Shown: positions 1 to 64,000 of the stretch, piece after piece | Layout: each line of letters begins with the position of its first letter | Position numbering within the stretch: the stretch's first letter is position 1 | Origin: Bradymonadia bacterium | GTDB lineage: Bacteria; Myxococcota_A; Bradymonadia; UBA7976; UBA1532 | Assembly: GCA_046290225.1 (NCBI GenBank) | Contig: JBKAGE010000035.1 | Coordinates: forward strand, 96,001-160,000 | Reading direction: 5' to 3' | DNA: 64,000 nucleotides | Notes under the pieces: model-generated | The model's input: the letters and a program-made list of their open reading frames with translations, nothing else | Database searches by the model: none | What the model was told of the DNA's origin: nothing | Made by a program: the position numbers and the translations under genes

Positions 1-294
1 TTTGACCTGGATGGCAATCGACGATCTGGAGCGACTGATATCGGTATCAAGGACACGTGAATCACTGCGCATTGAAGCCATGGACAAAAATTCATCGGCT
101 CCAACAAAGTCGCCCAACAGAGCCGGAAAAACGTCGTTCAGGCACCCTGCGGGGTCGCGGCAGTCACCATGAAGTTCACGAGCCCTCGTGTAGACGCCCA
201 GAAAAACCGCGATTTGTAACCGGAATGCAGCTCAACAAGGCCCCAACACAGCCGCTATACACGTCAGAAAAGCGTCATGCACGTGCCCCGCGGA

Positions 295-326
295 GCCGTT
301 ACGGCGGCTGGCGCCGCCGTAACGGC
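295..326. terminator. Perfect 14-bp stem hairpin just downstream of the iscA-like stop (terminator or RNA-stabilising hairpin)
   Basis: gccgttacggcggc-tggc-gccgccgtaacggc; no clear U-tract directly adjacent. Confidence 0.5.
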
Positions 327-330
327 GGAG

Positions 331-660
331 TTAGACGCTGAAGCTCTCGCCGCAGCCGCAGGTGCGCTTCACGTTCGGGTTGTTGAACTTGAAGCCAGCG
401 CCCGCGAGGGACTCCACGTAATCCACCTCGGTGCCCATGAGGTAGAGGAAGCTCTTCGAATCGACGAAGAGCTTCACCCCGTGACACTCCAGGTGACGAT
501 CGTTCTTCGCCGACTCCTCGGCGAACTCCAGGAAGTACTGGAAGCCAGAGCAGCCGCCACCACGGACACCGACCCGCAACCCCTCGGTGGGGTGGGGACG
601 CTTCTCGATCATCTCTTTGACCTTCACCGCAGCAGACTCTGTGAGCGTGATCATGATCAC
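331..660 (-). CDS. HesB/IscA/ErpA family Fe-S cluster assembly accessory protein
   Basis: ITLTESA, GVRGGGCSGFQY, C-terminal CGCGESF; GGAGG RBS upstream; start may be 654. Confidence 0.93.
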   Translation of the reverse strand: MIMITLTESAAVKVKEMIEKRPHPTEGLRVGVRGGGCSGFQYFLEFAEESAKNDRHLECHGVKLFVDSKSFLYLMGTEVDYVESLAGAGFKFNNPNVKRTCGCGESFSV

Positions 661-691
661 GACCTCCGTAATCGAAATATGAAGACCCCAA

Positions 692-721
692 ATGATAGCG
701 CCGCCCCTGTGCGAGAGGCAA
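692..721 (-). promoter_or_regulatory. Candidate sigma70 promoter for the iscA-like gene
   Basis: Minus strand TTGCCT-N18-TATCAT about 30 nt upstream of the start. Confidence 0.35.
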
Positions 722-809
722 CGGCCGCGGGTCGTGCTCGATTGAGATGCAGGGTGAAAGGCGGGCGTTTCGGGTAGGGTCGATTTGGCAGGAGACCAAG
801 CGGACCGGC

Positions 810-1183
810 TCAGGTGGGTGGGCCCACCCGAGGTGGGGGCAGCGTGGCGCGCTCATCCTCGGAGAGCACCCGCGAGCGGGTGATGAAGCGCATACCTGTG
901 GGCGCCTCGAGGGAGAACCCCGCCCCTCTGCCAGGCACCGCGTCCAGGATCAGGCGCGTGTGGGCCCAACGTTCATATTGCTGACCACCGATGTAGACCT
1001 CACAGCCCGCCACCTCACCCAAGCAGACATCGCGTTGGCCGATCTTGAACTCACCCACGAGGTAACACATCGGCGCGCTGCCATCACAGCAGCCCCCTGA
1101 TTGGTGGAACATCAACGGTCCGTGCATCGCGCGGAGCTCTTCGATCAGCGCGATCGCAGCCTCTGTCGCCGTCACCCGGGGCA

Positions 1184-1187
<4 letters not shown>
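810..1187 (-). CDS. DUF779 family protein (aldehyde dehydrogenase-associated)
   Basis: [21 protein letters not shown] and [11 protein letters not shown] motifs; overlaps the ALDH stop. Confidence 0.88.
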
Positions 1188-2704
<1,517 letters not shown>

Positions 2705-2811
2705 GCCGAAACTCCTGGCAAATGTGGATACACGTCGCCCACGGTGAGCATCAGAACGCATCGACAATCGGGGTGTCGTTTCGACCTCAAGCGGCGGGCA
2801 CCTGGCCTCAG

Positions 2812-2828
2812 AGCAACCGGCGTACCAA
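2812..2828 (-). promoter_or_regulatory. sigma54 (-24/-12) promoter of the aldehyde dehydrogenase operon
   Basis: Minus strand TTGGTACGCCGGTTGCT (GG-N10-GC) about 110 nt upstream of the ATG; palindrome cgcgaca-ca-tgtcgcg at 2890-2905 is a candidate enhancer site. Confidence 0.7.
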
Positions 2829-3008
2829 CTTCACAACACTGTAAAATGTGGCTTTACCTTCTTTTACACACGCAACACCTGACTGAATGCGCGACACATG
2901 TCGCGAATCGAACCAGGCCCACTGCCTGTGCCTTGCCGCGCCAGCCCTTGACGGCTCAAGTGCGCTGGGCTACCTCAACCCACCGCCCATCTGGACCGAG
3001 AGAGTGTC

Positions 3009-3437
3009 ATGACATCGCTCAAGACCATATCTGTGGTGTGCTTCGCCGTTTTTTGCCTCACCGCCTTCGCCTGTAACAAGAAGGGCGAAGACGCACAGCC
3101 TGCAGCAGACAACAGCCAGACCAAGGGTCAAGTCACCCTCACCATCGAGGGGCCTGACGGCAAGGTGAAGACCCTGCCCGCTCAGGCATGGTCCGCAGGG
3201 CTCACGGTCCAGGGGCTGCTCGACGCCCACAAGATCAAATATGACGCCTCGGGCAGTGGCGAAACCGCCCTGCTCACCGCCCTCGACGGCGTCTCAAACG
3301 AGGGTGGGCAAGGCAAGAGCTGGCTGTTCTGGGTGAACGACAGCTTCGCCGACAAGAGCTTTGGGGCATACACTCTCAAGGCCGGCGATGTGGTGAAGTG
3401 GAAATTCGCCCTCTACGCCGAAGGCAAAAAAGACTAA
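3009..3437 (+). CDS. Lipoprotein with DUF4430 (transcobalamin C-terminal-like) domain
   Basis: Lipobox AFAC; WLFWVNDSFADKSFGAYTLKAGDVVKWKF. Confidence 0.75.
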   Translation: MTSLKTISVVCFAVFCLTAFACNKKGEDAQPAADNSQTKGQVTLTIEGPDGKVKTLPAQAWSAGLTVQGLLDAHKIKYDASGSGETALLTALDGVSNEGGQGKSWLFWVNDSFADKSFGAYTLKAGDVVKWKFALYAEGKKD

Positions 3438-3486
3438 CGTGTCTGGCCAACATAATCTGTCGCCCTGAATCGACTCGAGGTCCTCG

Positions 3487-4014
3487 ATGATGAACCGCAA
3501 CATCGTCCGTTATGGCGTACCTGTCGCCCTCGTCGCCCTGTGCGCCGTGGCGCGGCTGCTGCCCCACCTGCCCAACTTCACCCCCATCGCCGCCGCTGCG
3601 CTCTTCGCGGCGTACTTCACCGGCCGGCGCACAGTGGGTGCCCTGGTGGCCCTGGGCGCCATGCTCGTGAGCGACGCCTTCGTGGGCAGCTACAGCACGC
3701 CGATGATGATCACGGTCTATGGCGCCCTCGCCCTGCCCGCCCTTGTGGGCCCCGCGCTCCGCGGCAAGGCCAGCGCCCTCACCGTGGGTGCCAGCGCCAT
3801 CGGCGCCGGCCTGGGCTTCTTCGCCCTCACCAACCTCGCGGTGTGGGCCTTCAGCGGCATGTACCCTCAGACCATTGAGGGTCTCGGCGCCTGCTACCTG
3901 TCGGCGCTGCCCTTCCTCAAGTACACCCTCGCCGGCAACGTGGTCTGGGCCGGGGCCTTCTTCGGCCTGCACGCCCTCGCCACCCGCCAGCTCCCCGCCC
4001 TGCAGCGCGCCTGA
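3487..4014 (+). CDS. DUF6580-like membrane protein, ECF S-component-like putative vitamin transporter
   Basis: RLLPHLPNFTPIAAAALF, FFALTNLAVW, CYLSALPF; 5-6 hydrophobic segments. Confidence 0.72.
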   Translation: MMNRNIVRYGVPVALVALCAVARLLPHLPNFTPIAAAALFAAYFTGRRTVGALVALGAMLVSDAFVGSYSTPMMITVYGALALPALVGPALRGKASALTVGASAIGAGLGFFALTNLAVWAFSGMYPQTIEGLGACYLSALPFLKYTLAGNVVWAGAFFGLHALATRQLPALQRA

Positions 4015-4044
4015 GAGATCAGGCCCCCTGAAGCCGCCACGTCG

Positions 4045-5265
4045 TCAGTCGCGCCAGCGGTGCACCACCAATCCCGTCCTCAACTTGGGCTCGAACCATG
4101 TCGACTTCGGCGGCATGATCTCGCCAGCGTCGGCGATGCGCATCAGCTCGCCCAGTGAGGTGGGATAGAGCGCAAAAGCCACCGCCTTCTGCCCCTTCAC
4201 CGCTGACTCCAGAGACGCGAGCCCCCGGATACCACCGACAAAGCTGATGCGGGTGTTGGTGCGTGGATCGTCGATGCCCAGGAGCGGCTCGAGGATGTGA
4301 TCCTGCAGCACGCTCACGTCGAGAGAAGCCACCGGATCAGACTCGTCGATGAGCTGATCGGGCTTCGATGGGCGCACCGAATACCAATCACCACCGAGAC
4401 ACATCGAGAACACGTGACGCGCAGAGGGCGCCTCAGCCTGGCCGAGGGGCGTCACGAGGAAGTTGCCGGTCTCGAGCAGCACCGACAAGAAGTGCTCGTG
4501 ACCGTTGAGATCAGCCACCACCCGGTTGTAGTCGAGGATCTGCAGCTGATCGTCGGGGAACAACACCGTGAGGAACCACTCTGCAGCGGTGCCGGGGTGA
4601 GCGCGGCCCAGGCGGCCTGCAGCGGCGGTCCGATGGTGGCCGTCGGCGACATAGAACGCAGGCACCTGATTGAAGGCCCGGCCCAGGGCCGCCACCGCCT
4701 CGTCTTCAAAAACCGGCCAGAGCGTGTGGCGCACATCGTCTTCAGCGACGTAATCCACCGATGGCGCCGTGGCCACGATCTCGCTGATGAGGGCGTCGAC
4801 CTCTTCTGACTTGGGGTAGGCGAGGAACACCGGCCCGAGGTGAGCGCCCACAGCCTCGATGTGGCGCATGCGATCATCTTCTTTGTCGGGACGTGTGTGC
4901 TCATGCTTCTTGATGCGCCCTGCCCAGTAGTCTTCGGTGTGGGCCAGACACACGAGGCCCACCTGGTGATGATCCCCCATCGTCTGGGCATAGAGATAGA
5001 AACCAGGCGCGTCATCTTGCACCAGGGCCCCGTCGGCGATGAGCCCTTCAAATGCGCTCTGGGCCTGGGCATAGGCCTCTGTGCCGTGGGCGTCGATCTC
5101 TGCCGGCAGATCGATCTCGGGGCGGATCACGTGCAGCATGCTGTGGGGCTTGCCCTCAGCGAGGGTGCGGGCCTCCTCTGTGTTCACCACATCGTAGGGT
5201 ACCGAGGCCACCTCGTGGGCCCTGGCGTCTGGGGGTCTCCACCCCTTGAAGGGCTTGATGCGCAT
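4045..5265 (-). CDS. DUF1015 family protein
   Basis: PYDV, IKKHEHTRPDKEDDR, YVADGHHR, MPPKSTWFEPKLRTGL. Confidence 0.9.
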   Translation of the reverse strand: MRIKPFKGWRPPDARAHEVASVPYDVVNTEEARTLAEGKPHSMLHVIRPEIDLPAEIDAHGTEAYAQAQSAFEGLIADGALVQDDAPGFYLYAQTMGDHHQVGLVCLAHTEDYWAGRIKKHEHTRPDKEDDRMRHIEAVGAHLGPVFLAYPKSEEVDALISEIVATAPSVDYVAEDDVRHTLWPVFEDEAVAALGRAFNQVPAFYVADGHHRTAAAGRLGRAHPGTAAEWFLTVLFPDDQLQILDYNRVVADLNGHEHFLSVLLETGNFLVTPLGQAEAPSARHVFSMCLGGDWYSVRPSKPDQLIDESDPVASLDVSVLQDHILEPLLGIDDPRTNTRISFVGGIRGLASLESAVKGQKAVAFALYPTSLGELMRIADAGEIMPPKSTWFEPKLRTGLVVHRWRD

Positions 5266-5488
5266 GTCTTCTCTCCGTGCGGTGTGAGCGGAGCCTCAGG
5301 GCCCACGGTCACAGTCATCTCTTTCCCGTTTCTGTCTGCGCCCTTTTTCCGCGCGATTCAAGAGAGGTGGCTGAGTTCCATGATTTCGGAGAAAAGAGCT
5401 ACACAGCGCGCGCTCGATCCCACTCCGGAGTGGGCATGTATGGCCAAGAACGCTAGAGTACGTGCGTCCTTTGTCTACAGGTGTCGCC

Positions 5489-6022
5489 ATGTCTGAGTTT
5501 GCCAAGCCAGATCGTACAGTCCAGCACCAAGTGGCCGATGATGGCCACAGCGCCAGCCCCACTGTGCAGATGTCCGAGGGCACCTCTGCAGCGGTGGCTC
5601 AGAGCAAGGCGGTCATCCAAGCCATGGAGAAGGGCAGTGGTGGCAGCGGCAACATTCAGCTCGAGGCCATGACTGGGGGTATGGGTGAAGATCCTCAACA
5701 GATGGCCAACATCCTCCTCGGCAAGCTCCATGGCCTGCTCGGCCAGGCGAAGGCCAGCCAGAGTGAGGACAAAGGCACACAGGGCCTCGGCGGCGACGGG
5801 ATGGCCATGAGCGACTCCAAGGGTCTGGAGGGTGTCGGCAGCGCCATCGCCGGTGCCATGAATGACGCCATGGAGGCCGGCAGCGCCGCTGCTGCAGGTT
5901 TCGACATTCAGAAGCTCGAAGACACCATCTTGGAGATTCAGACCCTCAAACAGTCTGGCGACGATGACGCCCTCGCTGAGGCCACCATGAACATCATGTA
6001 TGCCTTCGACGGCTCTGTCTGA
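5489..6022 (+). CDS. Hypothetical Gly/Ala/Met-rich acidic protein
   Basis: Open frame with host-like codon use from ATG 5489; no recognisable motif. Confidence 0.6.
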   Translation: MSEFAKPDRTVQHQVADDGHSASPTVQMSEGTSAAVAQSKAVIQAMEKGSGGSGNIQLEAMTGGMGEDPQQMANILLGKLHGLLGQAKASQSEDKGTQGLGGDGMAMSDSKGLEGVGSAIAGAMNDAMEAGSAAAAGFDIQKLEDTILEIQTLKQSGDDDALAEATMNIMYAFDGSV

Positions 6023-6058
6023 TCGCACCTACCCTCGCCCGTTCACTGGGAGCCCGCC

Positions 6059-6439
6059 ATGGGGTTCGTCGCAGCAGGGGCCCTGGCCCTTGCCCTCGGT
6101 GTCGCTGCAGGTGCCTTTGGCGCCCACGGCCTGAAAAACACCCTCTCTGCAGATTTGCTGGCCATCTGGGAAACCGGTGCCCGGTATCACCTCGTGCACG
6201 GCCTGGGTTTGGTGCTCGTGGGTATACTGGCGCCCCAACTGGGTCGCAGCGTACGCGTCGTTGGCTGGCTGCTCGTCGCGGGCATCGTCTTCTTCTCCGG
6301 CAGTCTCTATCTGTTGGCGCTCACAGACACACGATGGCTCGGCGCCGTCACCCCCATCGGCGGCACCGCCTGGATCGCCGCCTGGATCACCCTTGCAGTG
6401 GGCGCCCTCAAGGCGAGATCGTCCGTGTCTGGATCTTGA
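6059..6439 (+). CDS. DUF423 (YgdD/TMEM256) membrane protein
   Basis: GAFGAHGL, WETGARYHLVH, FSGSLY, TPIGG. Confidence 0.9.
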   Translation: MGFVAAGALALALGVAAGAFGAHGLKNTLSADLLAIWETGARYHLVHGLGLVLVGILAPQLGRSVRVVGWLLVAGIVFFSGSLYLLALTDTRWLGAVTPIGGTAWIAAWITLAVGALKARSSVSGS

Positions 6440-6468
6440 AACTCCGACTTTCCGCCCGCTCTGATCTG

Positions 6469-7941
6469 ATGCCTGTGTCGAAACCACACCTCTTTCTCAC
6501 CTTCCTCCTCTTCTTTTTTGTAGGCTGCTCTGGCAGAACGCACCGAGATTCAGCCCTTTCAGAGGTTCACATGCTCGAAGCCCTCAATCGCGACGGGGAG
6601 CAGATCCGCGCAGTGCGCACCCACCGGTACAACGACGCCCTGGTGGTGGAGCAATACGCCCTGAGCAACGGCCTCACCGTGCTCTACCTGCACGATCCCC
6701 AGGCGCCGATCTTCAGCTATCAAACCTGGTTTCGGGTGGGCAGTGGCCACGAGCGCCCCGGCAAGACCGGCATGGCGCACCTGTTCGAGCACCTGATGTT
6801 CAAGGGCACCGAGAAGCACCCTGAAGGGGTCTTCGATCGCACCCTCGAAGAGATCGGCGCCCGGAACAACGCCGCCACATGGCTCGACTGGACCTTCTAT
6901 TACGAAGATGTGCCTGCGGCCCACCTTGAGACGGTGATCGCCCTCGAGGCAGATCGACTGGAGAACATGCGTCTCGAGTCGGACCAGCTCGAGTCGGAGC
7001 GCGAGGTGGTCATCAACGAGCGCCTCGAGCGCACCGACAATGATCCCGACGGCAAGCTGAGCGAGGTGCTTTGGAAGACGGCGTACACCGTTCACCCCTA
7101 TCAGCACCCCACCATCGGCTGGATGGACGACATCAAGGGCATCACCCTCGAAGACTGCCTGACCTTCCACAAGACCTACTACGCGCCGAACAACGCGGTG
7201 CTGGTGGTGGTGGGCGATGTCGATCGCGCCACCCTGTTCGGCCACTTGGTGAAGTACTACGGCCACCTGGAGTCGGCGGAGATCCCGGCCCTCGAGGCCA
7301 GAGCCGAGCCTGCTCAGACCGAGGTGCGCCGAGCCGAGGTGACACTCGAACTCAGTGCCGACAAGCTGCTCATGGGCTATCACGCGCCGGCCATCACCGA
7401 TGACGCGTACCCCGCCCTCGAGGTGATCAACGAGATCTTGAGCGAGGGCGACTCGGCTCGTCTGCAGCGGGCGTTGATCACCGACGGTGAGCTGGCGGTG
7501 GGCTTCGGCGCCTTCGTGCCACCTTTCCGAGATCCTGGCCTCTTCGAGATCAGCGTCGATATGCGCCCGGGCCACACCGCCGAAGAAGGTGAGGCCGTGG
7601 TGCTCGCCGAGCTCGCCCGCATCTCCACGGAAGGCATCACCCCTCAGGAGCTGTCGAAGGCCCTGAACAAGCTGGAGACGCGCTTCTACCTGCAGCTGCG
7701 CACAGCACAGCAGAAAGCCAACGGCCTGGGGTTCTGGGAGACCACCGCCGGTGACTTCACGGGGCTGTTTACTGCAGGCGAGCGCTATCAGAAGGTCACC
7801 GCCGCCGAGGTGCAGGCCCTGGCCCAGCGCATCTTCCGCCCCGAAGGGCGCACGGTGATCATCGGCCGGGCACCCAAAGATGATCCCGAAGCAGCCCGTG
7901 AGCCCGAGGCGGCTCAGCCTGTAGAGGGCGAAGGGCAGTGA
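6469..7941 (+). CDS. M16 (pitrilysin/insulinase) zinc peptidase, catalytic subunit
   Basis: HxxEH motif in GMAHLFEHLMFKGT; start 6469 (lipoprotein-like FFVGC) or 6571. Confidence 0.9.
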   Translation: MPVSKPHLFLTFLLFFFVGCSGRTHRDSALSEVHMLEALNRDGEQIRAVRTHRYNDALVVEQYALSNGLTVLYLHDPQAPIFSYQTWFRVGSGHERPGKTGMAHLFEHLMFKGTEKHPEGVFDRTLEEIGARNNAATWLDWTFYYEDVPAAHLETVIALEADRLENMRLESDQLESEREVVINERLERTDNDPDGKLSEVLWKTAYTVHPYQHPTIGWMDDIKGITLEDCLTFHKTYYAPNNAVLVVVGDVDRATLFGHLVKYYGHLESAEIPALEARAEPAQTEVRRAEVTLELSADKLLMGYHAPAITDDAYPALEVINEILSEGDSARLQRALITDGELAVGFGAFVPPFRDPGLFEISVDMRPGHTAEEGEAVVLAELARISTEGITPQELSKALNKLETRFYLQLRTAQQKANGLGFWETTAGDFTGLFTAGERYQKVTAAEVQALAQRIFRPEGRTVIIGRAPKDDPEAAREPEAAQPVEGEGQ

Positions 7942-9332
7942 CCGGCCGGCGCTGGGGGCACGCCCCCGCCAGCCTGCTCCTGGCTGCCTGCCTGCTCCTG
8001 CCCATTGGGCTCGATGCGGCGCCGACAGCCACCGATTGGACGACGAAACGAGAGATACCCGTGATTCTGGTCGAGCACCGCGCCTTCCCCCTGGTCAACC
8101 TCAACCTCTACTTCCGCGTGGGCCCCGCCCTCGATCCGCCAGGGAAGTCGGGGCTCACCACGCTCACGCTTCGCGCCCTGCTCCGAGGCACGTCGACCCA
8201 TGGCCGCGCTGAGCTCGAAGAGGCCTTCGAATCGCTGGGCACCGAGGTCTTCACCACCCCCATGAGCCACACAGTGAGCATCGGCGGCGCCGTGCTCACC
8301 CGGAACCTCGAGCCTTTTGTCGACCTGCTCGCCCAGGTGGTCACCGAGCCGGCCTTCGATGCAGGTGAGATCGAGAAGGTCAAACGGGAGATGCTCGCGG
8401 AGATCGAGGCCCGCCGAAACGAAGACGGCCGCCTCGTGGGCCAGTGGTTCCGCCGGCTGGTCTTCGAAGGGCACCCCATGGGCAACACCGCTGGGGGCAA
8501 GACCGCTGATCTCGAAGGCATCACCCGAGAAGATGTGGTGGCCCACCACAAGGCCTTCTTCTCGAAGGCCAACCTGCTCGTGGGCGCCAGCGGTGATGTG
8601 GCCCAGTCTCAACTCGAGGCCCTGTTGGATGCCCGCCTCGGCGGGCTGCCCACCGGCGAGACCGCAAACTGGTCCATGGCCGAAGTCCCTGCGCTCACCG
8701 ATCGTCGGGCGGCCCTCATCGACAAGCCCGGTCGCTCTCAGGCTCAGATCTACATGGGCCACCCCGCGGTCTCCGCCTCTGATCCGGACTACCTCGCGCT
8801 GTACCTGGCCAACACGGCCTTTGGCGGCACCTTCACCAGCAGGCTGATGAAGGAGATCAGAGTGGAGCGCGGCTGGAGCTACGGCGCCTACGCCCGCCTC
8901 GGGGTGGAGATCAGCGGGGGCTACTTCGGCATGACTGCTGCCCCGAAGATGGAGTACGCCGAGCGCACGATGCAGCTCATGATCGACGAGTTCACCCGCT
9001 TCGTGGACGAGGGCCTCGACGACGAGGAGATCGAGTTCGCCCGGGGCTACCTCATCAACGCCTACCCCTTCTCGGTGGAGACGCCACAGCAGCAAATGGC
9101 CCAGCGGGTGCATGCCCGCCTGCTCGGCCGCCCCGATGATTACGTCGACACCTACCTGAAGACCCTCGAGACTCTGACCCCGGATCAAGTCCGCGACGCC
9201 GTGCGCCGCCGACTGAGCCCGAAGCACCTCGTGATGGTCATGGTGTGCACCGCACCGGAGATCCGTGATCGTGTCGCAGATCTCCCAGGGGTGGATCGGG
9301 TGACGTTGCACCCCTATAACGCTGAGCAATGA
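7938..9332 (+). CDS. M16 peptidase family, non-catalytic partner subunit
   Basis: DPPGKSGL...LLRGT without HxxEH; GGTFTSRLMKEIRVERGWSYG; 4-bp overlap with the upstream gene. Confidence 0.87.
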   Translation: MTGRRWGHAPASLLLAACLLLPIGLDAAPTATDWTTKREIPVILVEHRAFPLVNLNLYFRVGPALDPPGKSGLTTLTLRALLRGTSTHGRAELEEAFESLGTEVFTTPMSHTVSIGGAVLTRNLEPFVDLLAQVVTEPAFDAGEIEKVKREMLAEIEARRNEDGRLVGQWFRRLVFEGHPMGNTAGGKTADLEGITREDVVAHHKAFFSKANLLVGASGDVAQSQLEALLDARLGGLPTGETANWSMAEVPALTDRRAALIDKPGRSQAQIYMGHPAVSASDPDYLALYLANTAFGGTFTSRLMKEIRVERGWSYGAYARLGVEISGGYFGMTAAPKMEYAERTMQLMIDEFTRFVDEGLDDEEIEFARGYLINAYPFSVETPQQQMAQRVHARLLGRPDDYVDTYLKTLETLTPDQVRDAVRRRLSPKHLVMVMVCTAPEIRDRVADLPGVDRVTLHPYNAEQ

Positions 9333-9376
9333 CCGCTCTTTCGAACCACAGACCTGATCTTCGAGCCTGAACCCTG

Positions 9377-11527
9377 GTGAACCGCGCCCCCGATACCGCC
9401 TCCCCGGCGGCCCTGGTGTTCCTGCCCCTGGCAGGGGCGATCTTTCTCGGGGCGTGCCTGGTCTTCATCGTGCAGCCGATGTTGGGCCGGTTCATCCTGC
9501 CCTGGTTCGGGGGCAGCCCTGCGGTCTGGACGGCCTGCATGCTGTTCTTCCAGGTGCTGCTCCTCGGCGGTTACGCCTACGCCTATGGCCTCGCGCGCTT
9601 CGCCAATCTGAAACGCCAGGCACTGATTCACCTGGGGGTGCTGCTCCTCTCTTTGGTGGTGCTGCCCATCACCCCCGAGGCCCCCACGGGGGCCGAGATC
9701 ACCCACGAAGGGCCCCAGGTCACGCGCATCTTGATGTTGTTGGCGGTGAGCGTGGGCCTGCCCTACTTCACGTTGTCAACGACCTCGCCACTGCTCCAGA
9801 GCTGGGCCGCGGCCCTGATGGTGGCGCACCGCTCCGGTCGCTCGCCCTATCGCCTCTACGCCCTGGCCAATGCCGGCTCGCTGCTGGCCCTGCTGGGCTA
9901 CCCTGTGGTGGTGGAGCCTGCCCTCGGCGCCGTGGCCCAGACTCACGTGTGGTCCGTGGCCTACGGTGCCTTCGTGCTTCTCGCCGGGGGCACGGCAATT
10001 CAGGTGATGCGGGGGGCGGCGAGTGAAGGCACTCGGGTCTCGCTGAGCAGCGTGGAGCGCGGCCCTCGGGCCCCTCGAGGCGATCGCCTGCTCTGGGTGG
10101 CCCTCACGGCGGTGGCCTCGGCTTTGTTGCTGGCCACCACCCACGCCATCAGCCAGGACATCGGGGTCTCGTCCTCGCTCTGGGTCTGGCCCCTGGTCCT
10201 TTATCTGGCCACCTTCATCTTGTGCTTCGGCGACGAGCGCTGGGCAGATCGCCGTATCTGGGGCCCGGCGCTCGTGGTGTCCTTCGTGGCCCTGGCATAT
10301 GTGCTCGACCAGGGCCACCGGGTCGACGCCATGGTGCAGATCGTCGTGCACTGCCTGGCCCTCTTCGCCGCCTGCATGGTGTGTCATGGCGAGGTGGTCC
10401 GCCTGAAGCCAGGGCCCGGCCGCCTCACGGGCTTCTACATGGCCACGGCCATCGGCGGTGCCCTCGGCGGGGTCTTCGTGGGCCTCGTCGCCCCACAAGT
10501 GTTCACGGTCTACATCGAGCAGCCCTTGTGCCTGGTCACAGTGGTGGCGCTCTACGCCTGGGTGCTCTGGCGAGATCCGAAGTCGTGGATGCACGGCGGC
10601 CGCTTGCGAGATCCGGCTTTCGAGATGCAGCGCGGCCGGCTGCGCGGGGTCTGGCTGACCTTCGCAGTGGGCACCCTGGCCCTCACGGTATCGCTGGGCT
10701 GGACCCTCTCCCGCCGCTTTCGGGGCGCCGACTTCATGAGCCGCAGCTTCTTCGGCACGTTGCAGGTGAAGCAATACGGCGAGGGCTCGAACCGCATCGT
10801 CAACCTGCTCGACGGCCGCATCAGCCACGGCTACCAGTTCACCGATCCGGCGAAGCGCAAGCAGCCCACAGCCTACTTCATCCCCAAGAGCGGCATCGGC
10901 CTCGCTCTGCGATACGGCCCCGAGGTGACGCCAGGGGCTGGCGGTCGCCGCATCGGCATCCTGGGCCTCGGCGTGGGCACCCTCGCCGCCTATGGCCGCG
11001 AGGGGGATCGCATCACGTTCTACGAGATCAACCCCGACGTGGTGCAGGTGGCCCGCAGCCACTTCCACTACCTCAGCGACAGCGCCGCCGCCGTCGACGT
11101 GGCCCTCGGTGACGGCCGCCTGCTGCTCGAGCATCAGGATCCCCAGCTGTTCGATGTGCTCGCCCTCGATGCCTTCAGCGGCGACGCGATCCCCACGCAT
11201 CTGATGACCCGAGAGGCCTTCGCGGTCTACCACCGCCACCTCGCCCCCAACGGGGTGCTGGCGGTGAACATCAGCAACAACCACGTCGACATGACCGCCC
11301 TGGTGGCGGCCCTGGCCAAAGAGATGGGCTGGAAGGCCCTCGGCGCCACAGCTCGAGATCAGGGCTCCCCCTTGGGCAAGCTGACCAGCGACTGGATGTT
11401 GTTGAGCCGCAACGACGACTTTTTGTCGTGGGCCGAGTCTGAGGGTCAGACGTCGCGCATCACCGCGCCGGCGAAACTACAGCTCTGGACCGATGATTAC
11501 GCGCCGGTGCTCTCTGCCCTGGAATAG
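9377..11527 (+). CDS. Fused MFS-like membrane / spermidine synthase-like SAM-dependent domain protein
   Basis: LPWFGGSPAVWTACMLFFQ membrane region; GLGVGT, YEINP, GDGR, DAFSGDAIPTHL. Confidence 0.85.
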   Translation: MNRAPDTASPAALVFLPLAGAIFLGACLVFIVQPMLGRFILPWFGGSPAVWTACMLFFQVLLLGGYAYAYGLARFANLKRQALIHLGVLLLSLVVLPITPEAPTGAEITHEGPQVTRILMLLAVSVGLPYFTLSTTSPLLQSWAAALMVAHRSGRSPYRLYALANAGSLLALLGYPVVVEPALGAVAQTHVWSVAYGAFVLLAGGTAIQVMRGAASEGTRVSLSSVERGPRAPRGDRLLWVALTAVASALLLATTHAISQDIGVSSSLWVWPLVLYLATFILCFGDERWADRRIWGPALVVSFVALAYVLDQGHRVDAMVQIVVHCLALFAACMVCHGEVVRLKPGPGRLTGFYMATAIGGALGGVFVGLVAPQVFTVYIEQPLCLVTVVALYAWVLWRDPKSWMHGGRLRDPAFEMQRGRLRGVWLTFAVGTLALTVSLGWTLSRRFRGADFMSRSFFGTLQVKQYGEGSNRIVNLLDGRISHGYQFTDPAKRKQPTAYFIPKSGIGLALRYGPEVTPGAGGRRIGILGLGVGTLAAYGREGDRITFYEINPDVVQVARSHFHYLSDSAAAVDVALGDGRLLLEHQDPQLFDVLALDAFSGDAIPTHLMTREAFAVYHRHLAPNGVLAVNISNNHVDMTALVAALAKEMGWKALGATARDQGSPLGKLTSDWMLLSRNDDFLSWAESEGQTSRITAPAKLQLWTDDYAPVLSALE

Positions 11528-11572
11528 CAGGGCCCTGGATCATCAGGCGATACACCCAACAAAGGAGATCTC

Positions 11573-12367
11573 ATGGGCACCCCCTCTTTCGAAGGCAAGC
11601 ACGTCTGTGTCGCCGGTGGCACCAGCGGCATCAACCTCGGCATCGCCGAAGGCTTCGCCAAGGCAGGGGCAAAGGTCTCAGTCTTCAGCCGCAAGCAGGA
11701 CAAGGTGGACGCTGCGGTGGCCACCCTGAAGGGCCACGGCGCAGAGGCCCACGGCGGCACCTCCGACGTCCGTGATCCCGACGCTGTGGCGGCGGTGCTC
11801 AAAGGCGCTGTCGATGCCTTTGGTGCCATCGATGTGCTGGTGAGCGGCGCCGCAGGGAACTTCCCCGCGCCGGCCCTGGCCATGTCACCCAACGCCTTCG
11901 GCTCGGTGGTGGGCATCGATCTCAACGGCACGTTCCACGTGCTCAAGGCGGCCTTCGAGCACCTGACCAAGCCCGGCGCGAGCATCATCAACATCTCGGC
12001 CCCTCAGGCCTTCATGCCCATGATGCTGCAGGCCCACGTCTGCGCCGCCAAGGCAGGCGTCGACATGCTGACCCGCACCCTTGCGATGGAATGGGGACCC
12101 ATGGGCGTACGCGTGAACTCGCTGGTGCCTGGGCCCATCGACGGCACCGAAGGCATGAAGCGCCTGCTGATGGATCCGAGCAAGAAGACGATGCTGGCAG
12201 AGACGGTGCCCCTGCAGCGCCTGGGCACGCCGGCGGACTGCGCTGACGTGGCGCTGTTCCTGGCCTCTGACGCAGCTCGTTATGTGAGCGGGGCGGTGAT
12301 CCCGGTGGACGGCGGCTGGTCTCTGGGCGGAGCGCAGGTGGCGATGATGGAGCTCATGAAGGGCTGA
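11573..12367 (+). CDS. SDR family oxidoreductase (2,4-dienoyl-CoA reductase-like)
   Basis: GGTSGINLG, SGAAGNF, HVCAAKAG, PGPI, VDGG. Confidence 0.88.
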   Translation: MGTPSFEGKHVCVAGGTSGINLGIAEGFAKAGAKVSVFSRKQDKVDAAVATLKGHGAEAHGGTSDVRDPDAVAAVLKGAVDAFGAIDVLVSGAAGNFPAPALAMSPNAFGSVVGIDLNGTFHVLKAAFEHLTKPGASIINISAPQAFMPMMLQAHVCAAKAGVDMLTRTLAMEWGPMGVRVNSLVPGPIDGTEGMKRLLMDPSKKTMLAETVPLQRLGTPADCADVALFLASDAARYVSGAVIPVDGGWSLGGAQVAMMELMKG

Positions 12368-12483
12368 GGACCTTCATGCACCCCCCAGCTCCAAGTCTCA
12401 TTCGAACAGAAGTTTGAAGGACCACCTGTCATCGGTAGCGTAGAGCCATACGTGGAACGAAGTCACACGTTTGGGGCTCGAAG

Positions 12484-13881
12484 ATGAACGAACGACTGAC
12501 CATACAAATGAAGCTATGTGGGACATGGCGTGACGCAGCAGAACTGAGCTTTAGCCACGATCTTCAGGGCGTGCACATTACGTATGACTTCGAGCAAGTC
12601 TTCCCCCTAGATGGCAAACTCGAATCACTTCCTGAACATTTTCGAGCAATCTCTCTGAGGTGGCCTCTCAGTGTTGCACCCCTCACCTTCGACCACTGGC
12701 CAGCGATTCTGGACGACATTGGGCCTTCAGGTGCTTCGGGCCAGTGGTGGATCACAGCCCTAGGTCTAGGTGACACCCCTCTGCCCAAACGCAGGTTCAT
12801 GCTCCTCCGCGATGCCGCAATTGCCCCAGTAGGGCATATGCGCATCCAATCCGCCGCCGACCGAGTTCGTCATCAGAGCATGACAGCACGATTTGCCCTC
12901 GAAGACGTCATGACACGTTCCCACACGCTTCTGGATGATGCTCAGCAGCGAGGTGCATCAGCAGGGCTGGCGACAGGTGCAGGGGGTGAGGCGCCCAAAC
13001 TACTGCTCAGAGTCGATGGTGACGAGGTCTGGATCGACACCCTGCAGGAGCACGACGAGCCCGGCGCTCATGTGCTCGTGAAGTTCCCCCGACGCACGGG
13101 CCGAGTACGGATGAGCGGTCAAGCCAAAGACACTGAGGTCGACCGCCTCGTCCTCGTCACCGAGTCGGTGTACTACCGCGCCCTCGCCGCCTTGGGCATC
13201 TCGACCATCGATGTTTCCCGCATGCACCTGCGCATGACCCACGACGAACGCCCCTCGCTCTGGATGCCACGGTTCGATGTCGAAGAACGCAACGGTGAAA
13301 CGATGCGCTTCGGCATGGAATCGCTCTATGCGCTTACAGACACACCTCCAGGCGCCCATAAACCTCACCAGGCATACCTCGACGCCCTGCACCGCGTGCT
13401 CATCGAGGGCCTGCCTCTCACAAGCGTCGACCCGGCTCGGCCACACACGTCAGGGCCACGCTCTGCCGAGCTGGTCTCCGAATATATCCAGCGCGACTTG
13501 CTCAATGTGATCTTCGGCAACTCGGACAACCACGGCCGCAACACCTCGATCTTGAAGACCCCCGAAGAAGCATGGCTGGCGCCCATCTATGACTTCGCCC
13601 CCATGGTCATCGACCCTGCAGGCATCATTCGATCGACACGTTGGGGGCAACTTGAGCGAGGGGCCAACGACATCGACTGGCGGGGTGTCTGCGCGCAACA
13701 AACCCACCTCGTAGATCCAGAAGAAATTTGGGCTGATCTCCGCGCCCTCGCCGAGCGCTTGATCGACTTGGACGAGCGCCTGGAGAGCCTCGGCTTACCT
13801 GATGAAGCGCTGAATCACCCCCAGCTCAAGCTCCGCCAGGTGAATCAACGTCTGAGACGATGGGATTTGGTGGCCGCATGA
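12484..13881 (+). CDS. HipA-family Ser/Thr kinase toxin
   Basis: GAGGEAPKLL, LVKFP, GNSDNHGRNTS, LAPIYDFAPM. Confidence 0.87.
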   Translation: MNERLTIQMKLCGTWRDAAELSFSHDLQGVHITYDFEQVFPLDGKLESLPEHFRAISLRWPLSVAPLTFDHWPAILDDIGPSGASGQWWITALGLGDTPLPKRRFMLLRDAAIAPVGHMRIQSAADRVRHQSMTARFALEDVMTRSHTLLDDAQQRGASAGLATGAGGEAPKLLLRVDGDEVWIDTLQEHDEPGAHVLVKFPRRTGRVRMSGQAKDTEVDRLVLVTESVYYRALAALGISTIDVSRMHLRMTHDERPSLWMPRFDVEERNGETMRFGMESLYALTDTPPGAHKPHQAYLDALHRVLIEGLPLTSVDPARPHTSGPRSAELVSEYIQRDLLNVIFGNSDNHGRNTSILKTPEEAWLAPIYDFAPMVIDPAGIIRSTRWGQLERGANDIDWRGVCAQQTHLVDPEEIWADLRALAERLIDLDERLESLGLPDEALNHPQLKLRQVNQRLRRWDLVAA

Positions 13882-14260
13882 GCCTCTACATTCGCGATTT
13901 GAGCCCTGAAGCACGACTGAATGTGATGCAGGTGATTCAACGACTATTGCTCGAAGAACGCCTGACCATGGGGCAAGCGCTGCGGGCTTGCGCAGCGCCC
14001 ATTTGGGCATGACACGTCGCGAATATGCCCGACGGATGGGCATCTCCAACTCAGCCCTGTCTGATCTGGAAAATGATGCAGGCAACCCAACCCTCAAGAA
14101 CATTCAGCGAGCGTTCAAGCCCTTTGGTCTGAAGGTGGGGCTGGTACCCACGCTGTCGAGCGCGGTGAAGGTGGGGGCGCCTGAGATCGACGGTGAGATC
14201 TACGAGGCGCTAAGCGACCAGATCATCGCCGCAGTGGGGCAACGCGCGCCGCGTGGTTAG
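13878..14260 (+). pseudogene. XRE/HTH antitoxin with an apparent 1-nt deletion frameshift near 13985
   Basis: ATG overlaps the hipA stop and reads MSLYIRDLSPEARL...MGQALR, then stops at 14012; the HTH (LRSAHLGMTRREYARRMGISNSALSDLENDAGNPTL) continues in another frame from 13988. Confidence 0.7.
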
Positions 14261-15339
14261 AGCCCGTCCCCAGGGTTCCACTCCGGCATCTTCGCCTTCT
14301 TCGGCGCTCGGGGCGCCACATAGCGCACCTCGTCACCCAAGCGCAGCCCCAGGGCCAGAGCCACATCTCGGGGCAGGTCGACTTGCCAGGGCCCCTCGGA
14401 CTCCGGGGGGATCACCGCCAGGTGCCCTGCGCAGGCCCGAAAATCCTGATCTCGGGTGTTGGCGATCAACCAGGTCGTCTCGTCGGGCACCTGGCGCACG
14501 ATCGAGCGCACCCGAGCCACCTTGCTCTTGCGGATCGCCCGAATCTTCTCGATGGGCGCTGCCATGAGGGGGCCCGCGTCGAAGATATCCACCTGATCGT
14601 CGAAGGCAAAACCTTCATCTTCGACGAGCCTCAAAGCGGGGCGTGTTTCTTCGTGCACCTGGCCGATGACCGCCTGCACGTCGGGGGCGAGCATGGGGAT
14701 GTAGATCGGGTGCTGGGGCATCAGCTCGCCGATGAAGCTCTTGTCGGCAGCGCTGCGTTGATCAGCTTCGGCGAACCCGATGTTGAAGAAATGCCGGCCG
14801 ATGGCTTCCCAGAACAACGAGTGGCCTTCCGTGGTGCTCACACCACGCATTTCGGCGATCACCCGCTTGTCGAAACGCTGCCGGTGGCTCGCCATGAACA
14901 AAAACCGGCTCAGCGACAGCAGGCGACCGTTGCCACCCTTGCGGTGATCGCCGAGCAGGAACAACGTGCCGATCTCCGTGGGCCCGGAGTGGTTCGCCGT
15001 CAGCTCGAGGTAGCGCACCTCTTTGTCGACATCGAGGGCTTTGGAGATCTTGTGGGTGGTGCGCAGCTGGTACGAATAAAAGGGCTCGTAGCCCCCCACC
15101 TTGGCCACCATGCCGCTCGTCCCCACCACGGCGCCGGTGGTGAGATCTTCCATGACCAGCAAATACGACTGCCCTGCAGGGCGCCGTACATCGGTTTCGA
15201 GAGCCCTCACCGAGTCACGAATACGGCCAGTGAGCACCTTTTCGTCTGGTGGCAATGTGGTCAAACCCACACCGGCGCTGTGGGCGAGATCGAGGATCGA
15301 CGACAGATCGCCGGTCCGGACTGGGCGTACGAGCATCAT
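14257..15339 (-). CDS. astA: Arginine N-succinyltransferase
   Basis: LVRPV..DL, GLTTLP, EPFYSY, TEIGTLFL, GRLLSLSRFLF, IAEMRG, VDIFDAGP; start set at MMLVRP. Confidence 0.9.
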   Translation of the reverse strand: MMLVRPVRTGDLSSILDLAHSAGVGLTTLPPDEKVLTGRIRDSVRALETDVRRPAGQSYLLVMEDLTTGAVVGTSGMVAKVGGYEPFYSYQLRTTHKISKALDVDKEVRYLELTANHSGPTEIGTLFLLGDHRKGGNGRLLSLSRFLFMASHRQRFDKRVIAEMRGVSTTEGHSLFWEAIGRHFFNIGFAEADQRSAADKSFIGELMPQHPIYIPMLAPDVQAVIGQVHEETRPALRLVEDEGFAFDDQVDIFDAGPLMAAPIEKIRAIRKSKVARVRSIVRQVPDETTWLIANTRDQDFRACAGHLAVIPPESEGPWQVDLPRDVALALGLRLGDEVRYVAPRAPKKAKMPEWNPGDGL

Positions 15340-15542
15340 GGGCGGGCAAGACCTGATTTTGAACGGAAGCCCGCATAGAAAAGCACGGCTCGAACCATCG
15401 TGCATCAACAGACTGAACAGCCGACTTTTATCGTGCCCACCCGTCAAGCAGAGGGGGTCGGATGTCGATAAAGAAAGTGTGCTGCTCAGCACACTCTTCC
15501 AGCTCAGCTGTCTTTGACGTGTCGTCCTTCAGGAGGTCTGCC

Positions 15543-16256
15543 GTGCGCATCGCAGTCATTTCAGATCTTCACCTGGGCATCGACGAGATCACCGACGAGT
15601 TCGGCCACGACGACGCAGAGTTCCTCAAGTTCCTCGACTTCCTCGAGGCAGATCACGAGCAGATCGTACTGCTCGGCGACATCTACGAGACGCTGACCCC
15701 ACCCTGGCCCGGTGCGTGGTCCGAAGCCCTTGAAGCGGTGCAGAGCCGCCACCAGGCGCTCACTGATCGCTTTAGGGGACCCAAGTACAGCTACATCCAC
15801 GGCAACCATGATCTCGTGGCTGCCCGCCTGCTCGGCGCGCCGGGGGAGCTGTGGCTCGAGGTGGACGGCACTCGGATCTTGTTCACGCATGGCCACATGC
15901 ACGACTGGCTGATCCGCCGTGCTCGGTGCATCTCCGAGATCGGGGTGTGGTTCGGCGGGCTGCTGCGTCGCATCGGCCTCGGGGCGGTCTACCGCATGCT
16001 CGAGCAGATGGAGCATCGCCTGCACAGCAGCGTGGCCAATGCAGATCCGTCACAGAACTCGTTCCAGCGTTGGGCCACCCACATGGCTCGGCATCGTGGT
16101 GCAGACATCATCGTCACCGGCCACACACACACTGGCGGGTGTGCCGAGCATGGTCGGCAGCTCTTCATGAACAGTGGATCGTGCAGCCTCGGCCACACGA
16201 GCTTCTTGAGCCTCGACACCCGCTCGGGGCAATTCGGGTTCCATTCAGGCTGGTGA
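15543..16256 (+). CDS. Calcineurin-like metallophosphoesterase (LpxH-like family)
   Basis: ISDLHLG, LLGDIYE, HGNHD, THGH, GHTH; AGGAGG RBS before the GTG. Confidence 0.85.
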   Translation: MRIAVISDLHLGIDEITDEFGHDDAEFLKFLDFLEADHEQIVLLGDIYETLTPPWPGAWSEALEAVQSRHQALTDRFRGPKYSYIHGNHDLVAARLLGAPGELWLEVDGTRILFTHGHMHDWLIRRARCISEIGVWFGGLLRRIGLGAVYRMLEQMEHRLHSSVANADPSQNSFQRWATHMARHRGADIIVTGHTHTGGCAEHGRQLFMNSGSCSLGHTSFLSLDTRSGQFGFHSGW

Positions 16257-16507
16257 TCACCACTGTTGCGTAACCACTGAGTGTGAATAGACTTTCGCAC
16301 CTTGTGAGTCGCCCGGTTCGCGATTTGCGCCCCCTTCTGCCTCCACCAAAATTCCGTTGAATATCTGCCTGTCCCATGCGACACGCCTTCGTGACGTTCT
16401 CCCCTGAACTGTCGAGAGAAGGTTGAAATGCAGTCACACGATCCTGCTCGGCAACTGGCAGTATTCGGAGCCATGGGCATGTCGATTCCAGCACCTGGAG
16501 CAGCTTC

Positions 16508-17272
16508 GTGAGCCGGCGAGTTCTGCCTGCACCACTGAGCTGGGGCCGGGCCGGTGTGCAAATGTCACAGGTGGCCTCCATCACCATGGGTCACATCGCC
16601 TATCGTGTGGTGAAAGACCGTATCAGGCGTGATCCGACGCTGAGCGTTGCCCGGCAAGCCAGCCTGTGGGGCACCCAGCTCTGCTCGGTGGCGGGCGTCA
16701 CTGTAGAGCGCCAGGGCGATTTGCCCGAAGAGGGCGCGATGCTGATGAGCAATCACCGCTCCTACAGCGACATCATCGCGCTGCTCAGCCAGCTGCCGGT
16801 CTGTTTCCTGTCGAAGGCCGAGCTGGCAAGCTGGCCCATTTTGGGTCAAGCAGCGACGATCGCCCGGACGGTGTACGTGAAACGTGACGATCCGGAGTCG
16901 AGAAAAAAATCCCGTGGAGAGCTGGCACGCATCTTGGAAGCCGGTGTGTCCACGCTGGTGTTTCCGGAAGGCACGACTTTCGAGGGCCCAGGCATCATGG
17001 GCTTTCGCTATGGCGGCTTTCAGATCGCCATCGAGGCCGGTGTGCCGGTGGTCCCCGTGGCCATCACCTATCCGAGCACCGAGGACGCGTGGGTGGGCGA
17101 CGACACCTTCCTGCGCCACTACATCGATCGCTTCGCCCGTCAGGGCGGAACCACTGCGCGCATCGCCTTCGGGCCCCCCATGCGGGGAGACGATCCAAAG
17201 GCGCTGGCGCGACGCGCTGAGGACTGGGTCAGAGCCGCCCTGGTGCGGTTGGGGGAGCCCCCCGTCGAGTGA
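16508..17272 (+). CDS. PlsC-family lysophospholipid acyltransferase
   Basis: NHRSYSD (HX4D), FLSKAEL..WP, FPEGTT. Confidence 0.88.
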   Translation: MSRRVLPAPLSWGRAGVQMSQVASITMGHIAYRVVKDRIRRDPTLSVARQASLWGTQLCSVAGVTVERQGDLPEEGAMLMSNHRSYSDIIALLSQLPVCFLSKAELASWPILGQAATIARTVYVKRDDPESRKKSRGELARILEAGVSTLVFPEGTTFEGPGIMGFRYGGFQIAIEAGVPVVPVAITYPSTEDAWVGDDTFLRHYIDRFARQGGTTARIAFGPPMRGDDPKALARRAEDWVRAALVRLGEPPVE

Positions 17273-17314
17273 CATGTGTCGAGTGATACTCGTCGAGTGA
17301 TGCCAGTCGAGTGA
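17264..17314 (+). repeat. Four direct repeats of GTCGAGTGA at an exact 14-bp period
   Basis: Copies at 17264, 17278, 17292 and 17306; spacers catgt, tactc, tgcca. Confidence 0.9.
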
Positions 17315-17338
17315 ACGTAGACCGCGAAAGGGTTCGAT

Positions 17339-18154
17339 ATGCTCAACCGCAAAAAGTCTCGTCAGTTCACCTTCAAGTACTACGAGCGGCCCGGACGCTG
17401 GATGTCCGACGCCCAGCTCGACACCTTCGTCGAAGAGCTGCGCGCCATCGGCGTGACCTGCTTCGATGAGCTGCCCGACTATCAATGCTTCAAGGCTGAT
17501 CGGGAAGGCTTCGGCAACAAGGTCATCACCGTGGCCCGAGATCCCTCGGGTCGAGCGGTGGGCTTCAGCTCTGGCGTGCTGCTCGACGTCGAGGGCATGG
17601 ATCCCGTGGTCCACCTGGGCCTGAGCTGTGTGCACCCGGACGCCCGCTGCGGGGGCCTCACCCATGCCCTGGCCTCGCGCATGGTGAGCGGTTACATGCT
17701 GCGTCACCACCTCTTCAGCAGGGTCTGGGTGACCAACGTAGCCTGTGTGCTCAGCAGCATCGGCAATGTGGCGGCGAACTTCGATCAGGTGTTCCCCTCG
17801 CCAAACTGTGACACCCCCACCGAACGCCACATGCGCATCGCCCGCACGGTGAGCGCTCGCTACCGCGAAGACATCTACATCCACGAGGACGCCCGCTTCG
17901 ACGAGGCGGCCTTCGTGTTCCGAGGCAGCGTCAAGGGCACGTGCTTCCAGAAGGATCCGGACGACACCCGCTATCACCACCGCAAGCAGTACCTCAACGA
18001 CTTCTACCTGGGCTTCATGCGCCTCGACGAAGGCGACGAGGTGATCCAGGTAGGGCACTTCAGCTGCCTTACGGCGGCAGGCTACTTCATCCGCCGCGCC
18101 CTCAAACCCATCAAACGCCTCATCCGCCCCCAGCTTCAGCACGCAGCACGCTGA
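17339..18154 (+). CDS. Uncharacterised protein with a probable GNAT fold
   Basis: HLGLSCVHPDARCGGLTHAL resembles GNAT motif A; AAAGGG RBS. Confidence 0.6.
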   Translation: MLNRKKSRQFTFKYYERPGRWMSDAQLDTFVEELRAIGVTCFDELPDYQCFKADREGFGNKVITVARDPSGRAVGFSSGVLLDVEGMDPVVHLGLSCVHPDARCGGLTHALASRMVSGYMLRHHLFSRVWVTNVACVLSSIGNVAANFDQVFPSPNCDTPTERHMRIARTVSARYREDIYIHEDARFDEAAFVFRGSVKGTCFQKDPDDTRYHHRKQYLNDFYLGFMRLDEGDEVIQVGHFSCLTAAGYFIRRALKPIKRLIRPQLQHAAR

Positions 18155-18164
18155 GGTGTCGCCG

Positions 18165-19181
18165 ATGAACGCGACGTTCAAGCGCCCACGACCCCGTGAC
18201 GCAGGCGATGGCCTGGAGCTCATCATCGCCCCCTCTGATCTCGGCGCAGGTACCCGGGGCGCGGCCATGGGCCCCGAGGCCTTGATGCACAGCGCCCTCG
18301 CCGAGGGGCTGAGCTTCTTCGAGCGCGCTCCCCAGTGTCGTGTGCCCATGCCCACCCTGCGGCGACGCCACCTGGTCACGGCTTCGATCGACTACCTCGA
18401 CGACGTCGTGCGCGGGGGTGAGCTGCTCTGCGCCCGCCACCGCGATCTGCTGGCTCAAGACTCGACGACGCTGTGCCTCTCGGGGTGCCACGCCAACGCT
18501 GTAGGCTGGGTGGCGGGCGCTCGCGAGGCGTTCCCCGAAGCCCGCATCGGCCTGATCTGGCTCGACGCCCACGGTGATCTGCACTCACCCTGGACTTCAC
18601 CCACCGGGAACGTGCACGGAATGCCCCTGGCGGCCCTGCTCGACGCCGACAACCTCGCCTTGGGCAAGAGCGAGGTCTCAGATCACACGCAGCGTGCCTG
18701 GTCTCGACTCAAGCGCCTGGGGCCGTCGCGCATCTGTCCGAAGCTGCAACCAGAGGATGTGCTGCTCGTCGACATCCGCGATCTCGAGGACGAAGAGTGG
18801 GGGCTGATCCACTCAGCGGGGATCCCCCACGTGACTGCAGCAGAGCGGAGCCGTATTGGGGTGGACGGCGTCCTGAGACGCGCTCGGGCTCAATTCGCAG
18901 ATTACGATCTGTTGCTGGTCACCTTCGACGTCGATTGTCTCGATGCGCCGCTCGTGCCAGGCACAGGTACGCCGGTGAAGGGTGGCATGTCGGAAGCCGA
19001 AGCGCTCACGCTGCTCGAAGGGCTCGTCGCCCTGCCGGCGTTCCGCAGCCTCGACATCTGCGAGATCAACCCGCTGCTGGATCGAGAGAACTCGGTGGCT
19101 CGACGGATGGCCCGCATGCTGCGCCAGCTGTGGCCGGGGTTGGCGCGGACAGCTGTACCTCAAGCAGCGGGCAGCGTCTGA
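18165..19181 (+). CDS. rocF: Arginase
   Basis: DAHGD, SPTGNVHGMP, FDVDCLD, PGTGTPVKGG, EINP; start 18156 or 18165. Confidence 0.87.
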   Translation: MNATFKRPRPRDAGDGLELIIAPSDLGAGTRGAAMGPEALMHSALAEGLSFFERAPQCRVPMPTLRRRHLVTASIDYLDDVVRGGELLCARHRDLLAQDSTTLCLSGCHANAVGWVAGAREAFPEARIGLIWLDAHGDLHSPWTSPTGNVHGMPLAALLDADNLALGKSEVSDHTQRAWSRLKRLGPSRICPKLQPEDVLLVDIRDLEDEEWGLIHSAGIPHVTAAERSRIGVDGVLRRARAQFADYDLLLVTFDVDCLDAPLVPGTGTPVKGGMSEAEALTLLEGLVALPAFRSLDICEINPLLDRENSVARRMARMLRQLWPGLARTAVPQAAGSV

Positions 19182-20201
19182 TCAATCGCCCAGGATCACC
19201 GGAGGCTCACACACCCACGCGGTGTTGGGGTGAGCTCGATCCGAAGCGCACACCTCGGGGCCCGAGCAGCCACAGAAGCCATCAAAACAGGTGTCGACAT
19301 TGCCCTCGGTGCAGTCTTCGTTGCCCGCGCAACGGCAGATGCCGTCGTCACCACAGATCGAGGCGTTGGTCTGACAGGAGTTCTCCTGACATACGCACCG
19401 GCCGCTCTCCACGTCACAGACGGGATATTCTGCGGTGAGGGCGCAATCCATGTCGCCCCGGCAAGGGATCGTGCACACCGCGTCGCGACAGAGCGCGCGG
19501 CTCTGCACACAGGCCATGGCCTCGCCGCCACCTTCTCGCAGGGGCAGGGCCTGCTGCTCCATGCCCAAGGTGGCACAGTCGATGAAGTCGCTCTGGATGA
19601 AGGCGCAGTAGCCCTCGCCCTCGAACTCGACGCAGGCCTGGGTGCCGGCTTCGCCGCCATCACAGTCGGCCGTGGCCGTGCAACCAGCGCTGCCGGCCCA
19701 ACCGCTGAGCAAGGTCACGCACACTGAGTCGTCGTCGCACTGAGTGGGGATCGCTTCAGGCCAGCAGCGACCCTCGTCGCACCGGTGATCTGCGAGGCAG
19801 TCATCAGCGGTCTGGCACTCCTCCTGGCAGAAGCTGGCCTCACCGACCATGCCGCCGCCTGCTCCACCGGCGCCGGCCATACCACCAGCGCCGGCCATGC
19901 CACCGGCACCCGCCATGCCACCAGCGCCGCCGACCATGCCGCCAGCACCCGCCTCACCCCCGGCACCACCAGTCTCGCCGCCCGCCCCCGCAGCCCCTGC
20001 GGCGCCACCAGCGCCTGCACCGCCTCCGGCACCCGCAGCACCGCCGGCCCCCGCAGCGCCGCCAGAACCGGCTGCGCCACCGGCGCCTGCTGCAGCACCG
20101 GCACCACCAGAGCCCTCGGAGCTGCTGTCGTCATCACAGGCGGAGAGCCCACACACCACAGCGAGGCTCAGGCCGATCAGGGCCTTACGGGAAACGTGCA
20201 T
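19182..20201 (-). CDS. Lipoprotein with Gly/Ala-rich linker and Cys-rich C-terminal domain
   Basis: LSAC lipobox, GGAAGAG repeats, more than 25 Cys in the C-terminal half. Confidence 0.78.
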   Translation of the reverse strand: MHVSRKALIGLSLAVVCGLSACDDDSSSEGSGGAGAAAGAGGAAGSGGAAGAGGAAGAGGGAGAGGAAGAAGAGGETGGAGGEAGAGGMVGGAGGMAGAGGMAGAGGMAGAGGAGGGMVGEASFCQEECQTADDCLADHRCDEGRCWPEAIPTQCDDDSVCVTLLSGWAGSAGCTATADCDGGEAGTQACVEFEGEGYCAFIQSDFIDCATLGMEQQALPLREGGGEAMACVQSRALCRDAVCTIPCRGDMDCALTAEYPVCDVESGRCVCQENSCQTNASICGDDGICRCAGNEDCTEGNVDTCFDGFCGCSGPEVCASDRAHPNTAWVCEPPVILGD

Positions 20202-20252
20202 CTGACCACTCCTTCATCAACTCGGGTCGAAGTTGACGCGCAGTGTATGAGG

Positions 20253-21479
20253 TCAGAGCGCTTGAAGGAAAGCGAGGAGTGCCTCTCGATCAGCCTCGGG
20301 CAAATCGAGACCAAAAGGATGACCCCTCATGGCTCGGTCGAGATCGAGCAAGGTCGGCAGATCAGGCACTTCACCCGAAGCGAAGAGCGGACGCCGCTGG
20401 CCCACGCCTCTCAAAGAGGGTACCCGCCACGTGCCGGTGCCCCGAGCAGTGCTCAACGCCACTTCATCAGGGGTGCCGACGGCATCGAGAGGGATCGCAG
20501 CGCCGCCCATCTCGGGGCCACTGTGGCAGTGGGCGCAGTTGAGGTCGAAGACCTCTCGGCCACGACCTTCTGCGGGCTCGGGCAGCGCATCACCCAGTGA
20601 CCACAGGTAGCGGGTCAGCGCCGCAGAGATCACCTTGGGGGGTCGGAGCCCTTGCCCCATCGAGGTGATGATCAACGTCTCCACCCGCACCATCAAAGCC
20701 TGTGGGCTGTTCCAAAGGGTGGCCGCTCGATGAAGCGTCTCTTGAAAGCGGATGGGACGCAGATCGGTGATGGTGGTGGGGTTGAACATGTCATCGTTGG
20801 TCACATCGACCCGGGCCGGGCCCCACGCGCCATACTCAGTGGCTCCACCTCGGGCCATGTCGAGCACCCGGCCATAGTCGAAGCGGTGGTTCGGCGCACC
20901 GTGAACCGGCGCCCCCTCGACACCACGCTCCGAATGGCAGACGGCGCAGGTCATGGCCGGATACACCCCTCCAGGAGCGTCAACCCAGACGAGGCCCGTC
21001 ACTTCACCGGCATCGTTGATCCACAAGCCGACATCTTCTGCGACCTCACGGCTCACCATGGCCTGGCGCATGCTGGCCGCCAGCTGCAACGGGTAGTACT
21101 CGAAGGCCTGCGCCCCGAGCTGTGTCAGGGCCCCGTCGCTCTCCAACGCACCATCGAGGTTCAACCTCTGCCACTGGGGATCATCCTCAGCGGGCGCAGG
21201 TGGGGTGCCGCCGCCGAGATCAGCCACGGTGACGGGCTTCACCCTGGGGTTCCAGGTGTCGAGGGCGCCCCAGGCATCAGGTCGGTATCGATCGAGGCGC
21301 AGAGTGGAGTAGCCGTTCTCGGGGTCGATGATCGACGCCTCGAGGGCTTCTCGCGCGACAGCATCATCGCTGATGTAGGCCTCGGCGAGGGCCACCCAAT
21401 CTTCTGTGGGCTCCACCCCGTTGGTGGCAACACACCCACCCATGACAAGGGCGAGACTGAAGATTGGGGCCACTCTCAC
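20253..21479 (-). CDS. Di-heme c-type cytochrome lipoprotein (CcP/MauG/RoxA-like C-terminus)
   Basis: CAVCH and CAHCH; RVPSLRGV and GHPFG..L...DREALLAFL; MGGC lipobox. Confidence 0.78.
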   Translation of the reverse strand: MRVAPIFSLALVMGGCVATNGVEPTEDWVALAEAYISDDAVAREALEASIIDPENGYSTLRLDRYRPDAWGALDTWNPRVKPVTVADLGGGTPPAPAEDDPQWQRLNLDGALESDGALTQLGAQAFEYYPLQLAASMRQAMVSREVAEDVGLWINDAGEVTGLVWVDAPGGVYPAMTCAVCHSERGVEGAPVHGAPNHRFDYGRVLDMARGGATEYGAWGPARVDVTNDDMFNPTTITDLRPIRFQETLHRAATLWNSPQALMVRVETLIITSMGQGLRPPKVISAALTRYLWSLGDALPEPAEGRGREVFDLNCAHCHSGPEMGGAAIPLDAVGTPDEVALSTARGTGTWRVPSLRGVGQRRPLFASGEVPDLPTLLDLDRAMRGHPFGLDLPEADREALLAFLQAL

Positions 21480-21489
21480 AACTCAACCC

Positions 21490-22455
21490 TCACTTGCCAG
21501 CGCAGTGGCTGTCAGAGCACATCCAGATGCCCACGCCAGGGTTGAACGCGCAGTAGCTGCCCCAGTCGTCACCATTGACGTTGCCGCAGTCGCTGTCGTT
21601 GGTGCACTCGTCCTGGGGGGTGTGGCAGAACCAGCCCACGGTACCCGTGTAGGCACCACAGTCGCCGAAGCTCGGGGAGCAGTAGCCTTCACCATCGCTG
21701 CAGTCAGCGTCGGTCTGACAGTTGCCGTCCTGCAGGCAGATGTTGTTGTCGCTGAAGAAGCCACCGCCACACTCACAGACGTTGCCGCACTCGCTGTCGG
21801 TGAAGCACTGGTCGTAGGTGCACGTGGTGCCGAACCGGGTGAAGACGCAGCGGCCGTTCTCGCCCTCGTTGCAGTCGGCGTGGGCTTCACACTCGAGGCC
21901 CTCGCGATCATCGCCCCACCCAGAGAGGTCGATGGGGTTCTCGGGGCGTTCGTTGTCGCACTCTACAGGCTCGGGTCGATGCACCTCGGGCTCGGGCAAA
22001 CCGCCACCCCCGCCCCCACCAATGGCGCCAGAGCCGCCATCACCGCCACTCCCGCCGATGCCGCCTCCCCCGCCGATGCCGCCTCCCCCACCATCTCCAC
22101 CGCTGGCACCTGAACCTCCGTCGCCGCCACTCCCGCCGTCACCACCGCTGCCGCCAATGGCACCCGAGCCGCCATCACCGCCACTCCCGCCACTCCCGCC
22201 GATGGCACCGCTACCACCATCGCCGCCCGCACCGGCTGCGCCACCTGCACCAGCAGCGCCTCCGCCACCGGCCGCACCACCGGCACCGCCAACACCTCCG
22301 CCAGCGCCGCCACCGGCCACACCGCCAGAGCCAGCAGTTCCGCCGGCGCCTGCTTCACCGCCGGCGCCACCGGCGGCCTCGTCGTCATCGCGATCTACAC
22401 AGCCGGTGGCCAGTGCAAGCGCCAGCAGGGCAAGGGTGGTGTGTCGAAGCAGCAT
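21490..22455 (-). CDS. Lipoprotein with Gly-rich repeat linker and Cys-rich domain
   Basis: ATGC lipobox; GGDGGSG repeats; repeated C.TD.DC motifs. Confidence 0.78.
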   Translation of the reverse strand: MLLRHTTLALLALALATGCVDRDDDEAAGGAGGEAGAGGTAGSGGVAGGGAGGGVGGAGGAAGGGGAAGAGGAAGAGGDGGSGAIGGSGGSGGDGGSGAIGGSGGDGGSGGDGGSGASGGDGGGGGIGGGGGIGGSGGDGGSGAIGGGGGGGLPEPEVHRPEPVECDNERPENPIDLSGWGDDREGLECEAHADCNEGENGRCVFTRFGTTCTYDQCFTDSECGNVCECGGGFFSDNNICLQDGNCQTDADCSDGEGYCSPSFGDCGAYTGTVGWFCHTPQDECTNDSDCGNVNGDDWGSYCAFNPGVGIWMCSDSHCAGK

Positions 22456-22559
22456 GGGGTTCTCCTCTGAAAAACTGAGCCTGTTTGGGCGATTACACTC
22501 GAAAATCTGGCTCTGGCCGACACAGGCATGCGGTCAGAGCGAGCACAGGGAGAGCGTTT

Positions 22560-22576
22560 TGCAACTTCAAGGCCAG
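22560..22576 (-). promoter_or_regulatory. Candidate sigma54 promoter for the lipoprotein-cytochrome-lipoprotein operon
   Basis: Minus strand CTGGCCTTGAAGTTGCA (GG-N10-GC) about 105 nt upstream of the ATG at 22455. Confidence 0.55.
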
Positions 22577-22652
22577 CCCTTGGGAGTTTCAAAAATCAGT
22601 CTCACTCCCACAGCAAATGTCAGGTGAGTGCCAGCATCCTACATGCAAAAGT

Positions 22653-24803
22653 TCACTGCTCAATCGCTCGCAGATCCGGACGATCAGCCCCGCGAGAGAA
22701 GACAGGCGGTGTGCCGATGGGCGCGTCCACGGTGATCGTGCCGGGGCCGGTGTGCATCTCTCCGGTGAACACGTGGAACCAGATCTCCTCGGGCAGGTAG
22801 AGCGTGCGCGTCGTGTCGCCTTCGGTGATCACAGGGGCCACAAGCATGTCAGAGCCCAGCAAATACTGATCGCTGATCACCCGCGCGGTGGTGTCGTCGG
22901 GGTAATGCAGAGCCAGGGCGCGTACCATGGGGGTCGAGCGGGCCTCGGCTTCGTCGGAGAGCTGTTGCCACAGCGGCTGCAGGGCTTCGTGAATCCGGGC
23001 AAACCGCCGGAAGTGGGCGATGGTCTCGGCGTCACGGTTCCAGTTCCAGTTCTCCTGACGGCGGTTCCCCTCGTGGGTGCGCATGATCGGAGTGAAGGCC
23101 CCGAGTTCGGTCCAACGCAGAAACAACTCTTTGGTGCTCGGGCCCCCGCTGAAGCCACCGATGTCGTGGGTCACATAGGGCACCCCAGCGAGGCCGAGGT
23201 TGAGCATGGCGGGCACCACGGTGGGCAGACCGTCGTGCACCGACCAGTCCGCCTCTTGATCGCCTATCCAGTGGATCATCGAGTTGCGCTGAGTGCCCGT
23301 CCAACCCGAGCGGGCGAAGGTCACCCAATCGCCGTCGGGCCGCTCCGCGTCGAAGGCCTCGCGGTTCACCTTGGTCCAGAGCTCCGGGAACCGGTTGTGG
23401 AATCCAAGGGGGTCGACCCCATCTGCGGGTACAGCGTCGAGGGGCGTCCACTCGGCGAAGTCCACCATCCAGCCGTCGAAGCCGTGCTCGCTGATCATGC
23501 GGCGCAGGGCCTGGCGCACGTAATTTTGGCTGGCTTCGAGGGTGAGATCTGGATGACTCGATTGCCCGTTGGGCGCCGAGAAGACGTACGGATCGCCCTC
23601 AGGGGTGGTGATGAGCAGCCCCTCGTCGCGCATCAGGGGGAAATGATCGTCGAGGTTGGCATCGACGAAGGGGTTGGCATATGCCAGGAACTTCTTCCCA
23701 GCGCCGTGCAGGTCATCAACGAGGGCCTGTAGATCCGGGTAGTGCTCGGCGTCGAGGGTCCAGCGGTATTGCACCCCGAGGCCGCCGTCGAAGTTCATGC
23801 GGACCCCGGTCCAGTCCTGAGACCAGATGGCAGAGTAGGGCACGGACTCCGCTGCGAGCTGATCCACGACGGCCCTCACCGCCGCCGTGCCCCCCTGAGC
23901 GCTGATCCAGGGGCCCTCGAAGGCCCAGCTCGGAGGCCGCTTGGGGCGACCGATGAGATCACCGAGCTGATCGATGACGTCGAGCATGGTGGGCCCATGG
24001 AAGATCAACGCGCTGATGGCTGGCTCTTCGGTGATCTCGATGCGCGCCATCTCGGCGTCCGTGGCGCATACGTCGACGAGGGTGCGGTGATACGTGAAGA
24101 AGAGCACCCCGTGGCCTCGAGGATCGATCCACCACGGCATGGGGAAGTAGGTGGTGTGATCGTCACCCCTGATGTTGCGGGGCGGGCCCTCTCTGCCGAT
24201 GCCCTGCTCACTCACGAAGAGCTCGAAGGCCTCTCCGCGCTGATCGACGGCGTTGTATTGCTCGCCGAAGCCCATGAAGCCCCCCTCGGCGTCGCAGCCC
24301 ACCTTCAAAGACAAGCTGTTGTGCTCGAGGCCTTCTACGTCGACGCGTATCTGGGTGGCGTGATCCGCGTGCCCACGCCGGATGCTCAGAGTCGCCATGC
24401 CTCCACCTTCGGCGGCATAGGGCATCACCACCGCGTCTTCTTCAAGGGTGGCGGGACCACTGCGCTCGAAGGAGACGACCTGCTCGTCACGACGCTCGAA
24501 GGACCAGATGGCCAGGGGGCCAATGGCGGTCTCTGTGTACGTTCGAGCCTCGATGGGCGAGGTGGGCAAGCGCATGAGCGTGCGATCACCAGACATGATG
24601 CGCACGCCCTGCTCATCGTCGAGCACGTACACACCATGCGACAGATCGAGGCGGCTGCCCTCGACAGCGGCGTCGACCTCAGGGGCCGCATCACTCGACA
24701 TGGCGTCAGCGCCGAGATCAGTGCCAGATGTATCACCGACACTTGCGCCATCGTCACAGGCCCAGAGGCCACACACCCACAACACAGACCAGAGTTTCTT
24801 CAC
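22653..24803 (-). CDS. GH31 glycoside hydrolase lipoprotein (YihQ/sulfoquinovosidase-like clade)
   Basis: GFGEQY, VSEQGIGR, WSQDW, nucleophile WMVDFAE, acid/base WIGDQ, DIGG, MRTHEGN. Confidence 0.87.
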   Translation of the reverse strand: MKKLWSVLWVCGLWACDDGASVGDTSGTDLGADAMSSDAAPEVDAAVEGSRLDLSHGVYVLDDEQGVRIMSGDRTLMRLPTSPIEARTYTETAIGPLAIWSFERRDEQVVSFERSGPATLEEDAVVMPYAAEGGGMATLSIRRGHADHATQIRVDVEGLEHNSLSLKVGCDAEGGFMGFGEQYNAVDQRGEAFELFVSEQGIGREGPPRNIRGDDHTTYFPMPWWIDPRGHGVLFFTYHRTLVDVCATDAEMARIEITEEPAISALIFHGPTMLDVIDQLGDLIGRPKRPPSWAFEGPWISAQGGTAAVRAVVDQLAAESVPYSAIWSQDWTGVRMNFDGGLGVQYRWTLDAEHYPDLQALVDDLHGAGKKFLAYANPFVDANLDDHFPLMRDEGLLITTPEGDPYVFSAPNGQSSHPDLTLEASQNYVRQALRRMISEHGFDGWMVDFAEWTPLDAVPADGVDPLGFHNRFPELWTKVNREAFDAERPDGDWVTFARSGWTGTQRNSMIHWIGDQEADWSVHDGLPTVVPAMLNLGLAGVPYVTHDIGGFSGGPSTKELFLRWTELGAFTPIMRTHEGNRRQENWNWNRDAETIAHFRRFARIHEALQPLWQQLSDEAEARSTPMVRALALHYPDDTTARVISDQYLLGSDMLVAPVITEGDTTRTLYLPEEIWFHVFTGEMHTGPGTITVDAPIGTPPVFSRGADRPDLRAIEQ

Positions 24804-24901
24804 AGCTCACCTCACGTGCGACGCGGTGATCACGAAACACGGAACCGAGTGTGTGATCAATCGTCGAGACATCGATCGTCATCGGCCGCTATCCTGCGGC
24901 C

Positions 24902-26431
24902 ATGCACGCACTTCGCACATGGCTCGGCGGCGTGATCGCCCTCACCTTCACCGGCTGCCTCGAGCCCGCGACACCTCGATTTTTCGACTCTGGTGTCGTC
25001 TCTGCTGACAGAGGTCTCCCCTCTGGGGCGATGGATGCTTCGATGGCCCGGGACGCCTCTGTGGTGATGGATGCAGCCACGGACTCTGATGGTCAGCCAC
25101 CTGAGCGCGACATGTCACCTGAGGCGGACGCTGACGGTCCGGACCTCGATGATGCCCGAGTCGATGCACCTGACGCAGATGATCCAGGCTTCGAGGATGC
25201 CCGAGTCGATGATCCCGAAGACGCATTCCGGCCTGATGCGTCGCCTCCAGGCGAGCTGTTCGGCGGGGGCAGTGGCAGCCCCGACGATCCGTACATCGTG
25301 TCCAACCGCAACCACCTGCACAATGTGCGCTGTCGCCCTGATGCCCACTTCCTCATGAGCCGGAGCATCATACTCCGTGAAGGCGAGCGCAGGTTCCTCC
25401 CCATCGGAGGTGGCCTGGCACCCTCTGAGGGCTGCCCCGATGATCAGCCCTTCACCGGCAGCTTCAATGGCGGCGGTCATGTGATCTGCAACCTCGACAT
25501 CGAGGTGGCCGAGCGCAATGTGCCAGCGGGCTTGTTCAGCACCATCAGCTCAGGCTCGGTGTCGAACCTGAAGTTGCTCGTCACGTGGGTCAACGCCGGC
25601 CTCGAGCCTGCGGGCATGGTGGCAGGACGCATCCTCAACGCCGGTCGAAGCCCCACCCTGCACAATGTCAGCGTGTCGGGCACCATCACCGGCGGCGGCA
25701 CCACCGGCGGCGTTGCCGGGTACATCGAAGGCGCTACGGCAAATCGACTCGGGGCCAGAGTGGCGGTGGAAGGTCACGGCCCTACCGGTGCCATCTTCGG
25801 CCACCAGCTCAACACCCTGACCGACGAGGTGCTGGTCACACAGTCCGACGCGCAGATCGGCGGTCAGCGACAGAACCATCCTGTGGGTGGCGTCGCGGGG
25901 TTGTTCGAGGGTGAGGGGCGCATCAACAACTTCCAGGTCGACTTGAACATCCTCAACAACAACGCTTTCGGCGGGGTGGCAGGCAGGGCCGACACCACAG
26001 GCACCATCGGCTATGGCTACACCCGGGGCGCTCTTCAGGGCGAGGCCATCGGTGGCGGGCTCGTGGGTCACGTGGTCAACCTGACCAACCTCTCATGGAG
26101 CTTCACGCAAGCGAGCGTCTTCGGCGACGAGCTGGATGTGGGAGCAGCCCTCGGCCGCATCGAAGAGCTCGGCCGAGTCTCGGCGGTGTTCTTCGACCCG
26201 CTGGAGGGCGAGCCTCCACGCTGTGCCGGCTTGGACTCCGCGTCTCCAGAGCTGTGCAGAGCTGCGCCCACCGTCGACAACCCCAGCTACTTCTACCACA
26301 GCGAAAACTCACCCATGGCGGGCTGGAACGGCGCCATCGACGGACCGACCTGGGCATTTCCCGAAGACGATCTGCCAGAGCTGATACACGTCAGCACTCC
26401 GCCCATCATCTGCCTTGGGGCTCCGGATTGA
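24902..26431 (+). CDS. GLUG-repeat-like beta-helical lipoprotein, paralogue 1
   Basis: FTGC lipobox, acidic linker, GGSGSPDDPYIV, FNGGGHVI, GGVAG/GGLVG repeats. Confidence 0.75.
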   Translation: MHALRTWLGGVIALTFTGCLEPATPRFFDSGVVSADRGLPSGAMDASMARDASVVMDAATDSDGQPPERDMSPEADADGPDLDDARVDAPDADDPGFEDARVDDPEDAFRPDASPPGELFGGGSGSPDDPYIVSNRNHLHNVRCRPDAHFLMSRSIILREGERRFLPIGGGLAPSEGCPDDQPFTGSFNGGGHVICNLDIEVAERNVPAGLFSTISSGSVSNLKLLVTWVNAGLEPAGMVAGRILNAGRSPTLHNVSVSGTITGGGTTGGVAGYIEGATANRLGARVAVEGHGPTGAIFGHQLNTLTDEVLVTQSDAQIGGQRQNHPVGGVAGLFEGEGRINNFQVDLNILNNNAFGGVAGRADTTGTIGYGYTRGALQGEAIGGGLVGHVVNLTNLSWSFTQASVFGDELDVGAALGRIEELGRVSAVFFDPLEGEPPRCAGLDSASPELCRAAPTVDNPSYFYHSENSPMAGWNGAIDGPTWAFPEDDLPELIHVSTPPIICLGAPD

Positions 26432-26439
26432 TCTCTCAC

Positions 26440-28011
26440 ATGTACATCCGACACATCCTCTGTGGCGTCATGATCGCGCTGACATGCGCTGCCTGTATCG
26501 ATCCTCAGGCCCCACGTTTTCCCGATGCGCTGACCAACCAGAACGATCTGGACGCAGCCACGAGGGCCGATGTCGACGTACGTGTGGATGCAGCGCTCTC
26601 ACCTGACGCCGACCGCACCACCGACGCAGACATCGTCTCTGAAGATGCATCACCTTCAGTCGACGCAGCGGACGAAGTCGCCGACACAGCCATTGAGGAC
26701 GCTGCCATTGAGGACGCTGCCATTGAGGACGCTGCCATTGAGGACGCTGCCATTGAGGACGCTGCCATTGCGGACGCAGCTCTCGAAGATGCCACCATCG
26801 AAGACGCTGCCTTCGAAGAGGACGCCGAGGCCCCCGACTCGCTCTATGCCGGCGGCCAAGGCACCCCCGAAGACCCCTACCTGATCTCCACCTTCGAACA
26901 TCTGCACAACATCCGCTGCCACCCCAACGCCAGTTTTACGCTGCTCAACGACATCACGATCCCGGACGGCCAGCCCTTCGTGCCCATCGGCGCCGAGCTC
27001 GCGGTCACAGAGGACTGCCGCGATACACCATTTCAAGGCACCATCAACGGCGAAAACTTCGTCATCTGTGGTCTGGTCATCGACGGCCGCCAGAGCGAAG
27101 TCCCCGTGGGGCTGTTCAGCCGCGTCAACGCAGGCATCATCCGCAATCTGTCCCTGTCCTCGGTGAACGTGGTGGCGGGCGCTCAACCCGCAGGGGCCCT
27201 GATCGGCGAGGTCATCTCCCCCAATCAGCTCGAGACCATCCTGCAGTCCATCTCGGTGAGCGGCGCGGTCAGGAGCGACGACAGCGCTGGGGGCCTCGTA
27301 GGTCGTGGGTCGGACGTCAGCATCGAGGGCGCAACCTTCACAGGCACCGTCGATGGCCGCGGACCTGTCGGTGGCATCGCAGGGCGGCTCAGCAACGCTC
27401 ACCTCACCGAGGTGCAGGTGATCAGCGAGCGCATCCAAATCACCGAGTTGGGTGATCCCAGTGGGCGACCTGCAGGGGGCATCGTCGGCGAGCTCCGAGG
27501 CAGCGGCGGGCTCCGCATCTTCGCCGTGCAGGTCGACCTGCTCAGAGGGCAGCGCTTCGTCGGTGGCGCAGTGGGCCGGTGGTCGAGCGCTGATCCGATG
27601 ACTGACGGCTATGCGGCGGGCACGTTGCAGACCGGTGGCGCCACCCCAGAGGCCGCAGGGGGTCTCGTCGGCCACCACCTGAGCCCGTCAGGGCTGAGCC
27701 GCGTGTTCAGCGCCATGGACATGACAAACGCTGGCCCGAGGTCCTCTACTGGTCGAATTATTGGCCGCTATGATGGCGACCTGGCCCTGGACAATGTCTA
27801 TTACCAAGAAGACATCTTGGGCGCGGCCTGTGTCGGCGCCAACTACATCATGCCCGAGAACTGTACCGCCATCTCCAACATGGGCGGCTACTTCAACGTC
27901 CCGGGCAACCCCCCAATGTCACTCTGGGAGCATATTCGATGGGGCTTTGAGTTTGATATGTTGCCCACGTTGACCAACACACGCCCGGCGCCGGATCAGA
28001 GATGCCCCTGA
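26440..28011 (+). CDS. GLUG-repeat-like lipoprotein, paralogue 2
   Basis: Start MYIRHILC...CAAC; GGQGTPEDPYLI; GGLVG repeats. Confidence 0.75.
   Translation: MYIRHILCGVMIALTCAACIDPQAPRFPDALTNQNDLDAATRADVDVRVDAALSPDADRTTDADIVSEDASPSVDAADEVADTAIEDAAIEDAAIEDAAIEDAAIEDAAIADAALEDATIEDAAFEEDAEAPDSLYAGGQGTPEDPYLISTFEHLHNIRCHPNASFTLLNDITIPDGQPFVPIGAELAVTEDCRDTPFQGTINGENFVICGLVIDGRQSEVPVGLFSRVNAGIIRNLSLSSVNVVAGAQPAGALIGEVISPNQLETILQSISVSGAVRSDDSAGGLVGRGSDVSIEGATFTGTVDGRGPVGGIAGRLSNAHLTEVQVISERIQITELGDPSGRPAGGIVGELRGSGGLRIFAVQVDLLRGQRFVGGAVGRWSSADPMTDGYAAGTLQTGGATPEAAGGLVGHHLSPSGLSRVFSAMDMTNAGPRSSTGRIIGRYDGDLALDNVYYQEDILGAACVGANYIMPENCTAISNMGGYFNVPGNPPMSLWEHIRWGFEFDMLPTLTNTRPAPDQRCP
26689..26778 (+). 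repeat. In-frame 15-bp tandem repeat gccattgaggacgct (AIEDA), 5 perfect copies plus 1 imperfect
   Basis: Read directly from the sequence; degenerate copies follow. Confidence 0.95.
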
Positions 28012-29495
28012 GCGTGTACTCATATGCCCACTCCGTGCTGCTCTCGAGCCTTGCTGCGATGATCTGTGTGGGCTGTATCGATCCAGAGTCCCCCCAATTT
28101 TTAGACGGCGCGACGCCCACGCCTGATCTCGGCGCCATCGATGGCGGGCCTTTGACAGCCGACGTCCAGGTCATCGATGCAGGCACACCAGACGCTGTCG
28201 TTCGCTCCGATGGCAGCCTGGTGGGCGAAGACGACGCCTTCGAACTCCCCGAGGCAGACGCAGGGCTTGATGCAGAGGTGGCTGACGCCTTCTCGCTGCC
28301 AGATGCGTCGCCGCCGGGATCACTCTTCGCGGGTGGTGAGGGCACCCTGGAGAGCCCATATCTGATCACCACCACCGAGCACTTGCACAATGTGCGGTGC
28401 CGGCCTGCGGCGCACTTCATCCTCGGCGCAGATCTCACCTTTGCAGAGGGTGAGCGTTTCGTGCCCATCGGCGGCGAGCTCGCCGCCGGCCCAGACTGCT
28501 CGGATACCATCTTTCGCGGCCAGCTCTCGGGGGCAGGGCACATCATCTGCGGCCTCGATCTCACCTGGCCCGATGCCGAAGTACCCGTGGGGCTGTTCAG
28601 CAGGGTGGACGGGGCGGACATCTCCCAGCTCTCACTGGTCGGTGTGACAGTGCGCGCCGGCGACACCCCTGCCGGCACGCTCATTGGCGAGTCGGCGTCG
28701 TTCCCCCAGCGAGAAGCCTTCCTCGCCGACGTGTCTGTCTCAGGCACGGTGATCACCAATGGGCCCGCCGGAGGGCTCGTAGGCGCCGGCGAGTACATCA
28801 CCTTCTCTCAAACAAGCTTCAGCGGGCGTATCTCTGCCCGTGGGCCTCTGGGAGGCATCGCAGGGCGGCTGGAGAATGCCTTCTTGACCGATGTGCAGGT
28901 GCTCGGCGAGCGGATCAACGCCGCCATTGTCGAAGGCGCCGTCGCGCAACCTGTCGGCGGCCTCGTGGGAGAGCTGAGAGGCACCTCGGCGATCAGCCGG
29001 TTCACCGTGTACGTCGAGCAGCTGCGCGGAGAGCAGTATGTCGGTGGCGCAGTGGGGCGGGTGTCGACAGATCTCACCCTCTCAGAGGGCTACACCAGCG
29101 GCGTGCTGGAGGCCGCTGGCCTCGAGACCGGCTTCCTCGGCGGCCTCGTGGGACATCACCAGATGAGCCAGGGGCTCGTAGATGTCTTCTCTACGATGGA
29201 CATCAGCGCCGCGACGCCTCGGGCCTCTGTGGGCAAGATCGTCGGTGGTCACGACGGCGAGCTCACGCTCACCCGGGCCTACTTCGAGGTCAACGACCCA
29301 AACGATCTCTGCGTCGGCCCTGGCTACGAGGTGCCGGCCTCGTGTGTGGCGATCGACGGCGACGCTCAGTATTTCAAGAGCGTCGGCAACCCACCCATGT
29401 CGTTCTGGGCGCGCAACTTCTGGACCTTCTTCCTCGAGCAACTGCCTGCTCTCAACTCAACAGGGCCGCCCCCGACCGGTGCTTGCGATCGGTGA
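28002..29495 (+). CDS. GLUG-repeat-like lipoprotein, paralogue 3
   Basis: CVGC lipobox; GGEGTLESPYLI; collinear similarity with paralogues 1 and 2. Confidence 0.75.
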   Translation: MPLSVYSYAHSVLLSSLAAMICVGCIDPESPQFLDGATPTPDLGAIDGGPLTADVQVIDAGTPDAVVRSDGSLVGEDDAFELPEADAGLDAEVADAFSLPDASPPGSLFAGGEGTLESPYLITTTEHLHNVRCRPAAHFILGADLTFAEGERFVPIGGELAAGPDCSDTIFRGQLSGAGHIICGLDLTWPDAEVPVGLFSRVDGADISQLSLVGVTVRAGDTPAGTLIGESASFPQREAFLADVSVSGTVITNGPAGGLVGAGEYITFSQTSFSGRISARGPLGGIAGRLENAFLTDVQVLGERINAAIVEGAVAQPVGGLVGELRGTSAISRFTVYVEQLRGEQYVGGAVGRVSTDLTLSEGYTSGVLEAAGLETGFLGGLVGHHQMSQGLVDVFSTMDISAATPRASVGKIVGGHDGELTLTRAYFEVNDPNDLCVGPGYEVPASCVAIDGDAQYFKSVGNPPMSFWARNFWTFFLEQLPALNSTGPPPTGACDR

Positions 29496-29626
29496 AAATT
29501 CGAGGATCGAACGTTCGAATTTCCATCCATGGGGCACTCAAACAACCGCCGTTGCACCAACTCAGATCGTGCTCTGTCCTCAACCTTTCGCCCTTCCGAC
29601 CCAATCCAAACGCAGAACACGATGAC

Positions 29627-29643
29627 ATGGCACGACATCTGCT
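29627..29643 (+). promoter_or_regulatory. sigma54 promoter of the DUF2330 gene
   Basis: ATGGCACGACATCTGCT (TGGCACG-N4-CTGC); perfect palindrome tcgaacgttcga at 29507-29518 is a candidate enhancer site. Confidence 0.65.
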
Positions 29644-29706
29644 ATGACATTCGCCGCCATCTTCAGAGGCCCCGAACACAACCCACATCTCGCTGAGGGG
29701 GAATCA

Positions 29707-31335
29707 GTGAAGCCCAGCCGCGTACTCAAGGCCGCCCCGGCCCTCTTCGCCCTGCTCGCCCCGAGCGCCGCCCTCGCCTGTGGCGGTCTCTTCTGCAACA
29801 CCAGCCAGCCGGTGAACCAGTCCGCAGAGCGCATCCTGTTCGCCCGCGACGCCCAGGATCCTGCGGTGATGCACATGCACGTGCAGATTCAGTATCAGGG
29901 TCCGCCCACTGACTTCGGCTGGTTGCTGCCGGTGCCCCCCGACGTGCAGACCGATGTGGGCAGCGAGCAGCTGTTCACCCAGATGGACGCGCTCTACGGG
30001 CCCCAGTTCCAGCTGCAGACCGAGTTTGTCGGTGATTGCGATCTCGCCCTCGCCGGTGGTGCACCCAGCGCCGAGGCCGACGATGGCGGCGGTGGCCGAA
30101 ATGGCGGGGTGCAGGTCCTGAGCCGAGAGGCCGTGGGGCCCTACGATCAAGCCATCCTCGATGCCGAGACTGTGGAAGATCTGCGCCGCTGGCTCGACGA
30201 GAACGAGTTCCAGATCCCCGAGAGCACCGACGAGCGATTGCAGGTCTACATCGACCAGGGCTCGGTCTTCGTGGCCCTCAAGATGCTGCCCGGCGCCGAT
30301 GAGGGCGACGTGGCCCCGCTGCACCTGACCTTCACCAGCCCGGTGCCCGGGGTGCCGATCCAGCCCACCGCGGTGGCTGCTGATCCCGATATGGGCATCC
30401 TGGTACATGTGCTCGGCGAGACCCGGGCGATCCCTCTCAACTACCGCCACGTCGAGATCAACGACGCGCTGATCAACTGGGTGGGCGGCGGTCAGAACTA
30501 CCCCGACGTGGTGAGCCACGCCGTGGACGAGGTCGACGGCGGCCACGCCTTCGTCACCGATTACGCGGGCTCTTCCGAGATGCTCGCCAACAGCCTGCAG
30601 CCCATCTCTGCCGAGCTGATCGACCGCATCGAAGGTGCGGAGACCTTCGGTGAGCTCGTGAACATGTTCGGGGGCACCGCCGACGCTGATCTGGCACGGG
30701 TTTTCGGTCTGCCCGAGGGCTTCGATGCCGAGGGTGTCGACGCAGGTGCCTTCTGGCAGTGCCCCTTCTGCTGGAACTTCGACGAGAACGCCCCCATCGA
30801 CGGGATGGCCATGGCCGCGCAGCTGCGCGAAGAGGTGAACCCTGCCCGAGAGCACCTCGTGGAGCTGGCACAACACCACCCCTACCTGACTCGTCTCTAC
30901 ACCACGCTGAGCCCCGAGGAGATGAACCGGGATCCGCTCTTCGCCTTCAACAGCGATCTGCCCGCGGTGCCCAACATCCGCACCGCCACCCAGGTGATCG
31001 ACTGCCGGGACGACAACTTCCAGGCCCAGAGCATCACCACCCCGAGCGGCTATGTGATCGCCCTCGAGGATGGCGCTCAGCCCGAAACGGTGGTCCGCCA
31101 GGACGGTGAGACGATCCGCGGCGCCGACAGCACGGGTGCCGCGGTGGTGAGCAGCTTCTTCGAGAGCGGCCCCCCCATGATCATCACCGACAACCGCGAA
31201 GAGATCTCCCAGGACTACTCCGGCGGTGCCGGTGAGGACGGCGGCTGTGACTGCAACGCCACCAGCAACAACGCCACCGCCCCCTGGCTGCTGGGCCTGG
31301 TCGGCCTCCTGGGCCTGCGACGCCGCCGCCGCTGA
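29707..31335 (+). CDS. DUF2330 domain protein with MYXO-CTERM-type sorting signal
   Basis: ACGGLFC...VNQSAERILF, FGWLLPVP, YLTRLYTTLSPEEM; C-terminus GCDC...LLGLVGLLGLRRRRR. Confidence 0.87.
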   Translation: MKPSRVLKAAPALFALLAPSAALACGGLFCNTSQPVNQSAERILFARDAQDPAVMHMHVQIQYQGPPTDFGWLLPVPPDVQTDVGSEQLFTQMDALYGPQFQLQTEFVGDCDLALAGGAPSAEADDGGGGRNGGVQVLSREAVGPYDQAILDAETVEDLRRWLDENEFQIPESTDERLQVYIDQGSVFVALKMLPGADEGDVAPLHLTFTSPVPGVPIQPTAVAADPDMGILVHVLGETRAIPLNYRHVEINDALINWVGGGQNYPDVVSHAVDEVDGGHAFVTDYAGSSEMLANSLQPISAELIDRIEGAETFGELVNMFGGTADADLARVFGLPEGFDAEGVDAGAFWQCPFCWNFDENAPIDGMAMAAQLREEVNPAREHLVELAQHHPYLTRLYTTLSPEEMNRDPLFAFNSDLPAVPNIRTATQVIDCRDDNFQAQSITTPSGYVIALEDGAQPETVVRQDGETIRGADSTGAAVVSSFFESGPPMIITDNREEISQDYSGGAGEDGGCDCNATSNNATAPWLLGLVGLLGLRRRRR

Positions 31336-31404
31336 TCTCGTTTACATGGTGGTGCCCTCGTAGGTACCGTGCCCGCCAGATGAACATCATCAGGCGAGCC
31401 CCCC

Positions 31405-32580
31405 ATGCAGATCCCCGCTCCGATCAACCCGCCCGCCCGGACCCTCATGGGCCCTGGCCCCTCTGACGTCGCCCCTTCAGTCTCCCGCGCTCTGGCAGCC
31501 CCCACCGTGGGTCACCTCGACCCGGTCTTCTTGCAGGTCATGGACGAGGTCCGAGACATGCTCCGGGTGGTGTACGGCACCGAGAACGCGCTCACCATGC
31601 CCATGAGCGGCACCGGCTCTGCGGGCATGGAAACCCTCTTCGTCAACCTGCTGCAGCCCGGCGACAAGGCCCTGATCGGCGTGAACGGTGTCTTCGGCAC
31701 CCGCATGTGCGAGGTGGCCCGCCGCTGTGGCGCCGAGGTCACCGTGGTGGAGGCCCCCTGGGGCCGAGCCATCGACCCTGAAGACCTGCGTGCAGCGGCG
31801 AAGTCAGGGGGCTTCAAGGTGATGGCCCTGGTACATGCCGAGACCTCTACGGGGGTGCATCAAGATCTGACCCCCATGCGGGCCATCGCCGACGAGGCGG
31901 GCGCCCTGCTGCTCACCGACTGCGTGACCTCGCTCTCGGGGCAGCCGGTGAACCTCGACGCCCATGGGGTGGACGCAGCGTACAGCGGCACACAGAAGTG
32001 CTTGTCGGCCCCGCCGGGCCTGGCGCCGGTGAGCTTCTCTGATCGCGCTGTCGACGTGTTGTCGAACCGCGCTCAGCCGGTGCAGAGCTGGTACCTCGAT
32101 CTCAACCTCATCGCCCGCTACTGGGGCGGCGAGCGGGCCTACCACCACACCGCGCCGGTGAACATGGTGGTGGCGTTGCACGAGGCTCTGCGTCTGGCCC
32201 TCGAAGAAGGCCTCGAAGCCCGTTTCGCCCGCCACGCCGCCAACGGTGCAGCCTTGCGCGCCGGCGTGGCGGCCATGGGGCTCAGCCTGCCCGTGCCTGC
32301 CACTGAGCGCCTCGACCAGCTGACCCTGGTGGAGATCCCCGACGGGGTGGCCGACAAGGCTGTTCGTGGTCATTTGCTCACCCACCACGATCTCGAGATC
32401 GGCGGGGGCCTGGGCAAGTTCGCCGGCAAGGCATGGCGCATCGGCCTCATGGGTCACGCCAGCAGCCGCCGCAACGTCCTGCTGGCCCTCTCGGCCCTCA
32501 AGGGCGCCCTCATGGCTCAGGGTTTCATCCCTGCAAACGATCCCATCGCCGCAGCAGAGCAAAGCTGGAGCAGTAAGTAA
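31405..32580 (+). CDS. Class V PLP aminotransferase (alanine-glyoxylate/serine-pyruvate type)
   Basis: [44 protein letters not shown]. Confidence 0.92.
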
Positions 32581-32718
32581 CTCCACCCCCCTGGTTTGGG
32601 GTGTAGTCCTCACCTACCCCCACCATCAAGCTCACCCATTCTCTTGTCGTAACACCCATTCAGGAGTGGTGCGCAGCCGACAGGCTTCGTACGTCAAGTT
32701 GCTGAGGTGGGTGAGCAC

Positions 32719-35226
32719 ATGTTCAAGAACCTTTCATTGAGTTGGAAGATCCCTGCGCTGTTGGTCTGCTCGGGGTTTTTGGTGGCGTCGATCAGCGGGG
32801 TGGTAGGGTACCAAAACGCGACAAAGATCCTCGAACACCAAGCCAAAGAGCATCTCGAGTCGCTGACACAGTCGCGCCGCTCGGAGCTGGAATCTTATCT
32901 GAAGTCCATCGACGAGACGCTGGCGATCAGCGCCGGAAACGCGCAGGTGAAGGCGGCGTTGAGCGAGTTCGGTGCGGCATGGGAGAAGATCGAGGGGCCA
33001 GAAAAGACGCTGCAACGACTGTACATCACCGAGAACCCGAACCCCACAGGCAAGAAAGAAGAGCTCGACTTCGCCTCTGACGGCTCTGAGTACAGTGCTG
33101 TGCACAAGCGCCACCACATCTGGTTCCGCGACCTGCTGCGCCGCCAGGGGTACTACGACATCTTCTTGTTCAACACCGAGGGTGATCTCATCTACACGGT
33201 GTTCAAAGAGCTCGATTACGCCACCAACATGAACACCGGCGAGTGGAAGGACACTGATCTCGCCAACGTGTTCCGAGAGTCGCTCGCGAGTGGCCAGCCC
33301 GGCTTCGTCACCTTCAAAGACTTCAAGCCCTACGCCCCCAGCCACGGCGCTCCGGCGAGCTTCATCGCGACGCCCGTCATCGGCGACGGCGGACAGACCA
33401 TCGGGGTGCTCGCGTTTCAGATGCCCATCGACCGGCTCAACGCCCTCATGGGTCGCACCACAGGCCTCGGCGAGACGGGCGAGACCTTCATTGTGGGCAC
33501 CGACACGCTGATGCGCAGCCAGGCCCGCGGGGTAAAAGAGTCCACCATCCTCACCCAGTCGATCAAGCTCAGCGCCGTGAAGGAGGCTCTCAAGGGCACG
33601 AAGGGCGTCACCTACGACGCAGACGTCGAAGGCCGAGACTTGCTGGTGGCCTACGACAGCCTGAACTTTTATGGCACCACCTGGGCCTTCATCGGGCAGC
33701 AACGCCTCGACGAGATCATGGCCCCCGTCAGCACCCTACGCAACGAGACGCTGGTGGCCACGGCGCTGTTGATGTTGGTGCTCGGGGTGGTGGGCTTCTG
33801 GTTGGGCCGCGGTCTGGTGGGCCCACTGATGCGGCTTCAGGGGCGCATGTCCACCCTCGCCGAAGGCGACGTAGACTCGGACATCCCCTATGTGACTCGC
33901 CGCGAGGAGATGGGGGCCATGGCCCGTTCGCTCCAGGTGTTCCAAGCCAATGAGCGCGAGAAGCGTAAGTTGCAGCTCGAGCAGGAGGCGCTCCAAGAGC
34001 AAGCTGAGCAAGCCCGCGTGCTCGCCCTGCGCACCATGGCCGACACCCTGGAGAGCGAGACTCAGGGGGTGGTGAAGGGGGTCTCCGGATCCGCCCGGAC
34101 CATCAACAACAACGCCCGCAACCTCACCCAGGCCTCGAGCCGGGTGAAGGACAACGCCAACGCCGTGGCCGCCGCTGCCCACGAGGCGCTGGTCAATGCC
34201 GAGAATGTGGCCAACTCCACAGAGCAGCTGTCGGCCTCAGTGCAGGAGATCGCCAATCAGGTGGCACACTCCTCACAGATCGTGCGCTCTGCGGCAGAGG
34301 AAGCCGAGAGCGCCCAGTCGGTGGTGGGCCAGCTCCAAGCCAGCGCCGACGAGGTCACTCAGGTGTTGGGGGTGATCTCGGAGATCGCAGAGCAGACGAA
34401 CCTGCTGGCCTTGAACGCGACGATTGAGGCCGCCCGGGCTGGCGACGCAGGCAAGGGCTTCGCCGTCGTCGCCGACGAGGTCAAGAGCCTCGCCAGCCAG
34501 ACCGCGAGCTCTACTGAGGAGATCGGCCGCCAGTTGCAGCAGATGCGCTCGATCACCACCGAGGCGGTGAAGGCGATCCAGAGCATCGGCCAGACCATCT
34601 CCGAGGTGCACATGTCGAGTGAGGCCATCGCCACAGCGGTGGAGGAGCAGTCCGCATCGACCTCGGAGATCGCTCGAAGCGTGGGCGAGGCCGCCAATGG
34701 CTCTCGTGAGGTGACAGCTCGCATCGCCGAGGTGTCCACGGAGGCCATCTCCGTAGCCGACACGGCGGCGGTCTTCAGCGAGAGTTCACAGATTCTGGAG
34801 TGTGACGTCGACTCCTTGAAGTCGACCCTGACCCGCCTGGTCCGCACAGCGGTCGCCGATGTGGACCGCCGCGCTCACACCCGCTTCGAACTGACCCGCG
34901 AGTGCCGCATCGAGATGACCACTGGCCGAGTGTCGAGCACGGTGGGCAACATCTCACTGGGTGGCGCCCGCATCGCCTGCAGCCCACCGCTGACGGAGCA
35001 CGCTCGGGGGACGATGTACGTCAGAGGTATCGAAGAGATCCCATTGGACTTCGAGGTGGTGGGGGTGCACAAAGACAACGCCCACCTGCGCTTTATCCTG
35101 AACGCCGACACCCGGATGGCGCTGGAGGCGACCTTCGACGGGTTCATCGCCGCGAGCGGAGGTACAGTGGACTCGGAGCCCCGGCGCCCGAGTCAAGCTC
35201 AGGCAGCACAACACGCAGCGTTCTGA
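32719..35226 (+). CDS. Methyl-accepting chemotaxis protein (Cache-type sensor, HAMP, signalling domain) with C-terminal PilZ domain
   Basis: Two TM helices, [46 protein letters not shown] and NISLGG. Confidence 0.9.
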
Positions 35227-35241
35227 AGCGTGCCCTGAGGC

Positions 35242-37047
35242 TCAGCTCAGCCCCTCGTAGAACGCCTCGATCTCTGCGGCGTACTTCTCGTTCACCACCT
35301 TCCGCTTCACCTTCTGCGTCGGCGTCAGCTCCCCGGTCTCGGGGGTGAAGTCCGCAGGCAGGATCGTCCACTTCTTGATGGTCTCGTACTTCGCCAGCTG
35401 GGCGTTGGCCTTTTCGACCTCGGCCTGGATGTAAGCCAGGAAAGCCTCGTGCTCCACCAGCTCTTCCGGCAGGGTGGGCCAGCCGTTGGCCCAACCCAGG
35501 GCAGGGCCCTGCTCGGGCTCGATGGTGAGCAGGGCGCTGAGGAACTTGCGACGATCGCCGATGACCACGGCGTGGCCCACGCCCTTGATGGCCCGGAGCA
35601 GCTTCTCGATGCTCTGAGGGGCCACGTTCTTACCGCCGGCGGTGATGATCAGATCCTTCTTGCGATCGGTGATGCGCAAGAAGCCGTCGCGGTCGAACTC
35701 GCCGATGTCACCAGAGTGCAGCCAGCCGTCGATGAGGGTCTCCGCCGTGGCCTCGGGCTTCTTGTAGTAGCCCTGGAACACGTGGCGGCCCTTCACCAGG
35801 ATCTCGCCGTCGTTGGCGATCTTCACCTGGGTGTTGGGGAAGGTCAGGCCCACGGTGCCCATACGGCGGCGGCCGGGGAAGGGCTGGTTGAAGGTGGTGG
35901 GGCCACAGTCCTCGGACTGGCCGTACACCTCGTGGATCGGCAGCCCGATGGACATGAAGAAGTCGAGCACGTCGCGGCCGATGGGGGCCGCGGCGGTGAC
36001 GGCGATCTTCATGCGATCGAGGCCCAGCTCGTTTTTGACCTTGCTGAAGAACAACGTGTCGGCAATGGAATACTTGATGCCGGCAAAGACACCGGGATCA
36101 CCATCGGTGAACATCTTCATGCCCACCTTGAGGCCCACCTGCATCGACCAGTCTACGATGGCCTTCTTGGCGCCGGTGGCCTGACCGAGCTTGGTCTCGA
36201 GGGCGGCCTTGAACTTCTCCCAGACACGAGGCACGGCGATCATGAAGGTGGGCCGCGCGTCGACGAGGGTGTCCTTGAGCCGGATCATGTCGTCGCAGAA
36301 CCACACGGGGTACCCGGCGGTGATGGCCAGGTGGATCGTGAACATCTGCTCGGCGATGTGGCTCAGGGGCAGGTACGACACCACGCAGTCGTCCTCGGCG
36401 ACGGCGCCGAGCATCTCGATGGCGTTCGAAGCGGCGAAGGACAAGTTGTCATGGCTGAGCATGACCCCCTTGGGCTCACCGGTGGTGCCGCTGGTGTAGA
36501 TGAGGGTGGCCAAGTGCTCGCCCTTGAACTCGTCGAAGCGATCTTCGAGCTCGTCGAGGAAGGGCCGCCCGGAGTCGAGGAACTCGGTGAAGGTCATGAT
36601 GATGGGATCTTTGATGCCTTCACCATCGTTGATCATGACCACGCGCTTCACGTGGGGCAGATGCTCACGGGCCTCGACGAACTTGTCCCACTGCAGCTTG
36701 TTCTCGAGGACCAACACCTTGGCCTCGCAGTGGTGGGCCACGTACTGCATCTGCATGGGCTTGAGGGTCTGGTAGATGCCCGTGGCCACGCCGCCGGCGC
36801 ACATGGCGCCCACGTCGGCGATGACCCACTCGGGGCTGTTATTGCCCACGATGGCCACGGCGTCGCCGATCTCGTAGCCCTCGGCGAGCAAGCCACCGGC
36901 GAACAGGCGACACCGCTCGGCGTAGGTGCGCCATCCGATGGAGTGCCACACCTCACCGCTGGAAGTCTGAACCCGGTACCACAGGGCGGGGCGATCGCCC
37001 TGCCGCTGACCCTGACGCATCAACCGATCTGGAATGGATTGCCGCAC
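35242..37047 (-). CDS. Long-chain fatty acid-CoA ligase (AMP-binding)
   Basis: IYTSGTTGEPKG, YLPLSHIAE, YGQSE, GWLHSGDIG, DRKKDLIITAGGKN. Confidence 0.92.
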   Translation of the reverse strand: MRQSIPDRLMRQGQRQGDRPALWYRVQTSSGEVWHSIGWRTYAERCRLFAGGLLAEGYEIGDAVAIVGNNSPEWVIADVGAMCAGGVATGIYQTLKPMQMQYVAHHCEAKVLVLENKLQWDKFVEAREHLPHVKRVVMINDGEGIKDPIIMTFTEFLDSGRPFLDELEDRFDEFKGEHLATLIYTSGTTGEPKGVMLSHDNLSFAASNAIEMLGAVAEDDCVVSYLPLSHIAEQMFTIHLAITAGYPVWFCDDMIRLKDTLVDARPTFMIAVPRVWEKFKAALETKLGQATGAKKAIVDWSMQVGLKVGMKMFTDGDPGVFAGIKYSIADTLFFSKVKNELGLDRMKIAVTAAAPIGRDVLDFFMSIGLPIHEVYGQSEDCGPTTFNQPFPGRRRMGTVGLTFPNTQVKIANDGEILVKGRHVFQGYYKKPEATAETLIDGWLHSGDIGEFDRDGFLRITDRKKDLIITAGGKNVAPQSIEKLLRAIKGVGHAVVIGDRRKFLSALLTIEPEQGPALGWANGWPTLPEELVEHEAFLAYIQAEVEKANAQLAKYETIKKWTILPADFTPETGELTPTQKVKRKVVNEKYAAEIEAFYEGLS

Positions 37048-37097
37048 CGCTGCTCGTCTCCTGTGTGAGGACCTCTGAATTTCGTGATGTCGCTTGG

Positions 37098-37967
37098 CTA
37101 CACCTTGCCGTCTGCGGTGGCAAGGGCCTGATACAGCTCGGGGCGCCGGTCTCTGAAGAAACCCATGCCCGCCCGGGCCCTCGCCAGGGCCCTCCGATCG
37201 AACCGCGCCACCCGCACCCCGGTCTCGTCGCGACCCATATCAGCCACCAAATCACCCCCCGCGTCGGCGATGAAGGAGCTGCCGTAGAACAGCTGCCCCG
37301 ACTCGTCGCCCACTCGATTCGACGCGGCCACGGGCATCCAGTTGCTCACGGCGTGGCCGATCATGGCCCGGCGCCACGGATCTCGGGTGTCGAAGCTCGG
37401 ATCGTGGGGCTCGGCGCCGATGGCTGTGGGGTAGAGCAGCAGCTCGGCCCCCATGAGGGCCATGGCCCGGGCGGCCTCGGGGAACCACTGATCCCAACAG
37501 ATGCCCACGCCGATGGGCCCCCCGGCGGTCTGCCACACCTTGAAGCCGGTATCCCCAGGCCGGAAGTAGAACTTCTCTTCGTAGCCAGGGCCGTCGGGGA
37601 TGTGGCTCTTGCGATACACACCGAGCTGGCGCCCGTCGGCGTCGATGACCGCGAGGCTGTTGTAGTAGGCCTGCCCAGCCCGCTCGAAGAACGACACAGG
37701 CAAGACCACCTGCAGCTCCGCGGCGAGGGCCTGCATGCGGGCGAGGGTGGGGTGCGACTCGACGGGGTGAGCGAGATCGAAGGCCTCTTCGATCTCTTCC
37801 CGAGGGAAGTACAGCCCCTCGAAGAGCTCTGGCGGCAGGATGATCTTCGCCCCCTGCCCCGCGGCCTCTCGGATCAACGCCTCGATCTGATCGACGTTGG
37901 CCGCCGTGTCGGCGCCAAAGGCCGCCTGGATGATGCCCACGCTCAAGTGGGTTGGGGTGCTGTCCAT
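37098..37967 (-). CDS. aguB: N-carbamoylputrescine amidase
   Basis: ELF, YRKSHIPDGPGYEEKFYF, GICWDQWFPE, YPTAIG.EP. Confidence 0.9.
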   Translation of the reverse strand: MDSTPTHLSVGIIQAAFGADTAANVDQIEALIREAAGQGAKIILPPELFEGLYFPREEIEEAFDLAHPVESHPTLARMQALAAELQVVLPVSFFERAGQAYYNSLAVIDADGRQLGVYRKSHIPDGPGYEEKFYFRPGDTGFKVWQTAGGPIGVGICWDQWFPEAARAMALMGAELLLYPTAIGAEPHDPSFDTRDPWRRAMIGHAVSNWMPVAASNRVGDESGQLFYGSSFIADAGGDLVADMGRDETGVRVARFDRRALARARAGMGFFRDRRPELYQALATADGKV

Positions 37968-37969
37968 GC

Positions 37970-40900
37970 TCAACGCTCCAGGAGATCGACGGCGAGCCGG
38001 CGGTGAAACTCCACCTCGTCGGCGTCGGTGATCTCGTCGTGCCAGTGGTTGAGGGCGGTGTAGATCATCGACGCCACCAAGGCGAGCTCACGGGGCGCGA
38101 TGGCCTGCTCTGCACGCACAGCCTTCATGAGGGGCTGCAACAACGCGTGATCAGGGTTGATGGCGCACCCTTCACCGCTGGCGGTGACCACAGGTGCGTT
38201 CCGTCTCAAGGGGTAGGCCTGCATCTTCAATCGATCGAGGTGCAGGTTGGCCAGCAGCTCGGCGTTGCCTCCGCGGACGCGCTTGAGGGTCTGACGGATG
38301 GCCTCCAGCACTCTGATCTCGGGATCTTCAGGCTGAGACGCCGCCACAGGCTCCGATGCCTGCGAGGCCTTCGCGGGCGCCTCCTCGTGCCACAGAGCCA
38401 GATGCACGAGGCTGTGTGGCCTCTCGTTGAGTGCGGTGAGCACGCTGATGAAGGCGCCACCTTCCACGGCATAGACCGGCACGTCGTACAGATCTTCGAG
38501 GAGGGCGCGCTCGATCCGGCCCATGGCGCTGCCCTCTCGGCGCTCTTGCTGCCTCAACACCGTGACGAGGTGACGCAAGAGCCCTCTCGCCTCCTGTTTG
38601 GCTGCACGCTCCAAGCTGTCGTTCTGAAGCGCTTCGGCGAGATCTCGATAGAGATCGGCCCCCTGACGCTCGAGATAGATGCTCTGATCACGGGTGAGCA
38701 GCGGGGTGCCCTGCTCGATGTTGATGGCTGGCCCCTCGATGGATCCGGCGATGGGCACGGACATCGACGTCCGGGCGAGGGCGCGGCCTTCTTCGCCAAA
38801 GTCGACCGCAGGGTGCTCGGCGTCGAGGGGCAACCAGATCTCACCTCGGAGGCCCCGGTTGTCCACGAGCGTGTGGCCCAGGGTCTGCTCGGGACGCTCT
38901 GGCAAGGGCGGCGCCTTGGTGCGCGCAGCATGGCGCCGGGCAAGCCGGTGGTGATGCTCGGTGTAATCCTGGAAGGCGCCGAAGAACTTCTCCAGGCGCT
39001 TGCGCACGTGAAAGTCGGCGATGAGGACGTGCAGATCAGCCTCTACAGGGGCCTCGATCTCCGGCATCGACGGCAGAAACCGCACCTTGCCTGCCCGCTC
39101 AGCTGCACCGGCGATCGCCTCGAGGCTGGCGAGCGTGCCGTCCACCTGAGGCAAGATGGGCAACTCCCGCAGGCTCTTCAGCAGCCCCTTGCGAGCCTTC
39201 AACGCGTTGGCGCTCTCCAAGGCGAGGTGATCGAGCACGTGCAGACCAGCCTCTTGCCGCTCTGCCTCGGAGAAGCCCGCCCAGGCTTCGAGCACAGCCT
39301 TCATCAGCGCCTTCGGGCTGTCGACGAGGGCCTCGACCATCGCCGTGAGCGCAGGATCATCGCGCCGGATGGCGAGCTGTTCGTCGAGCTTCAACCCAGG
39401 GTGATCCAGGGCGCCGACGAGGGCGCGGCCGTGGGCCACAGTGTGGGTCTGGATCGTCTCCACGTGCCGACCTCGGGTATGCACCATGAGCTGCACGTCG
39501 GTGTGTCGCGGGTGAGGCGTCGTCAGCGCCACAGCGCCTGTCACCGGGCCGCCCTGATCTTCGGAGATGTCGATGGGCACCTCGACGAGCACCCGCTCTG
39601 GCGGCGGCGCGACATCCACCTGGGGCCGCGCTTCGAATCGCGACAACGCCGCCTGACGACGGGCCCACGCCCCAGCGCCGAGGAGGGCCTCACCAAAGAC
39701 CTCTCTCAACAACGAGGCCGACATCTCGCCAAGGGCGATGACAGGCTGCTCGAGATGCTCGGCCCCTGCGCTGTCGGCATACAGCACCGGCGAGCCAGCG
39801 GTGAGCGGCGCACACAGCGCCATGAGGTGGACCGGCCCCTGCTGGCTCGGCCAGATGGGGCGCAGCGCCAGCGCCTCGATGAAGGCCAGCGCCGCAGGCG
39901 GCACCTCACCGGCCCCATCGTCTCCTGGCGTCTCGAGATCACTCCGTTGCCTCGATCCCGCATCCCGAGCGACGGCGGCCACAGAGGTGGGGTCAAGCTC
40001 TCCCCCGCCGGCAAGCCGGCTCTCAATGGCCTCGGCGACAGCCTTCGGGCCGTGGCGCCGGGTGATGCGCATCATCCGGGCCCACTCTTCGACGAGCCGC
40101 TCAGGGGCAGCCTGATGTCGGGCAGCCGCCCATCGGAGATACACTGGCTCAGGGGCGAGAAAGCCCGTAGCCCGACACACAAGCGCCCAGGGCCCACCGG
40201 GCACGCGCTGGCCCCGTGACCGCGCACCGACGAGCTTGCTGACCACCTCGGGCACCAGGTGGGCGAGGGCGTGCCAGGCCTCACGCCTCAGCCCGTCCAT
40301 GCCCCTCTCTACGGCGCTCCAGTGAAGATCGGGTATGAGGGTGTCATCGTTGATCGCAGCAGCGACTGGCCCGATGACGTGATCGGACCGTAGATGATCG
40401 AGCGGGCGGCGGTTGCGCCAGGCCCAAAGCTGCTCAATGGATCCGAGATCTCTCACGGGCGCTCCGAGCACACCGGATCGGCGCCCTTCGATCTGCACCT
40501 GCACCCACATCTCGTCGCTCAGGTACGGATCTCGCGGCCACTTCCCGAAGAAGATCTCTGCCTGATCGCATTGCCGCCGCACCTCGGCGCTCGACAACGC
40601 GCTCGCCGAGGTGAGGGTGGCTCGGCTGTCGCCATGGGGCCACAGCAGCGGCAGCTTCTCGAGGGTGTTCGCGTACAGCCGCCGTGCTGCACGATCGAGC
40701 TGGTTGCGCTTCTGGGCCTCTCGGAACACGAGGGCCAGCTCGAGCAGCACGCGACGGGCAGGTGTCGCCCGCGGATCGTCCTCAGCGAGCCACTGGGGAT
40801 AGGCCTCAGCCAACAGGGTGTACAGGCGATGACCCGCGAGCTCCACCGCTCGACGGCCGCCATCGCCCAGAGCGGCGCTCTGCCAGCTCTCGTCCACCTC

Positions 40901-43900
40901 GACCCGCCGACCCCAGAGCGTGGCGGAGACAGGGTACCGCCCAAAAGCCTCGATGGTGGCCACGGCAAGGCCATCTCCTCCGAGGGTGAGCCTGCGAGGA
41001 TCGTGCGCTTGCTGCCGGTGGAGGTACACCGCCCCCTCGAGGCCGTCTTCCGGATCAGTCAACGCCAGTTTCACCAGCACAGCGTCGTCTTCGGGGATCG
41101 TCAACGGCTCCAGGCTGGCGCGGCGCTGATGGGCTTTCTGATCGAGGGCCCACCGCTCGGAGTAGTCCTGCAAGGCGCCGAAGATGCGCCTGAGCGCCTC
41201 CTGCTCGGCGTCGCTCTCCACCCACAACACCCTGCGCTCCGGATCGACGGGCGACTCTCCCTCTGGAGCGCCGTGAGGCATGTAGAGCAGGGCACCTTCT
41301 CGGGCCCGGCTGCGGGCAGCTTCTTTCAGGGAGATCGTCGGCCCGTTCACCGTGGGCAAGCAGGGCACATCGGCCATCGCCACGCCCGCTTCGGTCTGGA
41401 GCGCCCGATGGCTGCCTTGTCGAGCGAGGGTGTAGAGCACATGGTGCAGCGCCACTTTCCGGTACGCCGGGTCGAGCTCGGGCCATCGCACCACCAGGGC
41501 CTTGATGAGATCAGCTCGGGCTCGCTTGCAGCGTCGGAGCACCCGCTCCAGGGCCGGGCCTTCTGCCACCCCATCGAGATCGTCGTTGAGGGTGAGCCGC
41601 ACATCGTCGATGGCCGCCACCAGCCCTGGATCAGGCGCCGGCGCATGGCCCAGGGGCCGCTTCTCGCGATACACCCGCAGCCCCTCGGGATCAGGGGCGT
41701 CATTCACGCCGAGCTGAAACCGCGACGACAGCCCCACGATGCCGTCCATGCCCACGCCGGTGCGGTTGCCGTCGCCGATGTCGAGGGTGACGAGGGCATC
41801 GCCTGGGGCCAGAGCCACCTCGGCCACAGGGCGGGCGGAGAGCGCCCACTGTCGTCGGGCCTGCTTGAGCCAGTCCGTGGCATCTTCGAAAGACTCAGCC
41901 CCGAACAAACGCTGGAGCAACTCGCGCTCGCTCTTCCCCGGGACCAGCACGAGGCGCTCGGGCTCGAACTCGCAGCGCACCGCCTCGGAGATGTAGAGCT
42001 TCGACTTCGGCGACCAGCTGCGGATCACGTGCAACAGGCTGCACAGCGGTTCACGTTGTCCTGTGGGGGCGTCGCTCTCCGGTGGACCCGCCACGGTGAA
42101 GAGAGGCGCACTCAGCAGCGCCATCAGCGGCCGCGGCGGACCGACCTCGGCCTCGGGCAGCAACGGCCACAGCGCGATCTCGCCGATGGATTCGAGGGCG
42201 TCGCGCATGCCCTGGGCGCTGCGCTTGCGCATGATCAGGGGCAGATGCTCCGGATCACCTTCCACTGCTCGGACCAGTGCGGCGTAGGTGATCAGGGCCG
42301 AGTCGAGGGTGGTCTCACTCTGGTCATCGTCCACCTCTTCCACGAGCCAGCTCAGCGCCCGAATCAACGCTGGATCAGGTACGTATGCCCTCAGGGCCGC
42401 CATGAGCCAGTATCGATCCGAACGGAGCGCCCCCCGCTCGATCACCGCCTCGACGAGGGCGGGCACAGCGCCGAGCACCTGCTCGATGACGGCGTCGTAA
42501 TCAGAGCCCGTGACGATGTCGTCCAGCGAGAGCGTCGACATCAACCGCTCATCGACGAGCGCCACGTGAAAAGGCCCCAGAGGTGATGTCTCTCCCCGCT
42601 GGGTCAGATGTCTACTCTGCCAGAAGACGTCCACCTTCATGGCCCCCCCAGGGCGAGGCACGCTGTGCACGTCGATGGCGCGTTGGGACACCCCGAGCAC
42701 GGCCTGACCCGTGGGCCAGCTCACCGACACCGGCGCCATGGCCCACTGCTCCCCTTCTCCTCTCAAGGCCAGGGCGGTGGTGGTGTTGCGCAGGCGCCAC
42801 AGCCGCACCCGCTCAGACCAGTCCACCGCCTGTTGAAACGATGCACCAGCGTCGACAGCTTTTTGCAACGTGGGGAAGTGCGGGTGATCGACCAAGTGGA
42901 GCTCGGAGGTCACACGGCGCCATGCCTCGGCGGCCTCTCGGGGCAGGCTGGGCACAGCAGGGGCCTCGGGGCTCGTGGACACCCAGTCGATCAAAAGTCG
43001 CCCGATGCGCTGGCGTCGATCCTCCGGCGCCTCGCCGTACTCACCGATCAGCGCACCGTACAGCTTCATCGCGGCGTTGACGAAGCGGCGCTCCAGATCA
43101 TCGCTGAGCCCAGCATGACGCCACGAGGCGTCGACGTCGACGCCTGCCCCTGTCGCGACGGCCATACACGGCAAGTGCGGGTGAAGTTGAACGTGGTCGA
43201 CCACATGACCGTGCTTGCACACCGCCACTCGATCCACCTTGAAGGCTGACGTGCCCTGAGGCAGCGCCCCCTCGGGCACCAACGCCACCCATCCTTCACC
43301 GCCAGGCCAGCTCAAACGCTCCACGGCGAGGGCGGCCTCGGGCACCTCGGGCTGTCGCGCCGTGTGCCGCTGACGACCATGGGCCACAACTGCGGCCTTC
43401 ACCTCGTTCTCCACCAGCGTCGGTGGGGCGAGGCCGGCCCTGAGGGCGTCGCGGCTCTCCACGTCGAGGCGCAGCACCACCCGATCATGGAGCCAGACCG
43501 ACAAGTCAGAGGGTCGGAGCACGGGATCTGGCAACTCGATGTCGCCCATCACCGCCTTGGGGCGCTCACCGTCGAGGTGATCTCTCAGCGCCGAGATCGA
43601 CCACCACTTGCCTGTGAGATCGCGAAAGCACGGGGTGCGTAACAACGCCCCATGACGTTTGCCCGTACGCTGCAATGCTTCGTACACGCGGGGCAGAAAG
43701 TGTGGGTGGGGCTCGCGCACATCGTCCACCGCCTCGGCGAGGCGGGCCATGAGGGCGTCAGTGGCCCTGATGACGGCCTGATGGATCTTTCGACGCCCCG
43801 TGTCCCGGGCGATGGTGGTCAGCTCGGCATCCGCCATGTCTTCGGGGACCTGCAGGCGTGCCACCCGGTGCTTGAGATCGTGATACGTCAAGCGACACAG

Positions 43901-46846
43901 CGCGCGCCCTTCGATGCGCACGTCGACCCAACCGCCTTCTTCACCGCCCCGAGGCAGGCCGACGACGCCCGTGATGTCACCGTGGGTCACCTCTACCTGG
44001 GCCACGACCTCGCCGAGCCCGAGCGCTGTGGGGATGACGGGCTGGGCCATGAAACGCACTCGGCGGGCGCGGGCCTCGATCCATGGCTGAGCATCCACCA
44101 GCGCATGGGGCTGCACGACTTTCTCGAGCCAGCTCCAGGCATCACCGATCACTGGCACCCTCGCGCCCTCGAGCTCTGGTCCCGACTGAGCTCGACGCAA
44201 GGCGTAGAGCCGCCGACCGTTGGCCGCAGCCTCTGCCCGGGCCTCGTCGACGGTCATGGGCACGAGCGGGCCCCGCACGGAGGCTCGATGCATCAACGGG
44301 ATCGACCTCAGGGCCTCGATCAAGGGCCTCAGCGTGCCCTCGCGGGTCTGGGGCAGCCAGCGGTTGTCGAGGGCCGCCGCCAGGACGCCCCGCATTCGAG
44401 CGAGCACATCCCGCGGAGGCAGTGCATCGGCGCTCAGGGCCTGGACCTGCTCGATCACCAGCTGGGTCACCCCCTCGCTGACGAGCTCCAGCGCCTGCGT
44501 GCAGGCCCCGTCGTGCACGATGCCCGACCAGTCGGGGGTGGGCTTGAAAGCCGTGCAATCTACGGTGGCCACGAAGGGCCCCAGCTGCCGTAGGGCGGTG
44601 CTCACCTCGATGGGCGTCTCTGCCAGTAACCGATCGTGCCGCAGCCAGCGCACCACCATGGGTGTGTGTACCGTCTGTCTGCCCGTCCAGAACCACCCCG
44701 ACTTCTGAGGCTCGAGGCGGGCCACCTCACCCTCGAGGGGCATGTCGTTGATCCAGCCAGAGAGGGCGTGCCGCTGCACCGCGTCAGGCGCTTGAATGGC
44801 CGTGACGGGCTTTCTCAGGTGGCTGTCGGCCCACCAGCTGCGGGTGTAGTCTTCAGTGATCTCTGCCCGGGCTTTTCGGCCGAAGACCTGGGTGACCACC
44901 CGCTTCTCTCGCAGATCAAGGCGCACAGCCCGGGGGGGCACCTCACCGGATTTCCCCCAAAAGGGCGCACCGGCGTCGACCCAGGTGATCGGCCCCTCCT
45001 CGCGCCACGCCTGCAGATCGACCAACCGGACCGGCTGCTCGCGCAGGTCGCGAAAGAGCGGGCACCGCATCAGCGCCGTGTCACTGCCCATCACCTGGGC
45101 AGCGGGGCCCTCTTCACCACCCTTGGCCTTCAGCCCCAAGGCCGCCTGGACGAGGCCCTGCCAGCCCTGGTTCGCGCTCAGATAGCGCAAGAGCACATCT
45201 CGCACCGCGTCGTCTGTGGGCCGCTCGATCAGCTGCTCGGCGAGGCGCAGCATCAGCCGCTCCAGCGCCTCGTGGAGCGCCTCGGCAGCCGTCTCCAGCG
45301 CCTCGTCGATCTTCACACCCTCGTAGGTCTCATCGGGGGTGAGATCACCCTGCAGCACCGCCACCAGCCCGGGGATCTCCGAGGGCAAGGTCCGCTCACC
45401 GAGCAGGCAGCCATCGACGATGAGCTTGACGCTGATCCAATCGTCTTCGTTGCCGCGGATGCCGAGCTCGCCCACGAAGCCCTTCCAATCGATGGGCACC
45501 TTGGCCAAACACCACAGCGATCCCAGATCAGGCTGCGCCGTGCGCAACCGCCACGCCTGGCGGTGCCTGGCCCGCACCGCCTCTGCCTCGAGGGCCTCGG
45601 TGACGTCGACCAGCTTGAGGTCGGTGACGCCATGGCTCCTCGCAAAGCCCCACAGCGCCGCTCTGCGCTGATCGTCGAGCACGATCACCCAGGGCTGCTC
45701 GGGCATAGGCACAGTGGGGCCCTCGGTGTGGGTGTAGGGCACCTCGTCGCCTGCCTGGATCCACATCAGCAGAGCCCGAGTGGGGATGGGCTCGCCCAGG
45801 TTGGACAACCACAGGTCGCAGTCGAGCACGGCCCTGGCCACGCCCACCAGCTCGCCACCGAGAGCGTCGAACAGGCGATTGCGCAGCCAGTCGGGGATGA
45901 ACCGCTGTCCGCCCTCTTTCTCCACGAGCATGCGCCACAGCTTTGGCGCCACACCCTTGAGGCCGCGGACGACGTCCCACCACGCAGTGTCCATGACGAT
46001 GTTGCGCTGAGAGACGTCTTTGGTCAGAGCGCCGCTCTGCACAGTGGCCAGGAACCCAGGGGGCAAACCCTCGTCTTCGAGGGTGTGCGTGGTGATCCAG
46101 ACGCCGTCTTTGACGAGGTGCACCGCAGGCGGCTCTTGATTCGCCCGCAGGGCTGCCACCCCCTCATAGTCATTGCCTTTCACCTCGGCAGTGACCTCCC
46201 CCCCGGTCACGAAGAGGCCCCGGGAGACGGTCTTACCGTTCACCACCACCTCGCACTGGGCGTAGCGGCACTTCGTGGTGAGGATCTCCACCTCCCGCAG
46301 GGTGCCCACCATCCACCGGAACACCTCGCTCGCGCTCACGCTGCTCAGAGGCTCTTTCAGGTGAACGTGCGTGCCCGTGGGGGCTGGGTGCAGATCTTTG
46401 AAGCTGTCTCGATCGGCCTCGGCCATTTCGAGCATGGCGCCGGTCTCGCCGTCGCCGCTGGTGACCTTGACGAACTGCGGCGTGAGGGCGGTGGCGGCGT
46501 TGAGGCCGATGGCCAGGGCCTGCCGCGCCTTGAACACTTGCTTCGGCGCCCCACCGTCTTCGCCGAGCAAGGCCTCGTACAGCCTGTCGAAGTCTTCGAG
46601 GGTGAAGGGATCACCGTCAAAGCGCAGATGCATGTCGTCGGTGTCGATCTTGAACTCAAGGCGGCTGGCCCCTTTGAGCACGGCGGCTTCGACGAGCAGC
46701 AACATGTAGTGCAGCGGCTCGGCGAGCTGGAACTTCTGCATCTTCGACCGGGCTTTGTCGCGGTCGAGGGTGAAGCGCCCCTTGGAGTCGATGCGGCCCT
46801 CTGCCTTGAGGGCCTCGATCATGTCGTCGAGGCCGCCTTTGCTCAT
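37970..46846 (-). CDS. Giant ~2,958-aa protein: degenerate GHKL/Hsp90-like N-terminus followed by tandem repeats resembling the Hsp90 middle domain
   Basis: 8.9-kb uninterrupted ORF; N-terminal FTLD..KA..KM.KFQL, FDG, AIG, GT; about 10-11 internal modules; C-terminal INPDHAL. Confidence 0.75.
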   Translation of the reverse strand: MSKGGLDDMIEALKAEGRIDSKGRFTLDRDKARSKMQKFQLAEPLHYMLLLVEAAVLKGASRLEFKIDTDDMHLRFDGDPFTLEDFDRLYEALLGEDGGAPKQVFKARQALAIGLNAATALTPQFVKVTSGDGETGAMLEMAEADRDSFKDLHPAPTGTHVHLKEPLSSVSASEVFRWMVGTLREVEILTTKCRYAQCEVVVNGKTVSRGLFVTGGEVTAEVKGNDYEGVAALRANQEPPAVHLVKDGVWITTHTLEDEGLPPGFLATVQSGALTKDVSQRNIVMDTAWWDVVRGLKGVAPKLWRMLVEKEGGQRFIPDWLRNRLFDALGGELVGVARAVLDCDLWLSNLGEPIPTRALLMWIQAGDEVPYTHTEGPTVPMPEQPWVIVLDDQRRAALWGFARSHGVTDLKLVDVTEALEAEAVRARHRQAWRLRTAQPDLGSLWCLAKVPIDWKGFVGELGIRGNEDDWISVKLIVDGCLLGERTLPSEIPGLVAVLQGDLTPDETYEGVKIDEALETAAEALHEALERLMLRLAEQLIERPTDDAVRDVLLRYLSANQGWQGLVQAALGLKAKGGEEGPAAQVMGSDTALMRCPLFRDLREQPVRLVDLQAWREEGPITWVDAGAPFWGKSGEVPPRAVRLDLREKRVVTQVFGRKARAEITEDYTRSWWADSHLRKPVTAIQAPDAVQRHALSGWINDMPLEGEVARLEPQKSGWFWTGRQTVHTPMVVRWLRHDRLLAETPIEVSTALRQLGPFVATVDCTAFKPTPDWSGIVHDGACTQALELVSEGVTQLVIEQVQALSADALPPRDVLARMRGVLAAALDNRWLPQTREGTLRPLIEALRSIPLMHRASVRGPLVPMTVDEARAEAAANGRRLYALRRAQSGPELEGARVPVIGDAWSWLEKVVQPHALVDAQPWIEARARRVRFMAQPVIPTALGLGEVVAQVEVTHGDITGVVGLPRGGEEGGWVDVRIEGRALCRLTYHDLKHRVARLQVPEDMADAELTTIARDTGRRKIHQAVIRATDALMARLAEAVDDVREPHPHFLPRVYEALQRTGKRHGALLRTPCFRDLTGKWWSISALRDHLDGERPKAVMGDIELPDPVLRPSDLSVWLHDRVVLRLDVESRDALRAGLAPPTLVENEVKAAVVAHGRQRHTARQPEVPEAALAVERLSWPGGEGWVALVPEGALPQGTSAFKVDRVAVCKHGHVVDHVQLHPHLPCMAVATGAGVDVDASWRHAGLSDDLERRFVNAAMKLYGALIGEYGEAPEDRRQRIGRLLIDWVSTSPEAPAVPSLPREAAEAWRRVTSELHLVDHPHFPTLQKAVDAGASFQQAVDWSERVRLWRLRNTTTALALRGEGEQWAMAPVSVSWPTGQAVLGVSQRAIDVHSVPRPGGAMKVDVFWQSRHLTQRGETSPLGPFHVALVDERLMSTLSLDDIVTGSDYDAVIEQVLGAVPALVEAVIERGALRSDRYWLMAALRAYVPDPALIRALSWLVEEVDDDQSETTLDSALITYAALVRAVEGDPEHLPLIMRKRSAQGMRDALESIGEIALWPLLPEAEVGPPRPLMALLSAPLFTVAGPPESDAPTGQREPLCSLLHVIRSWSPKSKLYISEAVRCEFEPERLVLVPGKSERELLQRLFGAESFEDATDWLKQARRQWALSARPVAEVALAPGDALVTLDIGDGNRTGVGMDGIVGLSSRFQLGVNDAPDPEGLRVYREKRPLGHAPAPDPGLVAAIDDVRLTLNDDLDGVAEGPALERVLRRCKRARADLIKALVVRWPELDPAYRKVALHHVLYTLARQGSHRALQTEAGVAMADVPCLPTVNGPTISLKEAARSRAREGALLYMPHGAPEGESPVDPERRVLWVESDAEQEALRRIFGALQDYSERWALDQKAHQRRASLEPLTIPEDDAVLVKLALTDPEDGLEGAVYLHRQQAHDPRRLTLGGDGLAVATIEAFGRYPVSATLWGRRVEVDESWQSAALGDGGRRAVELAGHRLYTLLAEAYPQWLAEDDPRATPARRVLLELALVFREAQKRNQLDRAARRLYANTLEKLPLLWPHGDSRATLTSASALSSAEVRRQCDQAEIFFGKWPRDPYLSDEMWVQVQIEGRRSGVLGAPVRDLGSIEQLWAWRNRRPLDHLRSDHVIGPVAAAINDDTLIPDLHWSAVERGMDGLRREAWHALAHLVPEVVSKLVGARSRGQRVPGGPWALVCRATGFLAPEPVYLRWAAARHQAAPERLVEEWARMMRITRRHGPKAVAEAIESRLAGGGELDPTSVAAVARDAGSRQRSDLETPGDDGAGEVPPAALAFIEALALRPIWPSQQGPVHLMALCAPLTAGSPVLYADSAGAEHLEQPVIALGEMSASLLREVFGEALLGAGAWARRQAALSRFEARPQVDVAPPPERVLVEVPIDISEDQGGPVTGAVALTTPHPRHTDVQLMVHTRGRHVETIQTHTVAHGRALVGALDHPGLKLDEQLAIRRDDPALTAMVEALVDSPKALMKAVLEAWAGFSEAERQEAGLHVLDHLALESANALKARKGLLKSLRELPILPQVDGTLASLEAIAGAAERAGKVRFLPSMPEIEAPVEADLHVLIADFHVRKRLEKFFGAFQDYTEHHHRLARRHAARTKAPPLPERPEQTLGHTLVDNRGLRGEIWLPLDAEHPAVDFGEEGRALARTSMSVPIAGSIEGPAINIEQGTPLLTRDQSIYLERQGADLYRDLAEALQNDSLERAAKQEARGLLRHLVTVLRQQERREGSAMGRIERALLEDLYDVPVYAVEGGAFISVLTALNERPHSLVHLALWHEEAPAKASQASEPVAASQPEDPEIRVLEAIRQTLKRVRGGNAELLANLHLDRLKMQAYPLRRNAPVVTASGEGCAINPDHALLQPLMKAVRAEQAIAPRELALVASMIYTALNHWHDEITDADEVEFHRRLAVDLLER

Positions 46847-48199
46847 CGCCGACGCTCTTCCTCCCCGCCTTGAAAGTCGGGGTCTCCCACGCCGTCCCAA
46901 GTGGTTGATGGATACACTCTATACAGAGAACAAATGAGCAGATAAGTTGAGTAGATGGACATCAAGCGGGCATACCGATTCAGGTTCTACCCGAGCGAAG
47001 AGCAGGCGAAACAGCTTGCCCAGACGTTCGGGTGTGTACGCTTCGTTTACAACTGGGCGCTGAGGTTGCGCAGTGACGCTTGGAAGCAACGCCAAGAGAG
47101 CATCAGCTACGGCCAGTCCTCCGCAGCCCTCACGGCCCTCAAGAAGACCCCAGAGCATGCGTGGCTCAAAGACGTGAGCAGCGTACCTTTGCAGCAAACG
47201 CTTCGCCACCTCAACACAGCGTTTGGCAACTTCTTCGCCAAGCGCGGACGCTACCCGAGGTTCAAGCGCAAGCATGGGTCACAATCAGCGGAGTACACCC
47301 CCAGCGCCTTCAAGTGGGATGGCCAAACCCTCAAGCTGGCTAAGATGAAGCGCCCTCTCGATGTCCGGTGGTCGCGTCAAGTGCCCAAGGGCGCTCGGGT
47401 AACCACGGTGACCGTCTCCAGAGACGCCGCGGGGCGCTATTTCGTGTCCATGCTCGTCGACGACGCCGTAGCACCCTTGCCCAAGGTAAAGGGTCAAGTG
47501 GGCATCGACCTGGGGCTGACACATTTCGCCACATTGTCCACCGGCGAGAAGGTGGCTCCTGCCAACGTCCTGAGAAAACAAGAGAAGAAGCTGGCTCGAC
47601 TGCAGCGACAGATGGCCAGAAAGAAGAAGGGCTCGAGCAACAGAGTGAAAGCCCGCATCAAGATTGCCCGTTTGCATGCCCGCATCGCAGACACACGCAG
47701 GAACTTCCTGCATCAACTCTCCACTCGGCTCGTGCGCGAGAACCAAGTGATTGCCGTGGAGAGCTTGTCCGTGAGCAACATGCTGCGTAACCACTGCCTC
47801 GCCAAATCCATCACCGACGCCAGTTGGTCGGAATTCTTGAGACAGCTTCAATACAAATGCCTGTGGTATGGGCGCACTCTTGTTACCGTCGACCGCTGGT
47901 TTCCGTCCAGCAAGCGATGCTCAAGGTGCGGCTACACCCACACGAAAATGCCGCTCCATGTACGTTCTTGGCAGTGCCCTGAGTGCGGCATCACCCATGA
48001 CCGCGACATCAACGCGGCACGCAACCTTTTGGCCGCCGGGCTGGCGGTTTCTGCCTGTGGAGAGCTTGTAAGACCCACCTGCGCTTCGGCGCAGTTAAGG
48101 CCTTGGCCTTAGGCTTCTGTCGGGCGCGGCTTGTTGAAGCAGGAAGCTCCCCGAAGTGATTCGGGGAATCCCCTTCCTTTAAGTCGGGGAGGATGTCAA
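46847..48199 (+). mobile_element. TnpB-only IS200/IS605-family (IS1341-like) element
   Basis: Follows TCAT (46843-46846); subterminal hairpins at 46863-46882 and 48170-48189; ends GGGGAGGATGTCAA; no tnpA present. Confidence 0.8.
46955..48112 (+). CDS. tnpB: RNA-guided endonuclease TnpB
   Basis: RAYRFRFYP, FGCVRFVYN, RuvC residues in GIDLG, AVESL and HDRDINAA, zinc finger CSRC...CPEC. Confidence 0.95.
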   Translation: MDIKRAYRFRFYPSEEQAKQLAQTFGCVRFVYNWALRLRSDAWKQRQESISYGQSSAALTALKKTPEHAWLKDVSSVPLQQTLRHLNTAFGNFFAKRGRYPRFKRKHGSQSAEYTPSAFKWDGQTLKLAKMKRPLDVRWSRQVPKGARVTTVTVSRDAAGRYFVSMLVDDAVAPLPKVKGQVGIDLGLTHFATLSTGEKVAPANVLRKQEKKLARLQRQMARKKKGSSNRVKARIKIARLHARIADTRRNFLHQLSTRLVRENQVIAVESLSVSNMLRNHCLAKSITDASWSEFLRQLQYKCLWYGRTLVTVDRWFPSSKRCSRCGYTHTKMPLHVRSWQCPECGITHDRDINAARNLLAAGLAVSACGELVRPTCASAQLRPWP

Positions 48200-48219
48200 C
48201 GCCAATCTACCCAGATCTT
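48033..48219 (+). ncRNA. Predicted TnpB omega/reRNA scaffold plus flanking guide (cgccaatctacccagatctt)
   Basis: GCCTGTGGAG...GAAGCAGGAA...GGAATCCCC...GGGGAGGATGTCAA overlapping the tnpB 3' end; 5' boundary approximate. Confidence 0.7.
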
Positions 48220-51024
48220 CACCTGAGCCTCGTCGGGGGCGTGCTTGCCGGGCTCGGCGAGTTCGATGCTGAGCCCCTCGGGGGGCACCTTCACCCCACC
48301 AAAGTAGAGCTTGGGGTTGGCCCACCGTTCCGAGGTGCGATCGTCGAAGCGCTTCACCGCAGGGGCGGGGCGCTTCTCCGTGGGCACCAGCGACTTGCCA
48401 TCGACTCGGTAGAAGACGAGGGCATCCTCGAAGGGCTTGAGGCTGAAGGGAGCGTCGAGGGTGTGCATGTACCGCAGGGTGCGATCGCGCATGCGATAGA
48501 AGATGCTGGGCTCGGTGGGCTTGCCCGGCCCGGCCTTGGGCTTCTTGACGCGGTAGTCGTACAGCTCGCTGGCGCCCCAGTACCGCTCACGGGCTGCGCC
48601 GGGCAGCATCTCGTTGATGATGCGGTAGCTGTACATGAGGCCCCGGCCTTCGTAGGTGATGTCCTGCACCGGAGCCTTGGGCCGATGGCACTCGGCCTTC
48701 AGCTCGGCCTCCGGCAGCCCCACGGGGTACCAGCCCATGTCCCGCACGAAGCAAACGGTCTTGTAGAAGGCCGACTTCATCGCCTCTTGAGCGCTCTCGG
48801 ACTTCAGCTCGTAGCGGGTGTCGAAGGCCTTGTCGTCGCCCTGGAACCACGTGTCGAGGCCCGGCAACTTGATCTCGTTGGGGTTGGCGTCGACGGCGAG
48901 CAGGAACCCCTTGCCCTGACCGTTCGTCGCCGGATCGTTCTCGCTCCAGGCGTAGGCGCCGTCGTAGTACCAGAGCACCACACCCGGGCGGGGCCGCGAG
49001 CGCACCGCCGCCATGGCCTGGGCCTTCGGATCGAAGAAGAACTTCACCCCAGGGCGGGCGAGGCCGGCGTCGTAGCGGTAGTGATCCTTGGCCTCAGCGT
49101 AGGGATCTCGATGCTCCACGAGGTAATAGTGGGGCACCAGCAGGGTGTGCTTGCCGGGGCTGCGGGTGAAGCCGTCGAGGCGCCACTCCGCCGCCGCTCG
49201 GGCCTCGAAGTCGTCGGTGAACATCGCGGCGCCGTCGGCCTTCACAGTGACGTTGTCGATGAGCATGCCCCGCATGACCGCCGCCATGTCGGTGAAGTAA
49301 CGCAGCCGGAACAGCGCCTCTTTGCCCTTGGCCGCGCCGAGATCGAAGCTGACGTTCACCCAGGTGGGCGCCAGGCAGGGGTTCTCCTGCTCGGCGCTTC
49401 GATCTTCCCCGTGAGCCAGCTTCTTCTTGGGATCGCACGCCTTGGCGCTCTCGTTCTTGCCGTCGCCGTCGAGATCACCCGAGAGCCCGGTGAAGCCCGG
49501 CAGGCTCTGCTTGCCGTCGTGGCCGTGCTTGGCGGGCATCATGGCCTTGTCGGTGGGCAGCACCCGGGTCCACGACCGGCCCCCGTCGGTGCTCAGCTCG
49601 GCATAGACGAAGTCCCAGCCCCCCTCGACCTCCCACCAGGCGTCGAAGCTGAGCGTGGCGCTCTTCTTGGCCTCGCGCAGATCGAGGGGCAGGGTGGCGG
49701 TGCGGTTCATCCCGTTGCCCTGGCCGCTGTAGAGGGCCATCTTCCCCTGCTTCTCTGCGAGCTCGGTGAGATCGAGCTTCAGAGTCTTCGGGGGCAGGAT
49801 GATCATGCCCGCCCGCCACAGCCCGGCCTTCTGATTGGCCCGAGCCACCGAAGCGGGGTCGAGAGGATCGTCGAGGGTGCGCAGATAGAATGAAGAGGTG
49901 GGCTTCCCCCCGAAGGCCGGAGGCGTGACGATGATCGGTCGCAGCCACCCGAGCATGATCCGAGACCACGCCGACAGGTTCTGGGGGCTGGGGCTGGCGG
50001 TGCTGCTCATGACCTCCCAGCCACCCGTGGAGTTGCTGCTGCTCCGGGCGTAGATGTCGGGCAGCCCGATGCTGTGACCGAACTCGTGGATGAAGGTGGC
50101 GGCCTCGGTGTACTCGGACTGCATGTTGTAATCGAGAGACCACAGCCCGTTGCCCATGGGCACCCCGCCCCGGGCGTGGGTGCGCCCTTCCACCACGGGG
50201 CCCTGACCCTCGCGCCGCTGGATGGCGAACCGGTGAGGCCACAACCGCTCGGCGCACTCCCGGGCCTCGGGGCTCAGGGTGTCGATGACGTCGGGGGCGG
50301 CGTTGGGGGTGAAGACGGTGTGCAGCTTGTAGAGCCCCTGGCACGAGGACTGACCGCCGCCGGCGTAGATGAGCACGAGGTGATCGAGGTAGCCGTCGGG
50401 CTCGTCGAGCACGCCATCACCGTCGAAGTCGTTGGGATCCCACCGATCATAGGCATCCCAGTCGAGGTTGCCGTGCTGCTTCACCGCAGCCTTGAGGGCC
50501 TCCTCCACGAGCCCCTCGGTCTCGCTGTCATTGCGCCATGAGCCGCCGGCAGGGCGCTTGGGGGCCCCATAGGCAGCCCGAGGCCGCTCGAGCTTCACAG
50601 GAGGCAGCACCTGACCCTGCAGGTGGTAGGTGTTCAGGCTCTGCTGTCGATAGTAGTGGCTCAGCGTGTTGGGCTTGGCGTAGCCCTCGTCGAAGAGCAG
50701 ATCCTCGTAGTAGGCGGTGAGCTTCAGGCCCTGGTTCTTGCTCTCCTTGAACCGCTCAAAGCCTCGATCCTGGAACTCCACGAGCACCACGAGCAGGTTG
50801 TGGGGCTTCTTCTTGCTGGCCCGCACCGGGGGGATGTGATCCCACCGCAGCTGCGGGTTGCCGAGCCGATCGAAGCGCATGGCGGCGAGATCTTGCACCA
50901 TGCGGGCTCTGGCCCCAGAGAGACCCTCTTCACCGATGGGGCCGTCTCCACCCGGGCCGATGGCGCCGGCGGGGGTCATGGTGAGCAGCAACAGGGCGGT
51001 ACACGCGCTGACGATGTGTCGCAT
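48196..51024 (-). CDS. Secreted M6 family (immune inhibitor A-like) metalloprotease
   Basis: Signal peptide; LVVLVEF, EPDGYLDH, HEFGHSIGLPDIY, WEVMS, FRLRYFTD; start set at MRHIVSAC. Confidence 0.9.
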   Translation of the reverse strand: MRHIVSACTALLLLTMTPAGAIGPGGDGPIGEEGLSGARARMVQDLAAMRFDRLGNPQLRWDHIPPVRASKKKPHNLLVVLVEFQDRGFERFKESKNQGLKLTAYYEDLLFDEGYAKPNTLSHYYRQQSLNTYHLQGQVLPPVKLERPRAAYGAPKRPAGGSWRNDSETEGLVEEALKAAVKQHGNLDWDAYDRWDPNDFDGDGVLDEPDGYLDHLVLIYAGGGQSSCQGLYKLHTVFTPNAAPDVIDTLSPEARECAERLWPHRFAIQRREGQGPVVEGRTHARGGVPMGNGLWSLDYNMQSEYTEAATFIHEFGHSIGLPDIYARSSSNSTGGWEVMSSTASPSPQNLSAWSRIMLGWLRPIIVTPPAFGGKPTSSFYLRTLDDPLDPASVARANQKAGLWRAGMIILPPKTLKLDLTELAEKQGKMALYSGQGNGMNRTATLPLDLREAKKSATLSFDAWWEVEGGWDFVYAELSTDGGRSWTRVLPTDKAMMPAKHGHDGKQSLPGFTGLSGDLDGDGKNESAKACDPKKKLAHGEDRSAEQENPCLAPTWVNVSFDLGAAKGKEALFRLRYFTDMAAVMRGMLIDNVTVKADGAAMFTDDFEARAAAEWRLDGFTRSPGKHTLLVPHYYLVEHRDPYAEAKDHYRYDAGLARPGVKFFFDPKAQAMAAVRSRPRPGVVLWYYDGAYAWSENDPATNGQGKGFLLAVDANPNEIKLPGLDTWFQGDDKAFDTRYELKSESAQEAMKSAFYKTVCFVRDMGWYPVGLPEAELKAECHRPKAPVQDITYEGRGLMYSYRIINEMLPGAARERYWGASELYDYRVKKPKAGPGKPTEPSIFYRMRDRTLRYMHTLDAPFSLKPFEDALVFYRVDGKSLVPTEKRPAPAVKRFDDRTSERWANPKLYFGGVKVPPEGLSIELAEPGKHAPDEAQVKIWVDWR

Positions 51025-51104
51025 GGAGACTCCACGGTGATCGGGCCAGATGATCAGGACCGTGTCGTCATAGCTGATTTTCGGTGGAGTGTCGTGGTGA
51101 CGCG

Positions 51105-53774
51105 TCAGGGCACTTCGAGGCACTCGAAGAACAGGTTGATGTCGCAGATGCCCAGCTCAGCAGTCTCGATGGCACATTGCGCCACGGGATCTGCAGGGTC
51201 CAGCTCACCACCAGGGCATAGAATCTCCTGGCAGAACCCCGGCGGGAAGATCCCGCACTCCTCAACCAGCCCGCAAATCTCCTGGCACGTGGGCACCGGG
51301 TCAAAGCACGCCGCCACAGCCCCGGCATCGCACACGCCATTGTTCACCGCTGCCCCCACACAGGCTGGCAGCGCCTGCAAGAACTCCGGAGGGCTGCTGG
51401 GGCTGCCTGCGAGGCCAGCGCAGTCCACCTGACAGTCACCATCAGCCCCCCAGGGCGCCGGGCATGGTGCAGCGGTCTCACACGCAGTGACACAGGCCTC
51501 AGGGATCACCTCGTCGAGGGCCAGACACGCCTGTATGCCTCGGCACCCAGCCACTTCTATACAAGCAAGCTGTACATCGAGAGGCGCCGGATCAGGGGTG
51601 CACTGGCGCTCGCACAAGAAGACGTCGAGCTGAGGATCACAGGCGAGCTGCCCCTGGCAGAGCGCCTGGCAATCAGCGCTGGGTTGCTCACCCTCGAAGC
51701 CTGTACATGCCGCCACGGCACCGCAGCCCTGTTCGAGACGCACCGACTCGGCGACGCAGGCCGCCTCTGCAGGCAGCACACCCTCGACGCAAGCCGCGGC
51801 GCAGCCCTCGTCGGCCACGCCACACCCCACCGCAGCCTCGCAGTAGGCACCACAGCTCACCTCGGCCTCGAGCGGATCGACACACGCGCGGAGCACATCA
51901 CAGGTCGCCGTGGGGGGGAGATTGGCGAGGCACTCACCGGACTGCAGCCTCAGCGCATCTTCTGGCGGCAGCGCTCGACCACACGACCTCATACATGCCT
52001 CGAGGGTCCGATCTGCCTCAGGATCACACTCGGTGGTGGCCCGGCAATACTGGTAGCAGGGCGTCATCTCTGGCGCCGCCCCGCGTCCGACCTCGTTTTC
52101 GCACTCGAAGACGCTGAACGTGCTGCCGAGGGCCGACTCGCAGACCGGCGCTGCGCCGGTACACGCCACCTGCTCCACCACGAAGGCAGCATCGACCAGG
52201 TGGTTGTCGTCACATCGAAGGGCGCAGCTCTCCACATCACGCTCGAAGCCACATTCGAGGCGGCGATCGCAATACACGTCACAGGCTGGGGGCTCAGGCG
52301 GTGTGCAGGCCGCCATGGCATCGCAGTCATCGCCCGCTTCGGCCACGCAGGCGCGCCATTGTTGCTGTCGCTGAGGCGCGAAGCCTTCCACACACGCTTC
52401 GATGCAGCCTTCTGCATTGCCGGCAGCAGGTGGCAAACCACACCCGTCGAGGGCCCCACACCACTCACCGCAGATGGCCTCAGGGCTCACACCATCAAGA
52501 CAGCCCGTGAGCGCACCACATGTTTGCGCAAAACGACACGCCAGCGCCTCGGTCTGCGCCAGGGCCGGATCTCCACCGAGCCTGAGGGTGTCGACACACT
52601 GCTGATTGCATTGGGCGAGGTTCACATCCTCGGGCAACAGCCCGCACACCGACTGCGCCTCGCACAACGCAGGGCATTGAGCAGCGGCACCGCCATTGCC
52701 GCCTCCTCCACCTTCGAAGCAGCGCTCCAAGGCGTTGAAGTCACACTGACCGTTCACGAGCACCTGGCTCACGGTGCATTCGAGGATCGGCTCGAAGAAG
52801 ATCGGATCTTCTTCCAAGATGAGGCCACATTCGAGCAGGCAATCTTCGAAAATGGGCTGACACTGGCCAATGACATCGCAGAACGCGCGGCAGTCCGCCA
52901 CGGGTGGCGGATCTCCGGGCTCCGGCACCTCGAAACACTCCGCCACGGCGCCGCAAGCATCGCCGGCGATGCGCACACAGCTGTTGCGCTGCTCTCCACG
53001 CAGGCGGGCGAGGGGATCGACCGCATTGATCTGCGCGATGCACTCCGGCACGCAGGTGGCGCGATCTTCGATCCCACACTCCACGGCAGCCTGACAGCGG
53101 GTCCCACACTCTTGATACACGGACTCACCCAGGCAGCCCCAGAATGCCTCCTCCTGGCACACGCCCACGAGAGACTCGCCACAGGCAGAGAAAGCGCTCT
53201 GCCCGTCTGCCTCCCAGCCTTCACAGGTGGCGACACATGTCCCGATCGGATCAGCGAGCCCGCACCCCTCAGCGGCTTCGCACACCTCGGCGCAGGTCAA
53301 CGCGGGGGGCTCGGGCAACGGGCAGAACCGCAGAGTGCCGCAGGCCTCGGCCCCCAGGCATTCGAACCAGACCTCGGGTGCCCCGCTGCTGCTCGACCGC
53401 TCACAGGCGGTGAGGCAGGCCTCGAGGCTGCCCCAGTCACGGGCAATACGCTCGCAGTCCTCGAAGCGTCCGCAGGCCTCTTCACACGAGTCGATTTCCA
53501 CGGGCACGAAGGCATCAGAGGCCATCATCATGTCGGGCGGTGAGGCATCTGAAGGCTCAGCGTCTACATCGATCGCCCCATCGATACGCATCATCGCATC
53601 TGGAAGCACCTCACCGGCGTCAGCCTCCAAGCCCATGTCAGGGCTCAGCGATCCATCAGTCACCACCCGGCCTGTGTCGGGGGTTTCCGGATCAACCTCG
53701 CTGGCTTCTTCCACCGTGCAGCCCCAGGCCAGCAACACCACCCACACCCACCACCGGCTCAACGCGTTCACCAT
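51105..53774 (-). CDS. Large Cys-rich repeat lipoprotein (~889 aa)
   Basis: Start MVNALSRWW...AWGC; many CxxxCxxxxxCG...CxxxC modules. Confidence 0.78.
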   Translation of the reverse strand: MVNALSRWWVWVVLLAWGCTVEEASEVDPETPDTGRVVTDGSLSPDMGLEADAGEVLPDAMMRIDGAIDVDAEPSDASPPDMMMASDAFVPVEIDSCEEACGRFEDCERIARDWGSLEACLTACERSSSSGAPEVWFECLGAEACGTLRFCPLPEPPALTCAEVCEAAEGCGLADPIGTCVATCEGWEADGQSAFSACGESLVGVCQEEAFWGCLGESVYQECGTRCQAAVECGIEDRATCVPECIAQINAVDPLARLRGEQRNSCVRIAGDACGAVAECFEVPEPGDPPPVADCRAFCDVIGQCQPIFEDCLLECGLILEEDPIFFEPILECTVSQVLVNGQCDFNALERCFEGGGGGNGGAAAQCPALCEAQSVCGLLPEDVNLAQCNQQCVDTLRLGGDPALAQTEALACRFAQTCGALTGCLDGVSPEAICGEWCGALDGCGLPPAAGNAEGCIEACVEGFAPQRQQQWRACVAEAGDDCDAMAACTPPEPPACDVYCDRRLECGFERDVESCALRCDDNHLVDAAFVVEQVACTGAAPVCESALGSTFSVFECENEVGRGAAPEMTPCYQYCRATTECDPEADRTLEACMRSCGRALPPEDALRLQSGECLANLPPTATCDVLRACVDPLEAEVSCGAYCEAAVGCGVADEGCAAACVEGVLPAEAACVAESVRLEQGCGAVAACTGFEGEQPSADCQALCQGQLACDPQLDVFLCERQCTPDPAPLDVQLACIEVAGCRGIQACLALDEVIPEACVTACETAAPCPAPWGADGDCQVDCAGLAGSPSSPPEFLQALPACVGAAVNNGVCDAGAVAACFDPVPTCQEICGLVEECGIFPPGFCQEILCPGGELDPADPVAQCAIETAELGICDINLFFECLEVP

Positions 53775-54005
53775 GACCAACCTCCTCCTCTCGCTTCTGA
53801 CGACCCCGGTGCACCCAACATACCAAGAGGTCCCAGACTGTAGACACCTCCCACAGGTGTAACCGTGTCGCCTACAGAGATCGGGAATATTACGGAGTGG
53901 TGGTGCCTGAATGACTGCCCACGAGGGGGGGTCTGTTGCGGGTGTCAGGGCGAGCACGACTTGCCCGAACCAATACTCAGAAAACAAAACTTTGAGAGGT
54001 ACACC

Positions 54006-54791
54006 ATGACTCGCTTCAACACCCGTTTCGCTGCGCTCCGCAACCCCCTCACCATCGTGCCTGCCCTCATGGCCATGGCCCTGATCGGCTGTGATGTACA
54101 GGACGGCGACGACTCCACCTGGGGTCAGAACAGCAACTGGGACACCAATGAGAGTCCCCCTGAGACTGTCGATCCTGGTGGTGGTGCCGAGGAGGGCACT
54201 GAAGAAAACCCTGAAGAGAGCGCCAACAATGGCACCACCGAGGGCGACTTCGTCTATGTGGTGATTCGAGACGTCTCCGAGGGCTACAACGACGAAGGCA
54301 CCCCCGGCGTCGACATCTGTGGCGTGTCGTTCGTCTGTGACGACGGCACCGAGGGCTGGGCCTCTCGTGCTGAGCTCGACACCGGTGCTGGCTTCATCTG
54401 TGGTGAGGATGACCTTGAGTGTTTGGCTGATCGCGGCGATGCCATGGCCGCCATCGGTCAGCCGGAGGCCTTCTGCGAGCCCCGCTCGGTGCCCAGTGAG
54501 TACGTCTCCCTCGGCGTCGGCGGTGAGCTGACCCTGCGCATGATGGTGCCCGGTGATCCCGGCGCACTGGAGGCCCGTGGCGGGCTGGCGGGCTGTACCC
54601 TGGTGGTGCACGAGCTCGACGGCATGACCCACGAGGCCTACACCGTGAACGTGTGTGACTCCGCTGCTGGCGACAACTGCCAGAGCGAGAACCCCATGGT
54701 GATGGCCAGCAACGGCGGCTCTGTCTCTGTGGAGGTGCCCATGGCTGCCCCCGAAGAGACTGAAGACGAGATGGTGGCCGTGAACGACTGA
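54006..54791 (+). CDS. Acidic Cys-containing lipoprotein
   Basis: GAGG RBS; LIGC lipobox; TPGVDI and YVSLGVGG. Confidence 0.75.
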   Translation: MTRFNTRFAALRNPLTIVPALMAMALIGCDVQDGDDSTWGQNSNWDTNESPPETVDPGGGAEEGTEENPEESANNGTTEGDFVYVVIRDVSEGYNDEGTPGVDICGVSFVCDDGTEGWASRAELDTGAGFICGEDDLECLADRGDAMAAIGQPEAFCEPRSVPSEYVSLGVGGELTLRMMVPGDPGALEARGGLAGCTLVVHELDGMTHEAYTVNVCDSAAGDNCQSENPMVMASNGGSVSVEVPMAAPEETEDEMVAVND

Positions 54792-54837
54792 ACGACTCAC
54801 GACGCTCACATTTTCGACCGCCTGACGTCAGATTTCT

Positions 54838-54891
54838 GAGGGGATGGCCGGGGGTTTCTGCTTCCTCCCCTGGGCATCCCCTCTTCTTTTT
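54838..54891 (+). terminator. Rho-independent terminator
   Basis: gaggggatg...catcccctc stem followed by ttcttttt. Confidence 0.7.
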
Positions 54892-54972
54892 GTGCCGCTG
54901 TACAGCTGCGAAAAACCCAAGCCCGAAAATTGCTATAACCCTCCCAGCGAGTTCGACACGTGAGGAGGACGC

Positions 54973-56679
54973 ATGGCCCGCAACACATTCACATGGCTGA
55001 TGTGCTTGTCGTTGATGGCCCCCCTGTGGGGCTGTGACGACGAAGAAGAAGGTGGTGACACCGGTGGCGCCGGCGGCGCCGTCGCAGGCTCTGGCGGTGA
55101 AGCTGGTGGAGAGGCCGGCGCAGGCGGTGCCGTAGCAGGCTCGGGCGGCGACGTCGGTGGATCGGGCGGTGCGGTCGCCGGTGCAGGTGGCGATGTTGGC
55201 GGATCTGGCGGCGCAGTCGGTGGATCTGGCGGCGAGCCCGGTGGCGCCGGTGGCGCCGTCGGAGGCGCTGGTGGTGAGCCTGGTGGTGCCGGCGGCGCAG
55301 TAGGCGGATCTGGCGGTGAGCCCGGAGGTGCCGGTGGTGGCATGGGTGGCGCCGGTGGCGTACCTGGAGGCGCTGGCGGCGCTGGCGGTGAGCCCGGAGG
55401 TGCCGGCGGCGGTATGGGTGGCGCCGGTGGCGGTGGCATGTGTGAAGACATCCCCGTCTTCAGCCCCGAAGATCCAATGTACGATCGCTATGAAGGCACC
55501 GGCGCCAACAACGCCTGCCGCCAGGACGCCGACTGCATGCCCTCCGGCTGCAGCGGCGAGGTCTGTGCCGCAGAGCCCGTGGCCTCTACCTGTGAGGCCA
55601 TCGCCCCTGCCGGCGGCGCATGTGGCTGTGTCGAAGGTCAGTGCATCTGGCACACCAACGAATGCGGTGGTGGCTGCGACGACGCCGATGGCGACGGCAC
55701 GTGCAATGATGCCGACAGCGACTGCAACGCCGACGGCACCCCCTTGATGTGCCGTCGGGTCGCCCCCGAATGCCCCCCGGGCACCGTGCCCGAGATCACC
55801 AACGGCTGTTACACAGACCGCTGCGTCACCTGGGCGGAGTGTGGCGGAGATCCGGGCCCCGTGGCCTGCGCACCTGTGGTCGAAGGCGAGTTCGGGCTGT
55901 GTGATGCCATCCTCGGCTGGGCACCCAGCGGTGTGGCGGGTCAATGCATTCAGGTCTCGGGGTGTGGCTGCGACGAGGGCTGTGAAGGCCGCGTCTTCGA
56001 GACCGAAGCCAGCTGCCAGCGCGCCTGTGGCGGTGGTGTCGATCCCGGCGGACAGATGTGTGGCGGCTTCGCCGGGCTCGAATGTCCCGACGGCCAGCAG
56101 TGCATCGACGATCCCAATGACGATTGTGATCCACGCAACGGCGGCGCGGACTGTGCGGGCATCTGTGTCGAAGGCCCCGCCATGTGCTCACCGATTCGCC
56201 CCGGCGAGTATGGCGATTGTCGCGCCGTCATCGGCTACGGCATCGGCCTCAACGGTCAGTGCCAGGCCATCTCCGGTTGTGGCTGTGACGAGACCTGCGA
56301 GGGTCGAGTCTTCGAGAACGCCGCAGACTGTGAGCGTGCCTGTGTCGATCCTCTGCCCCCGCAAATGTGTGGCGGCTTCGCAGGCTTCGAATGCCCTGAG
56401 GGCCTGATCTGTGTGGATGATCCCAACGATGAGTGTGATCCCGCGCAGGGCGGCGCTGATTGTATCGGCATTTGTGTAGAGGATGACTCACCGGCCCCCA
56501 ACCAATGTGCGGCGGTGCAGCCCGGTGAGTTCGGGCTGTGCGAGGCGGTGCTCGGATGGGGGATCAACCCCCGAACGGGCACGTGCAGCGTGGTTTCAGG
56601 CTGTGGCTGTGACGAGCGTTGTGATGGCCGGGTCTTCGAGGATCAAGCCAGCTGCCGAGAGAACTGCGAGCTGCGATGA
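54973..56679 (+). CDS. Lipoprotein with Gly-rich linker, eight-cysteine-cluster-like domain, three Kunitz-like repeats and two CGGFAG repeats
   Basis: LWGC lipobox; C..DADC..SGCSGEVC; G.C.A..G[WY]...C...SGCGC...RVF....C...C three times. Confidence 0.78.
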   Translation: MARNTFTWLMCLSLMAPLWGCDDEEEGGDTGGAGGAVAGSGGEAGGEAGAGGAVAGSGGDVGGSGGAVAGAGGDVGGSGGAVGGSGGEPGGAGGAVGGAGGEPGGAGGAVGGSGGEPGGAGGGMGGAGGVPGGAGGAGGEPGGAGGGMGGAGGGGMCEDIPVFSPEDPMYDRYEGTGANNACRQDADCMPSGCSGEVCAAEPVASTCEAIAPAGGACGCVEGQCIWHTNECGGGCDDADGDGTCNDADSDCNADGTPLMCRRVAPECPPGTVPEITNGCYTDRCVTWAECGGDPGPVACAPVVEGEFGLCDAILGWAPSGVAGQCIQVSGCGCDEGCEGRVFETEASCQRACGGGVDPGGQMCGGFAGLECPDGQQCIDDPNDDCDPRNGGADCAGICVEGPAMCSPIRPGEYGDCRAVIGYGIGLNGQCQAISGCGCDETCEGRVFENAADCERACVDPLPPQMCGGFAGFECPEGLICVDDPNDECDPAQGGADCIGICVEDDSPAPNQCAAVQPGEFGLCEAVLGWGINPRTGTCSVVSGCGCDERCDGRVFEDQASCRENCELR

Positions 56680-56681
56680 CC

Positions 56682-57087
56682 TGAGCGGACGGCCGTGCCT
56701 TTGGCACCGCCTGTAGCGGACGGCCGTGCTGCGCACCGCCTGTAGCGGACGCCTGCTTCGGCTTCGCCTTGCAGAGCTGTAGCGGACGCCGAGTCTGCCT
56801 TCGGCAGCCTGAGCTGTAGCTTTTTAAGAGACTTTTGGTGTGGCTGGTGGGTTTCTCAACCCAGGTAGGGGCTTACGCCGAAAGTGGTGCGTCAGGGGCC
56901 AACAGCATCTGCGGTAGATGAACCCACACACACCCCCCTCAACTGATCTTCAAAAAAGCTACAGGGAATTTGCCGGAGGCAAATGAGCGTCCGCTACAGC
57001 TCTCGCCAAAGGCGAGGCGTCCGCTACAGGCGGTGCGCAGCACGGCCGTCCGCTACAGGCGGTGCCAAAGGCACGGCCGTCCGCTCA
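56682..57087. repeat. Composite palindromic element (REP/REPIN- or MITE-like) with 73-bp perfect terminal inverted repeats
   Basis: 56682-56754 is the exact reverse complement of 57015-57087; CTGTAGCGGAC units each followed by a short hairpin, mirrored on the two arms. Confidence 0.9.
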
Positions 57088-57099
57088 AGGCACTGTCGC

Positions 57100-58305
57100 T
57101 CAACGAAACAGCGATTTGATCTTCCCTACGAGCCCTCGCTTCACCGAAGCCCCCACCATGCTCGCCGCTTCATTGGCCACCGACTGACCCAGGGCAGCAG
57201 CGCTCGCCCCGACATTCTCTGCAGCGCGCTCGGCAGCGCTCACGGGCACGCCCCCACGCGCCACCACTCGGGGCACTGGTCGCTCCGGCTGCTCCCACTC
57301 TTCTGAGAGATGCTCCGCGAGGGTGTTCACCAGTGAGGTGAAGTCTTGAATCTTCGCCTGCAAGAACACGCGCTCGGGCACGCGCTGGTTCTGAATCGGG
57401 GCAAAGGCCGCCTCGAGCTTGCCGAGCTTCTCCTGGGCGCGGTTGAGGCACAGCTCCATGGCATAGCGTACCTCGTCGGTGTAGCGCTCGAGCTCCATGA
57501 GCAGCTCTGCGGCGTTCTCGGCGTCGCTCACGGTCTCATCGTCGTGACGCTCCAGGATCTCCACGAGCACCGGCACACAGCGCAGGTAACCACGGGCTTG
57601 GGGTGTCTCGTCGAAGTCAGCGATTTGATACATGTTCGCCAGATGACGGGCGGCGAGCCAGCGGGCCTCTCGTGATTTGCTGTCGAGATCGGCGAGGCAC
57701 TGCTCCGGGGTCAGATCTTCGGAGTCTTCGTCGTCGTCATCGACATCGCGGGTGGCTTTGTCGGCCACCAGCATCGCCGCCACCTGATTTTGCATGTTCT
57801 GCTGAAAATTCGGGGTGTATTTGGCGTACAACTCGCCGTACTGCGTGGTCAACTTGAAGGTGGTGTCTGCCGCCATGGCAGCATTCCAGGCGTTCTGAGC
57901 GCGCTGATAGCCCGCATGATCGAGCCCGAACTCGGCCACCACCTGCTCAAACGGCTCACCACCAGCGATGCGGGCAGAGATCGCGGCATATTGCTCGAGG
58001 GTGATGCCTTCGAGCACGTCCTGACTCATATCGCGTACGTCACCGAAGTGCGCCTGAGTGGCCCCTTGCTGCATGAGCATGGAGAACTTCGCCTGCAACT
58101 GCCCTGTGGGATCAGCCTCGAAGCGCTCGTACCACACATTGTAGGCCGTCCAGAAAGTGTGGCTGTTCATACCCAGGGACTGATTGAGGAACTGCTCGAA
58201 ATGCCCTGCAGCTTCAGCGTCACCGTATTGAGCCTGCAGCTCACTGTATTTGGCCATGCCCTGGGCCGCCATCTCGAGAGTCACACCGTGGATCGCTTCA
58301 CTCAA
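57100..58305 (-). CDS. Hypothetical protein with two DUF6620-like repeats and a helical C-terminal region
   Basis: IHGVTLE... and LEGITLEQYAAISA...W...M.AD.TF....YG repeats; TTG start inferred. Confidence 0.6.
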   Translation of the reverse strand: MSEAIHGVTLEMAAQGMAKYSELQAQYGDAEAAGHFEQFLNQSLGMNSHTFWTAYNVWYERFEADPTGQLQAKFSMLMQQGATQAHFGDVRDMSQDVLEGITLEQYAAISARIAGGEPFEQVVAEFGLDHAGYQRAQNAWNAAMAADTTFKLTTQYGELYAKYTPNFQQNMQNQVAAMLVADKATRDVDDDDEDSEDLTPEQCLADLDSKSREARWLAARHLANMYQIADFDETPQARGYLRCVPVLVEILERHDDETVSDAENAAELLMELERYTDEVRYAMELCLNRAQEKLGKLEAAFAPIQNQRVPERVFLQAKIQDFTSLVNTLAEHLSEEWEQPERPVPRVVARGGVPVSAAERAAENVGASAAALGQSVANEAASMVGASVKRGLVGKIKSLFR

Positions 58306-58450
58306 AACTGAACCCTTGTACAGCAAAACAATAAATCGAGGTGACCATAGCGGTCGCCATGGGTCCCGGCAAGACACACCCTTACTCAAGTGACTCAAAT
58401 TGGCCAAAGCACCTGCCGATAACATGAGGGGTCTGAGGAGTGTTTGTTTT

Positions 58451-59926
58451 ATGCAGTCAACTGGGCAGCTCAACCTGAAGCAGTCGGGCATTAAAGTGCT
58501 TGTGGTTGAAGATGACGAGGTGGACCGCGCCCTAATACGAAGGACGCTGGAGCAAACCACACAAGGTTACGTCATCACCGAAGCGACAAGCTGTGTCGAA
58601 GGTTTGGTGCTCATCGGTGAGCAGACCTTCGATTGTGTATTGCTCGATCTCAACCTCACCGACGGCGAGAGCATCGATGTGCTCATCGCTTTGGAAAAAT
58701 CCGACAACATGTGTCCGGTGATCATCCTCACCGGTGAGGAGACGACCGATGCACGGCGTCACGAAGTCTTCAGCCGCGGGGCTCAAGACTTCCTCGAGAA
58801 GCAGACCCTGAGCCCTGCCATGCTGAGCCGGGCTCTTGAGGCGGCCATCGAGCGTCACAACCACCTGCAGCACATGCAGCGCGATCGCAAAACCTACGAG
58901 TGGCTGGCCACGCAAGACCCGCTCACGGGCCTACTCAACCGCAGAGGCCTCGAGCGCACTGTGGAGCGCCTGCACAGCGAGCTGAGACCTGACCAGACCC
59001 TGCCGTTTCACGTGTTGCTCGTCGATTGCGACGACTTCAAGGGCATCAACGGCCAGTACGGGCATGCTGCGGGTGATCGCGCCCTCAAGTGCATCGGCGC
59101 TCAGCTCCGGGATCAGGTGCGGGCAGGTGATGTGGTCTCCCGCATCGGCGGAGACGAGATGATGATCCTGCTCAACCAGCATGATCTCAGCGGTACCCTG
59201 AGAACGGCCGAGCGGCTCAGGCGCGCGATCTCGGAGACGTTGATCACCTGGGACGACTCTGTGTTCCGACTCACTGTGAGCATCGGGGTGGCCCCCTACC
59301 CTGCCGGCGTGCAGTCGGTGACAGAGCTGCTCAAGATCACACAAAAAGCCCTGGCATCGAGCAAGGGCGCCGGCAAGAACTGCGTGCACGTGGCCCCCCA
59401 AACGGCGAGCGACGGCGAACCCGAGCGGTTCGAAGACTACCTGCAGGCCAAGATCGCCCAGGCTGCGCAGGACGGTGAGATCTTCGTCGAAACACCTACG
59501 CCGTTTCTTCAGACTCTCGATCCGATGCGCTGCCTCTCGACGCTCGACCCCTCGGTCTGTCAACGTACGGTGCTCCGGATCCCTGCGCGGGATTTGATCC
59601 ACTCCCGAGCCCTGGAAGCGCGACTCGCGCCCTTGCGTGCTGCGGGCGTGACCATCGAGCTGGATCTCGAAGCGCCGGACGACATCAGTCATCTGCTGCA
59701 CTTTCTGCCCGATCGCCTTCACATTCCGGATCACATGATCGACGGGGTGAGCGAGCATTCGGAGGCCCGACAGACGCTGGAGCGCCTGGTCCTCATCGCC
59801 GAGCGTCTGGGCGTACGCGTCACCGGTGAGCTGGTGAAGAACCACTCGGATCGCGCCATCATAGAAGACTTGGGGGTGAGTACACCGATGCCGCTCTCGG
59901 GTCTGCAGATGCGGAAATCTCCGTAG
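58451..59926 (+). CDS. Response regulator diguanylate cyclase (REC-GGDEF plus degenerate EAL remnant)
   Basis: VLVVEDD, LLDLNL, DPLTGLLNRR, DCDDFKGIN..YGH..GD, RAGD I-site, GGDEM. Confidence 0.88.
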   Translation: MQSTGQLNLKQSGIKVLVVEDDEVDRALIRRTLEQTTQGYVITEATSCVEGLVLIGEQTFDCVLLDLNLTDGESIDVLIALEKSDNMCPVIILTGEETTDARRHEVFSRGAQDFLEKQTLSPAMLSRALEAAIERHNHLQHMQRDRKTYEWLATQDPLTGLLNRRGLERTVERLHSELRPDQTLPFHVLLVDCDDFKGINGQYGHAAGDRALKCIGAQLRDQVRAGDVVSRIGGDEMMILLNQHDLSGTLRTAERLRRAISETLITWDDSVFRLTVSIGVAPYPAGVQSVTELLKITQKALASSKGAGKNCVHVAPQTASDGEPERFEDYLQAKIAQAAQDGEIFVETPTPFLQTLDPMRCLSTLDPSVCQRTVLRIPARDLIHSRALEARLAPLRAAGVTIELDLEAPDDISHLLHFLPDRLHIPDHMIDGVSEHSEARQTLERLVLIAERLGVRVTGELVKNHSDRAIIEDLGVSTPMPLSGLQMRKSP

Positions 59927-59969
59927 GGTCCCGCTGCTGTGCAGCGGAATTCATGCTATCCCCCCATCC

Positions 59970-60959
59970 ATGACGTCCTCCGCATTCGGTGCCCTCTGGG
60001 CCGAAGACATCGACCTCTCCGATCTGCAGTTCGCCCTCCCGGCGCTCGCCCGGCATGGCCTCGCGGTGCATCTCGCGTGGCACGCCGGGTCCGACGATGC
60101 TGATCGGCTCGCCCTCGCCGCTGAAGCAGCCACATATGGGGTGCCCGTTCGGCCTTGGCTGCTCCTGCCACCCGAGGAGGGCTATTGGGCCGGTGCAGAG
60201 AACGCCGCGGTCTTCGCCGACACCGCACGACGGCTCTTCGATCGCTGGTGTGGCGCAGGTCTCGCCCCAGGGCTGTGGGTGGTGGACATGGAGCCGCCGA
60301 GACACCGAGTCGAGGCCCTGGACGCCGCTCTGAAGGATGGCATACGACGATGGCCCGCCATGTGGCGCCAGCTGCGCGACGAGGCGAGCGTCGACTTGAG
60401 CACCCCAGCGCGGGTCTATGCCGATCTGGTCGATGAAGCAACCCGCCTCGGGTTCTCCACGTGGCTCACCACCCTGCCCATGGTGGCCGATGACTTCGCC
60501 GCAGGCACAGACACCTATCAGCGATGGCTGGGACTGCCTGTAAATGGGTCACCGTGGTCGGTGGTGTCATTGCAGGTGTATCGCACCATGTTCGACGACA
60601 GCCTGCCCTGGGGGTTGAAGCAGATGGGTGTGGGCCCTGGCATCGTGGCCCGCTATGGCCGCCTGGTCCGCGCAGCATTTGGTGATCGCGGCGGGTTGGA
60701 CTTGGGTCTGGTCGGCGGGGGTGTCATCGAGGACTCAGGTCGATACTCAGCACCGAAAGATCTCGGCGCTGATCTCGCAGCCGCTCATGGTGTCGGGGTG
60801 CCTGCAAACCAGATATCGGTCTTCTCGTTGGAAGGCGTGCTCGAACGTGGACCTGTAGAGGGCTGGCTGGCGCCACCCACGCACAGGCCTGTGAAGGCAG
60901 GCATCAGGGCAGCGTTACAAGGCAAGCTGATGACCACGCTGGCCCGCTTGGGGCGTTGA
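59970..60959 (+). CDS. Hypothetical protein (possible TIM-barrel)
   Basis: 329-aa ORF filling the gap; PWLLL..EEGYW and VDMEP. Confidence 0.6.
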   Translation: MTSSAFGALWAEDIDLSDLQFALPALARHGLAVHLAWHAGSDDADRLALAAEAATYGVPVRPWLLLPPEEGYWAGAENAAVFADTARRLFDRWCGAGLAPGLWVVDMEPPRHRVEALDAALKDGIRRWPAMWRQLRDEASVDLSTPARVYADLVDEATRLGFSTWLTTLPMVADDFAAGTDTYQRWLGLPVNGSPWSVVSLQVYRTMFDDSLPWGLKQMGVGPGIVARYGRLVRAAFGDRGGLDLGLVGGGVIEDSGRYSAPKDLGADLAAAHGVGVPANQISVFSLEGVLERGPVEGWLAPPTHRPVKAGIRAALQGKLMTTLARLGR

Positions 60960-60970
60960 AGCTTTGAGAT

Positions 60971-62146
60971 TCAGTCGTCCGACTCGAGCGCATCCGCCAT
61001 CGCCCCTTTGAGTGGGGGTACCCAGCTCCCCATATTGGGTACATCGAGCGTGTCGGGGGCCTGCTCGTCGAGGCTCACCAGCCGTACCAGTGCGTCGACG
61101 CAGTCGAACAACATGCTGTTGTCTCGAGGCGTATAGCCTCCGAGGGCCTGCTGATACACGTCGACCCCTTCGAGGAATCGGGCCACCGAGTCGGCGTCGG
61201 GGGCGTCTTCCTGGCACACCCCGTACCCGAGCTTCTCGAGATACAGCGCGTTGAGCGTCTGCTCGTACTGCCCGTGGATCGGCAGCGCCATCATGGGCAC
61301 CTGCAGATGCACCGCCTCGCCCATGAGGGAGAAGCCCGCCGCCGCCACCACCGCCTGTGCAGTTCGAAGATCGTCCACAAAGCCTGGGCCGCTGAAGGGC
61401 ATCAGCTCGATGTTACCCTCGGCGCCGGTCTTGCCCGTGCCGTACACCTTGAAACGACGATCCGAAAGCCTCTGCAGATGTGGGATCAACGCCTCGGCGG
61501 CCTCTGCCTTGAGATACACCAGCACGTGATCACCCGGATCTCGCGTGGCCTGCAGAATGTCGGGGCGCAAGATCGGCGGAATCAGCGTCGTACGGCGCTT
61601 GCGCACCGTGGGAAAAAAGAAGCTGGTGACGAGGTAGTGCCACGCGCCGGGCATCTTCGCCTTCACCACATTCTTCGCCAACAGGAACGCCCGACTGCGC
61701 AGGGTGGTGACGTCATCGTCGTGGGCGCAGCGGTTGATGATCTGCATGTTGTCGAGGCCGATCACCGGCAGGCGGTGGTTCAGACCATAGAGATAGGCCC
61801 AGGTCTCGAAGTCGCTGATCACCAGGTCGGGGGTGAAGCCCGAGTCGATGAGTTTGAAGTAGGCCTCGACGTTCTTCTTGAGCCCCTTGGGCAGCGCCTC
61901 GAGGTTCGCCGAGAACGTCTCGCTCTTGTCGATGCGGTTGCCTTCGATCTGAAACGTGAGCCCGTGGATCTCTTCGACGACGGCCCGCTCACCAAAAGGC
62001 GCCAGCTCTCGCCGCAGGTAGTCGTGAGCCTTGCCCGAGACCACCACACGGACCCGGTGGCCCCCTTCGAGCAGATGGCCGAGGACCACCCGGCTTCGGG
62101 TGGCGTGGCCCATGCCCTCGCCCACCACACCATAGAGAATGTTCAT
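60971..62146 (-). CDS. GT-B glycosyltransferase (MJ1255/VC2487-like)
   Basis: ILYGVVGEGMGHATRS, ISDFE, AGFSLMGEA, GQYEQTLNA. Confidence 0.87.
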   Translation of the reverse strand: MNILYGVVGEGMGHATRSRVVLGHLLEGGHRVRVVVSGKAHDYLRRELAPFGERAVVEEIHGLTFQIEGNRIDKSETFSANLEALPKGLKKNVEAYFKLIDSGFTPDLVISDFETWAYLYGLNHRLPVIGLDNMQIINRCAHDDDVTTLRSRAFLLAKNVVKAKMPGAWHYLVTSFFFPTVRKRRTTLIPPILRPDILQATRDPGDHVLVYLKAEAAEALIPHLQRLSDRRFKVYGTGKTGAEGNIELMPFSGPGFVDDLRTAQAVVAAAGFSLMGEAVHLQVPMMALPIHGQYEQTLNALYLEKLGYGVCQEDAPDADSVARFLEGVDVYQQALGGYTPRDNSMLFDCVDALVRLVSLDEQAPDTLDVPNMGSWVPPLKGAMADALESDD

Positions 62147-63969
62147 GCGTCCTCGCGCAGTGTCACCCTGATGAGCCAGATCAAAAACGCAAAGACGAAC
62201 ACGTTCAAGCCTGTATCCACCACCGAGGGGCTCAGCCCTGCAGCTTCGGCGGGGTTCGGGGCCCCTGCCTGAACGTTCCACGCCGAGGGCAGCGCCGGAT
62301 CTGGCGCCTCGGAGATGCGGGTGGCCGAGGAGAGGGCCTTCACCTGCTCCGGGCTCAGGGGCCTGCTCGACGGGCGAATCGCCGCCGCGGGACCGCCACC
62401 ACCCTCACCGAGGCCCTGACGGCCAGGGCCGGCAATGACCACCTGAGCGGCGAGGGTCTCCATGGCCATGTTTTGACCAGGGTACGTTGCCGGGGGCAGA
62501 CGAGCCTCTCTGAAGAAGGGCAACTGTGACACCCGGTTCGCCGTCCACTCCCCTGTGAGGTTCACCAGAGCAGCCTGACCCGAAGACAGCGCCTCGCTCA
62601 CGGCGGCCTCACCTGGGGGCACCAACAAAACCACAGCATCGAGCTCCTGGGCTGCGAGCTTGCCCAGCAATGACTTCACGTCAGAAGACGTCGCGGCCTG
62701 TTGGGTCGACAACGAGAGCAACGCCTCACCGGCCCATGCGCCACCACTGTCGCGCTCTTGCACCCCCACTCGACCAGAGAGTGGATCCTGCACCTGCAGA
62801 TCGTCGGCTCGGCGGAGCACGTGCACCATGCGCGTGCCCAGGGCCGCCACCGCCTCGATTCGATCTTCACGGATGAAGCGACCTCGACGGCGGAGGGGGA
62901 AAAAGCGCTCAGCCCCCAACACCGCGAGACGGGCCTCACCATCCACCACCGCCTGCACCGGATCACGGACCGGCTTCACGCTCACCGGACGCCCGGAGAA
63001 AGCCTGGCTCGCAGCCCGAAGCGCCCGCTGAGAGGGCTCTGTCAGACCATCGGCGGCACTCACCGCCACCACGATGGGCTTCGCGCCCTCTTCGCTCGAT
63101 CCTTCGGGGATCAGCTCTTCGGCCTCGAGGAGCTGCCGCGCCACAGCCTTCGCCGTCTGGCCACTCACCTCTACGGCGTAGTTGAGGGTGCGCATCTCTT
63201 CGACGGAGATCCGGTTGTGCAGGCGGTTGAGCACCGCCTCGAGATCTTTGTGGGTGCTCATGGCCCCCGTCCGAGCCACCACCGCCGCCTCGTAGGGCGG
63301 GAAGAAGCCCAGCGAGTCTTCGAGCACGTGCAGGCCCAGGCCCACGATGGCCCCGTCGGTGGCATAACCCACCGCCACGTCAGCTCGACCATCGAGCAGC
63401 GCCTCCATCCGGGCTTGCGGGTCGTTCACCACGAGAGGCTCGGCGGCCATGCGCAAGCCGTAGCGACGCAGCAGCGCCGCGAGGCCATCGCCAGGGCGTC
63501 GCAGGAACTCTTGAGGCGCCGCCACCCGCACGCCGCCTTCGAGGCGGGCCAGATCAGCGATGCTCGACCAGCCCATGGACTGTGCTCGGCCCGAGGGGAC
63601 CAGCAGGCGATAGCCATTGTCGAAGCCCATGGGCACCACCCAGCGCAAGCCCAATGGCTTGTAGAGCTTACGCACCAGATCGAGGCCCTTCTCACCAGAG
63701 GGCGACGCCCCCACGAAGGCCAGCCCTGTGCCCGTGTAGTCCACCATGACGTCGAGCTGACCGCTCCGCAGCGCCCGTTGACAGGCATACGTGTCGTCGC
63801 AGTCCACCACCTGCTCGGCGGGGAGCCCCTCAGCCCGGAGCAGGATCACCAGCGCCTCGGCAAGCACCTTCTGCTCGGCGAAGCTCTTCGCCCCCACTCG
63901 GATCGCGCGGCTGTCGTCACTGCAGCCGAGCAGCGTCAGTACCCAGAGCCACCAGAGATGCCGCATCAC
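62143..63969 (-). CDS. OpuAC/OsmF-type substrate-binding lipoprotein fused to a second TAXI-like binding domain and a C-terminal TM helix
   Basis: VGAKSFAEQ, DYTGT, GFDNGY, TDG, FFPPY; then VHVL.R, GSGG-like DSGG, LPPATYPGQ...TL; hydrophobic tail. Confidence 0.8.
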   Translation of the reverse strand: MMRHLWWLWVLTLLGCSDDSRAIRVGAKSFAEQKVLAEALVILLRAEGLPAEQVVDCDDTYACQRALRSGQLDVMVDYTGTGLAFVGASPSGEKGLDLVRKLYKPLGLRWVVPMGFDNGYRLLVPSGRAQSMGWSSIADLARLEGGVRVAAPQEFLRRPGDGLAALLRRYGLRMAAEPLVVNDPQARMEALLDGRADVAVGYATDGAIVGLGLHVLEDSLGFFPPYEAAVVARTGAMSTHKDLEAVLNRLHNRISVEEMRTLNYAVEVSGQTAKAVARQLLEAEELIPEGSSEEGAKPIVVAVSAADGLTEPSQRALRAASQAFSGRPVSVKPVRDPVQAVVDGEARLAVLGAERFFPLRRRGRFIREDRIEAVAALGTRMVHVLRRADDLQVQDPLSGRVGVQERDSGGAWAGEALLSLSTQQAATSSDVKSLLGKLAAQELDAVVLLVPPGEAAVSEALSSGQAALVNLTGEWTANRVSQLPFFREARLPPATYPGQNMAMETLAAQVVIAGPGRQGLGEGGGGPAAAIRPSSRPLSPEQVKALSSATRISEAPDPALPSAWNVQAGAPNPAEAAGLSPSVVDTGLNVFVFAFLIWLIRVTLREDA

Positions 63970-64000
63970 AGGCCTCCCTCCTTACCTGGCACCGCCATAT

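Follow-up and report, generated by a model that had tools for sequence, protein, structure and literature searches.

The giant gene and its surroundings

The analyzed window, a stretch of 64,000 nucleotides from a contig of a Bradymonadia bacterium, carries on its minus strand a reading frame that runs from an ATG at position 46,846 to a stop codon at 37,970 and encodes a protein of 2,958 aa, here called the giant (Table 1). A word-index search with its full sequence retrieved P0002 as the sole match among 7,999 candidates; this protein is a full-length homologue (42% identity) with all 11 repeat units in register. Scans of the giant with Pfam (the SACS model included), NCBIfam and PADLOC returned nothing at threshold, and a phmmer comparison of its head with PDB sequences gave no match.

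Table 1. Positions in the window of the giant gene, its parts and the adjacent features (domain boundaries within the giant are approximate)
Feature	Position	Strand	Remarks
Gene for 2,958-aa pseudo-ATPase Hsp90-like protein (the giant)	37970..46846	-	ORF; full-length homologue P0002
Degenerate GHKL head, aa 1-204	46235..46846	-	keeps N-terminal helix and beta1 strand; lacks ATP-binding Asn, Asp and glycine loop
Conserved beta1 strand, aa 18-27	46766..46795	-	G23 in 177/201 and F25 in 189/201 dead heads; predicted to swap onto partner ATPase
Middle-domain unit 1, aa ~205-436	45539..46234	-	Gln280 at catalytic-loop Arg position
Unit 2, aa ~437-689	44780..45538	-	profile and model
Units 3, 4 and shortened unit 5, aa ~690-1349	42800..44779	-	first triplet, most diverged
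Units 6, 7 and shortened unit 8, aa ~1350-2094	40565..42799	-	second triplet
Units 9, 10 and shortened unit 11, aa ~2095-2834	38345..40564	-	third triplet; unit 10 has whole Hsp90 middle-domain fold
Hsp90/HtpG-type C-terminal domain, aa ~2835-2958	37973..38344	-	INPDH motif
IS200/IS605-family element, tnpB only (ORF 46955-48112)	46847..48199	+	1,353 bp; immediately before giant ATG
M6 (InhA-like) metalloprotease gene	48196..51123	-	local neighbour only
aguB (N-carbamoylputrescine amidase)	37098..37967	-	2 nt after giant's stop

A reading made previously from the sequence alone had placed the giant in an operon, with the M6 protease gene upstream and aguB downstream. The downstream part of this description holds, but the protease gene is not the direct neighbour of the giant, as the tnpB element intervenes on the opposite strand. 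The element (which has two relatives, on contigs C35 and C64) is located exactly at the former overlap of the M6 stop codon with the start of the giant gene, which indicates that an M6/giant operon existed before the insertion.

A survey of the neighbourhoods of homologous genes revealed that this operon context is local and not conserved; the gene that recurs beside the degenerate head encodes an intact Hsp90-like ATPase. A functional link of the giant to the M6 protease was rejected, as there was no M6 match in loci L031-L250. The lone aguB-like match in the related loci (L224, 40%) did not lie beside the pair.

Domain organization of the giant

The proposed Hsp90 origin of the giant was borne out by comparison of profiles, by fold searches and by two AlphaFold2 models, and all 13 of the motifs that had been quoted in its favour are present at the expected places. 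In a Foldseek search with the model of residues 1-700 (64 sequences, pLDDT 90.6), all of the listed rows were TRAP1 and Hsp90. Residues 18-417 matched the N-terminal plus middle domains of Hsp90/TRAP1 with Z scores of 16-17.7 (rmsd ~4.5, up to 380 residues), and MORC ATPases came next, with Z ~16 over shorter ranges. The model of residues 2411-2958 (49 sequences, pLDDT 91.8) matched Hsp90 structures comprising the middle and C-terminal domains.

Unit 10 adopts the Hsp90 middle-domain fold in the model: at the head of the 48,161 chains searched stood the whole middle domain of GRP94 (203 residues aligned, Z 10.2) and that of HtpG (206 residues, Z 9.4), each with an rmsd of 5.9. The tail of the giant was aligned with Hsp90 C-domains at Z 7.7 (8oxu) and 6.7 (1sf8), but the zincin Wss1 ties with them at Z 7.8, and the assignment of this domain therefore leans on the INPDH motif and on context.

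Self-comparison of the whole protein with BLAST or phmmer gave the diagonal only, and the repeats emerged after the sequence had been cut into chunks: 39 of 2,346 non-overlapping pairs of 120-aa chunks reached a score of at least 60, as against none of 3,000 shuffled pairs. A profile built from the first units of homologues only, which had not seen the internal units of the giant, detected 8 further units at 21-66 bits. With a refined profile, trained on a set of sequences to which the giant also belonged, 10 units were found at 14-106 bits, compared with 1.6 bits for the best of 101 reversed or shuffled controls. The eleventh unit (u8) is below 10 bits in the giant; it scores in P0002, P0007 and P0010, which are likewise members of ~3,000 aa, and it aligns with u5 (score 82). 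The domain identity of units 3-9 is given by profile matches only. The amplification of the middle domain, put at about 10-11-fold in the sequence-only reading, thus corresponds to 11 mapped units, and both the chunk-pair scores and the profile controls place the repeats above chance.

The order of parts is the head, units 1-2, three triplets (approx. 650-740 aa each, with the last unit shortened) and the C-terminal domain. The last two triplets are clear duplicates (score of 183 for u7 with u10), and the resemblance of the first triplet is weaker. What is repeated is indeed an Hsp90 middle domain, although not its S5-like part alone, as had been envisaged, but the whole domain of approx. 245 aa, in shortened form in u5, u8 and u11. 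The head was not amplified: positions 40-260 of the head profile match the giant once, the internal matches being confined to the middle-domain part. The giant is therefore built from a head with the Hsp90 fold, followed by 11 middle-domain units in tandem and by a C-terminal domain of the Hsp90 type. The order of the GHKL N-domain, middle-domain and C-terminal folds is that of the Hsp90 family (HtpG, TRAP1, GRP94, Hsp82), whose members differ from the giant in having one middle domain per chain and in retaining the ATP-binding residues.

Loss of the ATP site

An alignment of 201 heads of this degenerate type (51 from the loci described below, 149 database proteins and the giant), here called dead heads, confirmed by residue counts, in agreement with profile comparison, that the ATPase site noted earlier as eroded has been lost. 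The Mg-binding Asn and the adenine-binding Asp are each present in 0/201 sequences, the second Gly of DxGxG in 17, the catalytic-loop Arg in 20 and the catalytic Glu in 113. In the giant, the ATP motifs (ExxxN, DxGxG, GxxGxG) are occupied by L50, A54, F76, P80 and A112, the catalytic Glu is replaced by Leu and the catalytic-loop Arg by Gln280, and the catalytic-loop position of the internal units is W, Y or L. The loss of nucleotide-binding residues is family-wide. The N-terminal strand (G-x-F-T-L-D) is among the best-kept parts of the head (counts in Table 1).

The dead-head family comprises 1,928 clusters at 50% identity (E<=0.001), and in a tree of the heads (FastTree) the support values were 0.70-0.94. 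Most of the proteins have 1,250-1,750 aa and 3-5 detected units; six among those examined exceed 2,750 aa.

Pairing of dead heads with an intact ATPase

In the first loci collected, those surrounding 40 matches, the gene of the dead head was usually directly preceded by one encoding a protein of 500-600 aa with intact GHKL motifs. The best solved match of the profile of this protein is HtpG (E 1e-15), and the profile spans TRAP1 nearly end to end; the ATPase and dead-head families are paralogues (hhalign 99.4%, 315 columns). The residues E, N, D, G, G, G, G, G, T and R are kept in 77 of 77 ATPases, E and N being invariant by selection, because the 77 rows had been pre-filtered for the motif RELxQN. 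By inspection, the leaders of 76 ATPase relatives are short and have no HtpG-like beta1 strand motif.

When the ATPase was the sole criterion for choosing loci (80 of 314 from GTDB contigs and 80 of 349 from metagenomes, the best in each case), a dead-head gene was found directly downstream in 125 of the 140 informative loci, the remaining 20 of the 160 ending too soon; some of these loci duplicate each other or the seed loci of the profile, and kin are not independent. The dead head was located elsewhere within the locus in 7 cases and was absent from 8 loci, one of which is a fusion. Among 401 genomes of the phylum, which is probably Myxococcota to judge in part by the labels of named carriers, 84 matched the head and 85 the ATPase: both were found in 83 genomes, a dead head only in 1 (where the match lies near a contig start), an ATPase only in 2 and neither in 315. 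Within the family, the same 6 of 28 genomes carry both. An overlap of 4 nt between the two reading frames was counted in 45 of 76 pairs, a figure favoured by taking the start nearest the stop. In addition, we identified seven natural fusions (1,832-1,886 aa, 46-97% mutual identity) which join the ATPase, dead head, repeats and C-domain in one protein. The pairing of the dead head with an intact ATPase is thus near-obligate.

The likely partner in this genome

The genome from which the window derives contains one intact pair, on contig C79, and a further ATPase gene that has no dead-head gene beside it (C61:6429-8045). In a quick tree, the C61 ATPase groups with the ATPases that flank the nearest relatives of the giant (SH-aLRT 93), and similarity profiles over 76 pairs gave a rho of 0.88 for the C61 ATPase with the giant and of 0.39 for the C79 ATPase with the giant. 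Judged by these sequence comparisons, the C61 ATPase is the likely cognate partner of the giant. It matches Pfam HATPase_c_3 and, by profile, HtpG and TRAP1 of the PDB; only 5 residues precede its first helix, and it has no HtpG-like N-terminal beta1 strand. A canonical-looking htpG (by motif) is also present in this genome, on contig C38.

The ATPase and dead-head genes are on different contigs both here and in genome G341. The aguA gene overlaps the start of the C61 ATPase gene, and aguB closely follows the giant; both are single-copy and they are adjacent in all 3 of the other family genomes that have them, which suggests a former aguA-ATPase-giant-aguB block that was later split. The tnpB element was considered as the cause of the break between the ATPase and the giant and was rejected: since it lies in the former M6/giant overlap, the split is older than the insertion.

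Predicted complex of the giant and the ATPase

The complex predicted for residues 1-530 of the C61 ATPase with residues 3-432 of the giant, ATP and Mg obtained a score of 0.68, as against 0.32 for the best control. Of 157 solved complexes, 116 attain the mark that was thereby passed, as do 2 of 215 mismatched pairs; this calibration holds only roughly because the alignments were user-supplied and a ligand was included, and close cousins of a true partner pass too. At least 88% of the contacts recur between runs, and the pLDDT of the partners is at least 83. The tightest modelled contacts are those of residues 18-27 of the giant with residues 130-135 and 78-80 of the ATPase. Contact by residues 18-27, a strand that shows little order when the giant is modelled alone (pLDDT ~60), had been predicted beforehand.

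In the model, therefore, the giant lends the N-terminal strand that its C61 partner lacks, and the interface presumably resembles the N-terminal strand swap of closed Hsp90. The result supports binding of the giant to the ATPase while stopping short of showing it, and the score may reflect a likeness to closed Hsp90 dimers, because such dimers are among the solved structures.

Possible mechanism and alternative explanations

On this evidence the giant very probably forms a heterodimer with the ATPase, whatever its purpose. The interpretation that we favour, and consider reasonably probable, is that the giant serves as the substrate-facing subunit, itself a pseudo-ATPase, in a heterodimeric clamp of the Hsp90 type with one ATP site, a lent strand and a long client-engaging arm. 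The giant and the ATPase of approx. 540 aa would pair, probably via their C-terminal domains as in Hsp90, and ATP would bind only in the small subunit. On closure, the beta1 strand of the giant would complete the edge of the ATPase sheet of its partner and touch the lid, and the dead head may thereby license hydrolysis as a pseudoenzyme activator. In the weakest step of this scheme, the chain of middle domains would form a single, very long arm able to bind or surround large client proteins, which would be held and released by a one-sided ATP cycle. We know of no precedent for an arm of 11 middle domains facing an arm of one.

A broader proposal, which we put forward more tentatively, is that the pairs may constitute an undescribed, widespread and obligately asymmetric kind of Hsp90. 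The small ATPase would close only with the strand of its dead partner, and an arm of 1 to 11 middle domains would determine which clients, or clients of what size, are clamped. A single motor would serve interchangeable arms, of which that of the giant is the longest seen.

The same heterodimer might instead be an ATP-gated conflict or defence sensor, with a variable arm that recognizes foreign or damaged proteins and an ATPase that switches unlinked effectors. Such a role would suit the patchy occurrence of these genes (in 6 of the 28 family genomes and in 84-85 of the 401 from the phylum), the presence in some loci of more than one dead-head paralogue for each ATPase (L129 has five and L149 three), the variable number of repeats and the occasional WD40 or TPR tails (3 of 39 dead partners scanned). 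Moreover, Hsp90-like NTPases are described as immune switches in other systems in two reports (10.64898/2026.09.30.754977, 10.64898/2026.10.19.760177). We nevertheless regard this explanation as unlikely. The head, the 11 units and the C-domain tile the whole length of the giant and leave no effector domain, and a C-domain of the same type is kept in 126 of 170 complete dead partners. PADLOC gave no hit for the giant, and its TmtA match to the C61 ATPase is confined to the generic N-domain. Inspection of the sequences by eye identified the recurring neighbours of the pair as kinases, ABC transporters, SPFH and lipoprotein-like genes, and nucleases, methylases and helicases are absent from the 40 largest neighbour clusters of 216 loci (by eye, from crude gene calls, the clusters being partly contaminated by antisense frames).

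Three further genes, A (coiled-coil), B and C (AAA+ ATPase), bear on a second alternative, in which the pair would form the regulatory portion of a larger machine that assembles or remodels one dedicated structure and does not act on general clients. One or more of these genes flank the pair in 19 of the 93 loci with upstream room (ABC in 9, AB in 5, B in 3 and BC in 2), in records labelled Myxococcales, Bradymonadales, Elusimicrobia and others, and A and B are present in this genome, on contig C37. The larger machine is, however, quite unlikely: the other 74 loci have none of the three, C was not found in this genome by profile search, A and B are without an assigned family, and B had no informative look-alike.

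The heterodimer is also to be weighed against the proposal of the sequence-only reading, according to which the giant is a stand-alone, ATP-independent holdase or scaffold; it would form a homodimer via its C-domain, with no ATPase needed. This is probably wrong, because the dead-head family almost never occurs without an intact Hsp90-like partner, to which it is sometimes fused. Although the giant has a C-terminal domain of its own and its gene is not beside that of an ATPase in this genome or in G341, both of these genomes retain an ATPase of the partner family elsewhere. A dead head without a detected ATPase was found in 1 of 84 genomes, with the contig-start match mentioned above, and the beta1 strand is one of the best-conserved parts of the head. 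We have very little confidence in this account. It is hardly credible that this copy of the giant is a decaying relic which the 1,353-bp element immediately before its start codon severed from its promoter, and from a partner gene that is now unlinked, as the 8.9-kb frame is intact, P0002 retains all 11 units in register at 42% identity, both modelled parts have a pLDDT above 90 and the left end of the element provides a GGAGG-type sequence just before the ATG.

Relation to known systems

The preferred reading, an asymmetric clamp of the giant and its ATPase, differs from the Hsp90 family in that an active subunit is apparently joined with a dead one in a heterodimer, with the beta1 strand on one side only. 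Sacsin and Tiamat/NO VEIN resemble the giant in being very large and in having Hsp90-related modules, which sacsin repeats three times (10.64898/2026.09.30.754977, PMC3710099). The module repeated in sacsin contains the ATPase, whereas the giant repeats the middle domain only and has a single dead head; Tiamat, as far as described there, combines an active ATPase with a nuclease, unlike the giant with its dead head and no effector.

A GHKL+S5 engine is common to the giant system and to prokaryotic MORC/paraMORC, in which two GHKL genes sometimes occur in one neighbourhood (PMC2292703). The Hsp90-like immune ATPases (with HD or phosphoesterase fusions) are switches with variable C-termini (10.64898/2026.09.30.754977, 10.64898/2026.10.19.760177). 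In both of these groups the catalytic motifs are kept and are accompanied by nucleases, helicases, methylases or fused effectors, none of which was seen to recur with the giant system (40 largest neighbour clusters judged by eye, PADLOC run on the giant and the ATPase). The giant is not a sacsin, Tiamat or MORC system.

No description of an active/dead Hsp90 pair or of repeated middle domains was found in the literature covered, which included few subscription papers and no preprint supplements. Neither occurs in the available portions of 10.64898/2026.09.30.754977, 10.64898/2026.10.19.760177, PMC1525184, PMC3710099, PMC2292703 and PMC7159879, and the term 'hsp90' has no occurrence in the available text of the last of these. 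The gene pair formed by a dead-head giant and an intact small Hsp90 ATPase is therefore apparently undescribed.

The best fold matches of the giant are to Hsp90, over the full middle domain and the C-domain, which distinguishes it from MutL. In heterodimeric MutL (MLH1-PMS2), paralogous subunits are likewise joined in one dimer, but both bind ATP and act on DNA. Pairs in which a dead subunit activates its partner are familiar from kinases and pseudokinases.

Hsp90 is taught as a homodimer, and whether its two ATP sites are used one at a time has been studied with engineered heterodimers; engineered TRAP1 heterodimer constructs were among the solved-structure matches of the proteins of the pair. 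A natural pair with one live site, one dead site and a one-sided strand would, if it is real, make this question directly testable. The middle domain, repeated up to 11 times, provides a natural series for asking what this domain binds.

The family is large and present in about a fifth of the sampled genomes of the phylum, with a dead subunit that is invisible to Pfam, NCBIfam and PADLOC. Carriers of the pair include MAGs labelled Bradymonadales, Vulcanimicrobiota and Elusimicrobia, as well as strains of Nannocystis, Plesiocystis and Paraliomyxa, among them the cultured Plesiocystis pacifica, Nannocystis punicea and Paraliomyxa miuraensis.

The tnpB element and the start of the giant gene

The 48-nt hairpin segment that forms the left end of the tnpB element, the IS200/IS605-family insertion between the giant Hsp90-like gene and the M6 protease gene, runs in the opposite orientation to its counterparts in the two further copies of the element in this genome (C35:40025 and C64:11644), and this inversion places a GGAGG-type sequence approx. 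13 nt before the ATG of the giant gene. The right end of the element supplies the stop codon of the M6 protease gene. The initial part of the ORF upstream of the latter resembles an antisense shadow and the ORF has no Pfam match; the true gene at this site is probably shorter.

Genes beside the Hsp90 pair and a further HtpG-like gene

In all three other family genomes that have both genes, aguA and aguB are adjacent. Here they lie apart, each joined to one member of the Hsp90 pair: aguA to the ATPase gene and aguB to the giant gene. In several phyla the pair adjoins a conserved trio, composed of a coiled-coil gene, a gene (approx. 350 aa) that belongs to no known family, and a gene for an AAA+ ATPase. 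The genome also carries an additional, divergent HtpG-like gene (on C82), followed by two paralogous genes (approx. 750 aa each) with a similar motif at their start.

Features located in this analysis (C, contigs of this genome; L, surveyed loci)
Feature	Location	Strand	Remark
Chemotaxis protein, methyl-accepting	window 32707-35226	+	dCache, HAMP; C-terminal PilZ
aguB	window 37098-37967		attached to giant gene
tnpB left-end hairpin	window 46847-46894		48 nt
1,234-aa ORF	window 51105-54809	-	upstream of M6 gene
aguA, Hsp90-like ATPase gene	C61:5374-8045 (L071)
Coiled-coil and approx. 350-aa genes of the trio	C37:66210-68240
HtpG-like gene and paralogues	C82:253896-260213
Trio	L160:2478-6267, L129:505-4185, L101:6158-9972, L246:2446-6358
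WD40- or TPR-tailed dead heads	L033:656-3181, L124:16729-18432, L125:8197-9987
Natural fusion	L154:3534-9056

Variant architectures of dead-head proteins

An active ATPase is naturally fused to a dead-head repeat protein at L154 and in database proteins P0127 and P0151-P0155. In three dead-head proteins, WD40 or TPR repeats replace the terminal Hsp90 C-domain. P0048, P0103 and P0134 begin with a hydrophobic, membrane-anchor-like segment, followed by a domain of approx. 200 aa and the dead head, an order of sequence features which suggests membrane-tethered versions. At L129, L149, L111 and L160, two to five dead-head paralogues are arrayed around one or two ATPase genes.
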